Of a stretch of 64,000 nucleotides of DNA, positions 1-64,000 are shown one piece after another. The notes beneath the pieces were generated by a model, which did no database searches, was not told the origin of the DNA, and was given only the letters and a program-made list of their open reading frames with translations. Numbering within the stretch: the stretch's first letter is position 1; each line of letters opens with the position of its first letter. The position numbers were made by a program, and so were the translations under genes. The stretch is from an uncultured Chloroflexia bacterium (GTDB lineage: Bacteria; Chloroflexota; Limnocylindria; Limnocylindrales; CSP1-4). The stretch spans positions 512,062 through 576,061 of the forward strand of contig CAWBFV010000008.1 in NCBI GenBank assembly GCA_963788235.1, read 5' to 3'.

Positions 1-185
1 CGATTCGAAACCGCGTTGTATCCTGCGCCGCACTACGAACCGGTGCGCCCCGCAGACAGGGACTCCACATCGGCACCTGGGTCGCTGGGGCCCGGCTTCT
101 TCGCCAGACCTCGCTTTCCCGACCTCCGATGTGGCCGCCCGCCGCAGGTCGCACCCCGCCGACCAACGCGCCCCGGAGGAGCAAG

Positions 186-524
186 GTGACCTACGCTGAT
201 CGGACCCTCAACTGTGTCGACTGCGGCGTCGATTTCATCCATTCGGCTGCCGATCAGGAGTACTACGTGCAGAAGGGCTTCGCGTCCGACCCGAAGCGAT
301 GCACCAGCTGCCGCGCGAGCCGTCGTGCTGCTCGCGAGGGCGGCTACGACGTTCGTGACATCGGCGGACCGCGCGGCTACGAGCGCAGCGTCGATCGCCC
401 CGATCGCGAGTACTTCGCGGTCGTCTGCTCCTCGTGCGGGAACCAGGCGCAGGTGCCGTTCCGCCCGCGGATGGACCGACCGGTCTACTGCTCCGACTGC
501 TTCCGGACCGTCCGACCAGACTGA
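186..524 (+). CDS. Small zinc-ribbon protein with two CxxC...CxxC pairs
   Basis: In-frame GTG at 186 lies 5 nt after GGAGGAG (174-180). The protein has CVDC...CTSC and CSSC...CSDC motifs. The track ORF starts earlier, at 129. Confidence 0.6.
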   Translation: MTYADRTLNCVDCGVDFIHSAADQEYYVQKGFASDPKRCTSCRASRRAAREGGYDVRDIGGPRGYERSVDRPDREYFAVVCSSCGNQAQVPFRPRMDRPVYCSDCFRTVRPD

Positions 525-537
525 CCGCTAACCCGGG

Positions 538-1245
538 CTAGAGCCTGAAGACCTCGCCGGCGCGGAACCGCTCGCGCCGGCGCCCGTGCCAGACCGTCAC
601 GCGCGCGGCCCCGTAGACCTGCCAACCGCCGTCCCGACCGACGACCGCGGTGTCCTCGTCGATCCCGAAGACGACCGAGCCGCGCGGGGCCTGGAAGGCG
701 ATCAACGCCGAGAACGGCTCGGGCCACGCGTCGTAGTGCGGCACCACCGATAGCTCGGGCGCGAACCCGAGCCCCTTGCCCCAGCGAAGCGGGAACGGCA
801 TCAGCCGCATCCGGAAGTCGAAGGCATGTCCGGCGAGCGCCATCGCGCCGGCGGAGCACCCGACGAGGGCCGCCCCGCGCTCGTGCGCGTCCGTGAGCGC
901 CCGACCGACCGCCGTCCCGCCGAGCGACTCGAGAAGGTGGCTCGGCTTGCCGCCCGACAGGTAGACGAGGTCGGCCTCACCGACCGCCTGGGCCGCGGCG
1001 GCGTCATCGGCTCCCGCGCGGTCGCGCACCAGGACCGGCTCGACCTCGGCGCCGAGCCCTGAGAAATGGGCGACGCCCATGGCCGCCCAGCGCTGGAAGA
1101 CCGCCTCGCCATCGGGGTACGACGCCGTCGGCACGATCGCGACGCGCGGACGGCTGCGGCCGGTCGACTCGAGCAGGCTCGCGTCGAACTCCGACATCGA
1201 AGGGAGGAACTCTCCGGCGCCGACGAGCGCCACGGGTCCGGGCAT
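538..1245 (-). CDS. Peptidase S51 / cyanophycinase-like (class I glutamine amidotransferase-like fold)
   Basis: Motifs LVGAGEF, LYLSGGKP and GCSAGAMAL are typical of the S51 family. Internal ATG at 1245 chosen; the upstream part of the track ORF overlaps the divergent MFS gene. Confidence 0.6.
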   Translation of the reverse strand: MPGPVALVGAGEFLPSMSEFDASLLESTGRSRPRVAIVPTASYPDGEAVFQRWAAMGVAHFSGLGAEVEPVLVRDRAGADDAAAAQAVGEADLVYLSGGKPSHLLESLGGTAVGRALTDAHERGAALVGCSAGAMALAGHAFDFRMRLMPFPLRWGKGLGFAPELSVVPHYDAWPEPFSALIAFQAPRGSVVFGIDEDTAVVGRDGGWQVYGAARVTVWHGRRRERFRAGEVFRL

Positions 1246-1276
1246 CGCGGGAGAGTCTATCTGCGACACTGCGCGG

Positions 1277-2858
1277 ATGACGTCGCGCCAACGCTGGACC
1301 CTGGTCGCGACGGTCATCGGGTCCGGTGCCGTGTTCCTCGACGGCACCATCGTCAACGTCGCGCTGCCGCGCATCGGGCGCGAGCTGCCGGCCACGATGA
1401 TCGGTGTCCTCGAGGGCCAGACCTACATCGTCAGCGGCTACCTGGCGGTCCTCGCGGCCCTGCTGATCCTGGCCGGGGCCCTGTCGGATCGCTACGGTCG
1501 GCGGCGCGTCTACAGCATCGGCCTGGCGGGGTTCGCCCTGACCTCGGGGCTGTGCGGGCTCGCCCCGACGCTCGAGGCACTGGTCGTCTTCCGGCTGCTG
1601 CAGGGTGCCGCGGGATCGTTGATGGTCCCCGGTGCGTTGTCGATCATCACGCAGACGTTCGACGGGCCGGAGCGCGGCCGGGCGTTCGGGATCTGGACCG
1701 CGGCGACATCGGCGCTGGCGCTGATCGGCCCGGTCGCCGGCGGCCTGCTCGTCGACTCGATCGGCTGGCGGATCGCGTTCCTCGTCAACGTCCCGATCCT
1801 GGCCGTCGCGCTGGCGATCACGCTCCGCCACGTCGAGGAATCGCGCGACCTCGACGCCCGGCGTCGGTTCGATTGGCTGGGCTCGTTCGTCGCCGCGGTC
1901 GCCGTCGGTGGCCTGTCGTTCGGGGTGATCCGCGGCGGCGAGCGCGAGTGGCGCGACCCGGTCGCGTGGCTGGCGCTGGGCATCGGCGCGGTTGCGCTCG
2001 TCGCGTTCCCGATCCTGATGGCCACGCGGCGCGATCCGCTGGTGCCGCTGGGCCTCTTCCGGTCGCGGGCATTCTCCGCGATCAACATCGCCACGTTCTT
2101 CATCTACGGCGGGCTGTACGTGATGCTGAGCTACCTGAGCATCGTGCTCCAGGGTCCGCTCGGGTACACCGCGCTCGGGGCCGGGGCCTCCGTCCTGCCG
2201 ATCGGCCTGTGCCTGATCACGCTGTCCACGCGGATCGGCACGGTCGCGGGACGCGTGGGCGCCCGCAAGTTCCTGACGCTGGGACCGGCCCTGATGACGG
2301 CAGCGCTGCTGTGGTTCACGCGCCTCCCGGCGACATCCGAGCCGTGGCGGCCGAGCCTCGACCGGCTCGGTTCGCTGGTCCCGTCGGGCGGCTACCTGGT
2401 CGACGTGTTCCCGGCGATCCTGACGTTCGGGCTCGGGATCGCGTGCGTCGTGGCGCCGCTGACCAGCACGCTGATGGGCTCGATCCCGGCCCGATTCTCC
2501 GGGCTCGGGTCGGCGATCAACAACGCGATCGCGAGGGTCGGCCAGCCGCTGCTCGGGGCGATCATCTTCGTCGCGATCAGCGCGACCTTCTACGCCCAGC
2601 TCGTCGACGCTGGCGCCCGGTCTGGACGTGTCCTCCGAGACGGTTCGGGCCGCGTTCCCGCCGCTCAACCCGCCGCGCGCCGGGGCGTCACCCGACCAGG
2701 TCGTGGCCGCGGCGCGCGCGTCGATCGAGGCATTCCATCTGGCGATGTTCGTCGGGGCCGCGCTCGTCGCGACCGGCGCGGCCGTGTCGTGGTTCGGGCT
2801 GCGCGAAACCGATGCGCGATCGAGCCCGGCCGAAGCGGATCAGACCGTCGCGGCCTGA
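1277..2858 (+). pseudogene. MFS transporter (DHA2/EmrB-QacA-like, multi-TM), reading frame broken near 2609
   Basis: The N-terminal roughly 445 aa read from ATG 1277. After FYAQLVD the frame turns to Arg/Gly-rich nonsense. The last TM helix and C-terminus (APGLDVSSETVRAAF...SWFGLRE) continue in the next frame and end at TGA 2856-2858. Behaves as a 1-nt insertion. Confidence 0.75.
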
Positions 2859-3607
2859 TGTCGCGCGACTGGGACGCCCGGACGTACGACCGGGTCGCCG
2901 ATCCGCAGACGCGCTGGGGCGCGACCGTCCTCGACCGACTCCCGCTGACCGGCGACGAGCGCGTGCTGGACGCCGGCTGTGGGAGCGGCCGCGTCACCGA
3001 GCTGCTCGCCGATCGACTGCCGAACGGCCGGATCGTGGCGCTCGACGGATCGGCCTCGATGATCGACGCGGCGCGCGAGCGACTGGCCCGGTTCGGCGAC
3101 CGGATCGAGTACGTCGTCGCCGACCTGGGGCAGCCGCTGCCGATCGATGGCCAGGTGGACGCCGTGCTGTCGACCGCGGTGTTCCACTGGGTGCCCGATC
3201 ACGACGCGCTGTTCCGGAATCTCGCGGCGGTGACCGCGCCCGGTGGCTGGCTCATCGCCCAATGCGGTGGCGCCGGGAACATCGCACGGGTGATGGCCGT
3301 GCTGGGACGGACCGGCGATGGCTGGCTCGGTGACAAGTACTTCGCGACGCCGCTCGACACGACCCGTCGCCTCGACGCCGCGGGGTACGTCGACATCGAG
3401 TGCTGGCTGACTGACGAGCCGACCTGGTTCGATCGTGGCGAACCGTTCGAGACCTTCCTCCGAACGGTCATCCTCGGGGCGCACCTCGAGCGCCTGCCGG
3501 CGGACCAGCGTGACGGGTTCGTCCACACGGTCGCCGAGGCGCTCGACGAGCCGATGATCGACTACGTCCGGCTGAACATCAGCGCGCGACGAGCCGCGCC
3601 CCGCTGA
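2858..3607 (+). CDS. Class I SAM-dependent methyltransferase (trans-aconitate methyltransferase-like)
   Basis: MSRDWDARTYDR... with the SAM motif VLDAGCGSGRVT. The ATG overlaps the MFS stop (TGATG at 2856-2860). Confidence 0.8.
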   Translation: MSRDWDARTYDRVADPQTRWGATVLDRLPLTGDERVLDAGCGSGRVTELLADRLPNGRIVALDGSASMIDAARERLARFGDRIEYVVADLGQPLPIDGQVDAVLSTAVFHWVPDHDALFRNLAAVTAPGGWLIAQCGGAGNIARVMAVLGRTGDGWLGDKYFATPLDTTRRLDAAGYVDIECWLTDEPTWFDRGEPFETFLRTVILGAHLERLPADQRDGFVHTVAEALDEPMIDYVRLNISARRAAPR

Positions 3608-3637
3608 GCCTTCCCGCGGAGCTGGCGCTCCAGCCCC

Positions 3638-4186
3638 TCAGCGCGTGACCCGGAACGAGGCGCCGTGCCCGGGGATCACGACGTCGGCGACCGCGAGCAC
3701 CCTGGCGCGGCCTTCCTCGAGCGCGGTCTGGTCATCGGCGACTGGGTCGATCTCCGGCCCGCGGTCGGCGTGCCACCACAGGTGCGTCATGGCGTACACG
3801 CCGTCGTCCGCCTCGACGATGAGCGTCGCGTCCTCCAGCGTATGCCCCGGCGTCAGCCAGAGCTGCGACTTCGGCGACAGCCGGTAGCCGTCGCCGGGCA
3901 TGTCGAGCCACAGGTCGTCGATGTAGCGCGCCCAGAAGTCGACGACCTCGGCGTTCTGGAAGAGCGCGACGTTCATCGTGTGGTCGGGGTGGTGGTGGCT
4001 GAGAAAGACGTGCGTGACTGCCTCCGGATCGACGCCGAGCTCGCGGAGCGGGTCGAGGATCAGCCCGCGCCGCGCGACCATCCCGGGATCGACCACGATC
4101 AGCGCGTCGCCATCGCGCACGAGCGCGACCGAGGACGCCGTGCGTTCGCCCGAGTAGCCGGCGTGAAGCAGGTGGACCGAGGTCAT
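3638..4186 (-). CDS. MBL-fold metallo-hydrolase
   Basis: HHHPDH metal motif and a downstream GHT motif. ATG at 4186 (MTSVHLLHAGY). Confidence 0.8.
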   Translation of the reverse strand: MTSVHLLHAGYSGERTASSVALVRDGDALIVVDPGMVARRGLILDPLRELGVDPEAVTHVFLSHHHPDHTMNVALFQNAEVVDFWARYIDDLWLDMPGDGYRLSPKSQLWLTPGHTLEDATLIVEADDGVYAMTHLWWHADRGPEIDPVADDQTALEEGRARVLAVADVVIPGHGASFRVTR

Positions 4187-4263
4187 GTCGCGGCCGATGC
4201 TACGTCGTCGCGTGCTGCGGGATGCGACCGAAGCGCCCAGCGCGACACTGCAAGACTCGCCCG

Positions 4264-5928
4264 ATGACCTCCCCCGATACGAACCAGCCTGCGGATCTCC
4301 TCCTGCGCGGCGGACGGATCGCGACCATGGACGCAGCACGATCGTGGGCGAGCGCGCTCGCCGTCCGCGGCGGGCGCATCATCGCTGTCGGCCCGGACGC
4401 CGCGGTGGCGGCCCTGATCGGGCCGCGGACTCGCGTCATCGAGCTGCGCGGCCGAACCGTCACGCCCGGGTTCCAGGACGCCCATGTCCACCCCGTCCAC
4501 GGCGGGCTGGGGATGCTCCGCTGCGACCTCCACGAGGACCGGCAATCGGGGCCGGGGTATGACCGGATCGAGGCGTACGCCCGGTCCCATCCCGACGAAC
4601 CGTGGATCCGCGGCGGTGGCTGGTACATGGCCGCGTTCGAGGGCGGCACCCCGCGCCGGGAGGACCTCGATCGCATCGTCCCGGATCGGCCGGCCTTCCT
4701 GACCAACCGCGACGGCCATGGTGCGTGGGTCAACTCGAAGGCCCTCGAGCTTGCCGGCATCACCGCAGACACCCTGGACCCGAGCGACGGCCGGATCGAG
4801 CGCGACCCGGATGGCACGCCCTCCGGCACGCTCCATGAGGGCGCGATGGATCTGGTCCGGCGACTGCTCCCGGACGACACGCCGGCCGAGCTGGAAGAAG
4901 CGCTCCGACTTGGCCAGCGCCATCTGCACTCGTTCGGGATCACCGCCTGGCAGGACGCGATCGTGGAGTCGCACAGCGAGGAACGGGCGTACGTCGGGCT
5001 GGCGAGTCGCGACGAATTGACGGCCCGAGTGGTCGGAGCGATGTGGTGGGAGCACCATCGCGGCGCCGAACAGATCGAGGAATTCGTCGAGCGACGGGCG
5101 GCTACGTCGATGGGGCGCTACCGGGCGACCAGCGTGAAGCTGATGATGGACGGCGTCCTCGAGAACTTCACCGGCGCGATGCTGGAGCCCTACCTCGATC
5201 GACACGGCGGTGTCACCGACAACCGGGGCCTGCTCCAGATCGACCCCGACGGCCTGGCGGACTGGGTCCCGCAGCTGGATGCGCTCGGCTTCCAGCCGCA
5301 CTTCCACGCGATCGGCGACCGCGCCGTACGGGCCTCGCTGGATGCGGTCGAGGCTGCTCGCCGAGCGAACGGGCCGTCCGACACGCGTCCGCACATCGCC
5401 CACATCCAGGTCATCCATCCTGACGATATCGGCCGCTTCCGCCAGCTGAACGTCGCGGCCAACGCACAGCCGCTGTGGGCCGCGCACGAGGACCAGATGG
5501 ACGTCCTGACCATCCCGTTCATCGGCGAGCGATGGCGGTGGCAGTACCCGTTTCGATCGCTGCGCGCGGCTGGCGCCGTCGTGGCGATGGGCTCGGATTG
5601 GAGCGTCTCGAGCCCGAACCCGCTCTGGGAGATGCACATCGCCGTCGAGCGGAAGAACCCGGTCGAGTACGCCCCGCGGTCCGACGTCTTCCTGCCCGAC
5701 GAACGGCTCGACCTTATCGACTCGCTTGCCGGGTTCACCTGCAACGCGGCCTACGTCAACCATCTCGACGAGGAGACCGGCTCGATCGAGGTCGGCAAGC
5801 TCGCCGACCTGGCCGTGCTCGATCGCGACCTGTTCGACCGGGGCGCCGGCCGGATCGGCGATACGAGGGCGGTCGGCACGTTCGTCGACGGGGTGCCGGT
5901 GTACGAGGACGCGGCGCTGGATGCCTGA
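4264..5928 (+). CDS. Amidohydrolase family protein (amidohydrolase_3 / YtcJ-like)
   Basis: N-terminus ADLLLRGGRIATMD...PGFQDAHVHP and C-terminus GSIEVGKLADLAVLD are typical of this family. The start could also be ATG 4222. Confidence 0.8.
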   Translation: MTSPDTNQPADLLLRGGRIATMDAARSWASALAVRGGRIIAVGPDAAVAALIGPRTRVIELRGRTVTPGFQDAHVHPVHGGLGMLRCDLHEDRQSGPGYDRIEAYARSHPDEPWIRGGGWYMAAFEGGTPRREDLDRIVPDRPAFLTNRDGHGAWVNSKALELAGITADTLDPSDGRIERDPDGTPSGTLHEGAMDLVRRLLPDDTPAELEEALRLGQRHLHSFGITAWQDAIVESHSEERAYVGLASRDELTARVVGAMWWEHHRGAEQIEEFVERRAATSMGRYRATSVKLMMDGVLENFTGAMLEPYLDRHGGVTDNRGLLQIDPDGLADWVPQLDALGFQPHFHAIGDRAVRASLDAVEAARRANGPSDTRPHIAHIQVIHPDDIGRFRQLNVAANAQPLWAAHEDQMDVLTIPFIGERWRWQYPFRSLRAAGAVVAMGSDWSVSSPNPLWEMHIAVERKNPVEYAPRSDVFLPDERLDLIDSLAGFTCNAAYVNHLDEETGSIEVGKLADLAVLDRDLFDRGAGRIGDTRAVGTFVDGVPVYEDAALDA

Positions 5929-6051
5929 CCGACGCATGGACGGATGACGATGTCGATTCGGCATCGAACGTCGGTGGTGGCGGGGTAGGCCCGCGGCGAT
6001 GCTCCTGTTGCGCACCGGAAGTACCGGGGACGCAGAAAGGAGCGATCAGCA

Positions 6052-6222
6052 GTGAACGCACTCGCAACGTTGTATGTGAACCAGCACCTGCAGGACATGC
6101 TCGACGAGGCAGCTCGAGACCGAGTTCGCCGAGCCAGCAAGGTGGCCCGCCCCTCGCGGATCGCATCCGTCCTGTCGTCCCTCCGCCAGGCCGTGAGCCG
6201 GCGCCCGGCCTTCGCAGGCTGA
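6052..6222 (+). CDS. Small basic hypothetical protein (56 aa)
   Basis: GTG at 6052 lies 9 nt after AAAGGAG (6037-6043). Translation is VNALATLYVNQHLQDMLDEAARDRVRRASK.... A strong hairpin follows. It is absent from the ORF track because it is under 60 aa. Confidence 0.35.
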   Translation: MNALATLYVNQHLQDMLDEAARDRVRRASKVARPSRIASVLSSLRQAVSRRPAFAG

Positions 6223-6294
6223 CCGGTCCGCGCCAGACGATCTCGTACCAACGAGGCTGAGGCCCTCCTCCTCTCGGCTTCGTCGCACTCCCGT

Positions 6295-6325
6295 GACGAC
6301 CCCCGTTCCGCCGACGGGGGTCGTC
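6295..6325. terminator. Perfect 12-bp stem hairpin between convergent genes (candidate bidirectional terminator)
   Basis: GACGACCCCCGT-TCCGCCG-ACGGGGGTCGTC. It lies between the small ORF (+) and mobA (-). Confidence 0.5.
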
Positions 6326-6335
6326 GCATGTCCGG

Positions 6336-6929
6336 CTAGCCCGGCAGGTCGCTCGGGACGTCGACGTCGCGCAGCGTCTCCCCGGTTGGATCGTCGAGGC
6401 GCCAGACGGCCGGGCGGATCACGCGGACGTCGAGCTCGCCGAGCAACGCTCGGAGACGACGTTCGCCCCCTGCCAGGAGTCGGTCGGCGGCGGCCCGAGC
6501 GGCGACGGATCGGGCAGCAATGGGCAGTGGTCGCGGACCCGCGTCGTCGGCGAGGACCGCTACCTCGTGCCCGTCGAGCGCGTCGAGCAGCCGGGCCAGG
6601 ACCGCGGGCACCAGCGCCGGCATGTCGCCGCCCACGACGAGGACCCATTCGATGGCCGGATCGACCGCGGCGAGGCCCGTCGCGAGACCGGCGAGCGGGC
6701 CGTCGAATGGTCGCGCGTCGCGCACCACGCGGACGTCGGCGGGCACGTCGCGCGCATCGTCAGGCGCCACCACCACGATCACGTCGCTGGTGAGACCGCG
6801 CACCGCGTCGATCGCCAGGTCGAGCATCGGCCGTCCATCGACCGGCTCCGCGAGCTTGTCCCGACCGAAGCGCGACGATCGCCCGCCGGCCAGGACGATC
6901 GCCCCGACGCGGTCCGCCGGGGGCGTCAT
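6336..6929 (-). CDS. mobA: Molybdenum cofactor guanylyltransferase
   Basis: GAIVLAGGRSSRFGRDKL N-terminal signature. The ATG overlaps the selB stop (ATGA at 6926-6929). Confidence 0.85.
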   Translation of the reverse strand: MTPPADRVGAIVLAGGRSSRFGRDKLAEPVDGRPMLDLAIDAVRGLTSDVIVVVAPDDARDVPADVRVVRDARPFDGPLAGLATGLAAVDPAIEWVLVVGGDMPALVPAVLARLLDALDGHEVAVLADDAGPRPLPIAARSVAARAAADRLLAGGERRLRALLGELDVRVIRPAVWRLDDPTGETLRDVDVPSDLPG

Positions 6930-8692
6930 CGACCGACAGCGGCCGGTGCCTTCGCGCCCGGCACGTGACCGGCCGGCGTGCGCCGCAGGATCGCGCGGCG
7001 GTCGAGGTCCGCGAGGATCGCCATCACGTACTTGCGGCTCGTGCCGGTCGCGTCGCGCAACGCGGCCGGCGTCAGCGGGTCGCGCGCAGCGAGCTCGAGC
7101 GCCGTCGCGGCGAAGTCACGGTACGTGGATGTCGCGTAGGCGAGGTCGTCGTCGAGGACGACGATCCGCCCGTCGCGCTCGAGCTGGCGAACCCCCGCGG
7201 TCGGACAACCGGCGGCCCGTGCGGCATCCGTCAGGGACGGCGGCGTCGGCACGGACAGGAGGGCCTCCACGCGGTCCATCGCCGCGACCGTCGCCGGGTC
7301 CGCGGCCGGTGCCGCGATGCCGGGTGCCTGCAGCACGTCGCCGTCACGGGTGAGGCGACTGTCGGCAACGACCCGGTCCAGCACGACACCGGCTGCCGCG
7401 AGCGCCTCGTCCCGTCGGACGGTGGCCGCGCGTCGCAGGGTCAGCGCGACCGACGTCCGGACCGCCGACGACGTCGCGCCCCCGCCGACCGCCTCGATCG
7501 CCGCGGTCTCGGCAGCGCCCGCGACATCGCTCGCCAGCTCGCCCCCGAGGATCCCGTGCAGGTCGAGGCGCGCCCCCGGCCGGGGATCGATCAACGCCCC
7601 CACACGCTCCGGCGTCTGGCGCCGACGCGACAGGCCGCGGGGTGGCAGGGGGTCAAGCACGAGCCCACCGATCGGCAGGACCGGTGCCCCGCGGCGCAGC
7701 ACGAATCGGTCGCCGGCCCGCAGCGCGATCGGCTGCGCGAGGCGAATGATCCCGGCGACACGGCCGTCGGGCAGCGAGATCGCGTCCCGCCCGGCACGAC
7801 CGACGACCGCATCGACCGCGGCGGTCCCCGCGTGCACCCGACCGGCCGCTCGATCCGCGACGACCCCGTCGAACGCCACCAGGACGCGGTCGGTGGCCGT
7901 GACCTCGGGGTCGACGGTGAGGACCATCCCGCGGTGGAGCGCGGCGCGCTCGACGCCCCCGAGGTTGAGCGCGGTCCGACCGCCGCGCTCGACTCGCTCG
8001 ACCGGGGACCCGTGGACCTGGATCTCGCGGATCCGCGCCCGGCTGCCGTCGCTCGGGATGAGGCCGAGCGTGTCGCCGCGCGCCAGCGGACCACCGCGCA
8101 GCGTGCCGGTGACCACGACGCCGCGGCCCTTCGCCGTGAAGACCCGGTCGATCGCGAGTGTGGCGGGGCGATCCGGCAGCCGCACCTGGTCCCGCAGCAC
8201 CAGCACGGCATCGCGGACCGCCTCGACGCCGGCTCCGGTCAGGCTCGAGACGGCAAGGATCGGGGAACCGGCAAGCACCGTGGCGGCGAGCATCGTCTCG
8301 ACCTGGTCGCGGACGGCGCGGACGCGCTCCGCGCCGACGGCGTCGACCTTGGTGATGACCACGATGCCGATCCCGATCGCGAGCGCGTCGAGCAGCGCGA
8401 GATGCTCATGCGTCTGCGCGCGCGGGCCGTCGTCGGCGGCGACGGCGAGCATCACCGCATCGATCTCGCCCGCTCCGACGAGCATGTTGCCGACCAGCTT
8501 GTCGTGACCGGGGACGTCGACGAAATCGATCGATGTGCCGTCCTCGAGATCGAGATGCGCGTAGCCGACGTCGATCGTCATGCCGCGCCGCTGCTCTTCG
8601 GGCAGGCGATCGGCATCGATGCCGGTCAAGGCGTGGAGCAGCCGCGTCTTGCCGTGGTCGATGTGGCCGGCCGTGCCGACGACGACCGTCAC
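6926..8692 (-). CDS. selB: Selenocysteine-specific translation elongation factor
   Basis: [12 protein letters not shown]1 motif, DVPGH, and long C-terminal winged-helix-type domains. GTG at 8692 overlaps the selA stop (GTGA). Confidence 0.9.
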
Positions 8693-10057
8693 GCGACGCT
8701 CGCAAGCGCAGCCGTGACCGCGGCCGCGACACTGGCATCGGCGCCGGGATCGACCGTCCGTAGGTCGAGCACCACGCGTCCGTCCTCGATGCGGCCGATG
8801 ACCGCGGGCTGTCCCGCGCGCAAGGCGGCAAGGAGCCTCGTCGCGGACCGCGCCGACAGGCCCACGCCGGCCGACGGCAGCGTCTCGCCGGGGAGCGAGC
8901 CACCACCGACGGTCGCCTCGAGATCGACGGCGTCCGCGTCCGCACCGATCGCCCGCGCGACCGCATTCGCCCGAGCCTGTACGCCGGCGAGTGGGGCCGC
9001 GATCATCCGCCAGATCGGGATGTCGAGGACCGCGCGCCCGGATCGGTACAACCCGAGGGTGAGCGCGACACCGGCCATGCGTCGCCTTGTCGGGCCGCAT
9101 CGCTCGTGCCAGCGGGTCACGACGCATCCGCGCGACGAGGTCCGCGCGACCGACGACCAGCCCTGCTTGCGGCCCCCCGACGAGCTTGTCGCCGCTGAAC
9201 GTCACGAGGTCCGAACCCGACGCCAATCGCTCCGCCGGCATCGGCTCGTGCGACAGGCCGTAGGCCGCGGTGTCGAGCAGCGCGCCGGAGCCGAGATCGT
9301 CGATCACGAACGCGTCCTGGCGATGGGCCAGGTCGGCCACCTCCGCTGGATCCGGGGCCTCGGTGAACCCGGTCATCGCGAAGTTCGAAGGGTGGACGCG
9401 GAGGACGGCGCGAGCGCGGCCGTCCGCCAACGGCGCCTCGAAGTCCTTTGCGCGCGTTCGATTGGTGGTCCCGACCTCGACCAGCCGCGCCCCGGCGCGC
9501 CGGATGATCTCGGGGATGCGGACGCCGCCGCCGATCTCGACCAGCTCGCCGCGCGACACGACGATCCCGCCGCGTCCGACCAGGCCGACCGCCAGCGCGA
9601 GCGCCGCGGCGTTGTTGTTGGTCACGAACGCATCCTCGGCGCCGGTCAGTGCCACCAGGTGGTCCTCGGCGACGCGCGCGCGCTGGCCGCGTCGGCCGCT
9701 CGACCGATCCATCTCCAGCAGCGCGTAGTCGCTCGCGACGGCAGCGACGGCCGCCGCGACCGCCAACGGCCAGGGCGCTCGCCCGAGATTGGTATGGATC
9801 AGCACACCGGTCGCGTTGATCACCGCGGGCAGCCCTGTCGTGTCGAACGCCTGGATCCGGCCCCGCGCCTGGTCGGCGAGCGCCGCCGCATCGCGCGGTT
9901 CGGCGCCGTCGCGGATCCGTGCTCGCTCCTCGTCCACGACGCGCCGAACGACCTCCGTCAGCGCCGGGGCATCCGACCCATCGACGCTCGGTCGAAGCCG
10001 GCGCAGCACGGCGTCGACGCTGGGCGGACGAGGACGTGCGACCGGTTTCGACGACAT
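8689..10057 (-). pseudogene. selA: L-seryl-tRNA(Sec) selenium transferase, reading frame broken near 9079
   Basis: N-terminus reads from ATG 10057, preceded by GGAGG, and includes FSGDKLVGGPQAG (PLP lysine). After ...RPDKAT the conserved continuation MAGVALTLGLYRSG...GGGSLPG...IGRIEDGRVVLDLRTV is in the next frame (track ORF 8689..9120). Confidence 0.9.
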
Positions 10058-10067
10058 CGGGCCTCCG

Positions 10068-10164
10068 TGGCGGGAACGCGTGGGAGTCGAACCCACCACG
10101 CCGCGCCGAGCGCGGCGCCACCGATTTTGAAGACCGGGGGACCCACCGGGGCCCATCCATTCCC
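10068..10164 (-). tRNA. selC: tRNA-Sec (anticodon UCA)
   Basis: 97-nt reverse complement GGGAATGG...CTTCAAA...GGTTCGACTCC...CGTTCCCGCCA. It shows a 6-bp D stem with a 4-nt loop, anticodon loop CUUCAAA, a long GC-rich variable arm, a T arm and an encoded CCA. Confidence 0.9.
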
Positions 10165-10230
10165 GGAGCGATGGTAATGCGCTCGGCCCTGACTCGGCCC
10201 GCACGGCGGCGGGCAACCTATCATCGGCGG

Positions 10231-11283
10231 GTGACGACGCTGGACCGACTCCCCGACGTCCGATTGACGACGCTGACCGACTGCGGTGGCTGTGCCGCCA
10301 AGCTCGGGGCCGACCTCCTGTCCGAGGCGCTCAGCGGTCTTGGGGCCGAGGCATCGCCGGACGCCTTGATCGCCGGGCTGCACCCGCCCGATGACGCCGC
10401 CGCCTACCGGCTCACCGACGAGCTGGCGGTCATCGGAACGCTCGACTTCTTTCCTCCGCTGGTCGACGACCCGCGGACATTCGGCGAGATCGCGGCCGCG
10501 AACGCGCTGAGTGACGTCTTCGCGATGGGTGGCCGCGTCCTGTTCGCGTTGTCGATCGCGGCGTTCCCCGAAGACCTGTCACGGGACGTGATGGCGCGGA
10601 TCTTCGAGGGGGCATCGGCGAAGGTGCGCGAGGCCGGTGGAACGCTTGCCGGCGGACACACGATCCGCGATCCGGAGCCCAAGTACGGTCTGGCGGTCAT
10701 CGGCGTCGGCCACCCCGATCGCCTGCTCCGCAAGGGCGGCGCGCGACCCGGGGACGTGCTGCTGCTGACCAAACGTCTCGGGACCGGGCTGCTCGTGAGC
10801 GGTGAGCGGCAGGGCGCCACATCGGCAGCGGACCTGGCCACCGCGATCGACGAGATGCGGGCGCTCAACCGCGCCGCCTCGGAGGTCCTCGTGGCGCACG
10901 GCGTCGTAGCGGCCACCGACGTGACGGGGTTCGGGTTGCTGGGTCACGGGTTGGAGATGGCGCGGGCGTCGGGCGCCCGGTTTGTGTTCGACGCTGCCGC
11001 GCTGCCGGTCCTGCCCGGCGCGCTCGCACTCGCGCGGGACGGGGTGGAGACCGGTGGTGGCGGTCACAACCGCCGGTTCGTCGGCTCCGCCCTGGTGCTC
11101 GCCGACGGTGTGCCACCGGAGCTCGTGACGCTCGCGCACGATCCGCAGACGAGCGGCGGTCTGCTCGCGGCGGTCGCGCCGGACCGCGTCGCGCAGGTGC
11201 GATCCGACCTGGCGGCTGCCGGCGTGGATGCGTGGAGCATCGGCCGGGTCGAGGAGGCCGACCCGGCCGTCGTGCTCCGCTAA
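10231..11283 (+). CDS. selD: Selenide, water dikinase (Cys-type active site)
   Basis: LTDCGGCAAKLG N-terminal active-site loop and the AIR-synthase-like fold motif GGHTI. GTG 10231 is chosen by alignment of the N-terminus length to known SelD; an upstream ATG at 10171 is possible. Confidence 0.9.
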   Translation: MTTLDRLPDVRLTTLTDCGGCAAKLGADLLSEALSGLGAEASPDALIAGLHPPDDAAAYRLTDELAVIGTLDFFPPLVDDPRTFGEIAAANALSDVFAMGGRVLFALSIAAFPEDLSRDVMARIFEGASAKVREAGGTLAGGHTIRDPEPKYGLAVIGVGHPDRLLRKGGARPGDVLLLTKRLGTGLLVSGERQGATSAADLATAIDEMRALNRAASEVLVAHGVVAATDVTGFGLLGHGLEMARASGARFVFDAAALPVLPGALALARDGVETGGGGHNRRFVGSALVLADGVPPELVTLAHDPQTSGGLLAAVAPDRVAQVRSDLAAAGVDAWSIGRVEEADPAVVLR

Positions 11284-11286
11284 GGG

Positions 11287-12153
11287 TCAGGTCGGGCGGA
11301 TCTGGACCGTATCGATGATGGCTCGCAGGTCCGCCTTGTCGGCCGCAGTCGTGCTCGGGAAGTCGAACGCGTCGATGATGATCCGCTTCCCTTCCACGTC
11401 GAGGATCCAGACCTGGTCGTGCTCGCCGTCGAGCGCCTCGCGGAACGAGGTCCTGGCGGTGGTCCAGCGATACAGGTGGGTGGCAGTGCAACCCCGGCTG
11501 TAGTCGGCCGTGTAATCGAGGAAGCGACCCGAATACCCCCCGACACTGACGGCCTTGTCCTGGTTGACGATCGTGCCGGGCTGTTTGACCAGGGCATCGG
11601 CAAGGTCGTCGACCGTCGAACCGATCGGGGGATCCTTGGCGCCGAGGTTCGCGCCGCACGGTGTTGCATAGACATTCTCTGCGGTCCAGAAGGTGAAGCC
11701 CATGCCCGGCGGATCCGCCGAACGCTTGAACCAACCTTTGCCGCCGAGGCCGTCGTCGCCCCACAGCGTCCAACCCTCGCCGACGACCTGGAAGCTGATG
11801 TTCGCCGGATACGGAGGCCCGACGGTGAACGTCGATGGTCCCACGGACGCCGACGGCGAGGCCGCCGCGCTCACCGACGGGGTCGGGCTCGGGCTGGGTG
11901 GACCGGTACCCACGCCGCTCGACGAGGGCAAGAGTTGGCTCGCCCCGAAAGCGATCACGACCACCGCAGCCAGGGCCGCGGCAGCGCGAGCGATGGTATT
12001 CATGGACGGTTCCCTCCACGGGCCGATCACGACCCGCTGACGTGTTCGATCGATGTGGTCGCGGACGTCGTCGTACGTCCGCATCGGCAGTTCGGTCGGA
12101 CCCTCGTCGAGGAACGCCTGGATGAGTCGATCGGGCTCGCGTGGACTGGTCAT
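11287..12153 (-). CDS. Putative anti-sigma factor / single-pass membrane protein with uncharacterised extracytoplasmic domain
   Basis: Translationally coupled (ATGA) to the upstream ECF sigma gene. It has a short cytoplasmic N-terminus, one TM helix (IARAAAALAAVVVIAF), a Pro/Ser linker and a roughly 190-aa outer domain. Confidence 0.5.
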   Translation of the reverse strand: MTSPREPDRLIQAFLDEGPTELPMRTYDDVRDHIDRTRQRVVIGPWREPSMNTIARAAAALAAVVVIAFGASQLLPSSSGVGTGPPSPSPTPSVSAAASPSASVGPSTFTVGPPYPANISFQVVGEGWTLWGDDGLGGKGWFKRSADPPGMGFTFWTAENVYATPCGANLGAKDPPIGSTVDDLADALVKQPGTIVNQDKAVSVGGYSGRFLDYTADYSRGCTATHLYRWTTARTSFREALDGEHDQVWILDVEGKRIIIDAFDFPSTTAADKADLRAIIDTVQIRPT

Positions 12154-12704
12154 GCCGGTCGCTCCTCGGAGACGGAGGGCGCACGAGCGTCGGCATCGAC
12201 GCTCGCGCGGAGCGCTGCCGTGGCGTGGTGGAGGCGCGACTTGACGGTCCCGAGCGGGATCCCGAGTCGATCAGCCACCTCCGCCAGGGGCAGGCCCACG
12301 TAGTGATGGAAGACGAGCACCGCGCGCTGCTCGAGCGTCAGCCTCCGGAAGGCACGCTCCAGCTCATCGCGGTCGTTGACGGTCAGGACATCGGCAGGCT
12401 CGCGAGGCCCGTCGAGCTGGACGAGATGAAGATCGGCTGACCAGCGGCGGCGACGCCGGGCCTCGGCGTAGCACTCGTTGGTCAGGATCCGATGGAGCCA
12501 GGGTTCGAACCGATCGGGATCGCGCAGTGTCCTGATCTCGCGCCACGCCGTGATGAGCGCCACCTGGACGGCGTCGTCAGCCAGGTCGGTGTCGCGCAGG
12601 ATCCGGTAGGCGATGGCCATGCATCGATCGCCGACGGTCCGCGCCAACGCATCGAACGCCTCGGCGTCCCCACGTCGCGCACGGTCCACGAGCGCTCGAT
12701 CCAC
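12150..12704 (-). CDS. ECF-type RNA polymerase sigma factor (sigma-70 family)
   Basis: Region 2 (DAVQVALITAWRE...FEPWLHRILTNE) and region 4 (LTLEQRAVLVFHHYVGLPLAEVADRLGIPLGTVKSRLH). Confidence 0.85.
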   Translation of the reverse strand: MDRALVDRARRGDAEAFDALARTVGDRCMAIAYRILRDTDLADDAVQVALITAWREIRTLRDPDRFEPWLHRILTNECYAEARRRRRWSADLHLVQLDGPREPADVLTVNDRDELERAFRRLTLEQRAVLVFHHYVGLPLAEVADRLGIPLGTVKSRLHHATAALRASVDADARAPSVSEERPA

Positions 12705-12832
12705 CCGTCACTCCTTCCCTGGATCGCCTCCCGATGGAGGGATCAGCCTGAAGAGGGTCTCGGGGGCCAGAAGGTTCTATCTGCAGTGGCAAACCATGGT
12801 GAGGGGCTGCCGTTGTGGAGGGCCGGGCGCGT

Positions 12833-13414
12833 TTAGCGGAGGCGCGAGAACACCCCGATACACGCGGCGACGAGTCCGATCAGGACGGCCGGAATGCTCT
12901 GCAGGAGGAACGCGTCCAGCGGGTAGTCCGGTAGCCCGGCACCCTCGGCACTGTCGGCGAAGGCCTGGATCTCGCGCCACGAGCCGACGAGCGAGAACGA
13001 CGCGCCGAGGAGTCCGCCGAGAACGATCCCGGCGATCGCGATCGTCAGGATGCGCGGCCCGCGCTTGATCCCGACCGAACGATCGAGGGCTTCGGCGATG
13101 AACCGTCCCGCGAAGTAGCCAAGGACGATCGTGAACAGGCCGATCTGGGCCCCGAAGTAGCCGACCGCGGCGCCCAGCCCGCCCGCGACGAGCGTGGCCA
13201 GCGCGACCTGCCGTGGCTGGAGGGTGGCCAGCGCATCTCGAGACGGCTTGCCGCAGGTCCTGCAGCGCAATCCGACCGGGCCCTGCATCGCGCACCTGGT
13301 GCAGATCGGCTGGTCGCAGCGACCGCAGCGGACCCAGGTCTCGCGGTCCGGGTGGCGGTAGCAATAGAGCGGCTGGTTCTCGGACAGGTCTGCGGTCGCG
13401 GCGTCGCTCGTCAT
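12833..13414 (-). CDS. B-box-type zinc-finger membrane protein
   Basis: CYRHPDRETWVRCGRCDQPICTRCA...CRTCG followed by about 4 predicted TM helices. ATG at 13414. Confidence 0.5.
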   Translation of the reverse strand: MTSDAATADLSENQPLYCYRHPDRETWVRCGRCDQPICTRCAMQGPVGLRCRTCGKPSRDALATLQPRQVALATLVAGGLGAAVGYFGAQIGLFTIVLGYFAGRFIAEALDRSVGIKRGPRILTIAIAGIVLGGLLGASFSLVGSWREIQAFADSAEGAGLPDYPLDAFLLQSIPAVLIGLVAACIGVFSRLR

Positions 13415-13471
13415 GGTCCCCTCGGCGAATCGATGGGGAGGGTGGGGTCCGACCGCGCTCACGTCAAGGGG

Positions 13472-13482
13472 TACACTCGGCC
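13472..13482 (+). promoter_or_regulatory. TACACTCGGCC motif (-10-like TACACT) upstream of the FDH catalytic gene
   Basis: Identical 11-mer recurs at 19419-19429 upstream of the NuoE-NuoF gene. Here it sits about 25 nt upstream of AGGAGG (13496-13501) and GTG 13509. Confidence 0.35.
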
Positions 13483-13508
13483 GCAGGTCATCCGCAGGAG
13501 GACGCCGA

Positions 13509-15422
13509 GTGGCGAAACCGTATGTTCGTCTGACCCAGCCGATGGTCCGCGACACCAAGGACGGCCCCTTGCGCGCCGCTTCCTGGGATGAGGCGCTGGA
13601 CCGCGTGGTCGCCGGGTTCGCCGCCGCCAAGGCGGCGCATGGACCGACGACGTTCGGCACCTTCAGCTGCAGCAAGGCGACCAACGAGGTCAACTTCGCC
13701 GCGCAGAAGTTCAGCCGGGCCGTGCTGGGCAGCAACAACATCGACAGCTGCAACCGCACCTGACACGCCCCGAGCGTCGCCGGTCTGGCGACCGTGTTCG
13801 GTGCCGGTGGCGGCACAAGTTCATACCGTGAGGTCGAGGACACCGATCTGATCGTCCTCTGGGGCAGCAACGCCCGCGAGACGCATCCGATCTTCTTCCA
13901 TCACGTCCTCAAGGCCGTCAACAAGGGCGCGCGGCTCTATGCGGTCGACCCCCGGCGCACGTCGTCGGCGGAATGGGCCGACAGCTGGCTCGGCCTCGAC
14001 GTGGGCAGCGACATCGCGCTCGCGAACGCGGTCGGCCGCGAGATCATCGCCTCCGGACTGCACCATCGCGAATTCATCGAGCGGGCCACCGCCGATTTCG
14101 AGGCGTACGAGGCCACGGTCGAGCCCTACACGCTCGAGTACGCCGAACGCGAGACCGGCGTCCCGGCCGACGCGATCCGCGACCTCGCCCACGCCTTGGC
14201 GACAGCACCCCGCGCGATGATCTGCTGGACGCTCGGCATCACCGAGCACCACAACGCCGTCGACAACGTCCTCGCGCTGATCTCATTGGTGCTGCTGACC
14301 GGGCACGTCGGGCGGTACGGCAGCGGCGTCAACCCGCTCCGTGGCCAGAACAACGTCCAGGGCGGCGGCGACATGGGCGCACTCCCGGACCGGTTGCCGG
14401 GGTTCCAGCACGTCGAGAACGACGAGCTCCGCACGAAGTTCGACCAGGCCTGGGGCGTGACGATCCCACCGAAGCGCGGCTGGCACTTGTCGGGCATGTT
14501 CGATGCCATGGAGCGCGGCGAGCTGACCGCCGTGTACTGCATCGGGGAGAACCCCGTCCAGTCCGAGGCCGATCAGCATCGCGCGATCAAGCTGCTGTCG
14601 GGTCTCGAGATGCTCGTGGTCCAAGACCTGTTCCTCACGAAGACCGCCGAGCTGGCGGACGTCGTGCTCCCCGCGTCCGCGGCATGGGCAGAGGGTGAGG
14701 GCACCGTCACAAACTCGGAGCGACGGGTCCAGCGGATCCGCAAGGCGGTCGAGCCGCCAGACGGCGCTCGCGACGACCTCGCGATCATCTTCGAGATCGC
14801 CGACCGGATGGGCGCGAACTGGGGCGACCCAGCCGCCGAGCGGGTCTGGGACGAAGTCAGATCGCTATCGCCGGTCCACGCCGGGATGAGCTATCAGCGG
14901 CTCGAGGAGCTTGGCGGGATCCAGTGGCCGTGCTACGACGAGACCCATCCCGGCGAGCTGTTCCTGCATAGCCGGCTCTGGGAGGATCCCGTGCCCGGCA
15001 ATCGCGTGCCATTCGTCCCGGTCGAGCACGATCCGCCGGTCGACAAGCTCAGCGACGACTTCCCGATCCGGCTCACGACCGGGCGACGGCTCGACTCGTA
15101 CAACACGGGTGTGCAGACCGCGGGCTACACCTCGCCGTTGCGTCGCGGCGAGTCCCTCGACATCTCACCCGAGGATCTGGAGACCTATGGCCTCGCCGAC
15201 GGCGAGCGCGTCCGGGTCGTGTCTCGCCGAGGCCAGGTCGAAGCGCCCGTCCGGATCGATCCGTCGTTGCGGCCGGGTCTCACGTTCATGACGCTCCATT
15301 TCCAGGACGATGTCGCGACGAACCTGCTGACGATCGACGCGACCGATCCCAAATCCGGCACGGCGGAGTTCAAGGCGACCGCGATCCGGATCGAGAAGCT
15401 GGAAGAGGCCATCCCGGCCTGA
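13509..15422 (+). CDS. fdhA: Formate dehydrogenase catalytic (molybdopterin) subunit, selenocysteine-containing (UGA at 13761-13763)
   Basis: Track ORFs 13413..13763 and 13794..15422 are in the same frame. The junction reads NNIDSCNRT-U-HAPSVAGL, matching the FdhF-type ...ARVUHGPSVAGL active site. Downstream motifs VNPLRGQNNVQGGGDMGALP are also present. The gene lacks the N-terminal Fe4S4 domain; the protein begins at the equivalent of RLKTPMIR. Confidence 0.9.
13764..13800 (+). promoter_or_regulatory. Bacterial SECIS element
   Basis: Hairpin GTCGCC-GGTCT-GGCGAC (13776-13792). The GGUCU apical loop starts 19 nt after the UGA, the same loop sequence and spacing as I recall for E. coli fdhF. 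Confidence 0.75.
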
Positions 15423-15564
15423 ACGACGGGCCGGAGCTCGCTCCGACTGACCTCGACTCCCCGTACATACGGGCGATGGCGCAACAGAAATCGAGGTCAT
15501 ACGTTTCCCCGCTACAGCCTACCCAAGCGCCTGAGGGGTATCACGGGCGCGGGGAACACCGTCG

Positions 15565-17742
15565 ATGTCGCAAGAACCGCGAACGCCATTGGTATTTCGA
15601 CCGGACCTGGAAGGGCTCCGGGGTGTGGCGATCCTGCTCGTCCTGGTCTGTCACGCCGGGATCCCCGGTGGCGAAGCCGGGTTCATCGGCGTTGACCTGT
15701 TCTTCGTGCTGTCGGGCTTCCTCATCACCGGTCTCCTCGTCAGCGAGGCCGAGGCGACCGGCCGGATCCAGCTCGCGGCCTTCTACGCGCGGCGGGCGCG
15801 GCGGATCCTCCCGCCAGCAGCCGTGGCCATCATCGGCACGCTCGCGGCGGCGAGCTTCGTGCTCTCACCGCTGGATATCCCGGCCATCGCCGACGACGCC
15901 CTCGCCGCCGGACTATCGCTCGCGAACGTCCATTTCGCGATCTCGGCGACCGACTACTTCGCCCCGGTCGACCCGTCTCCGTTCCTGCACTTCTGGTCGC
16001 TTTCGGTCGAGGAGCAGTACTACCTGATCTGGCCGGTCGTGCTCGGGCTCGCCGCTCGCCGTGCCCGCCCCCGACTGACGATGACGGTCATCGCCGCGAT
16101 CGTGCTGATCGGGTCGCTCGTGCTGTCGCTCGTGCTGACGCCCGTCGCCGGGCCATGGGCGTACTTCTCGCTCCCGGGCCGAGCGTGGCAACTGGCGGCC
16201 GGCGGCGCGCTCGCCCTCGCGGGCACCGGCCTGATCCGCCTGCCGAAGCCGATCGCGGTGCTCTCCGGCTGGATCGGTGCGGCACTGATCATCGTGTCGC
16301 TGTTGGCGATCTCGCCGATGACCGCGTACCCCGGGGTCGCCGCTGCCGGTCCGACGCTCGGCGCGCTGGGACTGATCGTGGGCGGGACGGTTCCGGGCTC
16401 GCCCGGTTGGTTGATCCTGCAGCGCGGCCCGGTGCGCTGGCTCGGCCGGATCTCGTACTCGCTCTACCTCTGGCACTGGCCGGTGCTGGTGCTCGGCGCC
16501 GCTGCCGTGGGTGCGGCTGCCACCGATGATGCGCCGGTCGCGGACCCGTTGGCCCTTCGCCTCGCCCTGATCGGCATCGCCGTCGCGCTGGCAGCCATCT
16601 CGACCTCGCTGATCGAGCGGCCGTTCCGGGCCGGACGGCTCTCGCGCGGCGGCCACCGGCGGTGGCTCGCCACGGCCGGCGCCGCGGTGCTCGGCATCGC
16701 GATCGGCTCGTCGGCGATGGGCATCGCCGCGCGCGACATCGTGTCCGCGGCGGACACGCAGGGTCTCGACGGCGAGACCGCTGCGCTGCTCGACCCGGGC
16801 GAGGGACCAGTCCACCTCGATGACGGCGAGCTCGCCGGCCCGACGTCCGGGCCGCCGCTTCCGTCGCCAGTGCCGAGCGCCTCACCGACGCCGTCGACGG
16901 CACCGACGCCCGCCCCACGGCCTCGGCCCAAGCCGCTCCTGGCGGGACCCGTTCCCGGGAACCTGACCCCGACGCTCGCGAAGGCGCGGAACGACGGCGA
17001 TCGATTGATCTCCGATGGATGCAGCCTGGGGCTCGCCGGATCCACGCCCCCGACCTGCGTCTATGGCGATCGAACGGGCGCGATCACGATCGCGCTGGTC
17101 GGCGATTCCCATGCTGCGAGCTGGTTCCCCGCGTTCCGCAAGCTCGCTGTTCGTCACCACTGGCGCCTGATCCCGTTCACGAAGTCGAGCTGCCCCTTCC
17201 TCGACGCGCGCGTCTGGTCGACGTACCTCGGTCGCGAGTACACCGAGTGCACGACGTGGCGCGAGCTCGTCATCGCGAAGCTCGTGAAGATCAAGCCCGA
17301 CGTGGTCGTCATCGCCGGCAATCGCTGGTTCCCGGTCGTCGACGACCTCGACAATTCGCCGAAGCGGCAGGGAGCGGCAACCGCGCGGCTGATCGAGCGC
17401 ATCCCAGGGCGAATCGCGCTGATGGTCGACACGCCGCGCTCCGCCTACGACGTCCCGGCGTGCCTCGCCAGCCATCGCGACGCGATCGAGGACTGCACGA
17501 CGTCGAGGGCGAACGCGTTCGGCTGGCGGCACCGCCAGCGAGAACGGGAAGCCGCGCGCCGGACCGGCGCGGCGATCATCGATCTGTCCAAGGCGACCTG
17601 CCCGTCCGATCCATGCCCGCCGATCATCGGCCGGCGGCTCGTCTATCGCGATCACCACCATCTGACCGCGACGTTCGTCGTCTCGCTCGCCGACGACCTC
17701 GACGCGGCCCTGGCACCGGTGCTCGAGGCGGCGCGGCCGTGA
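15565..17742 (+). CDS. Acyltransferase family 3 membrane protein with C-terminal SGNH domain (OafA/YrhL-like)
   Basis: RPDLEGLRGVAILLVLVCH...GVDLFFVLSGFLIT N-terminus, about 10 TM helices, and a C-terminal GDSHA motif. Confidence 0.85.
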   Translation: MSQEPRTPLVFRPDLEGLRGVAILLVLVCHAGIPGGEAGFIGVDLFFVLSGFLITGLLVSEAEATGRIQLAAFYARRARRILPPAAVAIIGTLAAASFVLSPLDIPAIADDALAAGLSLANVHFAISATDYFAPVDPSPFLHFWSLSVEEQYYLIWPVVLGLAARRARPRLTMTVIAAIVLIGSLVLSLVLTPVAGPWAYFSLPGRAWQLAAGGALALAGTGLIRLPKPIAVLSGWIGAALIIVSLLAISPMTAYPGVAAAGPTLGALGLIVGGTVPGSPGWLILQRGPVRWLGRISYSLYLWHWPVLVLGAAAVGAAATDDAPVADPLALRLALIGIAVALAAISTSLIERPFRAGRLSRGGHRRWLATAGAAVLGIAIGSSAMGIAARDIVSAADTQGLDGETAALLDPGEGPVHLDDGELAGPTSGPPLPSPVPSASPTPSTAPTPAPRPRPKPLLAGPVPGNLTPTLAKARNDGDRLISDGCSLGLAGSTPPTCVYGDRTGAITIALVGDSHAASWFPAFRKLAVRHHWRLIPFTKSSCPFLDARVWSTYLGREYTECTTWRELVIAKLVKIKPDVVVIAGNRWFPVVDDLDNSPKRQGAATARLIERIPGRIALMVDTPRSAYDVPACLASHRDAIEDCTTSRANAFGWRHRQREREAARRTGAAIIDLSKATCPSDPCPPIIGRRLVYRDHHHLTATFVVSLADDLDAALAPVLEAARP

Positions 17743-19373
17743 GGAGAGCAGGACCCGCCGGCCTCGCGGTGGTCGCGATCGCGATGCTCGTGACGGGCTG
17801 TGGGCCGACGCCGATCCCGGCCGGTGCGCCGCCGGACCGTGCCCTCTCGAGCCCCCCGCCAGCCGCTGCGCCCATCCATACACCAGAGTCCGGCCCCGCG
17901 TCCGTTCCCTCTGCACCGGCGCCGCCGACCCCGCCTGAACCCCGCCCCGCGTCGGCATCAACGCGCGTCATCCACGAAGGCGCCATCAGCCCGAAGCCGC
18001 GATCGGTCGCGGATCGTGCCTGGGAGCCGGTCGTCGCCACCCACCCGACGGATCCCGACCGCATCGCGGTCGTCTACGAGCATCGCGGACCCGGCGCGGC
18101 GTGCTCGGTCAACCCGCTCATCCGCATCTCGCACGACGGCGGTCGGACGTGGCGGACGACGCGGTCGGGTCCGGGCGCTCGCTCGAGTCGGGGCATGGGC
18201 CTCCATGCGGCGATCGCCTGGGGGCCCGGACCGCGTGGCGGCACGCGCCTGTACTGGGCCAACATGACGTCGCCTGGTTGCGGCGCCGGGCGGTTCAGCC
18301 TGTCGACTGCGTACAGCGACGACGAGGGGCGGACCTGGTCGCGGCTTCGGGTCGAGCGTCGCACGCCGCCGTGGGTCGGCGGGTTCCCCGAGATCGCGGT
18401 CGATCGCGACCCGCGCAGCCCGAACCACGGGACGGTGTATGTCGGCTACAACTGGCTCGGAGCCGGCGCCCACGGACCGGGCTTCCGGTTGTTGGCGTCG
18501 TCGGACTTCGGACGCACGTGGCGGTCGACCGAGGTCAAGCCGGCACCCCTGGCGCGCGGGGCGATCGATTGGTGGCGCATCGCCTATCGATTGCGCCCGG
18601 CACCGGACGGCAGCGTGTACGCCGCCTGGTACCAGGTCGACGTGCGCCAGTGGGATCGCCGGAACATCTTCGCCAAGGGCGGCTCGGGCAACGTCGTCCG
18701 GCTCGGGGTCGGGATCGCCCGGATCAGGTTCGAGCCCGGCACCGGCCAATTCGCGATCGGCCCGTCACGGATCGCCACCCGGATCGCCGAAACGCCATGG
18801 ACCACATCGGGCGCCAGCGCCTCAGGCACGGCCGGCAACATCCGCCCCGACCCGATGTGGCAGTACGGCTTCGACGTCGACCCGGACGGTCGGCTCTATC
18901 TGGCGGTCGGTGGGTATGGCGCGGCGCGGCTCGGGTTCGGGCGGGGCACGATCCGGGCGGGCTATTCGGACGACCAGGGCCGGACCTGGCGATTCGCAAC
19001 GGTGCCGGCGGCGCCGCACGTCGACGGGCGGCGCCAATCGATGCTCCGCCCGAACCTCGTGACAGGACGGGGCTATGTCCTGGTCACGTTCCGGACGCTC
19101 GACGACGTCGGCGCCAACGCGACGATGGGGGCGGCGTATGCGGTCTCGGTCGACCGCGGCGCGACGTGGCGGTTCGGGCGACCGGTGCACGGCGTCCGCT
19201 GGCGCGCCTCGAATCTCGACGGCGTGGTCAACGGGGCCGGGCTGCGCGAGCGAGCCGAGCGGACCGCCGATGGCGACGTCATCTGGGCGTACGGCGACGG
19301 CCGTCTTGCGATCGGCCGGGCCGCGGGGCGAACGGCGATCTTCGGGGCGAGGATCCACATCGAGGTCCGCTGA
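17739..19373 (+). CDS. BNR-repeat (sialidase-fold) lipoprotein
   Basis: GTG overlaps the upstream stop (GTGA). Lipobox LVTGC. Five SxDxGxTW repeats (SHDGGRTW, SDDEGRTW, SSDFGRTW, SDDQGRTW, SVDRGATW). Confidence 0.7.
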   Translation: MRRAGPAGLAVVAIAMLVTGCGPTPIPAGAPPDRALSSPPPAAAPIHTPESGPASVPSAPAPPTPPEPRPASASTRVIHEGAISPKPRSVADRAWEPVVATHPTDPDRIAVVYEHRGPGAACSVNPLIRISHDGGRTWRTTRSGPGARSSRGMGLHAAIAWGPGPRGGTRLYWANMTSPGCGAGRFSLSTAYSDDEGRTWSRLRVERRTPPWVGGFPEIAVDRDPRSPNHGTVYVGYNWLGAGAHGPGFRLLASSDFGRTWRSTEVKPAPLARGAIDWWRIAYRLRPAPDGSVYAAWYQVDVRQWDRRNIFAKGGSGNVVRLGVGIARIRFEPGTGQFAIGPSRIATRIAETPWTTSGASASGTAGNIRPDPMWQYGFDVDPDGRLYLAVGGYGAARLGFGRGTIRAGYSDDQGRTWRFATVPAAPHVDGRRQSMLRPNLVTGRGYVLVTFRTLDDVGANATMGAAYAVSVDRGATWRFGRPVHGVRWRASNLDGVVNGAGLRERAERTADGDVIWAYGDGRLAIGRAAGRTAIFGARIHIEVR

Positions 19374-19418
19374 CGCGCGGCATCCCCAACCGGCCCCGGC
19401 ACGTCGCCTGAGCAGCGC

Positions 19419-19429
19419 TACACTCGGCC
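19419..19429 (+). promoter_or_regulatory. TACACTCGGCC motif; -10-like hexamer 7 nt upstream of ATG (candidate leaderless promoter)
   Basis: Second exact copy of the 11-mer. There is no Shine-Dalgarno sequence between it and ATG 19432. Confidence 0.35.
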
Positions 19430-19431
19430 CG

Positions 19432-21279
19432 ATGGACCTGCACGTCATCGGGCCCCTCGCCTTCCCCGCCGAGCGCGCCGCGGTCGACAGCGTGCTCGGG
19501 CAGCCCGAATCCGGCTGGGTCGGGGGCCCGCGCCGACCGGGGACCGAGGGGCACGCGTCGCGCGGCGGCCACGCGGTCCGTGCGCGGCGCTCCCAGCTGC
19601 TGCCGGCGCTCCACGCGGTCCAGGACCGCGTCGGGTGGATCAGCCAGCCGGCCCTCAACTACATCTCACGGCGGCTCGCCGTGCCGCCGGCCGAGGCGTA
19701 CGGCGTCGCGACCTTCTACGCGCTCTATGCGACCAAGCCAAGGCCGCCGGTCATGGCCCATGTCTGCGACGACATCGCGTGCCGGATCGCCGGCGCGGAA
19801 CGGATCTGCGATGACCTCGAGCGGGCGGTCGGGCCGGAGGGCGAGGCGGCGCGCGACGGGCAGGTCGGGTGGCTCCGGTCGCCGTGCCTGGGCCTGTGCG
19901 ACCTGGCACCGGCGGCCCTCATGACCGCAGCGGGCGAGGAGGCGTCGCTCGCCAGCGCCGCGCCGGTCGACGCCGCCGGGATCGTCGCGCGGCTCGAGGG
20001 CGCGGCGTTCGGTCGGCCGGCGCCGCGGCTGCCGCAAGCGGGCTCCGAGCACCTTCGCCTGTTGCGGCGCATCGGTGTCGTCGACCCGACGTCGCTCGAC
20101 GCGTACCGCGCGGATGGCGGCTACGAGGCGCTGTCGAAGGCGATGTCGATCGGCGCCGAGGCGGTCATCGCCGAGGTGACGGCGTCGAAGCTGATGGGTC
20201 GTGGCGGCGCCGCATTCCCGACCGGTCGCAAATGGGCCGCGGTCCGCGACCAGGCCGCGCAGCCGCACTACCTCGTGTGCAACGCCGACGAGTCGGAGCC
20301 GGGCACGTTCAAGGACCGCGTGCTCCTCGAGGGCGACCCGTTCGCGATCGTGGAGGCGATGACGATCGCGGCCTTCGCGACCGGTGCCAGCCAGGGCTAC
20401 CTGTACATCCGCGGCGAGTATCCCGAGGCGGATGCGCGGATCCGCGGCGCGATCGCTGCGGCGCGAGCAGCCGGCCTGCTCGGCGCCGACATCCAGGGCT
20501 CGGGCTTCGCGTTCGACATCGAGGTTCGCCGCGGGGCCGGGGCCTATATCTGCGGCGAGGAGACCGCGCTGTTCGAGTCGATCGAGGGCAAGCGCGGCGA
20601 GCCGCGCAACAAGCCGCCGTTCCCGGTCGAGGTCGGGCTGTTCGGCAAACCGACCGTCGTGAACAACGTCGAGACGCTCGCCAACGTGCCGCTGATCCTG
20701 GCGATGGGCGGCGATGCGTACGCCCGGATCGGGACGGAGGGATCGACGGGTCCCCGCCTGTTCTGCCTGTCTGGCCACGTCCAGCGGCCCGGCGTCTACG
20801 AGGTCGAGTTCGGTGCGACGCTGGGGGACCTGATCGGCATGGCCGGTGGCGTCCCGAACGACAAGGCGATCAAGGCCATCCTGCTCGGCGGCGCGGCGGG
20901 CGTCTTCGTCGGCCCCGACTCGCTCGATCTGCCGCTCACGTTCGAGGCGACGCGCGCCGCCGGCGCGACGCTCGGGTCGGGCGTGATCATGGTGTTCGAC
21001 GAGACCGTCGACCTCGTCGACACGCTCCGTCGGATCGCCCGGTTCTTCCGCGACGAGTCGTGTGGCCAGTGCGTCCCCTGCCGGGTCGGCAGCGTGCGCC
21101 AGGAGGAGCTCCTTGCCCGTCTTGCCGCGGGGTCGCACGTCCGCTCCCGGGAGGACGAACTCGGCCTGCTGCGCGAGATCGGCCAGGCGATGCGCGACGC
21201 ATCGATCTGCGGGCTTGGCCAGACCGCGTCATCGGCGATCGAGTCGGCGCTTCGGCAGCCGGGATTGGTCGCGCTGTGA
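19432..21279 (+). CDS. NAD-linked formate dehydrogenase diaphorase subunit, NuoE-NuoF (FdsG-FdsB-like) fusion
   Basis: NuoE-type 2Fe-2S cysteines (HVCDDIAC...SPCLGLC). NuoF motifs GRGGAAFPTGRKW and ESEPGTFKDR, and the 4Fe-4S motif ESCGQCVPCRVG. Confidence 0.9.
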   Translation: MDLHVIGPLAFPAERAAVDSVLGQPESGWVGGPRRPGTEGHASRGGHAVRARRSQLLPALHAVQDRVGWISQPALNYISRRLAVPPAEAYGVATFYALYATKPRPPVMAHVCDDIACRIAGAERICDDLERAVGPEGEAARDGQVGWLRSPCLGLCDLAPAALMTAAGEEASLASAAPVDAAGIVARLEGAAFGRPAPRLPQAGSEHLRLLRRIGVVDPTSLDAYRADGGYEALSKAMSIGAEAVIAEVTASKLMGRGGAAFPTGRKWAAVRDQAAQPHYLVCNADESEPGTFKDRVLLEGDPFAIVEAMTIAAFATGASQGYLYIRGEYPEADARIRGAIAAARAAGLLGADIQGSGFAFDIEVRRGAGAYICGEETALFESIEGKRGEPRNKPPFPVEVGLFGKPTVVNNVETLANVPLILAMGGDAYARIGTEGSTGPRLFCLSGHVQRPGVYEVEFGATLGDLIGMAGGVPNDKAIKAILLGGAAGVFVGPDSLDLPLTFEATRAAGATLGSGVIMVFDETVDLVDTLRRIARFFRDESCGQCVPCRVGSVRQEELLARLAAGSHVRSREDELGLLREIGQAMRDASICGLGQTASSAIESALRQPGLVAL

Positions 21280-22374
21280 CCCAGGACACGAGCGGGCTGT
21301 CGATGAGCCGCGACCCGGCGCCGGATCCGCGGTCGCCCCACGCCGGCCAGGCGCCTGCCGCGCAGCCGCTCACCGAGATCGTCCTGTTCCCGCCGGCCCG
21401 CCCCTCGAAGCCACCGGTGGCGCCACCGGTCGAGCCGCCACCGACCGTCGAGCTGACGATCGACGGGCAGACCGTCGCCGTCCCTGCGGGGACGACGATC
21501 CTCGGGTGCGTGCCGGGCGCTCGGCATCGACACGCCGACGCTGTGCTACGCCGAGAACCTGACGCCGGTCAACGTGTGCCGCGTCTGCGTGGTCGAGGTC
21601 ACCGGGTCGCGGGTGCTCGCCCCGGCCTGTTCGCGCAAGGTCGAGCCAGGGATGGAGGTCCAGACCGACACCGATCGCGTCCGGACCTCGCGCAAGGTCG
21701 TGCTGGAGTTCCTCGGCTCGTCGGTGGACGTGTCCTTGACCGGTCCGGCGACTCCCGACGGCACGATCCACGACTACATGGCCCGCTACGGCGCCGATCC
21801 GTCGCGCTACGGTCCGCCGGCGGAGGCCGCCCGCGCCGGGGAGCGCGACAGCCACGAGCCGGGGCATCATCACGCGCCTGCGGGCGATGCCACCACGGCC
21901 ACGGTGGCCCAGCCGACGAAGGTCGACAACGACCTCTATGTCCGCGACTACTCGAAGTGCATCCTCTGCTACAAGTGCGTCGAGGCGTGCGGCGAGGACG
22001 CGCAGAACACGTTCGCGATCGCGGTGGCCGGCCGCGGGTTCGATGCCCGCATCTCGACCGAGCAGGCCGTCCCGCTGCCGGAGTCGGCGTGCGTGTACTG
22101 CGGCAACTGCATCGGCGTGTGCCCGACCGGCGCGTTGATGGCCAAGCCCGAGTACGACATGCGGGCGGCCGGCACCTGGGATGAATCGGCCCAGACCGTC
22201 ACGAGCACGATCTGCCCGTACTGCGGCGTCGGCTGCGTGGTCGACCTGCACGTCCAGGACGACCGCATCCTGAAGGTGACGTCGCCGCTCGACTCATCGG
22301 TGACCGGTGGCCACCTGTGCATCAAGGGCCGGTTCGGCTTCGAGTTCGTGAACGAGCGGCCGCAGCAGGGCTAA
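21276..22374 (+). pseudogene. Formate dehydrogenase alpha, N-terminal Fe-S module only (NuoG-like), reading frame broken near 21505
   Basis: GTG overlaps the nuoF-like stop (GTGA). ...VELTIDGQTVAVPAGTTILG is in one frame and ACRALGIDTPTLCYAENLTPVNVCRVCVVEV... is in the next, consistent with an extra G in the GGG run at 21504-21506. Two ferredoxin-type CxxCxxCxxxC motifs follow. The Molybdop_Fe4S4 motif ICPYCGVGC...GHLCIKGRFGFEFVN is followed 6 codons later by the stop. Confidence 0.8.
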
Positions 22375-23135
22375 CGACCCACCGCAACCCCGCGTGGTGG
22401 ACCATCCAGGATGCTCACGGTCGTGCCGTCGATCCGGATCCAGACGATCGCGTCACCCGGCCACGGCGATCCTGCGCAGAGCGAATCGAAGGCTGCTCGC
22501 GACGACGCTGGATAGGCTGCTCGCAGGGTCGATTCGAACGAGCGAGCGACGGCCCGCGTCGCCTCAGTCGAGCGGATGACGAGGAGCTTCGATACGGGCG
22601 GGATCGGCCCACCTCCGACGATCGCCGAAGATCCGATGGCGGCTGCCTTCTCGGCGATCCAACGAAGTTGCTGCTCGAGTCTGGGCAAGGCCGATTGGAA
22701 CTCGGAAACCACCAGGACCGGTCGATCACGGCGCTCGAAGACGGCATCGATGACGCCCCTCGACGGCCGTGAGACTGGGACTTCGAGGTGCGGCCGCCAG
22801 ACTGCGTGCAGGTGCCGAAGTACTGCCTCGACCATCGCTGCCTGATGGCGGTCGGTGAGCCTGGCACCGACCCCCGCGTAAAGCCGGACGGATACGTCTG
22901 CCCCGAGCGCGGCAGCACACGCCACGAGGGCCTCGAGGCTCGGATGCGCCAAACCGCGCTCGATCCGTGCGACATACGTGCGATCGATGCCGGCCGCAGC
23001 CGCCACCTCTGTCACGCTGGCTCCCGCATCCATGCGTGCCTGCATGAGGTCGTCGCCGAGCTTGCGCTCGATCCGACGCAGACGCTCTCGCACGGATTGC
23101 CGAATCACTCGCGAGCGCGGAACGCGTCTGCCCAT
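22371..23135 (-). CDS. XRE-family HTH regulator with uncharacterised C-terminal domain (paralog of 53458..54189)
   Basis: HTH segment ASVTEVAAAAGIDRTYVARIERG. The roughly 170-aa C-terminal domain includes GVIDAVFERRDRPVLVVSEFQS. Its stop overlaps the convergent FDH Fe-S gene stop. Confidence 0.7.
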   Translation of the reverse strand: MGRRVPRSRVIRQSVRERLRRIERKLGDDLMQARMDAGASVTEVAAAAGIDRTYVARIERGLAHPSLEALVACAAALGADVSVRLYAGVGARLTDRHQAAMVEAVLRHLHAVWRPHLEVPVSRPSRGVIDAVFERRDRPVLVVSEFQSALPRLEQQLRWIAEKAAAIGSSAIVGGGPIPPVSKLLVIRSTEATRAVARSFESTLRAAYPASSRAAFDSLCAGSPWPGDAIVWIRIDGTTVSILDGPPRGVAVGR

Positions 23136-23363
23136 CCTTGAATGAAAGCAGCGACCCCTTATCTGCGGGTTGTGTCCGCGACGGGACTGGCAGACGGCTG
23201 GCAGAGGTCGAAGCTGCCAAGTCGGGCCTCATCGAGGCATTTTCGGGACCTAGATGCCCGCCGACGGGTCAAGGGACGGGTGAACGATGCGTTCGAGCCC
23301 GATCTGCAGTCTGCCAGGCCCGTGACAGGGTGGGGGCCGGCGATCCGTGCAGGGACTCGCCAC

Positions 23364-24254
23364 CTAGCCCCAGCCGGTCAGGTCGCGCAGGTCGATCCGG
23401 CGGTCGTGGCTGTACACGTTGAAGCCATCGCCCCGCAGGAAGCCCACGAGCGTCACGCCGAGCCGCTCGGCGGTCTCGACCGCCAGGTCCGATGGGGCCG
23501 ACACCGCCGCGAGGATCGGTGCCCCCGCGATCGCGGCTTTCTGGACGATCTCGAAGCTCACGCGCCCCGACACCATCACGATCCGGTCGTGCAGGGGCAG
23601 CGCGCCGGCCAGCAGCTGTGCCCCGATCAGCTTGTCGAGCGCGTTGTGCCGCCCGACGTCCTCGCGGATGTCGATGAGCTCGCCATGCGGCGAGAACAGC
23701 GCCGCCGCGTGCAGGCCACCGGTGGCGTCGAAGGCGCGCTGCGCGGCCCGCAACAGGTCGGGGAGTGCCAGGATCACGGTCCGCGGCACGACCGGGCCCT
23801 CGGGCAGGATGTCGCAGCGGAGCGCGATCTCGTCGATCGACGCCTTGCCGCAGATGCCGCACGACGCCGTCGCCACGAAATGGCGCTCGGCGACCGCGCT
23901 GTCGTCGAACGGCACCGTGAGCCGCACGATGATGGTGTCGTCGGGCTGGTTGAGCGTGACGGGATCGCCGGCCTCCCACGACTCGACCTCGTGCCCCTCG
24001 ATCAAGCCCTCGGTCCGGAGGAACCCGACCGCCAGCTCCGCCTCGTGGCCGGGTGTGCGCATCGTCACCGCGACCGCGACCGGCTCCTGGCCCGGCCCGG
24101 CGGCCCGGATCTCCAACGGTGCTTCGCCGACGACGCGATCGGCGCGGACCTCCAGGGTGTCGCCGCGGACCGTGACCACCGAGCGCGTCGTGATGTGGCG
24201 CGTCGGCGAGACGTGCGAGGGCTGCGCGGTCGCCGGATCGGTCGAATGGGTCAT
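23364..24254 (-). CDS. fdhD: Formate dehydrogenase accessory sulfurtransferase
   Basis: SCGICGK catalytic loop and EDVGRHNALDKLIG motif. Confidence 0.9.
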   Translation of the reverse strand: MTHSTDPATAQPSHVSPTRHITTRSVVTVRGDTLEVRADRVVGEAPLEIRAAGPGQEPVAVAVTMRTPGHEAELAVGFLRTEGLIEGHEVESWEAGDPVTLNQPDDTIIVRLTVPFDDSAVAERHFVATASCGICGKASIDEIALRCDILPEGPVVPRTVILALPDLLRAAQRAFDATGGLHAAALFSPHGELIDIREDVGRHNALDKLIGAQLLAGALPLHDRIVMVSGRVSFEIVQKAAIAGAPILAAVSAPSDLAVETAERLGVTLVGFLRGDGFNVYSHDRRIDLRDLTGWG

Positions 24255-24277
24255 CGATCGCGAGTGTAGCGGCGGCC

Positions 24278-25516
24278 TCAGGCGGGCCGGTCGAGGTAGA
24301 GGGCCGTCCCCATCGGGCGCAGGCAGTGCGTCGAGGCCATCGCCTGGTGGTAGGCGCCGGCATTGAGGATCGCGATGACGTCGCCTTCCTCGACCGGCGG
24401 CATCGGGTAGTCCTCGGCGAACACGTCACTCGCCTCGTTGATGTGCCCCGCGACCGTGACCCGCTCGGTGCGCTCGGCCGCCGCGTCGCGGCACAGCACG
24501 AGCTCCTGGGCGAAGCCGTAGATGAAGTAGGCGCAGTCGACGTTCCAGCCGATATCGAGCCCGACGAACGTGACGCCGCGACGCGTCTCGATCGTGACGA
24601 CCTCGCCGAGCAGGATCGCGGCATCCTTGGCGAGCCCGTCGCCCGGCTCGGCCGCGACGACGACGTCCAACGGCCCGAGGTGCCGGGCAACCACGGCTGC
24701 GTACGCGTCGAGATCGACGGACGCCTCGTCGGCGCGGGCACGAACGCCGACCCCGCCACCGACATTGACCTCGCCGACGGCGTGACCCGCCGCCCGAACC
24801 CGCTCCACGGCCTCGACCGCTGCTCGGAGCGCGCCCTCGAAGCCCGCGAGACCGTCGGCGAGCCAGCCCGAGCCAGCGTGGAAGTGGATCGTGTCGACCC
24901 GCAGCGCGTGCCGAGCCACCGACGCCAAGGCATCGTCGAGACGGTCCAGGCCGATCCCGAACTTGGTCGGTCGGACGCCGCTGTATTCGAGCTCGGCGTT
25001 GTAGCCGGCGCCGGTCGCGGGGTCGATCCGGATCCCGATGCGCCCGCCCGGCGCGCGCCGACCGTATCGCTCGATCTGGCTGATCGCATCGAGGTTGACG
25101 TGGATGTCGTGCTCGAGCAACACGTCGAGGTCGCGCTCCGAGACGTTGGTCCCGGTGTAGCTGATCTCGTCGGCGCGCCAGCCGCAGTCGATCGCCCGGA
25201 GGACCTCGCCGGGCGAGCAGGCGTCGATGCCGACGCTCTCCGGGGCGCCGGGCTCGCCCAGGGACCGGAACTGCGCGAGGACCTCAGGGGCCGGGTTCGC
25301 CTTCAGCGCGAACCGCAGCCGGAAGGGCACACCGGTGGCCGCGAACGCGCGCTGCCACGCCCGGGCGTTCTCGCGATACCGGGCAAGGTCATAGGCGAAG
25401 AGCGGCGTCCCGTGGCGCCGCGTGAGCGTCTCGGCGTCCTCTCCGGCGATCAGCAACCGCCCGTCCACGACCTCGAGCCCGGGGCGCACCCACCAGGGCG
25501 CGGTGGCCACGATCAT
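24278..25516 (-). CDS. PLP-dependent decarboxylase, Orn/DAP/Arg decarboxylase family 2 (diaminopimelate decarboxylase-like)
   Basis: FALKANP PLP-lysine motif, HFHAGSG, EPGDGL and NAGAYHQAMAS motifs. Confidence 0.8.
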   Translation of the reverse strand: MIVATAPWWVRPGLEVVDGRLLIAGEDAETLTRRHGTPLFAYDLARYRENARAWQRAFAATGVPFRLRFALKANPAPEVLAQFRSLGEPGAPESVGIDACSPGEVLRAIDCGWRADEISYTGTNVSERDLDVLLEHDIHVNLDAISQIERYGRRAPGGRIGIRIDPATGAGYNAELEYSGVRPTKFGIGLDRLDDALASVARHALRVDTIHFHAGSGWLADGLAGFEGALRAAVEAVERVRAAGHAVGEVNVGGGVGVRARADEASVDLDAYAAVVARHLGPLDVVVAAEPGDGLAKDAAILLGEVVTIETRRGVTFVGLDIGWNVDCAYFIYGFAQELVLCRDAAAERTERVTVAGHINEASDVFAEDYPMPPVEEGDVIAILNAGAYHQAMASTHCLRPMGTALYLDRPA

Positions 25517-25561
25517 CGCGCGCGCTCGGCGATCATCGCGGCTCGACGGGGCGCGCGGGGG

Positions 25562-25831
25562 CTAGGCGAGGACGCGCTGGCGGGCGCGCGGTCGACCACT
25601 GCCCGGGGTCCAGCGGTCGGGCCCCTCCTCGACGTCGACGCCGATCGACTCGATCAGCCGACGACCGGCGTCCGCCACGTCGGCGATGGCGGCGTCGAAG
25701 GCCTCGCGGTTCGCCGCACTCGGCTCGCGGTAGCCGCTGAGCTTGCGGACGAACTGGCGGGCGGCCGCCTCCAGCTCGCCGGTCGTCGCCGCTTCGCCCG
25801 GACGACGCAGGGTCTTGATGCTTCGGCACAT
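25562..25831 (-). CDS. DUF2277 domain protein
   Basis: MCRSIKTLRRPGEAATTGELEAAARQFVRKLSGY matches the conserved DUF2277 N-terminus as I remember it. Confidence 0.65.
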   Translation of the reverse strand: MCRSIKTLRRPGEAATTGELEAAARQFVRKLSGYREPSAANREAFDAAIADVADAGRRLIESIGVDVEEGPDRWTPGSGRPRARQRVLA

Positions 25832-26020
25832 GCCCGTACGGTACGCGCGATCGGACGGTGCCGCACGTCACCGGTTGGGTGGAGGAGGGTGGTGCGGAGA
25901 TGTGCCGTCTCTGGACTGGTCGCGTATCCTGCTTACCCCAGTCGTTCATCCGTCCCCGTCGAAGGTCCTACTCGGTTCGGTGGACGCAACGGACTCATCA
26001 ATAGGGGGATCCATCGGCTC

Positions 26021-28705
26021 ATGAACCATGTCGTTCGCGTTGGGCGTCGCTCGACAACAGCCCTGATCTCGGCCGGATTGGCGACACTGATCGCCGCCAC
26101 CACGGTGTTCGCGTCGACGCCGGTGACCGTCGGCTACCGCGACCAGTCGTACGGTGGCGGTGTCTTCCGACCCTCGGCCGACAAGCCGCAGTCGAAGCTC
26201 TGGTACACCGACGGGGCCTGGTTCGCCGGGATGTTCCTGTATCAGACGTCGCCGCTCCCGAGGTCCGAGAACCGGATCTATCGACGTGACAGCAGTCACT
26301 CCTGGAACGTCACGTCGACGGTCGTCGACACCCGTGACAACTCCCACGCCGACTACCTGTGGAACGAGGCGACCCAGACGCTGTACGTGGCCTCGGTGGT
26401 GCCGATGCCCGCGACCGTCCCCACGACCGCGATCGATGACGGCGTCAAGATCTTCAAGTACAGCTACAACGCAGCCTCGAACACCTATACCGCAGCGGCG
26501 GGCTTCCCGAAGCTGATCGCCGGCACCGCCTCGGTCGCCAACGTCTCCCGAGGCGGGTCGCAGACCGTGACGATCGCGCTCGACTCGACCGGCGACCTGT
26601 GGGCCGTCTGGCTGGCCAACAACGAAGTCCGCTATAGCAAGTCCGATGACAGCGGCGTGACCTGGTCGGCGTCTGCGCAGCTCCCCGCGCAGGCCGGCAA
26701 CAGCATCGTGGCCGATGCCGTGGACGACGCGAACGACTCGACCGCGGTCATCGCCTACGGCGCCGGGAGTCCGGACAAGATCGGCATCGCCTGGAGCGAC
26801 CAGGACGGTCTCCCCGCCCTGAGCGACAACGGCTTCTACTTCGCGACGATCAACGCCGGTGACGACCCGACGGTCGGCGGCAACTGGACGACCGCCAAGC
26901 TTCCGACGCTGGTCGCGACCAGCCAGGTCGCCGACGGCCACATCAGCATCAAGACCACCAGCGACGGCAGCGTCTATATGGCCGGCAAGACGACCCAGGA
27001 CACGGCGAACTGCGCCACCAACAAGGAACGCGTCCTGTATGAGTTCTTCGCCCGCACGCCTGCCGGAACGTGGAGCGCCCACCTGCTCGGCACCGTGGGT
27101 GACTGCAACACGCGTGCGCAGATCGTCATCAGCGAGCAGCTCGACACCGCGTATGCGTTCATGACCGCGCCGAACGGCGGCGGGGTCGTCTACCGCAAGA
27201 GCGCTCCGCTCAGCGGCTCGGATGCGTACGAGTTCCGCGGCGCCGCCGACCAGACGCTCCAGCCCGGTACGCCGTTCATCAAGAGCGCGACCGAAACGCT
27301 GATCGACGATTCGTCGACGACCAAGCAGGTCGTCACGTCCACCACGGGCATCGTCGTGATCGCCGACAACCTCACGCGGGTCGGCACCGCGAACGCCAAG
27401 TACTACCTCCACAACGAGATGTCGCTGCCGGCAGCCGACTCGACCGCGCCCGTCGGCACGGCGACGATCAATGCCGGTGCCACGACGACCACCTCGGCCG
27501 ACGTCTCGGTCGCGGTGCCCGCGACGGATACGGGCGGCAGTGCCGTCAGCCTCGTCCGGGTCTCGAACAGCTCGGCGACAACCGGCGGCGTCCTGACCAC
27601 CGGCACGACGTTCGTCTACGACACCCCCGTCGCCTGGACCCTGGCGGGTGGTGGTGACGGGACCAAGACGGTCTACGTCCAGTGGCGCGACAGCGCTGGC
27701 AACTGGTCAGTGCCGGTCAACGACACGATCGTCCTGGATGCGACCGCGCCGACAGGCACGGTCGAGATCAACAGCGGCGACGCCGAGACCACGACCGCAG
27801 CGGTGACCCTCGGCCTGACGACCGATGACGGCACCGGCACGGGCACCACGCAGGTGCTGATCTCGAACACCGCCGACTTCGCCGGCGCCACGCCGCAGGC
27901 GTACGCCGCATCGATCCCGTGGACCCTCCCGGGTGGCAACGGCCCCAAGACCGTCTACGTGAAGTTCATCGACGCGGCCGGCAACGTCTCGGCGCCGGTC
28001 AGCGATGGGATCACGCTCAACTCGCCGGACGTCACGGCACCGAGCGCTCCGGGCGTGCCCAAGCACGTCCTCGCCGGCGCCTCGACGTGGGGCATCCCGC
28101 TTCGCATCTCGTGGACGGCCGGCGTGGATCCGGCAGGACCGAGCAGCGGCGTCGCCGGGTACAACGTCCAGCAGTCCGTCAACGGCGCGGCGTTCACCAC
28201 GATCGCCACGACCACCGGATCCGGGACCAGCCTCGACCTCGTGCTCAGCAACACCAGCAAGACCTATCGGTATCGCGTCCAGACGCGAGACCTCTCGGGC
28301 AACGTCAGCGGCTTCGCGACCGGCCCGACGTTCAAGGCGATCAGCTACAACGAGCAGAACGCCGTGATCGCGTACTCCGGGACGTGGTATCTCGCCAGCG
28401 CACCGACGTACATCGGCGGCAAGGCGAAGTACGCCACGGCCGCCAACGCGTCCGCGACAGCATCGATCAACGGCAGCCGCGTCGGCTGGCTCGGTCGCAC
28501 GGGCCCGACCTCCGGCACTGCCAAGGTCTATATCGATGGCACGCTCAAGGCGACCATCAACCTCTATGCGGCGACCACCGGCATCCGGAAGCTGCTGTTC
28601 ACGCAGTCGTGGGCGGCAGTCGGCAACCACAAGCTCAAGATCGTGGTGAGCGGCACCGCCGGTCACCCACGCGTCACGCTCGACCAGATCCTGGTCCTTC
28701 GGTAA
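26021..28705 (+). CDS. Large secreted multidomain protein (beta-propeller/BNR-like + 2 Ig-like repeats + FN3 + C-terminal sugar-binding-like module)
   Basis: Signal peptide (ALISAGLATLIAATTVFA), PQSKLWYTDGAWFAG propeller-like region with SDDSGVTW, two roughly 100-aa repeats, an FN3-like segment, and a C-terminal SGTW...GTAKVYIDG...HKLKIVVSG module. Confidence 0.7.
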   Translation: MNHVVRVGRRSTTALISAGLATLIAATTVFASTPVTVGYRDQSYGGGVFRPSADKPQSKLWYTDGAWFAGMFLYQTSPLPRSENRIYRRDSSHSWNVTSTVVDTRDNSHADYLWNEATQTLYVASVVPMPATVPTTAIDDGVKIFKYSYNAASNTYTAAAGFPKLIAGTASVANVSRGGSQTVTIALDSTGDLWAVWLANNEVRYSKSDDSGVTWSASAQLPAQAGNSIVADAVDDANDSTAVIAYGAGSPDKIGIAWSDQDGLPALSDNGFYFATINAGDDPTVGGNWTTAKLPTLVATSQVADGHISIKTTSDGSVYMAGKTTQDTANCATNKERVLYEFFARTPAGTWSAHLLGTVGDCNTRAQIVISEQLDTAYAFMTAPNGGGVVYRKSAPLSGSDAYEFRGAADQTLQPGTPFIKSATETLIDDSSTTKQVVTSTTGIVVIADNLTRVGTANAKYYLHNEMSLPAADSTAPVGTATINAGATTTTSADVSVAVPATDTGGSAVSLVRVSNSSATTGGVLTTGTTFVYDTPVAWTLAGGGDGTKTVYVQWRDSAGNWSVPVNDTIVLDATAPTGTVEINSGDAETTTAAVTLGLTTDDGTGTGTTQVLISNTADFAGATPQAYAASIPWTLPGGNGPKTVYVKFIDAAGNVSAPVSDGITLNSPDVTAPSAPGVPKHVLAGASTWGIPLRISWTAGVDPAGPSSGVAGYNVQQSVNGAAFTTIATTTGSGTSLDLVLSNTSKTYRYRVQTRDLSGNVSGFATGPTFKAISYNEQNAVIAYSGTWYLASAPTYIGGKAKYATAANASATASINGSRVGWLGRTGPTSGTAKVYIDGTLKATINLYAATTGIRKLLFTQSWAAVGNHKLKIVVSGTAGHPRVTLDQILVLR
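27436..28024 (+). repeat. Two tandem ~100-aa coding repeats (Ig-like modules) inside the secreted protein gene
   Basis: D-x-TAP-x-GT-x-x-IN-x-G ... SN ... W-TL-x-GG-x-G-x-KTVYV-x-x-x-D-x-AGN-x-S-x-PV-x-D appears twice, starting at about 27436 and about 27737. Confidence 0.5.
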
Positions 28706-28797
28706 CCGCGTCGATCGGTCGGGGTGGTCGCCGTCAAGGCGGCGGCCCTCCGGCCGACCGGCTCATCCGCCACCTCGCGGCGGACGCGGGAGGCCAT

Positions 28798-28817
28798 CAG
28801 GTCGACTGGTCGACCTG
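28798..28817. terminator. Perfect 9-bp-arm palindrome between convergent genes
   Basis: CAGGTCGAC-TG-GTCGACCTG lies between the end of the secreted protein gene (28705) and the RlpA-like gene (28828). No T tract. Confidence 0.3.
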
Positions 28818-28827
28818 CGTCCCCGGG

Positions 28828-29433
28828 TCAGCCGGTGGCGTAGCGCCAGGACAGGGGCCCGGTGTAGCAGTGGCGGAGCTTCCGACACAGCCCGCCGGTC
28901 AGGTCCCACTGCCGCCCGCTGACGTACGGCCCGCGATCCACGACCGCGGCCGTCACGGTGCGCCCGTTCGCCGGGTTGCGGAACGTGATCTTGGTCCCGC
29001 ACGGCAGGCTCCGATGCGCCACGCCGATCAGCTCCTCGGTGAGCGCGACACCGCACGCGGTGCGCTTGCCGTAGAAGCCGGGGCCGTACCAGGACACGTT
29101 CCCATCCAGGCGCCAGCGGTTCCTGTTGACCGTGACGGCCTTCGTCGTGGGCTGGGCAGCCGCTGGCCGAGCCGGAGGCGGCTCATTCGCGGTGTCTGGC
29201 TCGAGCATCGTCGAGTCGTGACCCAGGGCTCCGTCGGAACGGGCCCCCGGGTCCAGGGGCGTGGTCGTCGTCACCGGCCCACGGACAGCCGCGACCATCT
29301 CCACCGAGGCGAAGAGATCAACGGACGGGGTTTCGGTCGGGCTGGGGGCCCTGAAACCCATCGGTCCGGGGACGGCGACCGCAGCGAGCATGGCGATGGG
29401 CGCCATCCACGCGACGACCTTGGGGCGTCGCAC
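28828..29433 (-). CDS. RlpA-like double-psi beta-barrel (DPBB) domain protein, secreted
   Basis: Signal sequence. C-terminal GNVSWYGPGFYGKRTACG...HRSLPCGTKITF...VVDRGPY is typical of the RlpA/DPBB_1 family. Confidence 0.75.
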   Translation of the reverse strand: MRRPKVVAWMAPIAMLAAVAVPGPMGFRAPSPTETPSVDLFASVEMVAAVRGPVTTTTPLDPGARSDGALGHDSTMLEPDTANEPPPARPAAAQPTTKAVTVNRNRWRLDGNVSWYGPGFYGKRTACGVALTEELIGVAHRSLPCGTKITFRNPANGRTVTAAVVDRGPYVSGRQWDLTGGLCRKLRHCYTGPLSWRYATG

Positions 29434-29520
29434 GTCTGCCCGACTCTAGCATCCACGCACGTTTCGTGGCGTCGACGCACCACCCCGCACCGCATCTCGG
29501 TTCCGTGACAGACTCCCGGT

Positions 29521-30420
29521 GTGCCCCGTCTCGACCTCGTCCTCGACGCTCCGCTGGACCTCGCCGCGTCGATGGGGCCGCTCGCCCGCGGGCGTGGCGA
29601 TCGCACGATCCGGATCGCGTCCGGGCGGGCCTGGTGGGCGACACGGACCCCCGACGGCGTCGGCACGCTGGGGCTGACCGTCGGTGGCGACCGGTTGTCC
29701 GCGGAGGCGTGGGGACCCGGTGCCGACCGGCTCATCGAGCGGGTCCCGCGGCTGTTCTCGGTGGCGACGGGGACCCTGGCGGTCGACGAGGACCGGCGGA
29801 TCTCGGCGCTGGCGCGACGCGCGCCGGGGGTGCGGGTGCTCCGGACCGAGGCGGTGCTCGACGCGCTGGTCGCGGCGATCCTCGAGCAGAAGGTGACCGG
29901 CACCGAGGCGCATCGCGCGTGGCACGGGTTGGTGCGGCGCTACGGGGAGCCGGCACCAGGGCCGGGCCAACTCGGGCTGCGAGTGCTGCCGGCGCCGGCG
30001 ACACTCGCGGCGCTCCCCTATTGGTCGTATCACGTCCTGGGCCTCGAGCAACGACGGGCTGAGCTCATCCGGGCCGTCGCCCGTCGCGCCGCGTGGTTCG
30101 AGGCGATCGTGGATCTGCCGCTCGCCGACGCCTACGCTCGACTCCGGTCGGTGCCGGGCATCGGGCCGTGGACGGCCGCGGAGATCGGCGTTCGCGCCCT
30201 GGGCGACGTGGACGCCGTGAGCGTCGGCGATTTCCATCTGCCGCACCTCGTGGCGTACTCGCTCGCCGGGGAGCCGCGTGCCGATGACGCCCGGATGCTG
30301 GAGCTGCTCGAGCCGTTCCGCGGGAAACGGGCGCTGGTGGTGCGGTTGCTCGAGCTCAGCGGCGTGCAGGCACCGAAGTACGGTCCACGGCTTGCGCCTC
30401 GTCGGATCGAGGGCATCTGA
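29521..30420 (+). CDS. DNA-3-methyladenine glycosylase 2 family (AlkA-like, HhH-GPD)
   Basis: HhH motif LRSVPGIGPWTAAEIGVRALGDVDAVSVGD. GTG start. Confidence 0.75.
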   Translation: MPRLDLVLDAPLDLAASMGPLARGRGDRTIRIASGRAWWATRTPDGVGTLGLTVGGDRLSAEAWGPGADRLIERVPRLFSVATGTLAVDEDRRISALARRAPGVRVLRTEAVLDALVAAILEQKVTGTEAHRAWHGLVRRYGEPAPGPGQLGLRVLPAPATLAALPYWSYHVLGLEQRRAELIRAVARRAAWFEAIVDLPLADAYARLRSVPGIGPWTAAEIGVRALGDVDAVSVGDFHLPHLVAYSLAGEPRADDARMLELLEPFRGKRALVVRLLELSGVQAPKYGPRLAPRRIEGI

Positions 30421-30462
30421 GGCTGCGCTCCGCAACGGGGCGGTCCCCGCGCCGAGCACGGG

Positions 30463-31377
30463 TCAACCGACGCCCTGGCTCCTCGCGATGCGTACCGCGT
30501 CGGCGAACTGCCCTACGGCCTCGGCCGTGTTCGGCTCGAGCGCGGCGATCAGCTCGCCCGTGCCGTCAGCCGCGTAGGCCGCGATCCCGGTGGCGATCGC
30601 CTCGGGACCGCCACTGAGTCGCGACCCGGGTCCGGGATCACTCGAGGCGACCAACTCGTCGATCCGCACGTTCACGCCGACCGTGCGCTCGAGCGTCGAC
30701 GGGTCGCGACCCACTGCCCTGCACGCCGCCTCGAGGTCGCGGCGCAGCCCCGCCCAGCGCTCGTCGGGCATCCCGAACCAGGCCTCGTTCCAGGTGTCGG
30801 CGTAGCGTGCGGTCAGTTCCAGCATCCGCGGTCGTTTCGCGGCGATGAGGATCGGCAGCTCGGGACGCGCCGGCGGGGCGAGCACGGCGTCGCGTGCCTG
30901 GACCCAGCGGCCGTCGAGCGTCGCGCGCCCCTCGCGGATCAGCCCGTGGATGACGGTCAGCGCCTCCTCGAACCGGCCGACCTTGTGATCGGTCGGGTAG
31001 CCGAAGGCCTCGAATTCCGGGTCATGCCAGCCGCAGCCGAGCCCGAGGATCAGGCGCCCGTCGCTCACGTGGTCGAGCGTGGCGGCCATCTTGGCCAGCA
31101 GCGCCGGGTTGCGGAACCCCGTGCACATCACCAGGATCCCGAGCCGAACCCGGGACGTCGCCTCGGCGAGCGCCGACATGACCGTCCAGCACTCGAGGAT
31201 GGCGCTGTCCTCGCCATCCTCGCGGAACAGCAGGTGGTCGTAGCCCCAGATCGAGTCGAACCCGGCGTCCTCGGCGGCTCGCGCGACCGCCCGGATGCTC
31301 GCGTACGACGGCATCGTCCCCGGATCGTCGTCCTCGGCCATCGGGAGCGTGACCCCGATCTTCACCGCCACCTCCAT
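30463..31377 (-). CDS. LLM-class (luciferase-like) F420-dependent oxidoreductase
   Basis: GFDSIWGYDHL, LGILV and LGLGCGWHDPEFEAFGY motifs. The start may instead be the in-frame GTG 4 codons downstream, at 31365 (VKIGVTLP). Confidence 0.8.
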   Translation of the reverse strand: MEVAVKIGVTLPMAEDDDPGTMPSYASIRAVARAAEDAGFDSIWGYDHLLFREDGEDSAILECWTVMSALAEATSRVRLGILVMCTGFRNPALLAKMAATLDHVSDGRLILGLGCGWHDPEFEAFGYPTDHKVGRFEEALTVIHGLIREGRATLDGRWVQARDAVLAPPARPELPILIAAKRPRMLELTARYADTWNEAWFGMPDERWAGLRRDLEAACRAVGRDPSTLERTVGVNVRIDELVASSDPGPGSRLSGGPEAIATGIAAYAADGTGELIAALEPNTAEAVGQFADAVRIARSQGVG

Positions 31378-31438
31378 CCTGTCGCCATCGCGGATGCCGC
31401 CGGAAGCCTACCCTTGCGGTGACTAGCGAGGAGGACCG

Positions 31439-31783
31439 ATGCCGCCGTTCGAGAAGTCACCACCGGAGCTCATCGCGCGGTTCGATGCCATCGCCGAACG
31501 GCACCCCGACGCCCAGCGCAGGAAGATGTTCGGCTACCCGGCGCTGTTCGTCGGCGGGAACCTCGTGACGGGGCTGTTCGCCGATCGATGGATGATCCGC
31601 CTCGGGCCGGAGGATCTCGCGACGATGCTCGAGCTGCCCGGCGGCGGACCGTTCTCGCCGATGGCCGGCAAGTCGATGAAGGGCTACGCGACGGTCCCGA
31701 CGTCAGTCGTCGACGACGACGCGGCCATCGACGACTGGGTCAATCGATCGATCGCCTTCGGCCGGACGTTGAAGGCCAAATAG
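31439..31783 (+). CDS. TfoX N-terminal domain protein
   Basis: RRKMFGYPALFVGGNLVTGLFADRWMIRL matches the TfoX_N pattern. Confidence 0.7.
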   Translation: MPPFEKSPPELIARFDAIAERHPDAQRRKMFGYPALFVGGNLVTGLFADRWMIRLGPEDLATMLELPGGGPFSPMAGKSMKGYATVPTSVVDDDAAIDDWVNRSIAFGRTLKAK

Positions 31784-31862
31784 GCCTCGCCGCTCGCCCC
31801 GAACAAGCGGATGCGCCGGCACCCTCGACGAGGATGCCGGCGCGAGAGTCGGTCGCCAGAGA

Positions 31863-33288
31863 TCAGGCCCGGGCGGCCGGTGTGATGTTCTGGTTGCGCC
31901 GGAACAGGTTGGTCGGGTCGTAGCGGCGCTTGACGTCGGCCAGCCGCCGGTAGGTCAGGTCGGGATAGGCCTCGCGGATCCGCTCCTCGCCCTCGACCTC
32001 GAGGAAGTTGGAGTAGACGCCACGAGCACCGGGTCGGAGCGCCTCGAAGAAGCTCGTCGTCCAGGCCGCGTGGATCGGCGCCTCGGACGGGTCCTCGTAC
32101 GGCGTGATGATCAGGACCATCACCGGCGCCTCGCGGTGCGCGAAGGCCGTGGCGCCCGCTGGCACGCGCGCCATCGCGCCGCCGAGGATCCGGATCTGGG
32201 TCATCGCAAATGGCGAGCTCGGTGCCGCCATGTGCTCGAGGATCACGTCGATCGCGGTCTCGTCGAGCGCATCGAGGAACAGCGACCGGTGCGCCGCTGG
32301 AGCACGCCGCTCGGCGTCCTTGAGCATCGCGTAGATGCCCGGGTACGGCATCGGCATGACCGCCTCGGCCATCGGTGTCGCGAGCTGGCGGAACGGCTCC
32401 AGCGCCCGCTGGCCCTCGGCCGGATCGCCGTCGTAGACGAACATCACCGCGAGCGTCGGGCTTGCCCTGCACGGGCTCCGGGATGAACGGCGCAGGCGGT
32501 GCCGGCATCAGGACCGAGATCGTGGTCAGCGCCTCGGGGGCGGCAGCGGCCGTCGCCTCGAGCTGGCTGAGCACCTCGCGGGTGGGCGGCAGGAAGAGCG
32601 CGCCACCGAGGATCGTCGTGACGGGGTGCAGCCGGAACTGGAAGCGGGTGACGACGCCGAAGTTGCCACCACCGCCACGGACGGCCCAGAACAGGTCGGG
32701 GTGCTCGGTCTCGCTCGCGACGAGGATGCGGCCGTCGGCCGTCACGATCTCGACCGAGACCAGCGCGTCGATCGTCATGCCGTGCTTGCGTGCGAGCCAG
32801 CCGATCCCGCCGCCGAGGGTGAGGCCGGCGATGCCGACGCTGCCGGTGTCGCCGAACGGCGTCGCCAGGCCATGCTCGGCCGCGGCGACCGTGTACTCGC
32901 CGGCGGTCAGGCCGGCGCCGGCCCAGGCCAGCCGGGCGACCGGGTCGATGTGCAGGCCCTTCATGGTGCCGAGGTCGAGGACGATGCCGCCGTCGCTCGT
33001 TCCGTAGCCAGCGAGGCTGTGACCGCCGCCGCGGACGGCGAGCTCGAGCCCGGTCTCGGCCGCGAACAGCACGGTTCGCGCGACGTCGGCCGACGAGACG
33101 GCACGGACGATGCGCAGTGGGCGCCCGTCGGCGAGCGCGTCGTGGACCTGGCGGGCGTCGTCGTAGCCCGGATCCTCGGGACCGATGACGGTGCCGGCGA
33201 TCCCGGCCGCGAACGCGTCGAGGTCCTGGGTGCTGAAGGGCGCGGGTGCGAGGGCGAGGGCGGGGGCGGGGATACGGGCGAGGACCAT
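31863..33288 (-). pseudogene. FAD-binding oxidoreductase (PCMH/VAO type with BBE-like C-terminus), reading frame broken near 32455
   Basis: N-terminus from ATG 33288 (RGGGHSLAGYGTSDGGIVLDL, GLTLGGGIGW). After ...PEPVQGKP the conserved continuation LAVMFVYDGDPAEG...YSNFL...RLADVKRRYDPTNLFRRNQNI is in the next frame (track ORF 31863..32447). Confidence 0.8.
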
Positions 33289-33510
33289 TGCGGGACATCC
33301 TTTCGGTGTGGGGGCGCTGCGACCGGGGGGCGGGAGTGGGAGGTGGCGACTGGGGCGCCGTCTCAAGTGCCTCGATGGTGGCTGCCCCGACCCGCCGTGC
33401 CAGCCGTCAAGCGATCGCAGCCGCCCGTCGTCGCATGACGAGCGCGATGCGACGGATGACGATGTCGACGGCCTCGGCCGCGCGGCTATCCCCGCGGCAG
33501 CCGGCCCGCG

Positions 33511-33792
33511 TTGCATCAGATGCACGTACGGTCGCCAGATCGGCCCGCAACGTCGACGAATCGGTCGAAACCGTGCATCTGATGCAGCAGGTGCGACGTT
33601 CAGGGCCCGGGATCGACTGATCCGGTTCGATTTCGTGCACCTGATGCACAGATTCGACGACCAAAGGCCCTGTCGGCGACGTTGCGTGCATTTGGTGCAC
33701 GGCCATCGGGCATTTGCGGCATCAAACGCACGGAATCGACGCGTCGAGCCTCGTCTTGCCCGATGCAGGGCGGAAATGTGCGTCTGATGCAG
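33511..33792. repeat. Array of five 15-bp near-palindromes (core TGCATC-N-GATGCA) in a 578-bp non-coding gap
   Basis: Copies at 33511-33525, 33573-33587, 33635-33649, 33686-33700 and 33778-33792. The first three are spaced exactly 62 bp apart. The spacers share degenerate GGCCC and GAATCG/GATTCGAC blocks. Confidence 0.6.
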
Positions 33793-33866
33793 CGGATCGG
33801 CGCCTGCAGGCCCGGCGTCCCGCGCGGCGCCGCGCGCCCGCGCGCCCGAGCGCCGTTACCGGCTCG

Positions 33867-34748
33867 TCACGCCTCCAGGAGCCCGACCGCCGCGCAGTCC
33901 TCGGCGACCCGCTCGAGCAACCCCGCGTCGGACACCGCGCCGAACCCTTGCACCATCACCCGATCCACACCGACGTCCCGGTAGTCGCGCAGCCGGTCGC
34001 GACGCGCGGCCCCGACAGTGGCATCGGCCGGACCCCAGATGTGGACCGAGACCCGCAGGGTCGCTGGGTCGCGCCCGATCTCCTCGCACCGCGCCCGGAT
34101 CACCGGCAGTGCCGCCTCCACGTCCCGCGGCACCATCGCGTCGAGATTGAGCTCGTCCGCGAACCGCGCGGCCAGGCGCCACGTGACCTTGGGCCCGTTC
34201 CCGCCGATCAACACCGGGATCCGACCCCCCGCCGACTTCGGCTCGTGGATCGCGTCCTCCACCGAGGCGTACGGACCCGAGTACGTCGCGTGCCCCGGCC
34301 CGAGCATCCGGCTGATGATCTCGAGGTGATCGGCCAGGATCGCCAGTCGCTCCGGCGGGTCCGGGAACCCGTACCCGTACGCCCGCCATTCGTCTTCCTT
34401 CCAGCCCGCCCCGATCCCGAGCTCGACCCGCCCGCCGGAGATGACGTCGAGCGTCGAGAGCATCTTCGCGGTGAGACCCGCCGGTCGATACGCCGCCGCC
34501 AGCACGAGGTGCCCGAGGCGGGCGCGCGACGTCACGGCGGCGATCCCCGTCAGCTCGACGAACGGCTCGAAGATCGGCGCGTCGATGAGCGGCGGATCGA
34601 CCTGGAAGTGGTCGTACAGCCAGAGCGACTCGAACCCCAGCGACTCGGCCTGCCGGGCGACCTCCACGGTCCGCGCCCACGCCGTCGGACCGTCGAGCCC
34701 GAGGAACTCCCGATCGCAGCCTTGCGGCAGCGTGATCCCGACCTTCAC
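33867..34748 (-). CDS. LLM-class F420-dependent oxidoreductase
   Basis: GFESLWLYDHF, LGIGAGWKEDEWRAYGYGFP. GTG 34748 overlaps the upstream stop (GTGA). Confidence 0.8.
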   Translation of the reverse strand: MKVGITLPQGCDREFLGLDGPTAWARTVEVARQAESLGFESLWLYDHFQVDPPLIDAPIFEPFVELTGIAAVTSRARLGHLVLAAAYRPAGLTAKMLSTLDVISGGRVELGIGAGWKEDEWRAYGYGFPDPPERLAILADHLEIISRMLGPGHATYSGPYASVEDAIHEPKSAGGRIPVLIGGNGPKVTWRLAARFADELNLDAMVPRDVEAALPVIRARCEEIGRDPATLRVSVHIWGPADATVGAARRDRLRDYRDVGVDRVMVQGFGAVSDAGLLERVAEDCAAVGLLEA

Positions 34749-35788
34749 GCGCCGGCCTGCCACGGCCCGTAGGCGCCATCGATCCGTTCGCGGACCTCAG
34801 CGACCACCGCGTCATCGACCGTTCGTTCGTCGGCGATGGAGTGCCACAGCCCGGCCTCGCGGACGAACGCCCCGAGCGTCCGCATGGACGCCTCGGCGTC
34901 CGCCCAGGTCACGCCCATCGCCTCGGGGCGGATGTCGACGCCGGCGCGGTGCAGGGCGGCGACCATCTCGTCGGCCCCCGATCCGTGCAGCACCGACCCG
35001 AGCACGATCCCGAGCCCCACGGGTTGCCCGTGGATGAAGTGCTGACCCGTCCGCTTCTCGAGGTTGTAGAAGAAGAAGTGCTCCACGCCCTCGATGTGGC
35101 GCGGGTTCCAGCCCGACGCGTGGAACGTGTCGCCGCCCCAGCGATGGGCCTCCATCAGCGTGCGGATCCCGTGGTCGGTCACGTCGTGGATGGCATCGAG
35201 CGCACCGAGCACCGAATCGAGCCGCTCGCGCGCCGCCGCGACGAGCCGCTCGTCGTACGGCCACTGCCGTTCGAGCTTGCCCAGGTCCCGCGTCAGCCGC
35301 CAGTCCAGATGCGCGGTGTGATAGCACAGGATGTCGCCCACGCCGGCCCGATTCAGCCCGGCCGGCGCGCTCGCGATGACGTCGAAGTCGACGTACACGG
35401 CTTCCGGGATCGCAAAGCCGCGGTAGCGGACGATCCCATCCTCGCGGAGCCCCGAGCGGTGGCCGAACGGCGCGTTGACCGTCATCGCCGTGGGCACCTG
35501 GAACAGCGGCAGACGTCGTCGCCAGGCGATGAACTTCGCGACGTCGATCGCCTGCCCGCCGCCGAGACCGATGACGCTCGCGCTGGTGGGCAGGTCGTCG
35601 AGGAGCGCCTCGAGCGCGTCCCGCTCGAGCGTCCGGACGAGGTGGACGCCCGCCAGGCCCGGCCCCTCCAGCGTCTCCGAGAACCGCGGCCACAGGTCGT
35701 CCATCGTCACGACGAGATAGGGCCGGTGGGCGAAGTTCGGCAGCTCGCCGACGAGGTTGCGACCGAAGACGGTCGGGAAGCCGCTCAC
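34745..35788 (-). CDS. Iron-containing alcohol dehydrogenase superfamily, sn-glycerol-1-phosphate dehydrogenase (AraM/EgsA)-like
   Basis: IGLGGGQAIDVAKF, FQVPTAMTVNAPF, AGVGDILCYHTAHLDW. GTG 35788 overlaps the SDR stop (GTGA). Confidence 0.65.
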   Translation of the reverse strand: MSGFPTVFGRNLVGELPNFAHRPYLVVTMDDLWPRFSETLEGPGLAGVHLVRTLERDALEALLDDLPTSASVIGLGGGQAIDVAKFIAWRRRLPLFQVPTAMTVNAPFGHRSGLREDGIVRYRGFAIPEAVYVDFDVIASAPAGLNRAGVGDILCYHTAHLDWRLTRDLGKLERQWPYDERLVAAARERLDSVLGALDAIHDVTDHGIRTLMEAHRWGGDTFHASGWNPRHIEGVEHFFFYNLEKRTGQHFIHGQPVGLGIVLGSVLHGSGADEMVAALHRAGVDIRPEAMGVTWADAEASMRTLGAFVREAGLWHSIADERTVDDAVVAEVRERIDGAYGPWQAGA

Positions 35789-36561
35789 CGCGCGGTCCAC
35801 CCGCCGTCGATCATCAGCGTGGCACCGGTGATCAGGCTCGCCGCCGGCGACGCGAGGAACACGACGCCGCCGGCCACGTCCATCGGCTCGCCGATCCGGT
35901 GCAACCCGGCGATGCGCTCGCGAACCTCTGCTTCGAAGCCCGGGTCGCCGAGGGCCTCGGCGGTGCCGTCGGTCCGGATGAACGTCGGGGCGACCGCATT
36001 GACGGTGATGCCGTAGCGGCCCCACTCGACGGCCAGGCACTTGGTCAAGTGCGAGACGGCGGCCTTCGATGCGCAGTAGATGGCCTCGGTCGGCAGGGCG
36101 ACGAAACCGGCCTGCGAGCTCAGGTTGACGATCCGCCCCGAACCCTGGGCGATCATCACCCGACCCGCCGCCTGGCTCGCGAAGAAGGTCCCTTTGACGT
36201 TGATGTCCATCGTCAGGTCGAAGTCGGCCTCGGTGACGTCCTCGGCGAGATTGGATGGGCCGAGGCCGGCGTTGTTCACGAGGATGTCCAATCGCCCGAA
36301 CTGCTCGACGACCGCGCCGACGGCCGGTTCGATCTGCCGCAGGTCGCGGACGTCCATGGGCACAGCGAAGGCCCGACGCCCCATCGACTCGATCTCCGCG
36401 ACGAGGTCATCGGCGGTCCCGGCGACGCGCAGGCCGAGGGCGACGTCCGCGCCAGCGTCGGCAAGGGCGAGCGAGATCGCTCGGCCGAGCCCGCGAGCCG
36501 CGCCCGTGACCAGGGCGACCTGACCCGACAGGGTGAAATCCGGAAACCGATTCACGGCCAC
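35785..36561 (-). CDS. SDR-family oxidoreductase
   Basis: VTGAARGLGRAI Rossmann motif, NNAG, and the catalytic YCASKAA. Confidence 0.85.
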   Translation of the reverse strand: MAVNRFPDFTLSGQVALVTGAARGLGRAISLALADAGADVALGLRVAGTADDLVAEIESMGRRAFAVPMDVRDLRQIEPAVGAVVEQFGRLDILVNNAGLGPSNLAEDVTEADFDLTMDINVKGTFFASQAAGRVMIAQGSGRIVNLSSQAGFVALPTEAIYCASKAAVSHLTKCLAVEWGRYGITVNAVAPTFIRTDGTAEALGDPGFEAEVRERIAGLHRIGEPMDVAGGVVFLASPAASLITGATLMIDGGWTAR

Positions 36562-36692
36562 TCCTCCGTGGGGAAGCGCGGTGCAGCCACCTCCGCCTCG
36601 AAATCCGACAGGCTGGTGCTGGTAGGCTTATCGATGACGCTTATCGTTTGCGCGCTCCCCAAGGGCGAGGATAGGAGCAGCGCCACCGCGGG

Positions 36693-38438
36693 TCAAGATA
36701 CGTCGGCGGTATCGGCGGTTTGGAGGTGTCTCGGCACGGCCGGCGGATCCGGCACGACCGGCGGCTCGGAGATCCCGTGCCGGTAGAACTCCAGGGGCTC
36801 CGGCGGCAGCGGCGTCTCGCCGCGGATCAGGTCGGCGGCCTTCTCCGCGAGCATCATCACGGGGGCGTAGATGTTGCCGTTGGTGACGTAGGGCATCGCC
36901 GACGCGTCGACGACGCGCAGCCCGTCCACGCCGTGGACCTGCATCGTCAGCGGGTCGACCACCGAGTCGCCGTCGACGCCCATCCGCGCGGTGCACGACG
37001 GGTGGAGCGCGGTCTCGGCGTCGCGCGCGACCCAGTCGAGGATCTCCTCGTCGGTCTCGACCGCCGAACCGGGCGACGTCTCCCCGCCGTTGTACTCGGC
37101 GAGTGCCGGCTGGTTGAGCAGCGTGCGCGCCACGCGGACCGCCTCGACCCATTCGCGCCGATCCTGGTCGGTCGAGAGGTAGTTGAAGCGCAGCGCGGGG
37201 TGCTCACGCGGGTCGGCGCTCCGAAGCGTCAGCGAGCCGCGGGCGTCCGAGTACATCGGCCCGACGTGGACCTGGTAGCCATGACCCTTGGCGCCCGCCG
37301 ACCCGTCGTAGCGGATCGCCAGCGGCAGGAAATGGAACATGAGGTTGGGGTAGGCCACGTCCTCGTTCGAGCGGACGAAGCCGCCGCCCTCGAAGTGGTT
37401 CGTCGCTCCGGGCCCCGAGCGCAGGAACAGCCACTGCGCACCGATGAACGGCCGCCGCCATCGCTCGGTGGCCGACGGCTGCATCGACACGGGACGACGC
37501 GACTGGTACTGGACGTAGACCTCGAGATGATCCTGGAGGTGCCGGCCGACGCCCGGCAGATCGGCGACGACGCGGATCCCGTGCTCGTCGAGCTGCGCCG
37601 CCGGCCCGACACCGGACAGCAACAGCAACTGCGGGCTGTTGATCGAGCCGCCCGCGAGGATGACCTCGCCGGCGTACAGCCGGTCGACGCCGCCGCGTCC
37701 GCCGACGCCGCGGGCCACCTCCACGCCGATCGCCCGGCCATCGCGGACGATCACCCGGGTCACGAACCGCCGCGTCCCGATCGACAGGTTGCCGCGGGTC
37801 CGCAGGATCGGGTGCAGGTACGCCCGGGCCGCGGACAGGCGCCGGCCGAGGTGGATGTTCCGATCGAACGCGGCGAAGCCCTCCTGGCGATAGCCGTTGA
37901 CGTCGTCGGTCAGCGGGTAGCCGGCCTGCTGGACGCTCGCGAAGAACGCCCGGAACAACGGGCTCGATGCCGGACCGCGTTCGAGCACCAGCGGCCCATC
38001 GTGACCGCGCCAGGGATCGTCAGGCGCCGCCGCGAGGCACGTCTCCATCTTCTTGAAGTACGGCAGACACCGGGCGAAGTCCCAGCTCGACATCCCCGGG
38101 TCCGCCGCCCAACGCTCGTAGTCCAGCGGATTGCCACGCTGGAAGATCTGGCCGTTGATGCTGGACGAGCCACCGAGCACCTTGCCGCGGGCGTGGTAGA
38201 TCCGCCGCCCGTGCATGAACGGCTCGGGTTCGGATTCGTACCTCCAGTCGTAGAACCGGCTGCCGATCGGGAACGTGAGCGCGGCCGGCATGTGGATGAA
38301 CGGGTCGAACCGGTAATCCGGTCGGCCCGCCTCGAGCAGCAGGACACGGGTCGCCGGGTCCTCGGTGAGCCGGTTCGCCAGCACGGAACCGGCCGATCCG
38401 CCGCCCACGATGATGTAATCGAACTGCCGGTCCGTCAT
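36693..38438 (-). CDS. GMC-family oxidoreductase (choline dehydrogenase-like)
   Basis: [36 protein letters not shown], and the C-terminal HPSCTARMG...DASAMP. Confidence 0.9.
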
Positions 38439-38608
38439 GTGGCGGCGATGCTAGCGGTTCGCGTGACCACGAACGGGGCGTTCCGGACAGGACCAGGGGC
38501 GGGACCAACGGGTCATCGGCCGCAGGGACCTCCGCAAGGCGGACGCGCACGCTTCGGTCACCTACGGTCTCCGCACGGAGCACCGGCGCGTCGCGCCGGC
38601 GTCCGAAC

Positions 38609-41077
38609 GTGGGTCGCAACGTGCTCAAATCCTTCCAGGTCGGATCCGGCCGCCGCTCCATCAGATCGTGGGCATTCCGCAACCCGGGCCTGCGGATCGC
38701 CCTGATCATGATCACGGTCGCGCTCGTCCTCGGCGCCTCGGCGCTGACGGCGGACCGGGTGACGACGCAGCTCCGACAGACCGCGACCGACGAGGCGGCG
38801 CAGGGTGCCGCGGCGATCGTCGGCTCGTTCGTCGCGCCGCTCCTGTCCGAGGACGCGATGGAGGACCGGAACGGCCCGACGGGGACGGCGCTCAACGACG
38901 AGCTGGCCCGGCTGGTCGATACCGGCTACTTCCTGCGCATCAAGGTGTGGGACAAGACCGGGACGATCGTGTTCTCCGACCTGCCGGCGCTACGGGGCCG
39001 CCAGTTCGAGGTCGAGGACGACCTCGAGCACGCGTTCGACGGCGAGGTCGAGAGCGACATCACCGACGGGACGCGCCGCCGAGAACGAGTTCGAGCATGG
39101 GCTTGCACCGCAGGATCCTGGAGATCTACAGCCCCGTCCGCCTCGAATCGACCGGCGAGGTCGTCGCCGCCTACGAGATCTACCGCGACGCGTCCGGCAT
39201 CGAGGCACGGCTCGCCGAGACGCGGCGCGACGTGTTCCTCATCGCCGGCGCGATCGCGACGGTCCTGACGATCCTGCTGCTGCTCGCGTTCGACGGCACG
39301 TCCCGGCGGATGCGCCGCCAGAACCATCGACTCCAGGAGCTCGCGCGCACGCTGCGCGATCGCGAGGCCCGCTTCCGCTCGCTGGTCCAGAACGGGTCCG
39401 ACCTGTTCCTCGTGGTGCGGCGCGGACGGCACGATCGCGTACGAAAGTCCCGCCGTGGAACGGATCCTGGGGTTCGACCCCATCGAGCGCATCGACCAGC
39501 CGCTCAACGGCATCCTGCACCCCGAGGACGTCGCCAACGTCACGATGCTGCTCGATACGATCGCCGAGCAGCCGGGCGCCGACGTCGGCGGTGAGGCACG
39601 CTTCGCGCACCGCGACGGCAGCTGGCGGACCTTCGAATGGACCGCGCGCAACCTCGTCGCGGAGCCGTCGGTGGCGGGCTTCGTGGTGAATGCCCACGAC
39701 GTGACCGAGCGCACCGCGCTCGAGGAACAGCTCCGCCACCAGGCCTTCCACGATCCGCTCACGGGTCTCGCCAATCGGGCCCTGTTCTCGGATCGCGTCG
39801 GCCATGCGCTCAGCCGGCGGCGACGCGAGCGCAACATGCCGGCGGTCCTGTTCCTGGATCTCGATGACTTCAAGACCGTGAACGACACGCTGGGGCACGG
39901 CCAGGGCGACCGCCTGCTGGTCGAGGTCGCCCGGCGCATCTCCGACGCGATCCGCCCCGAGGACACGGCGTGTCGCCTGAGTGGCGACGAGTTCGCGGTG
40001 TTGCTCGACGAGATCGGCGACATCGAGCACGCCAGCGAGGTCGCGGCCCGGGTGCTGCAACGGATCAGCGACCCGATCCACATCGATCGCGAGCTGTCGG
40101 TCACCGCGAGCCTCGGTCTGGCGATGGTCGACGCCGAGGTCCGCGAGGTCGAGGACGTGCTGTCGCGTGCCGACGTCGCGATGTATGCCGCGAAGTCGGC
40201 CGGCAAGGCCCGGCTGCGAGCCTACGAGCCGGCCATGCGCGACCGCGCGTGGACTCGCCTCGAGCTCGAGACCGAGCTCCGGCGCGCCATCGATCGACGC
40301 GAGTTCACGGTCGTCTATCAGCCGATCGTCGACCTCGCCACCGGCCGGACGCTCGAGCTCGAAGCGCTCGTCCGATGGGACCATCCGAAGCGCGGCCGGC
40401 TGGCGCCCGACGCGTTCCTCGACGCTGCCGAGGAGACCGGCCTGATCATCCCGCTTGGACGCATCGTGCTCGAGACGGCCTGCGGCGACATCCGCGGCTG
40501 GCAGGCCGCTCGGCCCGCCGAGCCGCTCGGCCTCAGCGTCAACCTGTCGTCGAGCCAGTTCCTCGATCCCGCGCTGCCCGAGACGCTCAAGTCGGTGCTC
40601 GCGTCGACCGGCCTCGACGGCGAGACCCTCAAGCTCGAGATCACCGAGTCCGCGATGGTCGACGCCGACGCCTCCGAGCTCGTCATGCGCCGAATCCGGG
40701 GCATGGGCATCCGGCTCGCGGTCGATGACTTCGGGACGGGCTATTCGGGGCTCAGCTACTTCCAGCGGTTCCCGCTCGACACGCTCAAGATCGATCGCTC
40801 GTTCGTCGCGCGGCTCGGGCGCGACGCGCGATCGGACGCGATCGTCAACGCCACGATCGCCTTCGGCAAGGCGCTCGGACTGACCGTCACGGCCGAGGGG
40901 ATCGAGACCGCCGAGCAGCTCGAGGGCCTGCGCGCATCGGGCGCGGACCGCGGCCAGGGCTACCTCTTCGCGAAGCCCCTCGATGCAGCCGACGTCGAGA
41001 CCTACCTCAGCGCGACCGGCGCGGGCGACTCAGCCCGGGCTGGGCGACACCGGAGTGAGCTCGTCCAGCCGGCGTAG
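38609..41077 (+). pseudogene. Membrane sensor PAS-GGDEF-EAL protein (diguanylate cyclase/phosphodiesterase), three frame breaks (~39070, ~39105, ~39418)
   Basis: N-terminal TM plus periplasmic-type sensor in frame 1. AAENEFEHGL is in frame 2. HRRILEIYSPV...TM...RFRSLVQNGSDLFLVV is in frame 3. GADGTIAYESPAVERILGF...GGDEF (SGDEF)...EAL (ELEALVRW, DDFGTGYS, KIDRSF) is back in frame 1. Confidence 0.85.
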
Positions 41078-44000
41078 CGCCGCCTCGACCTTCGCGATCT
41101 CCTCGCCGTATCGGGCAAAATCCCCGTCGCGCAGGGCCTGTCGCGCGAGCTGGTCGTGGGCGAGGGCGTAGTCGACGAGGCCCGCCACGTCCGTCGGGAG
41201 CTCGTCACTGGGCGCGGCCGACGGCGGCGGGGTCGGACCACCGGACGGCGTCGGAGCGGGCGTCGGGCTGGGCGGGGGTGACGAACCTGGACCGGGTGTG
41301 CCCTGTGCCTCGAGCAGGAGCCGGAGCGACTCCCCGAGCGTCGGCGCCCAGACCACGTCGGTCGGCGAGGCCACGACGATCCGCTGGAACTCGGGGAACG
41401 AGCTCCCGGTCGATTGCAGGTAGACCGGCTGCAAGTAGATCAACGAATCGCCCACCGGCACCACGATCAGGTTGCCGCGGATGACCTGGCTCCCGGACTG
41501 GTTCCAGAGCGTCACCTGCGCGCTGATCTCGGGGTCCTGGTCGATCCGGGCCTCGATCTGAGCGGGCCCGAACACCGTCGTATCGGCCGGGAAGTTGTAC
41601 ACGCGCACGGCGCCATAGTTCGGGGCGTCGCTGCGTGCCGCGACCCAGGCGATCATGTTCGGCCGTTCGCGCAGCACCATCGGCTGCAGGAGGAGGAACT
41701 CGGCGTCGGGCTCGCCGGGCAGTCGCATGATCACGTAGTAGGCCTCGGTCGGCAGCGTCTGCTCGCTCGTCTGGGCGGTCGGTACGGTCCACAGGTCGTC
41801 GTTCTGGAAGAACGTTCGCGGATCCCGGACGTGGTAGCGCCCGTACATCCGGGTCTGGACGTTGAACCCTTCCTCGGGCACGCGGAGGTGTGCCGCGAGA
41901 TCCGCCGGCAGATCCGATAACGGCCGGAACAACGATGGGAAGACGCCTTGCCAGGCACGGATCAACGGATCCGCCCCGTCCGCGACGTACAGGGTCGTCG
42001 TCCCGTCATAGGCGTTGACGACGACCTTGACGCTGTTGCGGATGTAGTTGAACGGTTCTCCAGCGAGCCCGCTGGCCTGCCCCAGGTCGGCGGGTTCGAA
42101 GCTGTTGGCGTGCGGGAAGAGGTCCGTCGTGGTGTAGGCGTCCCAGATGTAGGACAGCCGGCCGGCGTCGTCGACCACGACGTACGGATCCTTGTCGTAA
42201 CGCAGGAACGGTGCGATCCGCGGGACCCGGTCGCGGAGCGAGCGATGGAACAACAGCTGGCTATCGGCGGTGATCTGGTCCGAGATGAACAGGTCGAGCG
42301 AGCCGAAGCGCCAGGCGAACAGCAACCTCGCGAAGGTCGACCCGATCGGGATGCCCGTCTTGGCTGTCCAGCGCGTTTCGAACCCACCGACATCGACGCC
42401 GTTCGGGTCGGCCTCGCCGCGCGGGTAGTCGAACTCGGCCTGCTTGGCCCCGACCACCACGTAGTCGTTCGGCCGTTCCCCGAAGTAGATGCGCGGTTCG
42501 GTGATCTCGGGGGCGCCATCCGACGAGATCGGCGGCAGGTTGCGGATGAACAGCCGCGGTTGCCCTTCGCTGGCCACCTCGTTCACGGGCACCATCGCGA
42601 CGCCCACACCGTGGGTGAAGATGATCCGTTGGTTGACGAACCCGGTCGCATCCGGGTTGCCCGCGAGGTCGAGCTCGCGCGCGGACACCATGACCTGGCG
42701 TGCCACGTCGTCGATCAGGTACCGATCGGTGTCGACGTCGACGAAGTCGTAGTAGCGCCGGATCGTCTGGAGTTGATCGAGCGTGTTGCCAAGCGGACGG
42801 TAGTCCCACAGCCGCGCGTTGCGGAACGTCGCCTCTTCGTCCTCGATCGCGGTCGCGGAGAGTGGCTGGTCACCGCGATACCGGCGGCTGTCGTCCCACG
42901 CCGGGGACCCATCGGCGTTGGCGAAGCCGAACGCCAGCCTCGTCATCGCGATGTTGTTCCGGATGTATGGCGTCTCCTGGGCGAGCCTGTTCGGGTCGAC
43001 GACGAGCCGCTGGATCGCTTCCGGGTACAGGCGACCGACGAGAAGCGAGGCCAGGACCCAGACCACCACCGTCGCCCCGAGCGGCCACACCCAGCGGGTG
43101 AATGCGGCACCGACCACGAAGGCCGCGGCAAGACCCGACAGGATCGTCAGCAGGTCGTACGCGAAGAACTGGGCGTTGGCATCCGCGTAGGCGACGCCCG
43201 CACCGACGCCCCGAGTCCCGTAGGCGAGCTCGAGCTTGTCGAGCTGGTAGCCGTAGGCGATCGCCAACAGTGCGAGCCCGCCGAGCACCGCCAGATGGAC
43301 GCGTGCAGGCGTCGAGAACGTCATGCCGCGGACGAGTGCGGTTAGCACGTACCGCCCAGCGGCGATCGCGAGGCCGGCGATGAGCAGCCCGACGGCGACC
43401 GACTGGATCAGCCGCAGGAATGGCAGCTCGAACAGGAAGAAGCCGATGTCGCGGCCGAAGATCGGGTCTGTGACCGCGTGCCCGTCGGGCGCGAACGGGA
43501 CACGGTTGAGCCACAGGAGCACCGTCTCCCATGCGCCGGAGACGCCACCGGCCGCCCCGAGCACGACGAGCACTGCCAGCGCGCCGAGGACCATGCGACC
43601 GAGCGGGATCAGCGCAGCCATGTCCGGGGTGTCCACGGTCCCGGCAGGACCGTTCGAGCCGACGGTGCGCGGCCGGTCATAGCCGCCGGCGGCGCGTTCG
43701 GCCGCGCGCGCCGCTTCGTTGAGTCGCTCGATCCAGCTCTGCATCGCGCCGCCGGCGCTGTCCGGCGGTTCTCCGGACAGCCGACCGGCAAGGAGGAGGT
43801 TGCCGACCAAGGCGACGAGCGCGACCAGCCCGCCGAGGACGAACAGGCCGAGCTGCGCGCCCAGCCGGGTCAGCAGGACATCGCGATAGCCCACGCTGTC
43901 GTACCACATCACGTCGGTGATCAGCTCGGCGAGCGAACGTCCACCCACGAGCACGACGACGATCGCGACGACGATCGCCGGCAACAGCCAGTAGCGGCGG

Positions 44001-44185
44001 CCTCCGCCCCGAGCGCTGCCGCGCCCGCGATCCCGCCGACCGCCTCGCCCGGCACCCCGGATCGGCCGAGGTCCGTCGGGATCGTCATCGGGACCGATGT
44101 ATCGCGGTTCTCGGGGCCCGTCGTCGTCGCCCCCCGTCTGCCGGCGAGGGAGGTCTCGCATGAACCCGTCGACCATGTCACCCAT
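41030..44185 (-). CDS. UPF0182 family large membrane protein
   Basis: About 1050 aa with an N-terminal cluster of TM helices, DVMWYDSVGY and a large extracytoplasmic region, the typical architecture of actinobacterial UPF0182. Confidence 0.8.
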   Translation of the reverse strand: MGDMVDGFMRDLPRRQTGGDDDGPREPRYIGPDDDPDGPRPIRGAGRGGRRDRGRGSARGGGRRYWLLPAIVVAIVVVLVGGRSLAELITDVMWYDSVGYRDVLLTRLGAQLGLFVLGGLVALVALVGNLLLAGRLSGEPPDSAGGAMQSWIERLNEAARAAERAAGGYDRPRTVGSNGPAGTVDTPDMAALIPLGRMVLGALAVLVVLGAAGGVSGAWETVLLWLNRVPFAPDGHAVTDPIFGRDIGFFLFELPFLRLIQSVAVGLLIAGLAIAAGRYVLTALVRGMTFSTPARVHLAVLGGLALLAIAYGYQLDKLELAYGTRGVGAGVAYADANAQFFAYDLLTILSGLAAAFVVGAAFTRWVWPLGATVVVWVLASLLVGRLYPEAIQRLVVDPNRLAQETPYIRNNIAMTRLAFGFANADGSPAWDDSRRYRGDQPLSATAIEDEEATFRNARLWDYRPLGNTLDQLQTIRRYYDFVDVDTDRYLIDDVARQVMVSARELDLAGNPDATGFVNQRIIFTHGVGVAMVPVNEVASEGQPRLFIRNLPPISSDGAPEITEPRIYFGERPNDYVVVGAKQAEFDYPRGEADPNGVDVGGFETRWTAKTGIPIGSTFARLLFAWRFGSLDLFISDQITADSQLLFHRSLRDRVPRIAPFLRYDKDPYVVVDDAGRLSYIWDAYTTTDLFPHANSFEPADLGQASGLAGEPFNYIRNSVKVVVNAYDGTTTLYVADGADPLIRAWQGVFPSLFRPLSDLPADLAAHLRVPEEGFNVQTRMYGRYHVRDPRTFFQNDDLWTVPTAQTSEQTLPTEAYYVIMRLPGEPDAEFLLLQPMVLRERPNMIAWVAARSDAPNYGAVRVYNFPADTTVFGPAQIEARIDQDPEISAQVTLWNQSGSQVIRGNLIVVPVGDSLIYLQPVYLQSTGSSFPEFQRIVVASPTDVVWAPTLGESLRLLLEAQGTPGPGSSPPPSPTPAPTPSGGPTPPPSAAPSDELPTDVAGLVDYALAHDQLARQALRDGDFARYGEEIAKVEAALRRLDELTPVSPSPG

Positions 44186-44242
44186 CGCACTGCAGTGTGC
44201 GGCATCCAGGACAAGGAGGGTCGCTGCGCCTCCGCCTTGCCG

Positions 44243-44671
44243 TTAGCGCGCCGCGGTGCGGGCGTCCTCCCCCGGGATCCCGAGGGCTTCGAGCGCCGCG
44301 GCGAACCCGGTCAGGTCCTCGACCGCAACGTAGAGGGCCGGCACCGAGAAGCTCATCGACCGGACGGGCGTCCGGAAGTCGAGCCGCACGCCACCGTGGT
44401 GCGTGCCCGCGAACGACAAGTCGGCGTGGCGGATGCTTCGGCGGATGCCGATGGCCGTGATCCAGCGCCACGGACCCTCGATCCGCCACGAGACGATGTT
44501 GCTCAGCGGTGTCCGGAGGTGGCCGAACCCGAACCGCGCGTCGAGGTCGTCGCCGAGGTCGACGTACGCGTTGCCGTCCTTGACGCCGAACAGGCGTAAC
44601 AGCACGCGCGACCGTCGGCCGATCGCGATCGGGAAGCGTCGAATCCCCGCTGTCGTGCTCATGTTGCGCAT
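44243..44671 (-). CDS. Hypothetical protein (~140 aa)
   Basis: ORF with ATG at 44671 or 44662, divergent from the HdeD-like gene. No recognisable motif. The upstream part of the track ORF is antisense to the neighbouring gene. Confidence 0.4.
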   Translation of the reverse strand: MRNMSTTAGIRRFPIAIGRRSRVLLRLFGVKDGNAYVDLGDDLDARFGFGHLRTPLSNIVSWRIEGPWRWITAIGIRRSIRHADLSFAGTHHGGVRLDFRTPVRSMSFSVPALYVAVEDLTGFAAALEALGIPGEDARTAAR

Positions 44672-44710
44672 CGGCAACGGCGGCGTACGATGCCCGAAGG
44701 AGGTGGAGTC

Positions 44711-45280
44711 ATGGCGATGACGATGGCCCTCGGCACGGTGGAACTCGCTCGGTACTGGTGGGCGTTCATCCTGCGCGGGGTCCTGGCGATCATCTTCGGG
44801 ATCATCGCGTTCGTCTCCCCGCCCACGACCATCGCGGTGCTGGTCCTGCTGTTCGGGGCGTGGGCCTTGGTCGACGGGGTATTCCATATCGCTGCGGCGA
44901 TCCGCGATCGATCGATGACCCGGTCCTTCTGGCTCACGATCCTCGAAGGCGTCGTCAGCATCATCGCGGGCGTGCTCGCCCTCGCGTTCCCGGATGTTGC
45001 CGCGGCCTCACTGTTGCTCATCATCGCGGCCTGGTCGATCGTGACCGGGGTCGTCGAGATCGTCCTCGCGATCCGTCTGCGCGAGCAGATCACCGGGGAG
45101 CTGTGGCTGGCGATCGGCGGTCTCCTCTCGATCGCGTTCGGCGTGTTGCTGATCCTCTACCCGACGAGCGGCGCGATCACGATCGTCTGGATCATCGGTG
45201 CGTTCGCGATCGCCTTCGGCATCTCGCTGATCGTCCTGGGCTGGCGGCTCCGTGGGATCCACCAGCAGACGACGGGCTGA
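44711..45280 (+). CDS. HdeD-family (DUF308) membrane protein
   Basis: GGAGG lies 5 nt before ATG 44711. Six TM helices with the repeated DUF308 pattern (WWAFILRGVLAIIFGIIAF...). Confidence 0.7.
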   Translation: MAMTMALGTVELARYWWAFILRGVLAIIFGIIAFVSPPTTIAVLVLLFGAWALVDGVFHIAAAIRDRSMTRSFWLTILEGVVSIIAGVLALAFPDVAAASLLLIIAAWSIVTGVVEIVLAIRLREQITGELWLAIGGLLSIAFGVLLILYPTSGAITIVWIIGAFAIAFGISLIVLGWRLRGIHQQTTG

Positions 45281-45313
45281 TCGCGGGGCGACGCCCGCCG
45301 TCGTGCTCGACGC

Positions 45314-45727
45314 TCAGTCCTCGGGCTCGAGGCGGAGCGAGGCGGAGTTGATGCAGTAGCGCAGACCCGTCGGGTTCGGGCCGTCGTCGAAGACGTGTCC
45401 GAGATGCCCGCCGCACGAGGCGCAGTTCGCCTCGGTCCGGGTCATGAAGAACGAGCGGTCCGTCTCCTCGGCGATCGCGTTTCGATCGACCGGCTGGAAG
45501 AAGCTCGGCCAGCCGGTGCCCGACTCGAACTTCGCCGCGGACTGGAATAGCTCGGCGCCGCAGCCGGCGCATCGATAGGTGCCGGGACGGTGCTCGTCCC
45601 AGAGGTCGCCGCTGAAAGCACGCTCGGTGCCCTTCTGGCGGAGGACGCGGTACTGCTCAGGGGTCAGCTCGGCGCGCCATTCGGCATCGGTCTTGGTGGT
45701 GGTTCGGGGTGTGGTCGTGTCTGCCAT
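45314..45727 (-). CDS. msrB: Peptide-methionine (R)-S-oxide reductase
   Basis: CAGCGAELF...GWPSF...[16 protein letters not shown]...RYCINS. A Cys form, not a Sec form. Confidence 0.9.
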
Positions 45728-45804
45728 GTCGAGAGCATAGGCGCGAACGATGGCGGAACGATGACAACGCGGCCGTTCGCGGCGAGGCCGCGTAGAGTGC
45801 CGCG

Positions 45805-46466
45805 ATGGCTGCCTCGCCTCGCGCGTTCGTGCTGCGTCACACCCGGCTGCGTCCGGTCCCCTACCTCGAGGAGCTCCGACTCCACCTGGCCGACGACGTG
45901 TATGCGCTCTGGCACGACGTCCAGCTCGAGACCGACGACCCCGATGCCGCGCTGCCGTACTGGGCCTTCGCGTGGGGCGGCGGACTCGCGATCGGGCGCT
46001 ACGTGCGCGAGCATCCCGAGCTGGTCGCGGGTCGGCGGGTCTTCGATCTCGCATCGGGCTCAGGGCTCTGCGCGATCGCCGCGATGCGTGCCGGCGCAGC
46101 GGCCGCGGCCGGCAGCGACATCGATCCCTTCGCCCTCGCCGCGATGCGCCTCAACGCGCGCGCGAACGACTGCCGGATCGACGTCGTTGGCCGCGACGTG
46201 CTCGACGAGCCGCCACCGGATACGCGGACGTCATCCTCGCCGGCGACTGCTGGTACGAATCGGGGCTGGCGCAGCGGGTCCTGCCCTGGCTTCAGCGGGC
46301 CCGCGATGCCGGGATCGAGGTGCTCGTCGGCGATCCGCGGCGGGCGTATCTGCCGGTCGACGACCTGGTCGAGCTCGCCGCGTACGACGTCCGGACGACG
46401 ACCGACCTCGAGGACATGCAGCGAACGACGGGCCACGTGTACCGACTGCGAGCGACCGGAGCATAG
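45805..46466 (+). pseudogene. Class I SAM-dependent methyltransferase, METTL20/ETF-beta lysine methyltransferase-like, reading frame broken near 46218
   Basis: [18 protein letters not shown]...[15 protein letters not shown]...GSDIDPFA in the first frame. ADVILAGDCWYE...VLVGDPRRAYLP is in the previous frame. This is the only apparent 1-nt deletion in the window. Confidence 0.6.
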
Positions 46467-46494
46467 CCCGGCCACTCGACCTGCACGACGCGGG

Positions 46495-46538
46495 TTGACA
46501 TCCTGTCGACCGGGTCCAATATATCGCGCAACGATATA
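46495..46538 (+). promoter_or_regulatory. Candidate sigma-70-type promoter (TTGACA + AT-rich block) overlapped by 7-bp inverted repeat TATATCG-N5-CGATATA
   Basis: TTGACA at 46495-46500. The AT-rich TATAT block begins 17-19 nt downstream. Palindrome arms at 46520-46526 and 46532-46538. GGAGGGAGGAG RBS precedes GTG 46591. Confidence 0.4.
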
Positions 46539-46590
46539 GCGTCATGCTGCGGTCGGGGGCAGGCTGCGGAGCTTCGGAGGGAGGAGCCCG

Positions 46591-47319
46591 GTGAGTTTCC
46601 TCGAGCGGGTCGACCAGACGATCCGGCGCAGCCCGGTCTGGCGCTCGCTCTTCCGCCAGCCCTACCCGCGCGACGAGCGCTCGCGCGCGTACGCGGTCAT
46701 GAACAACGTGTTCCTGCACATCCACCCGGTCCGTGTCCGCCAGCACGCGGTCAAGTTCGCGTACACCTTCTGTCTCGGTGGTCTGAGCTTCTTCTTGTTC
46801 CTGGTGCTGACCGTGACCGGCGTGTACCTGATGTTCTTCTACGTGCCCTCGGCCACGCTCGCCTACACCAACATCCTCGACATCCAGTCCGAGGTCACGT
46901 TCGGCCTGTTGACCCGCAACGTCCACCGCTGGGCGGCGCACCTGATGGTGTTCTTCGTGTTCCTGCACATGATGCGCGTCTTCTACCACGGGGCCTACAA
47001 GCCGCCGCGCGAGTTCAACTGGGTCGTCGGCGTGGTGCTCCTGTTCCTGACCATCATGTTGAGCTTCACCGGCTACCTGCTGCCGTGGGACCAGATCGCC
47101 TTCTGGGCGATCACGATCGGCACGAACTTCGGGTCGTATTTCCCGGTCATCAACACGCCGGTCAACCGGATCCTGCTCGGCGGCGTGGAGGTCGGCCAGA
47201 ACACGCTCCTGCGCTTCTACGTCGGGCACGTCGTGTTCCTGCCGCTCATCGCGGCGATATTCCTCACCGTCCACTTCTGGCGGATCCGCAAGGACGGCGG
47301 GATCAGCGGGCCGCTGTAG
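46591..47319 (+). CDS. Cytochrome b N-terminal (cytochrome b6-like) protein, stand-alone
   Basis: Four TM helices with two His pairs (RNVHRWAAHLMVFFVFLHMMRVF and FYVGHVVFLPLIAAIFLTVHFW) and the PWDQIAFWA motif. Confidence 0.8.
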   Translation: MSFLERVDQTIRRSPVWRSLFRQPYPRDERSRAYAVMNNVFLHIHPVRVRQHAVKFAYTFCLGGLSFFLFLVLTVTGVYLMFFYVPSATLAYTNILDIQSEVTFGLLTRNVHRWAAHLMVFFVFLHMMRVFYHGAYKPPREFNWVVGVVLLFLTIMLSFTGYLLPWDQIAFWAITIGTNFGSYFPVINTPVNRILLGGVEVGQNTLLRFYVGHVVFLPLIAAIFLTVHFWRIRKDGGISGPL

Positions 47320-47329
47320 CCTCGGCATC

Positions 47330-47782
47330 ATGCGGCGCGGACTGGAACCCTCGGATCTCGGCGACCTGTTCGACGGACCGCGTGCGGCGGTGATCTCGAT
47401 GAATCTGCCCGACGGTCGGGTCTTCAGCCGGCCCGTTTGGCATCGGTTCGTCGATGGCCGGTTCGTCGTCCAGTTCCCTGCCGGCGATCGCAAGATCGCG
47501 ATCCTCGAAGCGGATCCGCGGGCGACGGTCCTGCTCGCCGAGGACGCCCATCCGTATCGGGCGATCGAGGTCCGCGGCCGCGTCCGCATGACCCGTGATG
47601 ACTACCACGACATCGGGCGCGAGATCTGCCAGCGATATGTCGAGGCATTCGACCCGACGTCCGACGTGTCGACGTACCTGAGCGTCGACCCTGGGGTCAT
47701 CGCTCGGCTCGAACCGGACGTCGTCACATGCTGGGACTACGCGGACGACGCGATGATGCCGCCGGCATCGGCACGAACCTGA
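47330..47782 (+). CDS. PPOX-class (pyridoxamine 5'-phosphate oxidase-like) probable F420-dependent enzyme
   Basis: Size and pattern (AVISMNLPDGRVFSRPVWH...YRAIEVRGRV) are typical of the split-barrel family. Confidence 0.7.
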   Translation: MRRGLEPSDLGDLFDGPRAAVISMNLPDGRVFSRPVWHRFVDGRFVVQFPAGDRKIAILEADPRATVLLAEDAHPYRAIEVRGRVRMTRDDYHDIGREICQRYVEAFDPTSDVSTYLSVDPGVIARLEPDVVTCWDYADDAMMPPASART

Positions 47783-47826
47783 CACCGGCTCGTAGAAGGC
47801 GGCCTACCCCCTTGGCCGTCCTTGGT

Positions 47827-48336
47827 TCATGACTGTCCCACGCTCGCGCCCATGGTGAGGAGAAGCTCATCCAGTTGCGCGAACGTCTCGACGGTCGCAT
47901 CCGCCGCCCCGGTGCCCGCAGCGTCGAGCGCTTCCTTCGAGGGATAGAGCTCGTGCATGACCAGCAACGTCGTGCCGCCTCGTTCCTCGAAGGTCACGGT
48001 CGTGACGGAGACCTCGTCGCTCTCCTCATTGGTCCAGACGAGGCGCGAGTGCGGTGTTACTTCCTTGTACGTGCCGAAGAACGCCATCGCATCGGGTTCG
48101 AACTCGAGACGGTACGTGCCCCCGACACGAACATCCATTTCGCAGGAACGCAGCGACATGCCCATCGACTTTGGCACCCACCACTGCCTGAACAGCTCGG
48201 GCTTCGTCCACGCCTCGAACACAAGCCGCGCGGGGCCGTTGAACGTTCGCGTGACGACGAGCTCACGATCGGACTTCCGCTCCACCGTCGTGCGGTTCTT
48301 CACGGGGGCAAGCTCACTCTCGCTTCTTGCGGTCAT
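47827..48336 (-). CDS. SRPBCC / AHSA1 (activator of Hsp90 ATPase homolog-like) domain protein
   Basis: ELVVTRTFNGPARLVFEAWTKPELFRQWW...GGTYRLEF pattern. Noticeably lower GC than its surroundings. Confidence 0.75.
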   Translation of the reverse strand: MTARSESELAPVKNRTTVERKSDRELVVTRTFNGPARLVFEAWTKPELFRQWWVPKSMGMSLRSCEMDVRVGGTYRLEFEPDAMAFFGTYKEVTPHSRLVWTNEESDEVSVTTVTFEERGGTTLLVMHELYPSKEALDAAGTGAADATVETFAQLDELLLTMGASVGQS

Positions 48337-48679
48337 CGACCTTCTCCTTCCGTTTCAGTTCTTCAACAACCTTGTCCAGCTCGTCGAAGCGTGCGTCCCA
48401 GTGCTGGCGGTGCCGCTCGATCCATGCCGCCTCTTCCTCCAGTCGGCGCGGACCGAGGCGGCACGTCCGCACGCGCCCGACCTTCTCCGTGGTGACCAGC
48501 TCGGCCTGCTCCAGGACGCCGACGTGCTTCCTCATGCCGGTGAGGGTCATGTGGAACGTCTGGGCCAGATCCGTGATCGACGCGTCGGCACGTCCGAGCT
48601 GCTCTAGGACGCCGCGTCGGGTCGCGTCCGAGAGCGCGGCGAAGGAGGTGTCAAACACGTCGCTCGTATACTGAACCAT
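48314..48679 (-). CDS. ArsR/SmtB-family transcriptional regulator
   Basis: [16 protein letters not shown]...[30 protein letters not shown] wHTH. The start is uncertain: ATG 48679, or the track start 48715. Confidence 0.8.
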
Positions 48680-48780
48680 CTGGTTCAGTATCACACGACG
48701 AACCGGCGAATGCAAGGGCTGGGTACCTGATGACCGTCCCGGACGTGGCCGAGCGTCGTCTACGTGAACCTGGGACAGTC

Positions 48781-48857
<77 letters not shown>

Positions 48858-48973
48858 ACCGAGGGTGCTCGTTTGACAGAGCCTGCGGAGGATAGCAGAG
48901 GACCCGACCGAGCGGCCAGCGCCGCCCGATCGGGCCCGAGCCCCCTTCGCGAAACGGGACTAGGTCAGGTGCG

Positions 48974-49975
48974 TCACTTGGCCGGCGTGAGCCACACCGG
49001 ATAGTCGCGGATCGCCTGCGGCGAACCGTCCTTGGCGGAGCCGTAGTAGACGCGGAGCGTCCCCCACTGCGCCTTCGGGACGTCGTACTGCACCGTGACA
49101 TCGAACGTGCCACGCGGCTCGCACCCGGCACCGCAATTCGTCATCGCGTGCTGGTCGACGAGCACCTTGCCCGACGCGTCGAGGATCGCGATCCGGAAGG
49201 TCGCCTCGAAGAGATCGCCGTTGCCGGTGACCCTGGCCGGGTTGCCCGCCGCGGCCCCGAAGGCCGGTCGATCGACGAAGATCTCCGGGAGCTGGTCGCG
49301 GAAGTCCTTGCGGGCTTGCGGGCCCTCGAGCACGATGCCCTCGGGTCCGAACGTCGTGACGGTCTGGCCCTCGACCTGGAACAGGACCGAGCGGACCGTC
49401 GAGAACTGGGTCAGCGTGTAGACCACCTGGCCGAGTCGGTAGAAGGACGATGCGCTGCCACCACCCGATGCGAATTCGCGCGACAGGTCGACGGTGGCGA
49501 CGCCGTTCTTGATCGAGATCCCGAGCAGCTTGGTGCCCGACGGGATGGCGGTCGAGATCTGCGCGTACTGATCGCGGATCGGGTCGACGGCCAGGAGCGC
49601 CTCCATGGCGGCGCGGGCGACGCCCGTCGTCTTCGGCACGACCCGGAGTGTCGGCACGAGCCCCGCGACACCGACCTTGCCACCGAGGACGTAGTAGGCG
49701 CGGATGACCATGGTCTCGGTCGGGGTCGATGGGCTGGGCGAAGTCGAGGGGCCACCCGATGGGCCACCCGACGGGCTGGTGGACGGTGTCGGCGACGGGC
49801 TGCTGGACGGGGCCGGCGTCTCGTCCGGAGGGCCGGCATCGATCGACGGGGCGGCCGTCGGTGGGGTGGTCGGGACCTGGCCGAGCCCGCCGGACGGCGA
49901 GCACGCGGCGGTAACGAGGACGAGGCTCGCAAGGGCGAGCGTCGAGAGGACGGACCGGTGACCGATGGTCTGCAT
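48974..49975 (-). CDS. GerMN-domain lipoprotein (LpqB-like position downstream of the two-component system)
   Basis: Lipobox LVTAAC, Pro/Ser linker, GerMN-like segment (VARAAMEALL...VATVDLSREF) and a second beta-rich domain. Confidence 0.65.
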   Translation of the reverse strand: MQTIGHRSVLSTLALASLVLVTAACSPSGGLGQVPTTPPTAAPSIDAGPPDETPAPSSSPSPTPSTSPSGGPSGGPSTSPSPSTPTETMVIRAYYVLGGKVGVAGLVPTLRVVPKTTGVARAAMEALLAVDPIRDQYAQISTAIPSGTKLLGISIKNGVATVDLSREFASGGGSASSFYRLGQVVYTLTQFSTVRSVLFQVEGQTVTTFGPEGIVLEGPQARKDFRDQLPEIFVDRPAFGAAAGNPARVTGNGDLFEATFRIAILDASGKVLVDQHAMTNCGAGCEPRGTFDVTVQYDVPKAQWGTLRVYYGSAKDGSPQAIRDYPVWLTPAK

Positions 49976-50027
49976 CGCGTGGGCTCCTGGACGAAAGACG
50001 GCTGATGAGGGCCTCAGCCTCGATCCG

Positions 50028-51462
50028 TTAGGTCGCCGTCACATCGCCGCCACGTAACGATCTAGCAACATCGCGCGGCAGCACGAGCTCGAGCCGAAGC
50101 CCGCCGCCGTCCCGGTTCATCGCCTGGAGATAGCCGCCCATGAGCGCGGCGTGCTCGGCGGCGATCGCCAGTCCGAGACCGCTGCTGCCACCCGAGCGCG
50201 ACGGATCGACCTTGGTGAAGCGGTCGAAGATCATCTCGAGCCGGTCCGGTGGCACGCCCGGCCCGCGGTCCGAGACGGCGATCACGATGTCCTCCTCGCG
50301 CGGCTCGACCACGATCTCGACGTCGGCATCGGCGGCGTGCTCCTTGGCGTTGTCGAGGAAGTTCGCGAGGATGCGCTCGAGACGGCGCGGGTCGGCGTCG
50401 ACGACGATCGGGCTGGCCGGCGGCGTGAACCGTGCCGCTGGGGAGCGTGCCACTCGAATCGTCTCGACCAGTCGGCCGAGATCGACGGGCTCGAGGGCGA
50501 CCTGCTCGGCATCGGCATCGAAGCGCGACAGCTCCATCAGCTCCTCGACCAGCGTGCGCAGCCGCCCGACGTCGGTGACCACCATCTCCGCGGCGCGCCG
50601 GCTCGCCACGGGCAGCCGCTCGAGGTGCTCGCCGACGATCGACGCCTCGGCGACCAGCGCGGTCAGTGGCGTCCGTAGCTCGTGCGACACGTCGGCCACG
50701 AACCGGCGGTTCTGGTGCTGGGCGCGCTCGAGTCGGCGGATGGTCTCGGACAGCCGGTCGACCATCCGGTTGAACCGGTCGGCCCACGTCCCGAACTCGT
50801 CGTGCGACGTGACCGGCACGCGAGCGAGCAGGTCGCCGCGCTCGATTCGCTCGGCGGTCCGGCCGGCCTCCTCGATCGGTGCCAGGATCCCGCGGGCCAG
50901 GATCCGCGCCGTGAGCAGTGCGAGCGCGATCAGCACGAGCGACCCGATCAGCATGGCGATCCGGAGCTGGTCGATCGCGTCGTCGATCGCGGTCACGTCG
51001 CGCACGAAGTAGAACGCCGGGCCACCACCCGGGGCCAACCCGCCCACGACCAGGCGCGGCGTGCCCGCGACGTCGAGCCAGGCGTAGGCGAGCTCGCCTC
51101 GTCCGACGCGCGCCGGGACGTCGGCTGGCAATCGCGCAAGCAGCCCGTCGAGCGCGTCGTTGGACTGGACCGTCGAGTCGTTCCCCAGGTCGACGAGCGT
51201 CTCGACGCCCCGCTGCCGGAACGTGTCGATCAGCCCGCTCCGCACGATGTCGTCCTGCGTCGGTCGGGCCGGCAGCCTGCCGGCCGGGCACGATCACGGT
51301 CAGGTCGAACTTCGCCTGGTCGGAGGCGTCGGTCAGCGTCTGGGCGTGGAGGCGCGCGTCGACGAAGACGGATGCCCCGACCCCGAGCACGGCCGCCGTG
51401 ACCGCCACGAGCAGGACCAGGGCCCCGACGAGTCGGGCCCGGACGCCTCGCGGCCAGCGCAT
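50028..51462 (-). pseudogene. Sensor histidine kinase (MtrB-like; HAMP-HisKA-HATPase), reading frame broken near 51280
   Basis: N-terminal TM and ...FDLTVIVP in one frame. AGRLPARPTQDDIVRSGLIDTF...HAMP...SHELRTPL...GGSSGLGLAI in the next frame. Confidence 0.85.
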
Positions 51463-51482
51463 CCCTGCCTCGCCTCCGCCCG

Positions 51483-52172
51483 CTACCGCGCGGCCTTGTA
51501 GCCGGCGCCGCGGACCGTGAGGATCAGCTCCGGGGCAGCCGGGTCCGCCTCGATCTTGGAGCGCAACCGCCCGACCGCGACGTCGACCAGTCGCGAGTCG
51601 CCCAAGTAGTCGTAGCCCCAGATCCGGTCGAGCAGGGTGTCCCTGGCCAACACCTGGCCTGGGTGTCGGGCGAGGTCGACGAGCAGGTCGAACTCGGTGC
51701 GCGTCAACGGGATCTCCTCGCCGGTCCCGTCGCGGTGCACGCTCCGCCCGGCGAGGTCGATGACCAGCGGACCAAGGCGGAGGGTCGTGCGGTCCTCATC
51801 CTCTGGGCGACCGACGCGTCGAAGCGCGGCGCGGACGCGGGCGACGAGCTCGGGCACCTCGAACGGCTTGCGCACGTAGTCGTCGGCACCGGCCTCGAGA
51901 CCGACCACGACGTCGATGGTGTCGGCTCGCGCGGTGAGCATCACGATCGGCACCGTCGAAGTCTTGCGGATCGCCCGGGCAACCTCGAGGCCGTCGATCC
52001 GCGGCAGCATCACGTCGAGCAGCACGAGATCGAAGGGCGCGGCCGCGAACCGGTCGAGCGCGGCACGGCCGTCATCCGCGGTCTCGACCGTGAAGCCCGC
52101 GTTCTGCAGGCCGATCGCGGTCACTTCGCGGATCGACGGGTCATCCTCGACGAGCAGGATCCTGGCGTCCAC
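51483..52172 (-). CDS. OmpR-family response regulator (MtrA-like)
   Basis: ILLVEDD...DLVLLDVMLP receiver domain and C-terminal winged helix (LTRTEFDLL...TVRGAGYK). Confidence 0.9.
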   Translation of the reverse strand: MDARILLVEDDPSIREVTAIGLQNAGFTVETADDGRAALDRFAAAPFDLVLLDVMLPRIDGLEVARAIRKTSTVPIVMLTARADTIDVVVGLEAGADDYVRKPFEVPELVARVRAALRRVGRPEDEDRTTLRLGPLVIDLAGRSVHRDGTGEEIPLTRTEFDLLVDLARHPGQVLARDTLLDRIWGYDYLGDSRLVDVAVGRLRSKIEADPAAPELILTVRGAGYKAAR

Positions 52173-52207
52173 GCCGGGGAGTATGCCCGACGCTCGGGGC
52201 GGTCCCG

Positions 52208-53407
52208 TCAGGTCGGCCGGCGTTCCGTGCGGATGGGGAGGGTCGCCAATGCCGCCGCCAGGAAGGCGACGGCCATCAAGCCGAACACGACCGGGACGCC
52301 GACCGGCTCACCGAGCTGCTCGATCACGACCCCATACAGCGCGGTCCACAGCGACCCGACCCCGAACGCCAGCGTGAAGTACAGCGCGTAAGACGCGTCA
52401 CGGGTCGCCGGCGGCGCGATGTCGGCGAGCAGCGCTTGGAGCTGGGGCGACTCCGCGAACGAGAACAGCCCCATGATCACGATGCCGACCCACAGCCAGA
52501 GCAGCGACGAGCCGGCGAGGACGAACACGCCGAACCCGAGCGCGCCGCCCAGGTACGCCGCGATGATCAGCGGCTTGCGACCGAATCGGTCGGACAACCA
52601 GCCCGCGAGCAACGGCATCGGCACGCTGAACACGATCAGGGCGCCGTACATCAGGCCGGACAGCTGATCGTCGAGTCCGATGACGCGGGTGAGGTAGATC
52701 AGCGCGAAGAGGTTGACGACCCCGAGCCCGCGGCCGCCGCCGCCGAGGACCGACGTGAGGAACACCCACCGCAGGTCGCGATCGGCGAGCACGTGGCGGA
52801 GCGCATCGAGGCTGCTCCCACCGGCGCGGGCAGCAGCCCGGTCCGTGCCGTGTTCGCGGACCATCGCCAGGATCCCGAGAGCGATCAGGACCGCGGCCAC
52901 GCCGAACACGATCGACACCCCGCGCCAGCCGATCAGCGCGAGGAGCGGCGTGCCGACGACCGCCACGACGACGGTGCCCACGTTGCCGCCCGCGATGTGG
53001 GCACTGATCGCGAACCCGCGCCGTTCGGGCGGGAACTGCTCCGCGAGCAGGCCGTTGCCGACCGGGTGCTGTGGCGAACCGCCGACGCGCGCGACGATGT
53101 TCGGGATCGAGAACGTCACGAAGTTCACGGCGAGGGCCATCGCCGCGAACCCGCCACCGAACAGCAGGCCCCCGAACCCAAGCAACCGCCGGCGCGAGAT
53201 GTGCCGCGTGAGCTCGGCGTAGCTGAGCTGGACGAGCCCCGACACCAGTGACCCGGCGGCGGCCAGGAAGGCGACCGACTGCACGGTCACGCCGAACTCG
53301 TCGATGATCGCGAGGAAGATCGGCGGCAGCAGCACCGCGAAGCTGTGATTGACCGCGTGCGCGACGGACAGCAGGCCGAGCGATCGCATCGGCCGGATGT
53401 CCTTCAC
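52208..53407 (-). CDS. MFS transporter (12 TM)
   Basis: Hydrophobic 399-aa ORF with the MFS loop motif GWLSDRFGRKP. Confidence 0.8.
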   Translation of the reverse strand: MKDIRPMRSLGLLSVAHAVNHSFAVLLPPIFLAIIDEFGVTVQSVAFLAAAGSLVSGLVQLSYAELTRHISRRRLLGFGGLLFGGGFAAMALAVNFVTFSIPNIVARVGGSPQHPVGNGLLAEQFPPERRGFAISAHIAGGNVGTVVVAVVGTPLLALIGWRGVSIVFGVAAVLIALGILAMVREHGTDRAAARAGGSSLDALRHVLADRDLRWVFLTSVLGGGGRGLGVVNLFALIYLTRVIGLDDQLSGLMYGALIVFSVPMPLLAGWLSDRFGRKPLIIAAYLGGALGFGVFVLAGSSLLWLWVGIVIMGLFSFAESPQLQALLADIAPPATRDASYALYFTLAFGVGSLWTALYGVVIEQLGEPVGVPVVFGLMAVAFLAAALATLPIRTERRPT

Positions 53408-53457
53408 GCGACCAATGGTGCCCGAAGCAGCCTCGTCGACTTCGGCTCGTTTCCGGT

Positions 53458-54189
53458 TCAGGCCCTGGTTGCGCGCCGACCCCTCGAGCGATCCCGCCGT
53501 CGGAAATCGATGTATGGGATGAGAGGCCGGAGTCGCTCGATCCGTTCGTCGGTCCAGATCATCCCAAGCTCATCGGGCATCGGGACGCGGGATCGGCCGA
53601 GTGCCATCAGCCAGTCATCACCGCGCAGCGAAAAGGCGCGGGCGACGGGAGCGCCCGTTTCGGTGAGTCGGCGTCGATTTTCGCCGCCGGCGGTGACGAC
53701 AACGACGCCGCCAACGCGCCATCCGTCATCTCGACTGGCTCGCTCTGTCGCAAGCCGCGCAGTCAGTCCCTCGATCGCCGCGTCGACGTCACCGAGGACA
53801 TCCCAAGCGCGAACGATCGCCACCTCCCGGCGTTCGGCTCGTTCCAGGATCGATTCGGTCAGCGCGGGGTCATCCGGCGACGAGATCGTCCAAATGGTCC
53901 AGGCGCCGCGGCTGGCGAGATCGGCGACCAGTCGGTGGCACCGCATCTGGAGCGCGTCTGACCGGGTACGGCTTGGGGTGCGAACGACGTCTGCCAAGTC
54001 CAGGCCGACAGCCGCAGCGATGCGCTCCCACGTGAAGAGCGGGACGGAACCCCCGCGGCCCAGCTCGACCCTGCTGATCGTCGACTGCGAAACACCGACC
54101 TCCGCGGCGACCTCTCGTTGCGTGCGCCCGGCCGCGAACCGCGCGCGACGGATCCGTGCACCGAGCCGAGCCGCGAGCGCCGATCGCAT
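53458..54189 (-). CDS. XRE-family HTH regulator with uncharacterised C-terminal domain (paralog of 22371..23135)
   Basis: HTH segment RTQREVAAEVGVSQSTISRVELG. C-terminal domain with ESILERAERREVAIVRAWD, the same architecture as the first copy. Confidence 0.7.
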   Translation of the reverse strand: MRSALAARLGARIRRARFAAGRTQREVAAEVGVSQSTISRVELGRGGSVPLFTWERIAAAVGLDLADVVRTPSRTRSDALQMRCHRLVADLASRGAWTIWTISSPDDPALTESILERAERREVAIVRAWDVLGDVDAAIEGLTARLATERASRDDGWRVGGVVVVTAGGENRRRLTETGAPVARAFSLRGDDWLMALGRSRVPMPDELGMIWTDERIERLRPLIPYIDFRRRDRSRGRRATRA

Positions 54190-54193
54190 GGCG

Positions 54194-54209
54194 ACACTCT
54201 GAAGAGTGT
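54194..54209. promoter_or_regulatory. Perfect palindrome ACACTCT-GA-AGAGTGT immediately upstream of the XRE regulator start
   Basis: It begins 5 nt upstream of ATG 54189 on the minus strand. Candidate autoregulatory operator. Confidence 0.35.
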
Positions 54210-54516
54210 TACTTCACCGGGGCTCAATCAGGCGTCCGAAAGGCCGTCCTGGGGACGGCACCCCGCATCCCCCGCTCGCCCATCCAGGGGCGCGTCCTCG
54301 CAACTGCCGTAGGCCAACATGCTTTGGGTGACTCAGCCCGCGCACGAGGGCGGACCGGCCGGACGGTCGCTCGCGCTGGCCGTGCTCGACCGCAACCGCC
54401 GGGTGCATGTGGGAGCTACGGCACCGGGCAGGGCGCGCGCCTGCGCTGCGCGCCTGAGACGCGAGCCGTAGGCAGCGAGCCGTGGCTCGCCGCCCCCAAG
54501 AGACGCGACGCGAGTC

Positions 54517-55897
54517 CTAGAACTCGTCGAGGTAGCGATCGACCTCCCAGTCCGAGACCTGGGTGCGGTACTCGTCCCACTCGGCGCGCTTCGCGTCGAG
54601 ATAGTGGTTGAAGATGTGGTCGCCGAGCGCGTCGCGGATGACGTCGTCGCGCTCCAGCTCGTCGAGCGCCTCGCCGAGGGTCCCGGGCAGCTCCCGGATC
54701 CCCTTCTCGGCGATCCGTGTCGCGTCCATCTCGAACAGCGACTCCTCGACGGGCTCGGCCAGCGACATGCCCTTCTCGACGCCATCGAGACCCGCCGCGA
54801 TCATCGCGGCGAACGCGAGGTAGGTGTTCGAGGAGGGGTCAGGGCAGCGGACCTCGGCGCGCGTCCCCTCGATCGACTTGCCGGGGGACACCATCGGCAC
54901 CCGGATGAGCGCCGATCGGTTCGTGCGGCCCCACGTCAGGTATGTGGGAGCTTCGTAGCCGGGCACGAGACGCTTGTACGAGTTCACGAGCGGCGCGAGC
55001 ACCGCGATCATGCCGCGCGCATGGGCGAGGATGCCGGCCATGTACGACCGCGCCACGTCGGACAGGCCGTACGGGTTGGCGGCGTCCGCGAAGGCGTTGC
55101 GCTGGTCGGCGATCGACCACAGCGACTGGTGCGTGTGCATGCCGGAGCCGTTGATGCCGTGGATCGGCTTGGGCATGAACGTGGCGTACAGCCCGTGCTG
55201 CTGGGCGATCGCCTTGAGCGCGAACTTGAAGGTGATCGCGTTGTCGGCGGTGCGCAGCGCATCCGAATACTCGAAGTCGATCTCGTGCTGGCCGATCGCG
55301 ACCTCGTGGTGCGCCGCCTCGACCTTGATGCCGAACGCCTCGAGCGCATCGACCATGTCCTGGCGGATCTCCTGCGCGAGGTCGGTCGAGAAGTCGAAGT
55401 AGCCGGCCTGGTCGTGCGGCAGCGGCTCGATCGCGCCGTCGTCACCGCGCCGGAAGAGGAAGAACTCGAGCTCCGGGCCGGTGTTGACGACGTAGCCGAG
55501 CTTGCGCGCGCGCTCGACCTGGCGGCGCAGGACGCCGCGTGGATCGCCGACGAACGGTTCGCCGTTCGGGGTGAACACGTCGCAGATCACCCGAGCCGTG
55601 CCGCGCGGTCCGGAGCCCGGCTGCCAGGGGATCTCGCAGAACGTGTCCATGTCCGGCATGAGGTACTGGTCGGACTCGGCGATCCGCGTGAACCCCTCGA
55701 TCGATGAGCCGTCGAACCACGTCCCGTGCTGGACGGAGCCCTCGAGCTGGTGGATCGGGATCGTGACGGCCTTGACGTGGCCGATGATGTCGGTGAACTG
55801 CAGCTGGATGAAGCGGATCCCGGCGGACCGGGCGGCTTCGATCTTCGCCTTGGGATCGTTCTTGGCGCTCGAATTCGGGCCTGGTGGCGACGGTCAA
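54517..55897 (-). pseudogene. Glutamine synthetase type I, second copy (GlnA2-like), frame break close to the 5' end (~55870)
   Basis: The catalytic body is intact (GPELEFFLF, NGSGMHTHQSLW, NSYKRLVPGYEAP). The beta-grasp N-terminus (AKNDPKAKIEAARSAGIRFIQLQFTDIIGHVKAV...) has no in-frame start. TTG 55897, with GGAGG 6 nt upstream, is in the adjacent frame. Confidence 0.8.
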
Positions 55898-55930
55898 CGG
55901 GGCCTCCTGCGGGACTGGGGACGGGCTGGT

Positions 55931-55974
55931 CGAACGGGAAACAAGGATACGCCCGGCCGCTCGCGCGGCCGGGC
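55931..55974 (-). terminator. Rho-independent-type terminator after glnA
   Basis: 10-bp GC stem GCCCGGCCGC-(GCGA loop on the minus strand)-GCGGCCGGGC, followed on the minus strand by GTATCCTTGTTTCCCGTT. Confidence 0.55.
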
Positions 55975-56001
55975 ATTCCCCCGATGTGATGGGTACGGGA
56001 C

Positions 56002-57459
56002 CTACATCTCGCTGTAGAGGTAGAACTCGTACGGGTGCGGCCGGAGCTGGACTTCCTTGGCGCCGGCTCGCTTGAAATCGAGCCAGCCCTCGACGACGTC
56101 CTTCGTGAAGACATCGCCGCGATACAGGAACTCCTGGTCGGCCTCGAGCGCGTCGAGCGCCTCCTCGAGCGAGCCCGGGGTCCCGTCGATACCGGCCTTC
56201 TCCTCGGCGCTCATCTCGTAGATGTCGCGATCGATCGGGGCCGGCGGCTCGATCTTGTTGATGACGCCGTCGAGACCGGCGAGCAGCTGGGCGCTGAACG
56301 ACAGGTAGGGGTTGCAGGTCGGGTCGGGCGAGCGGAACTCGAGGCGTCGCGCGCCCGGGGTCGTGAAGTACGTCGGGATGCGGATGCACGCCGAGCGGTT
56401 GCGCTGCGAGTACACGAGGTTGATCGGCGCCTCGTACCCCGGCACGAGCCGGCGATACGAGTTGGTCGTCGGGGCGGCGAAGCCGAGGACCGCCTTCGCG
56501 TGCTTGAGCAGGCCACCGATGTACCAGCGCGCCGTGTCCGACAACAGCGCGTAGCCCTTCTCGTCATAGAAGAGGTTCGTGCCGTCCTTCCAGAGGCTCT
56601 GGTGGGTATGCATGCCCGAGCCGTTGTCGCCGTAGAGCGGCTTCGGCATGAACGTCGCGACCTTGCCGGCGGAGCGGGCGACCTGCTTCACGAGGTACTT
56701 GTAGCGAAGGACCTTGTCGGCGGTCTCGACGAGCGTCCCGTAGCGGATGTCGATCTCGGCCTGACCCGGGCCACCGACCTCGTGGTGCTGGACCTCGACG
56801 TCGATGCCCGACGCCTGGAGCGCGAGGACCATCCTGCTGCGCAGGTCCTGCAGGGTGTCCATCGGCGGGACCGGGAAGTAGCCCTCCTTCGGCCGTGGCC
56901 GGTGGGCGAGGTTCGCCGTCCCGTTGCGCGACGAGTTCCAGACGCCTTCGTCCGAGTCGATCTCGTACATCGACTTGTGACCGGCGGTCTCGAAGCGCAG
57001 CGAGTCGAAGATGTAGAACTCGAGCTCGGGACCCCAGAACGACGTGGTCGCGATGCCGCTCTCGGTGAGGTAGCGCTCGGCCTTGCGGGCGACGTAGCGC
57101 GGGTCGCGGCTGTACGGCTCGCGGCTGCCCGGCTCGACGACGTCGCAGGTCAGGATCATCGTCGTGACCTCGAGGGTCGGGTCGACGTACGCGGTGCTCG
57201 GGTCGGGCATGAGCAGCATGTCCGACTCGTGGATGTGCTGGAAGCCGCGGATGCTCGACCCGTCGAACCCGATCCCGTCGATGAAGAGGTCCTCACCGAG
57301 CTCCTTGACCGGGATGCTGAAGTGCTGCGACTGGCCGGGCAGGTCGACGAAGCGCAGGTCGACGATCAGGACGCCGGCCTCGCGGGCAAGGGACATGACA
57401 TCGGCGACGGTCGTGGTCGGCGTGGTGACGCCGCTCGGGATCCGCTCGAGGGTGGTCAT
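56002..57459 (-). CDS. glnA: Glutamine synthetase type I
   Basis: DLRFVDLPG, FDGSSIRGF, GPELEFYIF, DNGSGMHTHQSLW, NSYRRLVPGYEAP, and DIYEMSAEE around the adenylylation-type Tyr. ATG 57459 is preceded by GGAGGAA. Confidence 0.9.
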   Translation of the reverse strand: MTTLERIPSGVTTPTTTVADVMSLAREAGVLIVDLRFVDLPGQSQHFSIPVKELGEDLFIDGIGFDGSSIRGFQHIHESDMLLMPDPSTAYVDPTLEVTTMILTCDVVEPGSREPYSRDPRYVARKAERYLTESGIATTSFWGPELEFYIFDSLRFETAGHKSMYEIDSDEGVWNSSRNGTANLAHRPRPKEGYFPVPPMDTLQDLRSRMVLALQASGIDVEVQHHEVGGPGQAEIDIRYGTLVETADKVLRYKYLVKQVARSAGKVATFMPKPLYGDNGSGMHTHQSLWKDGTNLFYDEKGYALLSDTARWYIGGLLKHAKAVLGFAAPTTNSYRRLVPGYEAPINLVYSQRNRSACIRIPTYFTTPGARRLEFRSPDPTCNPYLSFSAQLLAGLDGVINKIEPPAPIDRDIYEMSAEEKAGIDGTPGSLEEALDALEADQEFLYRGDVFTKDVVEGWLDFKRAGAKEVQLRPHPYEFYLYSEM

Positions 57460-57535
57460 TGCGATCGCGTTCCTCCGTCCGACTTGTGCATCCCGCACCA
57501 AACAGGCGGGTCGTGCACCTCGGGAGGCAACGCTA

Positions 57536-59083
57536 TCAGGAGACCCGGTTGCGGTTCAGTACCGGCGTCGGTTGAGACTCTTGTGCATTTTGCATGACTC
57601 GTACGGCCAGAAGGAGCGCGACCCGCAGCTCCGGGTCCGCGAGGTCCCAGTCGGCACGCTCCTCGAGCCGCTGCACCCGGTAGGCGACCGTGTTGCGGTG
57701 GACGCCGAGGCGAGCGGCGGCCTCCGCGAGGCTGGGCGCCGCCAGGACCGCCGCGAGCGTGTCCAGCCGTTCGCGTTGGACCTCGGCACGCCCGACGAGG
57801 ATCGGCGCGAGCAGCTCCTTCGCCTGGCGGACGCCGTCGGGCAGGTTCCGGACGTTGCCGAGCAGCTGGTACGCGGCGAGGCGTGTCGCTCGAACGACCC
57901 GTGGCGGGTTCGGCAAGAGGTCCGAGGCTTCCAGCGTCGCGCGCGCCGCCGCCTCCGCCGCAGGCCGGGCACCAGGCTCCGTGAACGGCCGCGACACCGC
58001 GACGGTCCGATCGAGGAAGACCGCGAGACGATCCGCGGTGGCGAGACCGGCCGGGTCGTCGGCCGGTGCCGCAGCGACGAGCCGCAGCTCGAGGCTCTCC
58101 GAGCTGCCGCGCAGCAGCAGGCGACGTGGCGACATCAGCAGCCGCAGCTCCGCGCGCGTCTCCTCGCGCGCCGCGATGTCGTCGGGATGATCGGCGGCGC
58201 GCCCGTCGACCGAGCCCTGCGCCGCGACCAGCACCACCCACGGCGGTCCGTCCGCCGGCAGCGGGTCGCCGCGACGGGTCTCTTCCCGGGCCCGGCGCAC
58301 GGCGTCGTCCCGTGCCAGCTCCAGGGCGAGCAGCGCGGCCACCCGCTCGGCGGCGATCCGCTCGAGCTCGTTGGGCGGCTCGTCGCCGAGCAGGATCAGC
58401 CGTCCACCCGGACCGGTCTCGCCGGCGGGCGCCGGGATGTCGATCCGCAGCGCGCCGGCTCCCGCGGGGCGGGCGAGGTAGCGGGACACGGCCGCGGCAG
58501 CCGCCGGCTGGTCGGCGGGCGCATGGACGGCGATCGGATCGCCGCGACGGCCCTCGATGACGACCGCGCGCCCCAGGAACGCGCCGATCGTCGCCGCCTG
58601 GACGTCGAGCCCGCGACCGAGCAGCGCGAACCGGGCCAGCTGCGTCTCGAGGTCGGCCGCTCGTCGATCGAGCTCTGCCCGGCGGTTGACGAGGAACCCG
58701 ATGACGCTGCGTTCGACGGCGACCGGGTCGGCCCGCCCAAGGTGCAGCGCGGTCAGCCCGGCCGTGGTGACCGCGGCGCCAAGGGCATCGAGCGACTCGC
58801 TGCCCGCGTCGCCGTCGACGAGCAGCACGGCCGGCACGCGCGCGCGGGCCAGCGCCACGGCCAGCTCATCGATCTGTGCCGGACCCGGCGCGACCACCGC
58901 GAGCGCGGGACCGGGGATGATCGCGAGATCGCCCGTATCGAGTGCCTCGAACGCCGGCACGCGCGGTTTGAGGACACGGACCCAGCCGACCTCGCGGGCG
59001 GCACGTTCCGGCGACAGCTCGGCGGTGCCGATGGGTCGAGCCGTGGGGAACAGCGCGCGGTGGAGATCGTGGAGCGTCGTCAC
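57536..59083 (-). CDS. PucR/CdaR-family transcriptional regulator
   Basis: C-terminal PucR HTH (LAEAAARLGVHRNTVAYRVQRLEE) and N-terminal PurC-like regulatory domain. GTG 59083 chosen; the start is uncertain. Confidence 0.75.
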   Translation of the reverse strand: MTTLHDLHRALFPTARPIGTAELSPERAAREVGWVRVLKPRVPAFEALDTGDLAIIPGPALAVVAPGPAQIDELAVALARARVPAVLLVDGDAGSESLDALGAAVTTAGLTALHLGRADPVAVERSVIGFLVNRRAELDRRAADLETQLARFALLGRGLDVQAATIGAFLGRAVVIEGRRGDPIAVHAPADQPAAAAAVSRYLARPAGAGALRIDIPAPAGETGPGGRLILLGDEPPNELERIAAERVAALLALELARDDAVRRAREETRRGDPLPADGPPWVVLVAAQGSVDGRAADHPDDIAAREETRAELRLLMSPRRLLLRGSSESLELRLVAAAPADDPAGLATADRLAVFLDRTVAVSRPFTEPGARPAAEAAARATLEASDLLPNPPRVVRATRLAAYQLLGNVRNLPDGVRQAKELLAPILVGRAEVQRERLDTLAAVLAAPSLAEAAARLGVHRNTVAYRVQRLEERADWDLADPELRVALLLAVRVMQNAQESQPTPVLNRNRVS

Positions 59084-59090
59084 GCGGCGA

Positions 59091-60534
59091 TCACGCCGGG
59101 CGGCGGGCAGCGACCAGGTCGTCGAGCAGCGAGCCGAACTCGCGCTCGACGTCGACGTAGCGATCGGCACGGAAGACCAGGCCGAGCTGACCATCCGGAG
59201 TGCGCCTGGCCCAGATCCGGCGTCGCGGTCGGTAGAACGTGATCGTGATGCCGGCGATGAGACACAGGAACGCGGCCCACACGATCCCCTGACCGGGATC
59301 GCGCTTGGCGATCAGCAGCGTGTACTCGCCGAAGTCGGGCAGGCCGATCGAGATCCCGAGCTGATCGGAGACCTTTTCGTCGCCGCGTTGCAGACGGACT
59401 GGATCGTAGTTCTCGACCTGGTCGGTGCCGTCGGCGTTCGTGCCGACGATCCGGTACGGCAACACGACGAGCACGCCCTCGCCGACGTCGTTGCGACCGA
59501 GCAGCAGTTGCAAGCCCGAGGTCGCGGCCGGGCACGGCCATCGTCTCGTACGGCGCGCCGCCGGCCGCCCCGGTCAGCGGCACCTTGGCGTCCCACAGCG
59601 GGGCCCCCGCCGTGTCGCGGATGACGAGGTGCGGCGCGGGACCGAACCCGTTCTGGTGGAACGTGTAGCCACCGACCGAGAGCGGGTCGTTGACCCGGAT
59701 CGTCTTTCGTGCGACCTCGTCACCGTTCTGGTAGACGGCGAGGTCGGTCGTGAAGTCGGTCGGTCGACCGGTCTCGAAGCCGGGTGCCTCGAAGTCGAGG
59801 TTCTTGACGAGCAGCAGGTCGCGGGTCCCGATGTTCTGGACCGTCAGCGACTCGCCCTCCGGCACCACCAGCCCCTGCTCGTCACCGAACCGCGAGGTGA
59901 CGGCCGCCGCGACGAGGAACAGCACGAGCCCGAGGTGGGTGAGCAGCGTCGCGAGCTTGGTGTACTGGTGCCGATCGCCGTACAGGTACGTCGTGCCGTC
60001 CGCGGTCGTGGTCTCGCGAAGATGGAACCCGCGTCGCCGTACGGCGGTGGCCACGTCCGCGGCGGCCACGTCGGTCATCGCGGCGCGATCGGGCAGCCGG
60101 GGATCGAAGAATGGCTCGGGCTGGGCGACCCGAACGGTCGACACGTCCCGCCACAGCTTCGGCGTGCGATCGAGCGTGCAGATCACGATGGAGGTGACCA
60201 GCACCACGAGGCCGATCCCGAAGATGCCCGACTTGAAGATGCCGAACGCCCCGAGCCGCTCGAGGACATTGACGATGCCCGGACCGAGCACCGGGTCGTA
60301 CCGGACGTGGATGGCGTCGATCGCGGTCGCGTAGTCGCCCGGCGAGCGGTAGGCGAAGTCGGGCAGTTGCTGGAGCGTCATCCCGACGGCCGCGAGGATC
60401 GCCAGGAAGATGATCTGCGCGACCGCGACATCGACCGAGGTCGCGAGCCCCCACAGGCCGCGACCGAGCTGGGCGAACGGGTTCGTCGGAGTGCCGCTGG
60501 CGGTCGCCGGACGGACGGCGGCCGGTGTCGCCAC
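59091..60534 (-). pseudogene. resB: Cytochrome c biogenesis protein ResB/Ccs1, reading frame broken near 59512
   Basis: N-terminus ([33 protein letters not shown]) in one frame up to ...AVPGRDLG. The C-terminus ([10 protein letters not shown]...KRDPGQGIVWAAFLCLIAGITITFYRPRRRIW) is in the next frame (track ORF 59091..59513). Confidence 0.8.
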
Positions 60535-60543
60535 GGGAACGGC

Positions 60544-61773
60544 CTAGACGCCGGCCGGCGCGCGACCCGCGACTCGCCGCGCGACGTCAAGCGCGGCGGA
60601 GAAGTCGTCCTGGAGGTCCTCGAGATCCTCGAGCCCGACCGAGACCCGCAGCAGGCCGGGCGTGATCCCCGCAGCGATGAGCTGCTCCTCGGAGAGCTGG
60701 CGCTGCGAGGTCGATGGCGGATGGACCACCATCGTGTGGACGCTGCCGAGCGAGGCGGTCAGCTCGGGGAGTGTCAACGAGTCGATCATCGCGCGACCGG
60801 CGTCCCGGCCACCCTCGACCTCGAACGACAGCATCCCGCCGGCGACGCCGTCGCGGAACTGGCGGACGGCGACGTCGTGCTGGGGGTGGCTCGGCAGGCC
60901 GGGGTACAGGACGCGGCGCACGCCGTCCTGACGCTCGAGCCACGCGGCGAGTGCCGCCGCGGTCCGCGCGTGGCGCTCCACCCGGATGGCCAGCGTCAGG
61001 ATGCCGCGCAGGACCAGGAACGCATCGAACGGACCGATCGTCGCCCCGGTGTCGTTCTGGACGCCCTCCACCTTCGCGACGAGATCCCGCCGGCCAGCCA
61101 CCACGCCGGCGATGACGTCGCTGTGCCCGCCCAGGAACTTGGTCGCCGACTCGACGACGAGGTCCGCGCCAAGCTCGAGCGGCCGGCAGACGTACGGCGA
61201 GGCGAACGTGTTGTCGACGATGTACGTCGCCCCGTGCTCGTGGGCGATGCGCGCCATCGTGGCGTGGTCGGTAACTACGGCGGTCGGGTTCGCGATGGTC
61301 TCGGCGTACACGACGCGGGTCGGTGCCTCGGCGATGGCCGCTGCGGCCGCAGCGTTGTCGGTCATGTCCACGAAATCGACGCGGACGCCGAACCGCGCGA
61401 ACGTGCCCGCCAGCAGGTTGCGCGACGACCCATAGGCGGCCTGCGGCGCGACGACTCGGTCGCCCGCGCTCAGCTGGGACGCGAGGGCCGCGTGGATCGC
61501 GCCCATGCCCGACGCCAGCGCCGTCCCGGCCTCGCCACCGGCGAGCTCGGCGTAGGCATCGCCGAGCGCGCGGCTGGTCGGGTTGGAGAGGCGCGAGTAG
61601 GCGTAGCCGGCGTGCCCGTCGGCAATGACATCGCCCAGCTCTTCGGCGTCGGCCGAGGTGAACGTCGCCGTCTGGTAGATCGGGATGCTCGACGGCCGCT
61701 GGTCGACGCGCGGGCCGTGGGAGGCCGCTCGGATGGCCCGCGTCGAGAAGCCCTTCGGGGTCGGGTCGCTCAC
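60544..61773 (-). CDS. PLP-dependent trans-sulfuration family enzyme (cystathionine gamma-synthase / methionine gamma-lyase / O-acylhomoserine sulfhydrylase-like)
   Basis: [15 protein letters not shown], and [11 protein letters not shown] (PLP lysine). Confidence 0.85.
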
Positions 61774-61818
61774 GGCCGGATGCTACACCGACACGACCCG
61801 GGCGCCGTGCACCAGACG

Positions 61819-61837
61819 TTTGTGGCTCTCCTACAAA
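61819..61837. promoter_or_regulatory. Inverted repeat TTTGT-N9-ACAAA upstream of xylA
   Basis: Located about 57 nt upstream of the xylA GTG, in the 120-bp divergent intergenic region. Confidence 0.25.
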
Positions 61838-61893
61838 TGGGGAGTGCTAGGCTCCATCGGCAGGACCGGACGGACCGTGGAGGAGGAAGCCGC

Positions 61894-63231
61894 GTGGGCG
61901 AAGCATTCTTCAGCGACGTCGAGGGCCGGGTCCCATTCGGCGGTCTCGATGCCTCGGATCCGCTGTCGTTCAGGATCTACGAGCCCGACCGGCTGGTCCT
62001 CGGCACGCGCATGGAAGACCACCTGCGCCCCGGCGTCTGCTTCTGGCACTCCTTCGCCTGGCCGGGCACGGACATGTTCGGTGCGGGCACGCTGGATCGC
62101 CCCTGGCTGAGCGGCGCAGGAGACGAGATGGCGGCGGCCCGCGAGAAGATGGCCGTCGCCTTCGAGTTCTTCACGAAGCTCGGCACGCCGTACTACTGCT
62201 TCCACGATCGCGACGTCGCGCCGGAGGGGACGAGCTTCCGCGAGTTCCGCTCGAACCTCGACGCGCTCGCCGACGACGCCGCGGGCTACCAGGAGCGGAC
62301 CGGCGTGCGCCTGCTGTGGGGGACGGCGAACCTGTTCACCCACCCGCGCTACCAGGCCGGCGCCGCCACCAACCCCGACCCCGAGGTCTTCGCCTACGCG
62401 GCCGCCCAGGTCAAGCACATGCTCGAGGTCACGAAGCGCCTCGGTGGCGGCAACTACGTCCTGTGGGGCGGGCGCGAGGGCTACGACACGCTGCTCAACA
62501 CCGACCTCCGACGCGAGGGCGCCCAGCTGGCCCGCTTCCTGCACCTCGTCGCCGAGCACAAGCACAAGATCGGGTTCGACGGTCAGCTGCTGCTCGAGCC
62601 CAAGCCGATGGAGCCGACCAAGCACCAGTACGACTACGACGTCGCGACGGTGCACGGCTTCCTGGTCCGCAACGGGCTGGAGGGCGAGTACGGGGTCAAC
62701 ATCGAGGCGAACCACGCGACGCTGGCCGGCCACAGCTTCCACCACGAGGTCGCGTTCGCGATCGCGAACGGTGTCCTCGGCAGCATCGACGCGAACCGTG
62801 GCGACCCGCAGAACGGCTGGGACACCGACCAGTTCCCGAACTCGGTCGAGGACCTGACGATGCCGCTCTACGAGATCCTGCAGGCCGGCGGGCTGGCGCC
62901 CGGCGGCTTCAACTTCGATGCCAAGCTGCGCCGCCAGTCGACCGACCGGAACGACCTGTTCCACGCCCACATCGGCGGGCTCGACACGCTGGCTCGTGCC
63001 CTGCTGGCCGCCGCGGCCCTCATCGAGGACGGCGAGCTGGCCGAGCGCAAGGACGCGCGCTACGCCGGTTGGGACGGCGAGCTCGGCACGGCGATCCTCG
63101 AGGGGTCGCTCGGTCTCGAGGACCTCGAGGGACGGGTCGCCGACGGCAGCATCGATCCGCGGCGAGCCTCCGGCCACCAGGAGCTGCTCGAGAATCTCGT
63201 CAACCGCGGGATCTGGACCGCCGACCGCTAG
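61894..63231 (+). CDS. xylA: Xylose isomerase
   Basis: FCFHDRD-type motif ([11 protein letters not shown]), [42 protein letters not shown] 61894 follows GGAGGAGGA. Confidence 0.9.
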
Positions 63232-63242
63232 CCGCGATCCCC

Positions 63243-64000
63243 ATGCCCTACGTCATCGGCATCGACGCGTCCACGACCGCGACCAAGGCCGTCCTGGTCG
63301 ACGAGACCGGCACGGTCGTCGCGAGCGGGGCCATGGAGTACGGCTTCGAGGTGCCGCAACCCGGCTGGACCGAGCAGGACCCGGTGCTGTGGTGGGACGG
63401 CGCGGTCGGTGCGATCCGGGCGGCGCTCGGGGCGAGCGGCATCGCGGGATCCGACGTCGCGGCGGTCGGCCTGACCGGCCAGATGCACGGACTCGTGCTG
63501 CTGGACGCGGACCGCCAGATCCTCCGACCGGCGATCCTCTGGAACGACCAGCGCACCGCGCATGCCTGCGACGAGATCCGCGAGGCGGTCGGCCCGCAAC
63601 GGCTCATCGAGATCACCGGCAACGATGCGCTGACCGGGTTCACCGCGCCGAAGCTCGTCTGGGTCCGCGACCACGAGCCCGATGTGTGGGCACGTGTCGC
63701 CCACGTGCTGCTGCCGAAGGACTACGTCCGGTTGCGGCTCACCGGGGAGCAGGCACTCGACAAGGCCGACGGCGCCGGGACGCTGCTCTTCGACCTCGCG
63801 GCGCGGGACTGGTCGTCGGAGGTCCTGGCAGCGCTCGGGATCGACCGGGCGTGGATGCCGCCCACCTTCGAGGGACCGGAGGTCACGGGCGTCGTCTCGG
63901 CGGAGGCCGCCACCGCCACCGGGCTCGCGGCAGGCACACCGGTCGTCGCCGGCGGCGGCGATCAGTCGGCCAATGCCGTCGGCGTGGGCGCCGTGGATCC
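63243..64000 (+). CDS. xylB: Xylulokinase (FGGY family), 3'-truncated by the window end
   Basis: My own translation from ATG 63243: MPYVIGIDASTTATKAVLVDE...GQMHGLVLLD...ILWNDQRT...GGGDQSANAVG. It is absent from the track because there is no stop inside the window. Confidence 0.85.
   Translation, partial: MPYVIGIDASTTATKAVLVDETGTVVASGAMEYGFEVPQPGWTEQDPVLWWDGAVGAIRAALGASGIAGSDVAAVGLTGQMHGLVLLDADRQILRPAILWNDQRTAHACDEIREAVGPQRLIEITGNDALTGFTAPKLVWVRDHEPDVWARVAHVLLPKDYVRLRLTGEQALDKADGAGTLLFDLAARDWSSEVLAALGIDRAWMPPTFEGPEVTGVVSAEAATATGLAAGTPVVAGGGDQSANAVGVGAVD

Follow-up and report, generated by a model that had tools for sequence, protein, structure and literature searches.

Among the bacterial selenoproteins, the alpha subunits of formate dehydrogenase (FDH) are some of the best known. 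In E. coli fdhF, a UGA codon stands at the catalytic Sec-His position, in the peptide context U-H-x-P-S-V-A-G-L. The V-A-G-L codons form a hairpin with a GGUC at +22 to +25 from the UGA, and decoding depends on selA, selB, selC and selD. E. coli FdhF has its own FS0 domain and acts as part of formate hydrogenlyase rather than together with a NuoEF-like module. In enzymes of the FdsABG type (R. capsulatus 6TG9, Cupriavidus necator FdsA), one polypeptide of ~958 aa with a Cys ligand carries the NuoG-like Fe-S domains, FS0 and the Mo-bisPGD module, and works with a NuoE-/NuoF-like flavoprotein.

Arrangements in several polypeptides are known as well. Formylmethanofuran dehydrogenase, which belongs to another family and has another reaction partner, has its Mo/W-bisPGD catalytic unit in two polypeptides (FwdB and FwdD) split at a domain boundary; the boundary there is the one from domain III to domain IV, and the catalytic part retains FS0. 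In the HylABC-FdhF2 and HoxEFU-type systems (Clostridium acidurici, C. autoethanogenum), a NuoG-N-terminal-like Fe-S protein, HylA/HoxU, is encoded apart from the catalytic subunit and bridges it to a NuoE/F-like module; the FDH catalytic subunit in these systems still carries Fe-S domains of its own, among them a 4Fe-4S domain (PMC5736913). The defining features of an FDH are a Sec or Cys ligand together with a strictly conserved His and Arg (PMC8808070).

The locus described here lies in a window of 64 kb, by which we mean the whole stretch of DNA that was analysed. Comparison with related loci argues that an in-frame UGA very probably encodes Sec by the standard SelB mechanism, in the Fe-S-free subunit of a split, FdsABG-like, putatively NAD(P)+-linked FDH. 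Sec recoding of an FDH is canonical and makes an ordinary kind of selenoprotein; mechanistically it is nothing new. The unusual feature is that the catalytic half and the iron-sulfur half of the enzyme are separate genes. The features of the locus are collected in Table 1.

Table 1. Features of the FDH locus and the nearby Sec genes (coordinates in the window).
Feature	Position	Strand	Basis or remark
selB, Sec-specific elongation factor	6926..8692	-	Pfam GTP_EFTU, GTP_EFTU_D2, SelB-wing_3
selA, Sec synthase	8689..10057	-	Pfam SelA 4.7e-90; single extra C at 9079; repaired product 455 aa
selC, tRNA-Sec, anticodon UCA	10068..10164	-	ARAGORN; Rfam RF01852 69.2 bits vs gathering score 47
selD, selenophosphate synthetase, Cys-type, no selenoprotein itself	10231..11283	+	Pfam AIRS, AIRS_C
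Shine-Dalgarno AGGAGG	13496..13501	+	7 nt 5' of the GTG start of the catalytic subunit; read directly from the sequence
FDH catalytic subunit gene	13509..15422	+	637 codons including predicted Sec85; TGA stop; Mo/W-bisPGD domains only
In-frame UGA predicted to be read as Sec, codon 85, followed by catalytic His86	13761..13763	+	
SECIS apical hairpin GUCGCC-GGUCU-GGCGAC, presumed SelB binding site	13776..13792 (loop 13782-13786)	+	
Fused NuoE/NuoF-like (FdsG/FdsB-like) FMN- and NAD(H)-binding subunit	19075..21279	+	Pfam, TIGR01959
Fe-S half of the split alpha subunit	21303..22374	+	Pfam Fer2_4, Fer4, Molybdop_Fe4S4 (2.3e-18)
fdhD, sulfurtransferase/chaperone for FDH cofactor sulfuration	23364..24254	-	Pfam FdhD-NarQ 1.6e-63

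The original prediction, made from the letters of the window, was that two ORFs (13413..13763 and 13794..15422) share a frame split by a single TGA, and that their junction is the active-site context of an FDH. Both ORFs and the translation agree with the first statement: the sole interruption of the common frame is the TGA at 13761-13763, around which the sequence reads ...DSCNRT*HAPSVAGLATVFG.... The alignment bears out the second. In E. coli FdhF (1AA6), the residues opposite codon 85 and the His codon after it are Sec140-His141; in T. kivui HDCR FdhF (7QV7), the column of codon 85 is Cys. Next to it, NRT-U-HAPSVAGL in the catalytic gene corresponds to ARV-U-HGPSVAGL in E. coli, and the conserved Arg is found in PLRGQNNVQG, matching PVRGQNNVQG (Arg333). 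Along with the Sec/Cys-His dyad and this Arg, the gene has the Molybdopterin (1.7e-69) and Molydop_binding (2.6e-26) domains in Pfam, the set expected of an FDH catalytic subunit. The predicted read-through peptide across residue 85 is ...SCNRT-U-HAPSVAGLATVFGAGGGTSSYR.

In alignments, residues 7-632 of the catalytic gene product match residues 61-689 in E. coli FdhF, and the gene matches residues 308-931 in Rhodobacter capsulatus FdsA; FwdB hits were weak. The match to TIGR01591 covers profile positions 53-672 and scores 649.4 bits, below the curated equivalog cutoff of 666.25, a shortfall in line with the absence of the 52 N-terminal profile positions.

For comparison we used 81 loci, namely the window locus and 80 related ones with 72-89% amino-acid identity, from assemblies labelled Chloroflexota, Acidobacteriota, Methylomirabilota and Planctomycetota. 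The TGA was kept at codon 85 in 81 out of 81, and TGC or TGT was found in none. These loci also helped to place the gene start. The upstream ATG at 13413 was rejected, as homology starts at GTG 13509 and the Shine-Dalgarno sequence there is conserved. Two loci (L001 and L004) have a stop codon directly before the equivalent of this GTG, and a GCAGGAGGCC-type motif is conserved 5' of the equivalent start codon, with a strong Shine-Dalgarno sequence in 50 of 78 loci. TGA is also the ordinary stop of the catalytic gene and of five neighbouring genes; therefore, the recoding would be local, with no change of the genetic code.

The likeness of the hairpin to that of fdhF in loop and spacing, which the original prediction had named, held up. 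The loop begins at nucleotide 19 after the UGA, and its GGUC lies at +22 to +25, just where it lies in E. coli fdhF. A search of 5,419 E. coli genomes confirmed the fdhF SECIS sequence used for this comparison (fdhF matched at 100%). The two elements differ in the stem, which is GUCGCC/GGCGAC here and GGUUGCA/UGCACC in fdhF, in the 5-nt loop GGUCU and in the lower stem, which is not conserved here. The base U17 is paired in the window hairpin, whereas it is bulged in the E. coli SECIS.

We observed that the apical stem was 100% paired in 63 distinct sequences. The only changes were to wobble pairs, C-G to U-G in 10 sequences and U-A to U-G in five, and there were no double compensatory changes among the 63. 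Since the stem is almost invariant, it is conservation, rather than covariation, that supports the hairpin. A natural GGGCU variant of the loop also exists. The synonymous entropy of the hairpin codons +5 to +9 was 0, 0, 0.29, 0 and 0 bits. For the control, 99 other invariant codons with 4- or 6-fold degeneracy, the mean was 1.21 bits and no codon was below 0.1. Such a distribution indicates that the hairpin is under selection at the nucleotide level beyond protein coding.

Folding of a single 76-nt sequence gave a stability no better than that of shuffled sequences (z = -0.6) in a context of 70% G+C. The minimum free energy fold also has an extended lower stem, which pairs 13762-13767 to 13793-13798. 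We did not accept this stem as part of the element, since two of the six pairs are broken in 28-37 of the 63 sequences. None of the Rfam SECIS families (SECIS_2 to SECIS_5) reached its gathering threshold at this hairpin; the best match, in permissive mode, was SECIS_3 with 13.7 bits against a threshold of 63 (E = 6.5). The Rfam models of bacterial SECIS elements are clade-specific. The miss lowers the case for membership in SECIS_2 to SECIS_5, not the case for a SECIS function of the element.

A loose SECIS-like hairpin followed only five of the 1,128 TGA trinucleotides of the window (0.4%), and the TGA at 13761 was the only one of the five in frame in a gene. The other four gave no second selenoprotein gene in the 64 kb. 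Taken from the window sequence alone, the case for Sec recoding would be only moderate; what appears to decide it is the comparison among loci.

The tRNA-Sec gene, selA, selB and selD are all located 2-7 kb upstream of the catalytic gene. The tRNA folds with an 8/5 acceptor/T-stem and has a long variable arm; of 11 Chloroflexota loci that were scanned, all 11 had a tRNA-Sec. The GTG start of selB overlaps the stop of selA. In selA, one frame covers only positions 1-248 of the 367-position Pfam profile, and the remainder follows in the next frame; the gene is intact in relatives. The N-terminus of SelD reads ...LTDCGGCAAKLG and an in-frame TGA is absent; the Cys was assigned by eye against E. 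coli SelD. The synteny of selB-selA-selC and selD beside the catalytic gene is conserved.

Could the UGA be a true stop, giving an 84-aa fragment and/or a 542-aa protein from GTG 13794, or marking a pseudogene with an incidental hairpin? The gene callers agree with such a stop, in that the closest 120 database proteins all begin past the TGA, and so do the unremarkable fold energy and the lack of an Rfam SECIS family that reached its threshold. The 542-aa product, however, would have neither the metal ligand nor the His, while the 84 codons before the TGA are conserved at the protein level and form part of the same Molybdopterin domain. We also rejected GTG 13794 as a conserved start or restart; the codon is GTC, GTT, GTA or ATC in 37 of the 63 distinct relatives and no start codon there. 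The third-position G+C of the catalytic gene is 0.88-0.89, with no sign of gene decay, and the TGA stands exactly at the Sec/Cys column in every locus, along with the invariant hairpin. A true stop is thus highly improbable. An error of assembly or consensus, with TGC or TGT (Cys) as the real codon, is hardly credible at all. It is true that two 1-nt insertions are evident in the window and that close Cys-type FDHs exist (e.g., P0127 and T. kivui FdhF), but no substitutions are among the errors seen there, a SECIS hairpin and sel genes would be purposeless with Cys, and 80 independent assemblies, made in different studies and with different technologies, share the TGA. The original prediction had itself named such an error, as well as a TGA away from the catalytic column, as grounds for dropping the claim. 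Neither was borne out: the ortholog alignment puts the TGA at the Sec/Cys position.

A third reading is that the Sec system is broken in this organism, so that the frameshifts at 9079 and 21507 are real, the FDH locus is a recent relic and the UGA terminates. If the frameshift in selA were real, Sec-tRNA(Sec) could not be made. Both selA and the Fe-S gene are indeed interrupted in the given sequence, and neither inserted base is within a long homopolymer. On the other hand, homology extends over the full length and third-position G+C is high on both sides of each inserted base, the 1.16-Mb contig is typical of a long-read assembly, and in related loci from long-read MAGs, hits in selA, selB and selD are frame-broken in the same manner, at differing sites. 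Sequencing errors are a likelier cause than two fresh frameshifts that arose independently without any other decay. We consider that both insertions are probably long-read errors, and that a broken Sec system is very unlikely.

Pfam found no Molybdop_Fe4S4 domain (the FS0 [4Fe-4S] domain) and no N-terminal Fe-S domains in the catalytic gene. The Fe-S gene downstream encodes a NuoG/HoxU-like [2Fe-2S] domain, two ferredoxin-type 4Fe-4S motifs and, at its C-terminus, FS0. It ends right after FS0, and a stop 5-30 aa past KGRFGF is conserved. We observed that it matches positions 1-51 of TIGR01591, the profile being split at 51/53 between the two genes. HoxU was among its top NCBIfam hits, well below the cutoff of that model. 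The single extra T that interrupts the gene at 21507 was located by comparison with relatives, and the repaired product has 356 aa. The fused NuoE/F gene has the Pfam domains 2Fe-2S_thioredx, Complex1_51K, SLBB and NADH_4Fe-4S, with a TIGR01959 (nuoF_fam) match of 469 bits.

The gene order catalytic, NuoEF, Fe-S was conserved in 61 loci and reversed in none. In compact operons of relatives, 4-60 nt separate the catalytic gene from the NuoEF gene; in the window, two unrelated genes sit between the catalytic gene and its partners. A scan for promoters and terminators in 13300-22600 found none. The nearest fused relative has at most 46% identity. An FS0-less homologue, P0257, is without the Sec/Cys-His dyad and was set aside as uninformative on Cys-type split FDHs.

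As in the FdsABG type, a NuoF-like FMN- and NAD(H)-binding part and a NuoE-like [2Fe-2S] part are encoded with the catalytic subunit, and an FdhD/FdsC-type gene is nearby. The locus differs from that type in its predicted Sec ligand, in a cut between FS0 and domain II that makes two polypeptides, in the fusion of NuoE and NuoF, and in a permuted order with the catalytic gene first and the Fe-S gene last. With the HylABC-FdhF2 and HoxEFU-type systems it shares an Fe-S protein gene separate from the catalytic gene; unlike in those systems, FS0 is on the HoxU-like protein and the catalytic subunit is cluster-free. The literature searched describes neither a division of an FDH alpha subunit at the FS0 boundary nor this operon order, which is no proof of novelty. 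We know of no enzyme for which a Mo/W-bisPGD catalytic subunit was shown to assemble with FS0 in trans.

We propose that, as the ribosome approaches, the mRNA just 3' of the UGA would fold into the hairpin. SelB-GTP carrying Sec-tRNA(Sec), made from selC by SerRS, SelA and SelD-derived selenophosphate, would bind it through the C-terminal winged-helix domains and bring Sec to the A site. The predicted product is a catalytic subunit of 637 residues and about 68 kDa, in which the conserved Arg and the Sec85-His86 dyad sit at the Mo/W-bisPGD centre. Having no cluster of its own, it would have to dock non-covalently on the NuoG/HoxU-like Fe-S subunit with the proximal [4Fe-4S] (FS0), which would in turn wire it to the fused NuoE/F-like flavoprotein. 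The three subunits would make up a soluble FdsABG-like formate dehydrogenase or CO2 reductase, putatively with NAD(P)+ as redox partner.

One may also speculate that the split and the permutation are an adaptation to Sec decoding, that they couple synthesis to selenium, and that the enzymes represent a first class of Mo/W-bisPGD enzymes with FS0 in trans. We find this doubtful. If it were true, failed Sec insertion in a short, cluster-free first cistron would yield only a harmless 84-aa peptide, while a fused gene would give an Fe-S fragment of ~390 aa able to poison FdsBG-like partners. Translational coupling in the compact operons would make the output of the Fe-S and flavin subunits depend on the selenium supply. 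To our knowledge, there is no earlier Mo/W-bisPGD class with the proximal [4Fe-4S] on a polypeptide other than that of the pterin cofactor. A Mo/W-bisPGD subunit split between the FS0 and pterin domains is a natural experiment, relevant to enzyme assembly and to the engineering of modular CO2 reductases. For O2-tolerant CO2 reduction, putative Sec-dependent, NAD-linked FDHs from soil lineages that appear to be aerobic deserve attention.

The expectation that automatic callers would truncate the gene was confirmed. All of the closest 120 database proteins are calls of 540-551 aa, and the closest public gene calls thus truncate the FDH catalytic gene and drop the metal ligand. Related stretches number more than 590 in genome assemblies. 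With such calls lacking the ligand, formate metabolism and selenium dependence are likely mis-scored in metabolic reconstructions of these abundant soil Chloroflexota, Acidobacteriota and Methylomirabilota.

The split alpha subunit, the GTG start at 13509 and the 1-nt insertions in selA and the Fe-S gene are observations beyond the original prediction. The insertion in selA also produced a 1096-aa ORF (6926-10216) with the appearance of a SelA-SelB fusion; we rejected it as an artefact of the inserted base and of an alternative frame open by chance.

Translation of the frame 13413-15422 found it open throughout except for TGA 13761-13763, with the peptide across this codon reading ...NNIDSCNRT*HAPSVAGLATVFGAGGG... 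in a window of about 70% G+C. Together with the ORF list, this bore out the original prediction that the ORFs 13413..13763 and 13794..15422 have a common frame with the TGA as the sole break; the features it described were all found where it had placed them. With the TGA read as Cys, the product matched Pfam Molybdopterin (1.7e-69) and Molydop_binding (2.6e-26), and its residues 7-632 aligned to residues 61-689 of E. coli FdhF (1AA6) with E = 8e-139. In the alignment, NRT-[TGA]-HAPSVAGL fell on ARV-X(Sec140)-HGPSVAGL and PLRGQNNVQG on PVRGQNNVQG (Arg333), while the TGA column was Cys in the Cys-type FdhF of the T. kivui HDCR (7QV7). The residues that define formate dehydrogenases (FDH) are a Sec or Cys ligand and strictly conserved His and Arg (PMC8808070). 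Since the TGA column aligns to Sec140 and to Cys, together with these residues, it is the catalytic Sec/Cys site that had been claimed, and not a position outside it.

Relatives were sought among the GTDB species representatives; more than 590 were returned and the best 80 were retained. Most of these were Chloroflexota or Candidatus Limnocylindrales MAGs with 76-89% amino-acid identity, and MAGs labelled Acidobacteriota, Methylomirabilota/Rokubacteria and Isosphaeraceae had 72-76%. TGA stood at the Sec codon in the window and in 80/80 of these best relatives, with no case of TGC or TGT, and a consensus error for either of those codons at 13761-13763 is therefore ruled out. TGA is also the normal stop of the FDH, NuoEF, selA, selB, acyltransferase and BNR genes; thus, the recoding is local and there is no genome-wide reassignment of UGA. 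We consider it very probable that UGA encodes Sec in the Limnocylindrales-type lineage of the window.

A perfect 6-bp stem, GTCGCC (13776-13781) with GGCGAC (13787-13792), encloses the loop GGTCT (13782-13786), which begins at the 19th nucleotide past the UGA, as had been stated. The likeness of loop and spacing to E. coli fdhF, pointed out originally, was upheld as well: GGUC occupies +22..+25 (from the U of UGA) in both, and the 48-mer used for the fdhF SECIS matched fdhF at 100% in a search of 5,426 complete E. coli genomes. In the codon alignment of 80 sequences, the synonymous entropy of hairpin codons +5..+9 (Val-Ala-Gly-Leu-Ala) was 0, 0, 0.29, 0 and 0 bits, compared to a mean of 1.21 bits for 99 other invariant 4- or 6-fold-degenerate codons (none below 0.1). 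The flanking codons, Ala-Pro-Ser (+2..+4) and Thr-Val (+10, +11), were free to vary. Across 63 distinct sequences the apical helix was 100% paired, its changes limited to wobbles that kept the pairing (C-G to U-G in 10, U-A to U-G in 5). Pairing in the lower MFE helix was 82%, two of its pairs being disrupted in 28-37 of the 63, and this helix was rejected as a part of the element. With the apical helix fully paired and the lower one poorly conserved, the functional SECIS element is, on this comparative evidence, the minimal apical hairpin. The fold of the hairpin region had no extra stability over shuffles (z = -0.6), and none of the Rfam bacterial SECIS models was reached (SECIS_3, 13.7 bits vs 63). 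A loose SECIS-like hairpin followed 5 of the 1,128 TGA trinucleotides in the window, in frame only at 13761-13763. The lineage is unannotated; its Sec codon and SECIS follow the canonical fdhF pattern.

In four related loci labelled Rokuibacteriota, Methylomirabilota or uncultured bacterium (L050:3843-3896, L051:5263-5316, L054:5256-5309, L058:10253-10306) the loop is GGGCU instead of GGUCU. U24 is critical for binding of E. coli SelB, and its equivalent in GGGCU is G, which suggests that SelB is co-adapted to this loop in those loci.

Automatic callers do truncate the gene, as had been anticipated: the 120 closest proteins in a collection of 5.8 billion were all 540-551 aa long, i.e., begun past the TGA, under the names 'formate dehydrogenase major subunit' or 'YjgC'. 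Mis-annotation of this FDH gene in databases is systematic. GTG 13794, where the callers restart here, is not a real start, because 37 of 63 distinct relatives have GTC, GTT, GTA or ATC as the equivalent codon. The gene truly starts at GTG 13509, 7 nt past AGGAGG; the equivalent codon is GTG, ATG or TTG in 62 of 78 loci, the GCAGGAGGCC motif is conserved in most, and a stop codon immediately precedes the equivalent start in two relatives (L001 and L004). In another related locus, L062 (10253 onward), the frame stays open for 1,073 codons beyond the TGA, pointing to an indel or the loss of the stop.

To judge by homology and domain content, the catalytic gene is only half of an FDH alpha subunit. 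In alignments to every solved FDH, its product shows homology only from about residue 61 (FdhF) or residue 308 (R. capsulatus FdsA) onward; Pfam found no Molybdop_Fe4S4 in it, the proximal [4Fe-4S] domain (FS0) that is normally N-terminal. The FDH alpha profile TIGR01591 is matched from position 53 on (649 bits, just below the cutoff of 666), and positions 1-51 are matched by the product of the Fe-S gene. The latter has a CPYCGVGC motif near its C-terminal end and, in the relatives, always stops 5-30 residues past KGRFGF. A fused homolog, P0127 (46% identical), is continuous across the point of split; therefore, the cut lies in the short FS0-domain II linker and nothing is lost. In clusters at 50% identity the family is discrete: full-length fused proteins come no closer than 46%. 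The trans-FS0 split is conserved across the relatives.

A distant FS0-less homolog, P0257 (620 aa, 36% identity), starts at the same RLxxPL position and has ...ARFYYAPGF... where the Sec/Cys-His dyad is expected; this paralogue, of the same truncated architecture, is either degenerate or different in catalysis.

Features of the FDH locus and the selenocysteine machinery in the window
Feature	Position	Strand	Remarks
selB	8692-6926	-	GTP_EFTU and SelB-wing_3 domains
selA	10057-8689	-	adjoins tRNA-Sec
selC (tRNA-Sec)	10068-10164	-	anticodon UCA; ARAGORN; Rfam RF01852, 69.2 bits
selD	10231-11283	+	Cys-type (by eye, against E. coli SelD); divergent from selA/selB/selC
AT3-SGNH acyltransferase	15565-17742	+	gap cargo
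BNR/Asp-box repeat protein	about 17958-19373	+	gap cargo
Fused NuoE/NuoF-like gene	19075-21279	+	between catalytic and Fe-S genes
Fe-S gene	21303-22374	+	missing alpha part; Fer2_4, ferredoxin-type 4Fe-4S motifs, Molybdop_Fe4S4 (2.3e-18)
HTH_31/HTH_3 (XRE-type) regulator	22371-23135	-	directly downstream of and convergent with Fe-S gene, between it and fdhD
fdhD	23364-24254	-

The order catalytic, NuoEF, Fe-S was observed in 61 loci, and 9 more reach NuoEF before the contig end; a reversed or opposite-strand order never occurred among the loci surveyed. L060 is the only long-flank locus without the NuoEF and Fe-S genes (absent within 7.9 kb downstream). The catalytic-to-NuoEF gap is a few to tens of nucleotides in the non-Chloroflexota and several Chloroflexota loci, and holds 0.4-7.3 kb of variable cargo in the remaining Chloroflexota relatives. 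As the cargo in the same gap differs between relatives, the operon has been repeatedly interrupted at this junction in Limnocylindria-like genomes.

The enzyme is predicted from sequence to work like the FdsABG-type FDH. With the modular HylABC/HoxEFU it has in common a separate NuoG-like subunit; however, the catalytic subunit in such systems retains its own Fe-S domains (PMC5736913), and that of the window is without them. A full-text literature search of partial coverage yielded no account of this gene order, nor of an FDH divided at the FS0 boundary, and NCBIfam has no dedicated model for a split FDH; the split and order are therefore regarded as a variant within the known FDH kind. Any novelty rests on these two features, Sec recoding alone being of a kind already known.

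The tRNA-Sec is of the bacterial 8/5 type and its variable arm is long; its CCA is encoded in the genome, and the 8-position acceptor stem has a G.G mismatch at its base. The same run of genes, selB-selA-selC / selD and then the FDH gene, is seen again in Chloroflexota relatives, and tRNA-Sec lies directly upstream of selA in 11/11 of those scanned; three non-Chloroflexota loci have none closer than 10 kb to the FDH gene.

Two genes carry single-base insertions. In selA the reading frame is shifted by one surplus C at 9079 (...GCGACG-C-ATGGCC... on the coding strand); without it D-K-A-T / M-A-G-V-A-L-T-L-G-L-Y is restored, giving 455 aa. This break and an open alternative frame produce a spurious 1096-aa 'SelA-SelB' ORF (6926-10216), a fusion we rejected as false. 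An extra T at 21507 (...CTCGGG-T-GCGTGC...) shifts the Fe-S gene within the N-terminal [2Fe-2S] domain; its removal restores ...GTTILG / ACRALGIDTPTLCY (356 aa), and the repaired gene reads ...GTTILGACRALGIDTPTLCY..., in agreement with all relatives. If the insertion at 9079 were real, the Sec pathway would be broken. Since the contig is 1.16 Mb long and related long-read MAG loci have similar frame-broken matches at other positions, both insertions are very probably assembly errors.

From the sequence evidence and established knowledge of E. coli, translation would begin at GTG 13509, and SelB-GTP-Sec-tRNA(Sec), tethered to hairpin 13776-13792, would put Sec at codon 85. Domain content and synteny suggest that the Mo/W-bisPGD subunit (637 aa, cluster-free) docks on the HoxU/NuoG-like subunit, in which the C-terminal FS0 would stand in for domain I. 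Electrons might then travel along the Fe-S chain, reach the FMN in the NuoE/F-like subunit and finally reduce NAD(P)+, and reverse flow would allow CO2 reduction.

Between selD and the FDH gene, an ECF sigma factor gene (12150-12704, -) is flanked by ORFs 11287-12153 and 12833-13414 (-), neither with a Pfam or NCBIfam match, the latter divergent from the FDH start; the sigma factor and a flanking ORF could be a sigma/anti-sigma pair. Complete Gln-synt_N and Gln-synt_C domains are present in each of two glutamine synthetase genes that lie in tandem (54517-55893 and 56002-57555, -).

Follow-up and report, generated by a model that had tools for sequence, protein, structure and literature searches.

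A predicted selenocysteine-dependent formate dehydrogenase with its alpha subunit encoded by two separate genes in uncultured soil-type bacteria

The 64,000-nucleotide stretch of DNA analysed here, called the window, carries genes for selenocysteine (Sec) decoding followed by the genes of a predicted formate dehydrogenase (FDH). The FDH alpha subunit is encoded by two genes, as the first-pass annotation had proposed. The gene at 13509-15422 (alpha-C) holds only the molybdopterin part, and the Fe-S module with the FS0 motif (CX2CX3CXnC [4Fe-4S]) is found at 21303-22374 (alpha-N). The order alpha-C, acyltransferase, BNR protein, NuoE-NuoF fusion (NuoEF) and alpha-N is confirmed at all coordinates. 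The features of the region are, by position in the window:

6929-11283, both strands: Sec machinery, with selB and selA (minus strand), tRNA-Sec and selD
10068-10164, minus strand: tRNA-Sec, found by ARAGORN
about 10300-11283, plus strand: selD (Pfam AIRS, AIRS_C)
13472-13501, plus strand: promoter-like TACACT box at 13472-13477, followed by the alpha-C ribosome-binding site, AGGAGG, at 13496-13501
13509-15422, plus strand: fdhA-C (alpha-C), molybdopterin subunit of 637 residues with Sec at residue 85 and no Fe-S motif
13761-13763, plus strand: in-frame TGA of alpha-C, Sec codon at the catalytic Sec/Cys position
13770-13801, plus strand: predicted SECIS hairpin, core GUCGCC-GGUCU-GGCGAC at 13776-13792
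15565-17742, plus strand: AT3+SGNH acyltransferase (Pfam Acyl_transf_3, SGNH), a lineage-specific insertion and not part of the enzyme
17739-19373, plus strand: BNR-repeat lipoprotein (Pfam BNR), likewise a lineage-specific insertion and not part of the enzyme
19419-19424, plus strand: TACACT box 7 nt 5' of the NuoEF ATG, putative leaderless-type promoter
19432-21279, plus strand: NuoEF, NAD(H)/FMN diaphorase subunit
21303-22374, plus strand: fdhA-N (alpha-N), Fe-S subunit of 356 residues once its frameshift is repaired
21504-21506, plus strand: extra G that shifts the alpha-N frame
23364-24254, minus strand: fdhD (Pfam FdhD-NarQ, E = 9e-64), FDH cofactor sulfurtransferase/chaperone
24263-24268, minus strand: third TACACT box, 8 nt before the fdhD ATG

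Alpha-C starts at a GTG at 13509 and has a ribosome-binding site of its own, as first described, AGGAGG at 13496-13501 with a spacer of 7 nt. The N-terminus of its product is VAKPYVRLTQPMVRD. Pfam assigns to it only the domains Molybdopterin (PF00384, residues 7-432, E = 1.7e-69) and Molydop_binding (PF01568, residues 521-624, E = 2.6e-26). Molybdop_Fe4S4 has no Pfam match in alpha-C and its Cys motif is absent too; the FS0 motif is not on the same polypeptide as the catalytic domain. Residues 7-632 align with FdhF 61-689. The metal-ligand motif C-x-R-x-(U/C)-H is present as SCNRT-U-HAPSVAGL and the active-site Arg motif (PLRGQNNVQG type) as NPLRGQNNVQGGGD. Both line up with the same motifs in HDCR FdhF, and HDCR (PDB 7QV7) is the top match of alpha-C in the structure-database comparison. 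The score against TIGR01591 is 649.4 bits over positions 53-672, below the NCBIfam cut-off of 666.25. By its domains and its ligand and Arg motifs, alpha-C is a predicted Mo/W-bisPGD formate dehydrogenase catalytic subunit of the FdhF/TIGR01591 family. More than 120 homologues share 85-99% identity with it.

The in-frame TGA (NNIDSCNRT-U-HAPSVAGL) aligns with the Sec position of FdhF. All 83 orthologous alpha-C sequences have TGA at this position and none has Cys. The predicted SECIS hairpin begins 9-15 nt past the UGA. Among 65 distinct orthologues, the synonymous-codon entropy of the five hairpin codons is 0-0.33 bits, against 1.3-1.85 for flanking four-fold degenerate codons. The hairpin, in a sequence of 70% G+C, does not fold more stably than its shuffles (z = -0.44), and Rfam in E-value mode gives no SECIS family match within 13000-23000, only chance miRNA and snoRNA hits. 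The genes selA, selB, selD and that of tRNA-Sec (selC) all lie within 7 kb upstream of alpha-C, with Pfam matches to SelA, GTP_EFTU and SelB-wing_3 in the selA/selB region; selD is also found upstream of alpha-C in about 50 related loci. As judged from the sequence, alpha-C is a selenoprotein gene whose UGA is read as Sec. The in-frame TGA, the alpha-N frameshift and the missing A4 cluster are points that the first-pass annotation did not contain.

Alpha-N has sites for one [2Fe-2S] and two [4Fe-4S] clusters followed by the FS0 [4Fe-4S] motif, with Pfam matches to Fer2_4, two Fer4 sites and Molybdop_Fe4S4 (residues 298-350 of 356). The C-x-K-G Lys, a residue normally adjacent to the pterin, is on alpha-N as well. 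All its cluster-binding Cys are invariant across the aligned family members, and dN/dS values of 0.08-0.15 versus the closest relatives indicate purifying selection. The His-Cys3 motif of cluster A4 (HxxxCxxCxxxxxC) is replaced by SSVDVSLTGPATPDG, PF10588 has no match in alpha-N, and the motif is missing from all aligned family members. Since the main electron path of RcFDH bypasses cluster A4 (PMC7171172), the loss of this cluster would leave the electron chain unbroken.

The two products tile the FdsA protein of Rhodobacter capsulatus, alpha-N aligning with residues 6-304 and alpha-C with 308-931. They also tile the TIGR01591 model at positions 1-51 (51.5 bits) and 53-672, with no gap and no overlap. 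Both tilings agree with the initial view that alpha-C begins where an intact FdhA/FdhF would continue. Alpha-N ends, again as proposed, just past Molybdop_Fe4S4: its C-terminus reads ICPYCGVGC...GHLCIKGRFGFEFVNERPQQG and is followed by a TAA stop at 22372-22374, 11 residues past KGRFG. The flanks are those first reported, a divergent gene that starts at 13417 on the alpha-C side and a convergent HTH gene (22371-23135, minus strand) that overlaps the alpha-N stop. The cut had been described as falling at a domain boundary. This is correct for the boundary of the Pfam domains but not for the junction of the HoxU-like and FdhF-like modules, placed near FdsA residue 250 (PMC7171172); the cut lies ~55 residues inside the FdhF-like module.

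The split was compared in 81 related loci from GTDB species genomes (82 with the window), whose hosts belong to Chloroflexota-Limnocylindria, Acidobacteriota, Methylomirabilota and Isosphaeraceae. In the window and in 81/81 relatives, alpha-N and alpha-C are encoded separately, with the catalytic gene starting at the same point in each of them. In all 83 alpha-C genes the start codon precedes RLTQPLVR by 5-8 codons, and the sequence upstream of it is unrelated. The 61 alpha-N genes recovered stop 5-26 codons past KGRFG, with few longer outliers. The 120 top-ranked homologues of alpha-N have lengths of 319-392 aa, and no Molybdopterin domain is present in any of them. Hits of 360-440 aa with 37-43% identity in the representative library were rejected as distant split forms, because each is the N-terminal part of a fused Sec-FdhA gene cut short at its in-frame TGA. 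NuoEF is downstream of alpha-C in 71/82 loci, and 62/82 have all three genes in the order alpha-C, NuoEF, alpha-N, nearly all others being cut by contig ends. L001 and L062 are not contig-end cases and do not keep the three genes together. A compact three-gene cassette is also found in L083-L085. The gap between alpha-C and NuoEF is about 3-250 nt in Acidobacteriota, Rokubacteria and Isosphaeraceae, where the three genes abut in a manner that fits the permuted fdsGBA-like operon suggested at first; in Limnocylindria the alpha-C and NuoEF-alpha-N units are 0.05-7 kb apart. The 80 genome loci and 120 alpha-N proteins that match best include no cultured host, every one coming from a MAG or a metagenome. 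A protein on a 4.66-Mb contig comes from a metagenome assembly too.

These relatives bear directly on whether the assembler broke and rearranged a contiguous fdhA. The window is probably a long-read metagenome assembly with the alpha-C product on a single 1.16-Mb contig, and it contains indel errors, features that would suit a chimera. Against this, 81 other loci, obtained in independent projects and with different sequencing technologies (Illumina as well as long-read MAGs), show exactly the same break, with the same start codon, ribosome-binding site and stop region. No fused form occurs in the 120 best homologues of alpha-C or in the 120 best of alpha-N. The synteny and domain comparison, which the first-pass annotation had named as a check, effectively refutes an assembly chimera, whose probability is practically nil. 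It argues that the split is real, a natural fission that puts the first Fe-S cluster and the Mo cofactor on two different chains.

Indels do affect the window at three sites, located by Pfam matches split between frames (the GC3 frame plot is noisy). The extra G in alpha-N shifts the frame between ...TTILG and ACRALGIDTPTLCY, where relatives have ATCCTCGGCGCxTGCCG (TILGACR) versus ATCCTCGGGTGCGTGCCGG in the window. In selA, near 9080, positions 1-248 and 248-366 of the SelA model match in two different frames, and the third frameshift is in resB, an unrelated gene. Because selA and resB are shifted too, the alpha-N frameshift is most likely an assembly indel. Programmed frameshifting in alpha-N was rejected, the shift being shared by no relative. 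If the alpha-N and selA frameshifts were real, the window copy could be inactive and the Sec-FDH of this genome would be decaying through recent pseudogenes. In favour of decay, the FDH/Sec system accounts for two of the three frameshifts (21504-21506 in alpha-N, near 9080 in selA), and the selA insertion lies outside any homopolymer. The frameshift in resB points the other way. So do related long-read MAGs, with frame breaks in the same genes at other positions, and clearly short-read (k-mer/NODE-named) assemblies, with none except in L032. Alpha-N shows no decay beyond the single base, given its low dN/dS and intact Cys ligands, and alpha-C, NuoEF, fdhD, selD and tRNA-Sec are intact. We consider decay improbable and retain the assembly indel as the explanation.

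NuoEF combines the Pfam domains 2Fe-2S_thioredx, Complex1_51K, SLBB and NADH_4Fe-4S, and its top PDB matches include Cupriavidus necator FdsB (6VW7_B, 6TG9_B) and NuoF proteins. By Pfam it does not have the C-terminal ferredoxin extension found in bifurcating HydB. The fdhD gene is downstream of alpha-N in 38 related loci as well. The genes that separate the halves have a different distribution. Among related loci, an acyltransferase homologue is present in the spacer only in L003 (same strand) and L046/L047 (opposite strand), L003 sharing the window synteny selD / upstream gene / alpha-C / acyltransferase. The BNR lipoprotein, whose GTG start overlaps the acyltransferase stop and which has a signal peptide with lipobox LVTGC, has no homologue in the related loci. 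The separation of about 6 kb by envelope genes, a central element of the initial description, is present in the window but represents a local insertion into a variable spacer rather than a part of the design.

No sigma-70 promoter or intrinsic terminator was matched by a consensus scan of 13300-22600. The exact 11-mer TACACTCGGCC occurs in the window only in the alpha-C upstream region and at 19419 (0.01 expected by chance). The TACACT box and a 'ccgcaggagg' Shine-Dalgarno are kept 5' of alpha-C in most Limnocylindria-type loci, and TACACT or TAGACT is found 7-8 nt before ATGGACCT in nearly all Limnocylindria-type loci. This conservation points to the TACACT box as a putative promoter element.

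We hold it to be very probable that the locus encodes a cytoplasmic Sec-dependent Mo/W FDH of the NAD-linked FdsABG/Fdh1AB type, with an alpha subunit that underwent an ancient and conserved gene fission. The assignment to the NAD-linked type is supported by the presence of NuoE-like and NuoF-like subunits as one fusion, which suggests NAD+ as the acceptor. The three chains would assemble into one complex, in which the bis-pyranopterin cofactor and the Sec ligand belong to alpha-C; the [2Fe-2S], the two [4Fe-4S], FS0 and the C-x-K-G Lys to alpha-N; and FMN, the NAD(H) site and another two Fe-S clusters to NuoEF. Alpha-N may dock onto alpha-C through its FS0 domain, in the way this domain does within intact FdhF/FdsA. 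Electrons would then flow from formate to the Mo/W-pterin, to FS0 in trans, through the two [4Fe-4S] to the [2Fe-2S] of alpha-N, and onward to the NuoF [4Fe-4S], FMN and NAD+. The three-gene enzyme probably has formate:NAD+ oxidoreductase activity. The ancestral order of the family would be alpha-C, NuoEF, alpha-N. In Limnocylindria, alpha-C and NuoEF-alpha-N would each have a TACACT-type promoter box of their own, so that insertions between the two units are tolerated; in the window this insertion would be the acyltransferase and the BNR lipoprotein.

The alternative that the halves are not partners, alpha-N and NuoEF forming a HoxFU-like diaphorase used elsewhere and alpha-C acting alone or with another redox partner, can be reconciled with the separate promoter-like boxes and variable distance of the two units in Limnocylindria, and with their wider separation in L001 and L062. 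It is very hard to sustain, and we grant it only a slight chance. Alpha-C has no Fe-S cluster of its own for passing electrons out, and what it is missing, the FS0 motif, is precisely what forms the C-terminal domain of alpha-N. Moreover, in other phyla the three genes directly follow one another, many loci having gaps of 3-13 nt, and the same TACACT box precedes alpha-C, NuoEF-alpha-N and fdhD.

The predicted three-chain FDH is closest in its modules to FdsABG(D) of R. capsulatus and C. necator (6TGA, 6VW7), which have the same NuoE-like, NuoF-like, HoxU/NuoG-like, FS0 and FdhF-like modules. Alpha-N and alpha-C align end to end with FdsA, and an FdhD/FdsC-type gene is near the locus in both systems. 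FdsA differs in being a single chain of about 958 aa, here cut at about residue 305, in having a Cys ligand instead of Sec, and in having at the dimer interface the His-Cys3 cluster A4, which is missing here. The fused NuoEF gene corresponds to two genes there, those of FdsG and FdsB, and no FdsD was seen at the locus. Fdh1B of Methylobacterium extorquens is a NuoE-NuoF fusion. FDH1 of this organism (Fdh1A and Fdh1B; 7E5Z, 7VW6) pairs an alpha subunit having a NuoG-like N-terminus with a single diaphorase polypeptide, as here; its Fdh1A is intact (989 aa), with tungsten and a Cys ligand, and the enzyme has two genes versus three. E. coli FdhF (FDH-H; 1FDO, 1AA6) shares the C-x-R-x-U-H motif, with Sec at the equivalent residue, and its SECIS has the same codon register, with GGU CUG (Gly-Leu) codons. 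It keeps Cys8, Cys11, Cys15, Cys42 and Lys44 on the catalytic chain, whereas its segment ~1-55 corresponds here to the C-terminus of another protein, alpha-N.

A precedent for a Mo/W-bisPGD catalytic unit in two polypeptides is formylmethanofuran dehydrogenase (FwdB/FwdD, FmdB/FmdD), in which an extra subunit takes the place of the C-terminus in Methanothermobacter wolfeii (PMC7171172). The FwdB/FwdD split removes the C-terminal Molydop_binding domain and leaves FS0 in place, whereas the N-terminal FS0 domain is removed here. In HDCR FdhF-HycB and in FdhF-HylABC the Fe-S electron-transfer modules, some of them NuoG-like, are separate polypeptides. FdhF of these complexes retains its own Molybdop_Fe4S4, unlike alpha-C. 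To our knowledge, the characterised Mo/W-bisPGD enzymes with FS0 always have this cluster on the pterin-bearing chain.

Whether the fission is an adaptive design is a further matter. A single operon permutation could have arisen by tandem NuoEF-fdhA duplication and subsequent loss of the ends, leaving C-EF-N, and the mobile three-gene cassette might then have spread between soil phyla. Selection would have favoured the uncoupling of slow Se-dependent synthesis and cofactor loading from the Fe-S/diaphorase module: failed UGA read-through would yield a harmless 84-residue peptide, whereas in a fused enzyme it would release an Fe-S fragment of 390 residues that could poison the diaphorase. We find this scenario rather unlikely as a whole. 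If it were true, the enzyme would be the first of the Mo/W-bisPGD group with FS0 and a pterin-contacting Lys in trans. Irrespective of origin, the location of FS0 and the adjoining conserved Lys on another polypeptide appears to be tolerated and kept across several phyla of bacteria abundant in soil and sediment. The site may offer a natural cut for modular FDH or CO2-reductase design.

No mention of this particular split turned up in the open full-text literature searched, which included a 2026 Chem Rev review of metal-dependent FDHs and the ForCE paper. On the sequence comparisons made here, the split Sec-FDH is an undescribed enzyme variant, common to about 80 other uncultured soil-type bacteria. 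Alpha-N is annotated as '2Fe-2S iron-sulfur cluster-binding protein', 'YjgC' or 'HndD', and alpha-C as pieces of 84 aa and 542 aa on either side of the TGA. With such generic and separate labels, reconstructions of Limnocylindria, Acidobacteriota and Rokubacteria may miss a complete NAD-linked Se-dependent formate oxidation module. In one relative, the FDH module adjoins RuBisCO and other Calvin-cycle genes.

The catalytic gene fdhA-C and the Fe-S gene fdhA-N found in the window, in a region of about 70% G+C, make up exactly one formate dehydrogenase (FDH) alpha subunit. They are organized as follows:

upstream of fdhA-C: selenocysteine machinery, selB, selA, tRNA-Sec (10068-10164, minus strand) and selD
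13496-13501: AGGAGG, seven bases before the fdhA-C GTG
GTG 13509 to TGA 15420-15422, plus strand: fdhA-C
15565-17742: AT3+SGNH acyltransferase, between the FDH halves
17739-19373: BNR lipoprotein, between the FDH halves
19432-21279: NuoE-NuoF fusion (NuoEF), between the FDH halves
21303-22374: fdhA-N, with Fer2_4, two ferredoxin-type [4Fe-4S] sites and a Molybdop_Fe4S4 domain
convergent, overlapping the fdhA-N stop: HTH gene
23364-24254, minus strand: fdhD, beyond the HTH gene

The fdhA-C product starts with VAKPYVRLTQPMVRD and has the Pfam domains Molybdopterin and Molydop_binding, and nothing else; fdhA-N ends with ...GHLCIKGRFGFEFVNERPQQG-TAA. With Rhodobacter capsulatus FdsA (PDB 6TG9) as reference, fdhA-N corresponds to residues 6-304 and fdhA-C to residues 308-931; on the NCBIfam equivalog TIGR01591 they cover positions 1-51 and 53-672. 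Alignment places the cut at about residues 52-60 in the FdhF register, so that Cys8, Cys11, Cys15, Cys42 and Lys44 of FdhF all fall on fdhA-N. The R. capsulatus enzyme (RcFDH) is described as a 250-residue HoxU-like N-terminal module followed by a 700-residue FdhF-like module (PMC7171172), which puts the cut about 55 residues inside the latter. A cut at this position favours a fused ancestor that underwent fission, and speaks against the unfused state being primitive.

The first-pass annotation proposed that the alpha gene is split, with an assembly chimera as the alternative. A scan of GTDB species genomes yielded 80 loci, 72-90% identical to the window's fdhA-C, mostly from the Limnocylindria/Ellin6529 lineage of Chloroflexota and the rest from Acidobacteriota, Rokubacteria/Methylomirabilota and Isosphaeraceae. 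The catalytic gene starts 5-8 codons before RLTQPLVR in 83/83 sequences, all preceded by unrelated sequence with no Fe-S module attached. Of the 61 fdhA-N genes recovered, all but a few longer outliers end 5-26 codons past KGRFG. The best 120 fdhA-N homologues are 319-392 aa long and lack the Molybdopterin domain. In a 50%-clustered protein library, split-type fdhA-N proteins extend down to ~47-54% identity and fused enzymes occur only at or below ~46%. Since the break point is conserved across both sets of genes, the split is natural: it is no product of chimeric assembly, and no gene was recently disrupted to give it.

An in-frame TGA, which the first-pass annotation does not mention, interrupts fdhA-C at 13761-13763, within the motif NNIDSCNRT-U-HAPSVAGL, where FdhF-type enzymes have their selenocysteine or cysteine ligand. 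Gene callers report two pieces of 84 and 542 aa, and the best 120 database homologues examined (85-99% identical) are all called as ~542-aa proteins, the part 3' of the TGA. This TGA is a selenocysteine codon and not a pseudogene stop: it is present in 83/83 sequences, and it is followed by a SECIS hairpin, GUCGCC-GGUCU-GGCGAC (TGA to hairpin end 13761-13801), whose codon register matches that of the E. coli fdhF SECIS. Among 65 distinct orthologous sequences synonymous variation is almost nil in the five hairpin codons (0-0.33 bits), and the flanking four-fold degenerate codons are free to vary (1.3-1.85 bits). The tRNA-Sec, selA, selB and selD genes lie alongside, selD being upstream of fdhA-C in ~50 relatives.

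NuoEF is found 3' of fdhA-C on the same strand in 71/82 loci and fdhA-N 3' of NuoEF in 62/82; loci short of the full order end at contig boundaries, except L001 and L062. Outside Chloroflexota the three genes abut, with a median fdhA-C to NuoEF gap of 17 nt (many loci have 3-13 nt). Loci of the Limnocylindria lineage have gaps of anywhere between a few nt and 7.3 kb, with gene content differing between genomes. The envelope genes noted between the halves in the first-pass annotation are indeed present but are not characteristic of the arrangement. The acyltransferase is shared in this spacer only by L003, an Illumina MAG of independent origin that has the selD/upstream gene/fdhA-C synteny of the window, and in inverted form by L046 and L047, and the BNR gene occurs at this locus in the window only; both were thus inserted locally, into a spacer that is permissive. 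Because the GTG at 17739 that opens the BNR gene overlaps the TGA at 17740-17742 that closes the acyltransferase gene, translation of the two looks coupled, and they probably entered the locus together. Rotating EF-(N-C) gives the order C-EF-N, and a tandem duplication that then lost its ends could have produced it. In three metagenome contigs (L083-L085) the compact cassette is flanked by IS elements (rve, IS110, ISL3), which, together with 72-77% identity between phyla, points to horizontal spread.

The hexamer TACACT occurs three times only in the 64-kb window:

13472-13477: 31 nt before the fdhA-C GTG, with the Shine-Dalgarno sequence between
19419-19424: 7 nt before the NuoEF ATG
24263-24268, minus strand: 8 nt before the fdhD ATG

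Limnocylindria-type loci totalling 1.14 Mb contain 121 copies, of which 80 lie within 60 nt upstream of fdhA-C (42) or NuoEF (38); many of the other 41 precede an ATG or GTG by 5-9 nt, several of these being upstream of fdhD. The box is kept at corresponding places in Limnocylindria-type relatives (L002-L082), 7-8 nt before the NuoEF and fdhD starts, a leaderless layout. From its placement, TACACT is a putative -10-type box that would give a short-leader fdhA-C transcript and leaderless NuoEF-fdhA-N and fdhD transcripts. It could be either an FDH-specific promoter/operator or the lineage's strong -10 box. The FDH halves would then form two units in this lineage, each under its own but similar control, and we infer in part that such boxes are why the spacer is permissive.

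The window's fdhA-N is frameshifted by one extra G in the run 21504-21506, between ...TTILG and ACRALGIDTPTLCY, where every relative reads ATCCTCGGCGCxTGCCG. An assembly indel is very probably the cause, because selA (PF03841 positions 1-248 vs 248-366; shift at ~9078-9082) and the unrelated resB (PF05140 positions 2-271 vs 410-465; ~59400-59620) are likewise split, related long-read MAGs break elsewhere in NuoEF and fdhA-N, and L032 is the only clearly short-read (k-mer/NODE-named) assembly with split HSPs. The window's FDH copy may instead have undergone a real, very recent inactivation; the selA insertion is an extra A in GCATGG, outside any homopolymer. Two of the three window frameshifts fall in the Sec-FDH system (fdhA-N and selA).

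fdhA-N is under purifying selection, with dN/dS of 0.08-0.15 against its nearest relatives, and all its cluster-binding cysteines are invariant across the aligned family. The His-Cys3 [4Fe-4S] site of NuoG/FdsA (cluster A4 or N5, HxxxCxxCxxxxxC) is absent from the whole split family, replaced by a Cys-free segment (EFLGSSVDVSLTGP...) at fdhA-N residues ~130-150 (window 21690-21750). Among the nearest fused relatives checked, the motif is kept in P0245, P0259, P0260, P0263, P0267, P0268, P0149 and P0236, with P0265 as the exception. Cluster A4 of RcFDH lies at the dimer interface, off the main electron path (PMC7171172); the electron path of the split family is thus intact, and dimer coupling via A4 is not expected.

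All parts of a soluble FdsABG/Fdh1AB-type FDH are present. The fdhA-C, fdhA-N and NuoEF chains would assemble together, FS0, the [4Fe-4S] cluster that normally opens the catalytic chain, and the adjacent Lys of fdhA-N docking on fdhA-C, and electrons would reach FMN and NAD+ in the NuoF part. By domain search and structure matches, the NuoF part is free of the additional ferredoxin domain that bifurcating HydB-type subunits carry. The precedent known for splitting a Mo/W-bisPGD catalytic unit is FwdB/FwdD; its cut removes the C-terminal domain, whereas here the N-terminal part with FS0 is on a separate chain. The full-text literature searched, FDH papers included and subscription-only papers outside its scope, holds no description of this arrangement. 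Curated models miss the arrangement: the score of fdhA-C is slightly under the TIGR01591 cut-off, and fdhA-N reaches no family cut-off; source annotations of fdhA-N homologues are generic. The split FDH is real, widespread and mechanistically notable, and is no new type of system.

In L001 (937-9633, on a 3.1-Mb contig) fdhA-N lies 9 kb upstream of fdhA-C, separated by genes for RuBisCO large and small subunits, CbbX, FBPase, phosphoribulokinase, formamidase, an AmiS/UreI channel and a LysR regulator, a neighbourhood that suggests formate/formamide oxidation coupled to Calvin-cycle CO2 fixation. Elsewhere in the window, a single open frame (965-3607, plus strand) combines two domains, MFS transporter at residues 118-527 and SAM methyltransferase at residues 651-777; it is an uncommon fusion, or else a further indel has joined two separate genes. 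Between selD and fdhA-C lie, on the minus strand, an ECF sigma factor gene (12150-12704) and a gene divergent from fdhA-C (12833-13417), whose product has a Cys-rich start (MTSD...YCYRHPDRETWVRCGRCDQPIC) and no Pfam match; a homologue of the latter occupies the same place in L003.

Follow-up and report, generated by a model that had tools for sequence, protein, structure and literature searches.

Between a luciferase-like monooxygenase gene and an FAD oxidase gene in the 64-kb stretch of Chloroflexia DNA analyzed here (the window) lies an array of short palindromes, and the question that this locus raises is whether the sites form a control region dedicated to the oxidase or belong to an element that is not tied to this locus. 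Both genes are on the minus strand: the upstream monooxygenase (LLM) gene at 33867–34763 (Pfam PF00296, E = 1.6e-42) and the downstream gene at 31863–33288, which encodes an FAD-binding oxidase containing a berberine-bridge-enzyme (BBE) domain and in which an extra G at 32457, a base missing from a soil contig, shifts the frame. As the original prediction had it, the 578-bp gap between them (33289–33866) is the longest non-coding gap of the window and its GC drops to 0.61; by codon periodicity, the 616 bp at 33241–33856 are the window's longest non-coding-like stretch (runner-up, 421 bp). That the region might turn out to encode a conserved protein, an outcome for which the prediction had allowed, is contradicted by the lack of codon periodicity in the gap and by alignment gaps that break the frame relative to an orthologous locus, L001; a 74-amino-acid gene called in the L001 gap was rejected on the same two grounds. 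Rfam, searched at a permissive threshold, returned nothing above gathering score at the gap (the best matches, to eukaryotic miRNA and snoRNA models, scored 27 and 23 bits where the gathering scores are 69 and 44), and a promoter scan found no promoter-like site. The absence of an adjacent regulator gene was borne out, in that no regulator, par, rep, transposase or RAYT gene was found among the scanned ORFs of the window.

The array occupies 33511–33792, beginning 75 bp past the LLM stop codon, and comprises five 15-bp palindromes of 7-1-7 form and one degenerate sixth (consensus GTGCATC-N-GATGCAC). All five 15-mers listed in the prediction were re-found in place: site 1 at 33511–33525 (TTGCATCAGATGCAC), site 2 at 33573–33587 (GTGCATCTGATGCAG), site 3 at 33635–33649 (GTGCACCTGATGCAC), site 4 at 33686–33700 (GTGCATTTGGTGCAC) and site 5 at 33778–33792 (GTGCGTCTGATGCAG); no strand is assigned to these or to the composite features described below. 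The 13-bp cores of sites 1 and 2 are perfect palindromes, and the spacings are 62, 62, 51 and 92 bp, likewise as described. A repeat finder added a degenerate site, 4b, at 33717–33731 (CGGCATCAAACGCAC), which was absent from the first list and divides the 92-bp interval into 31 + 61. Across the whole 64-kb window, matches to TGCAYCNGATGCA at no more than one mismatch are confined to the array, and the five array sites are the only matches to the 15-mer GTGCATCNGATGCAC at ≥11/14, where shuffles expect 2.3 per 64 kb. The sole terminator-like match, at 33610–33623 on the plus strand, lies between sites 2 and 3, off the palindromes. Neither plasmid nor phage records matched the array by BLAST, and a full-text search for its 11- and 13-mers returned primers and unrelated sequences only.

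The array had been taken for a decayed tandem repeat of a 62-bp unit, which is not what the sequence holds. Tandem Repeats Finder called no 62-bp repeat at the array because the spacers are unlike one another, and the orientation of the units alternates along it. What that program did report is a G+C-rich low-complexity run, (GCCCGCGC)n, at 33810–33854 (also without strand), which separates the array from the LLM stop codon; the run is missing from L001, where the alignment has gaps. Site 2 varies in soil-metagenome contigs (33577 A>G and 33581 G>C). A joint in one soil run that skips 90 letters and inserts 28, and that would amount to the deletion of a 62-bp unit, was set aside as 21 letters of one contig, and it is also countered by a soil contig of equal depth that covers the stretch ungapped.

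The same build recurs at unrelated loci. We searched a single genome of each species for pairs of cores 35–65 bp apart and ran a separate metagenome scan; both large pattern scans demanded two perfect cores, so the element family is under-sampled. From the genome scan came L005 and L010, two contigs of one metagenome-assembled genome (MAG; uncultured Chloroflexia, MFD02416.bin.2.31), and from the metagenome scan L034, a soil metagenome contig. Most of the 44 scan loci share the 13-mer core only and were set aside as other families, the discarded matches including low-GC coding repeats, an Obscuribacterales 39-bp palindrome, a 23-bp tandem array and a Microbacteriaceae site pair. The L005 element has three 15-mers with spacings of 51 and 81 bp and lies 29 bp past the mfd stop codon, facing a convergent membrane-protein gene; several loci, this one included, come from long-read assemblies with frameshifts that affect gene ends such as that of mfd. 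In L010, four 15-mers spaced 51, 30 and 51 bp apart begin 19 bp past the gatA stop codon and reach to within 10 bp of the stop codon of the convergent gene. L034 carries six (spacings 61, 50, 62, 50 and 50 bp), flanked by a gene for an OmpR-type regulator and, convergent with it, an ammonium-transporter gene (amt). Modules outside the window start 19–151 bp after a stop codon, between convergent genes, and spacings of ~30/31, 50/51 and 61/62 bp recur across the loci.

The elements of L005 and L010 are each 147 bp long, with ~24 nt (TTGCATCAGATGCAA-CATCTCGAC) inverted at both ends, and a comparison of L010 with a further gatA locus, L053, shows these inverted ends to be the best-conserved parts of the module. 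The units have in common an asymmetric flank, (C/G)GTCGA, 4–5 nt off the palindrome; orientation assigned from this flank alternates within every array, the flank itself being low in information (8.7 bits). A profile of the module, with rows from L005, L010 and the window, matched L034 (E = 2e-11), L001 (E = 2e-10) and L053 (E = 3e-28). In the window, sites 3 to 5 with 4b make up a four-site module at 33635–33792 (spacings 51-31-61) that is colinear with the ~147-bp modules of L005 and L010 (51-30-51) save for a 10-bp insert; this stretch is one row of the nhmmer profile, and its own high score is not independent. Sites 1 and 2 belong to a partial second module at 33509–33593, a stretch outside the profile rows that the profile matched at E = 8e-8, and nothing else was matched in the window or in the remaining orthologous loci. 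On sequence grounds, the array amounts to roughly 1.5 copies of a small module without coding capacity.

In all, we count two or more arrays that lie on separate contigs of a single MAG, and four or more unrelated loci across the clade, with one array in the 64-kb window and no further arrays in ~190 kb of other Limnocylindrales-like sequence. The original prediction had set against its own reading the case of a REP-like element dispersed over many unrelated loci; what we find is of that kind, with copies at three other loci, but falls short of it in number. An MtrA-like regulator encoded in the window shares 94% and 91% identity with Candidatus Limnocylindrales proteins, and the best named relatives of the L010 GatA are likewise from Candidatus Limnocylindrales. 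Because proteins of the window and of L010 are both nearest to this group, the repeat family lives in one order-level Chloroflexota clade.

Comparison of orthologous loci separates the array from the oxidase. The FAD oxidase has many orthologues of 468–469 amino acids. L001 encodes an oxidase 92% identical to that of the window, with LLM upstream and the array present: site 4b is identical at 15/15 aligned bases, with a 1-bp insertion in L001, sites 1, 4 and 5 are kept (93%, 80% and 80%), and sites 2 and 3 have decayed (67% each). The L002 oxidase is 82% identical, and its 228-bp gap contains zero sites; L003 and L048, with oxidases 80% identical, have array remnants only (in L003, a decayed remnant of site 5). 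In L049–L052 the upstream gene is a different one, for an AraC-type regulator or a GMC oxidoreductase. What persists in 9/9 orthologous loci, whatever the upstream gene, is a direct repeat separate from the array, two copies of TCGTCATCCGTCG (13 bp) with a 21-bp period at 33429–33462 on the minus strand, 130–150 nt upstream of the oxidase start codon. Comparison of the window with L001 gives 92% identity for the direct repeat and 61% for the array. A hairpin at 33430–33453 had been thought related to the palindromes; it is unrelated to them and falls within the direct repeat, and its pairing is lost in L001, where the direct repeat is kept. The direct repeat is likely to be a real cis-element of the FAD oxidase gene. 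Since the oxidase has its own conserved upstream element in all nine loci, the array is an addition, placed between that region and the stop codon of LLM, and not the oxidase's dedicated control region. For the oxidase itself the palindromes are a negative result, the likely control element being the direct repeat.

Presence/absence polymorphism of the repeat was observed at two orthologous sites. At the gatA site, the module is present in L010 and in L053 (94% GatA identity between the two), and there is no module in L054 (47-bp gap) or L055 (110-bp gap), in which GatA is 88% identical. At the LLM–FAD oxidase site, the window and L001 have the array, L003 and L048 its remnants and L002 none. 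No target-site duplication was recognizable, the flanks of filled and empty sites being too diverged to align.

Where the array is present, it is unevenly constrained. Between the window and L001 the cores are 81% identical (73/90) and the spacers 52% (99/191; Fisher p = 2e-6), and the alignment has only 3 gap columns over the 282 bp of the array, whereas the neighboring non-coding DNA is gap-rich. The array's overall 61% identity compares with 82–83% at third codon positions of the flanking genes; the L010 and L053 modules are 80% identical and ungapped, compared with 68% at gatA third codon positions and 49% in the flank, a synonymous-site benchmark that is inflated by strong GC3 bias. The spacings fit a period of 10.3 bp best (vector strength 0.93) and cluster at 3, 5, 6 and 8 turns of a 10.2–10.3-bp helix, with length variants that differ by 10–11 bp. 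When the 15 spacings are treated as independent, 0/5000 random sets equal this phasing, and when they are reduced to three length classes, 611/5000 random triples do, which is not significant. The proposal that all sites lie on one DNA face keeps its fitting period but not its statistical backing over the three classes. Taken together, conserved cores, fixed distances and free spacers suggest a dimeric protein on one face of double-stranded DNA. In this respect the dimeric-protein operator of the original prediction stands in part: the palindromes are of dimer type and their cores are conserved over the spacers, but they are not specific to this locus, with modules occurring elsewhere.

These observations bear differently on the explanations that we considered. 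If a cooperative repressor or partition protein controlled the FAD oxidase or the region through an operator, iteron or centromere array, one would understand the dimer-type palindromes, their spacing compatible with one DNA face and their position upstream of the oxidase start. Yet the same modules recur at unrelated loci where two genes converge and a promoter is not to be expected; orthologues of 80–82% identity keep the gene and the direct repeat but lack the array; the array borders on the 3′ end of the upstream gene, >220 bp away from the oxidase start codon; and there is neither plasmid or phage similarity nor a regulator, par or rep gene among the scanned window ORFs. Because the module is dispersed, such a locus-specific model is largely refuted, and we give it very little credence; the iteron, centromere-like or cooperative-repressor array that had been envisaged here falls with it, given the same module at unrelated loci and the lack of par and rep genes in the window. 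The units could instead work as RNA or single-stranded DNA, either as 3′ UTR hairpins (terminators or exonuclease protection) or as substrates of a tyrosine (HUH-type) transposase like those of REP/REPIN elements. Their position just past stop codons is that of published REPs (PMC3733652), some units of L005 and L034 form 8–10-bp stems (−12 to −14 kcal/mol), and L034 shows one symmetric double change, A5G with T11C. G.T-type mismatches outnumber C.A-type ones 12:4 in the flank-defined orientation, a bias that is not significant (p = 0.077), and the whole array folds far better than its shuffles do, whichever strand is taken (z = −6.1 and −5.3), scores that are non-specific because good folding is to be expected of palindromes that are complementary to one another. 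Single-unit hairpins in the window are weak (−1.5 to −8.3 kcal/mol; z = +0.25 to −2.5), the one-base center imposes a 3-nt loop on a 6-bp stem, the palindromes come without T-run terminators, and independent hairpins would need no conserved spacing. We regard a role at the level of RNA or single strands as improbable.

A host-selected architectural element would account for more of the constraint. Here some dimeric protein would wrap or coat ~150 bp at convergent-gene junctions, with sites 5-3-5 turns apart, and the DNA would serve as a topological barrier, a transcription roadblock or a means of nucleoid organization and would not be selfish. Four of the five loci do lie between convergent genes; spacings are near whole turns, with length variants one turn apart, and are held while the spacers drift to ~50% identity; cores are more conserved than spacers; and the ungapped module shared by L010 and L053 beats synonymous sites in conservation, although that third-codon benchmark is the one inflated by GC3 bias. 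Against selection by the host, the module is gone without trace at the orthologous sites of relatives with 88% identical GatA, single sites decay (2 and 3 in L001, 2 in L053), the phasing loses significance over three length classes, and the scanned ORFs offer no candidate protein. This explanation seems to us unlikely, if less so than the two above; were it true, Limnocylindrales would have a new kind of sequence-specific 3′-end, topological or roadblock element. We favor, with moderate confidence, the reading that the array is a dispersed mosaic repeat, REP/BIME- or MITE-like, of Limnocylindrales-type Chloroflexota and is not the oxidase's dedicated control region.

The element is built from units that each combine a 7-1-7 palindrome with the (C/G)GTCGA flank, alternating units giving ~147-bp four-site modules and variants one helical turn longer. 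Modules lie just past gene 3′ ends, and related genomes differ by their gain, loss or decay. We infer that one dimeric sequence-specific protein, a host factor or a transposase, binds the double-stranded palindromes, probably on one DNA face, much as BIME/REP clusters recruit DNA-binding proteins at 3′ ends; any influence on the flanking genes may be generic, for example as a 3′-end barrier or insulation. Much is known about small dispersed palindromic repeats in Proteobacteria, and our literature search found no description of such a repeat in Limnocylindria, an abundant uncultured lineage of soil and freshwater. The build is unusual: the 7-1-7 palindromes are almost perfect, the modules have four sites, and the spacers keep their length but not their sequence. 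For annotators of MAGs, the array flags intergenic DNA at gene 3′ ends that could otherwise be misread as promoters or operators. The repeat is a possible strain-typing marker, and the defined 15-mer (GTGCATCTGATGCAC) provides a bait with which to fish for the binding protein.

We compared the array with known repeat systems, beginning with those it resembles only in part. Plasmid centromere and iteron arrays also consist of units that each offer a dimeric protein a short inverted repeat and measure close to whole helical turns, as in sopC of F, with its tandem 43-bp units that each bear an inverted repeat with 7-bp arms. Unlike these, the repeat described here occupies several chromosomal loci of a single genome, has alternating orientation and unlike spacers and sits at convergent-gene junctions, and the array shows no tandem repeat, par or rep genes, or plasmid or phage match. 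Phased operator arrays of the Lrp/AsnC type, such as those of Ss-LrpB (box TTGYAWWWWWTRCAA, ~three-turn spacing), share 15-bp palindromes, TTGCA...TGCAA arms and ~30–31 bp between inner sites. In our array, by contrast, the center is not A/T-rich, the sites lie outside promoters and there is no conservation with the downstream gene; the window has no Lrp/AsnC gene, only a weak, sub-threshold AsnC-type HTH match inside a PucR-type protein. An operator proper to this locus should travel with its gene, and the array is not conserved with the oxidase and has its other copies between convergent genes. Mycobacterial interspersed repetitive units (MIRUs) repeat in direct orientation and contain short overlapping reading frames; their 40–100-bp intergenic units vary in number and, like the array in the window, lie between co-directional genes, whereas our units are palindromic, alternate in orientation and carry no coding signal. 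CRISPR arrays differ in that the repeats here are degenerate and alternating, with no cas domains in the scanned ORFs. To our knowledge, none of the Fur/Nur 7-1-7 boxes, LrpB, matS, parS and sigma-54 sites fits in both sequence and spacing.

Closer counterparts are found among small mobile and extragenic repeats. Bacterial MITEs (Correia/NEMIS, RUP and ERIC-type) are likewise ~150 bp long, non-coding and intergenic, with terminal inverted repeats and presence/absence variation, and both of these last traits were found here, the terminal inverted repeats in L005 and L010. The module differs from them in that no target-site duplication is recognizable, the core of the terminal repeat recurs internally, no partner insertion sequence is known and orthologous copies appear conserved and not freely decaying. 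REPs occur downstream of genes, with one-sided tags, inverted-orientation dimers and clusters (PMC3733652). Like the REP/BIME/REPIN elements of Enterobacteria and Pseudomonas, the repeat in the window consists of palindromes tagged on one side, arranged in inverted dimers and clusters, extragenic behind genes and different between relatives (PMC3733652); as with CGTC-type REPs (PMC3733652), no dedicated transposase was seen nearby, here among the window ORFs scanned. Its near-perfect 7-1-7 core makes a weak hairpin, where published families have 8–9-bp stems and 4–5-nt loops (PMC3733652), and measures 15 bp with 6–7 pairs against the 20–40-nt imperfect palindrome of the REP stem–loop criterion. 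The tag (C/G)GTCGA stands 4–5 nt from the palindrome, whereas GTAG/CGTC is placed at the stem end in REPs (PMC3733652) and is not found there in our units; spacer length is conserved instead of spacer sequence, and copy density is low in the sequence covered, classical REPs being far denser than the arrays here. CGTC repeats have not been reported from Chloroflexi (PMC3733652). Because the tag position, the short stems and the lack of a visible duplication or transposase depart from what membership in these families entails, we assign the repeat to no named family: it is a variant of the REP/BIME/MITE kind that stands outside all of those so far named.

The FAD/BBE oxidase gene, which encodes an FAD-binding oxidase with a berberine-bridge-enzyme domain (31863-33288, minus strand), is preceded on the same strand by two copies of the direct repeat TCGTCATCCGTCG with a 21-bp period (33429-33462). 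The same pair is present in the orthologous loci L001-L003 and L048-L052, and every FAD-oxidase orthologue keeps it 130-150 nt ahead of its start codon, independent of which gene precedes. Behind the repeat come a CTTGNC block resembling a -35 element and a short hairpin that is conserved; the repeat itself showed no enrichment in the rest of the window. The direct repeat is likely the real regulatory site of the FAD oxidase, for example for a winged-helix activator.

The oxidase gene itself carries a frameshift caused by one extra G at 32457, and its coding frame changes around 32450-32470; the unbroken orthologues are 468-469 amino acids long. Precisely this G is missing from a contig of a soil metagenome, so it is probably an assembly error or marks a strain-specific pseudogene. 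Convergent to the oxidase gene lies a plus-strand gene for a 114-residue protein that consists of a TfoX_N domain only (31439-31783). This gene keeps its position beside the FAD oxidase in six of seven distinct orthologous loci and is missing in L003.

On the other side of the gap, between the palindrome array (33511-33792) and the stop codon of the luciferase-like monooxygenase (LLM) gene, we found a G+C-rich low-complexity run, (GCCCGCGC)n, at 33810-33854, which is not present in L001, an orthologous locus with the array. Other short inverted repeats, GATGCG-N10-CGCATC and 'ATGCGCCGATTTCGTCGCAT', recur between the LLM and FAD-oxidase genes in more distantly related orthologues (L003 5700-5800; L048 about 9650-9850); they may represent a sister of the palindrome unit that has diverged.

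Elsewhere in the window, a single 1,096-residue minus-strand ORF with SelA and SelB domains (6926-10216) could be a fusion or the product of an assembly frameshift that ran two genes together. Its neighbourhood includes molybdopterin oxidoreductase/formate dehydrogenase-type genes (13794-15422 and 19075-22374), a setting suggestive of a selenocysteine system. A group of genes arranged like an operon and similar to MtrA-MtrB-LpqB, comprising a response regulator, a histidine kinase and a Germane/Gmad2 protein (48974-52172, minus strand), belongs here to a Limnocylindrales-type genome; this arrangement is usually viewed as actinobacterial. In L010, a metagenome-assembled genome (MAG) contig with a palindrome module behind gatA, the product of the gene that converges on gatA (1358-3340, minus strand) combines a bPH_2 domain with a low-complexity Gly/Ser/Glu/Pro tail that is very long and built from hexanucleotide-like repeats.

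Several matches in the core-pattern scan were set aside as other repeat families. Iteron-like tandem arrays of CCAGAGG-TGCATCAGATGCA-CGT with a 23-bp period (L019 900-1005, L022 3955-4055 and L017 1550-1675) sit in high-GC contigs, one of them 64.8 kb long with high coverage, and are possibly plasmid or phage repeats that use the 13-mer of the array. In Microbacteriaceae-like contigs (L007 6560-6632 of Agrococcus sp. KRD186; L036; L037), a conserved intergenic pair of TGA-TGCATCAGATGCA-ACA sites, which in L007 are separated by 55 bp, resembles an ordinary control region with two operators built on the same core. The core TTGCATCWGATGCAA also lies within a 39-bp perfect palindrome, CACTATAAAAACTTGCATCAGATGCAAGTTTTTATAGTG, which is present four times in about 340 bp in a MAG of Obscuribacterales and in a metagenome contig (L006 5380-5650 and L028 3480-3745). 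These palindromes share the core TTGCATCWGATGCAA with the array in the window but differ from it in their flanks and in their spacings (86, 99 and 58).
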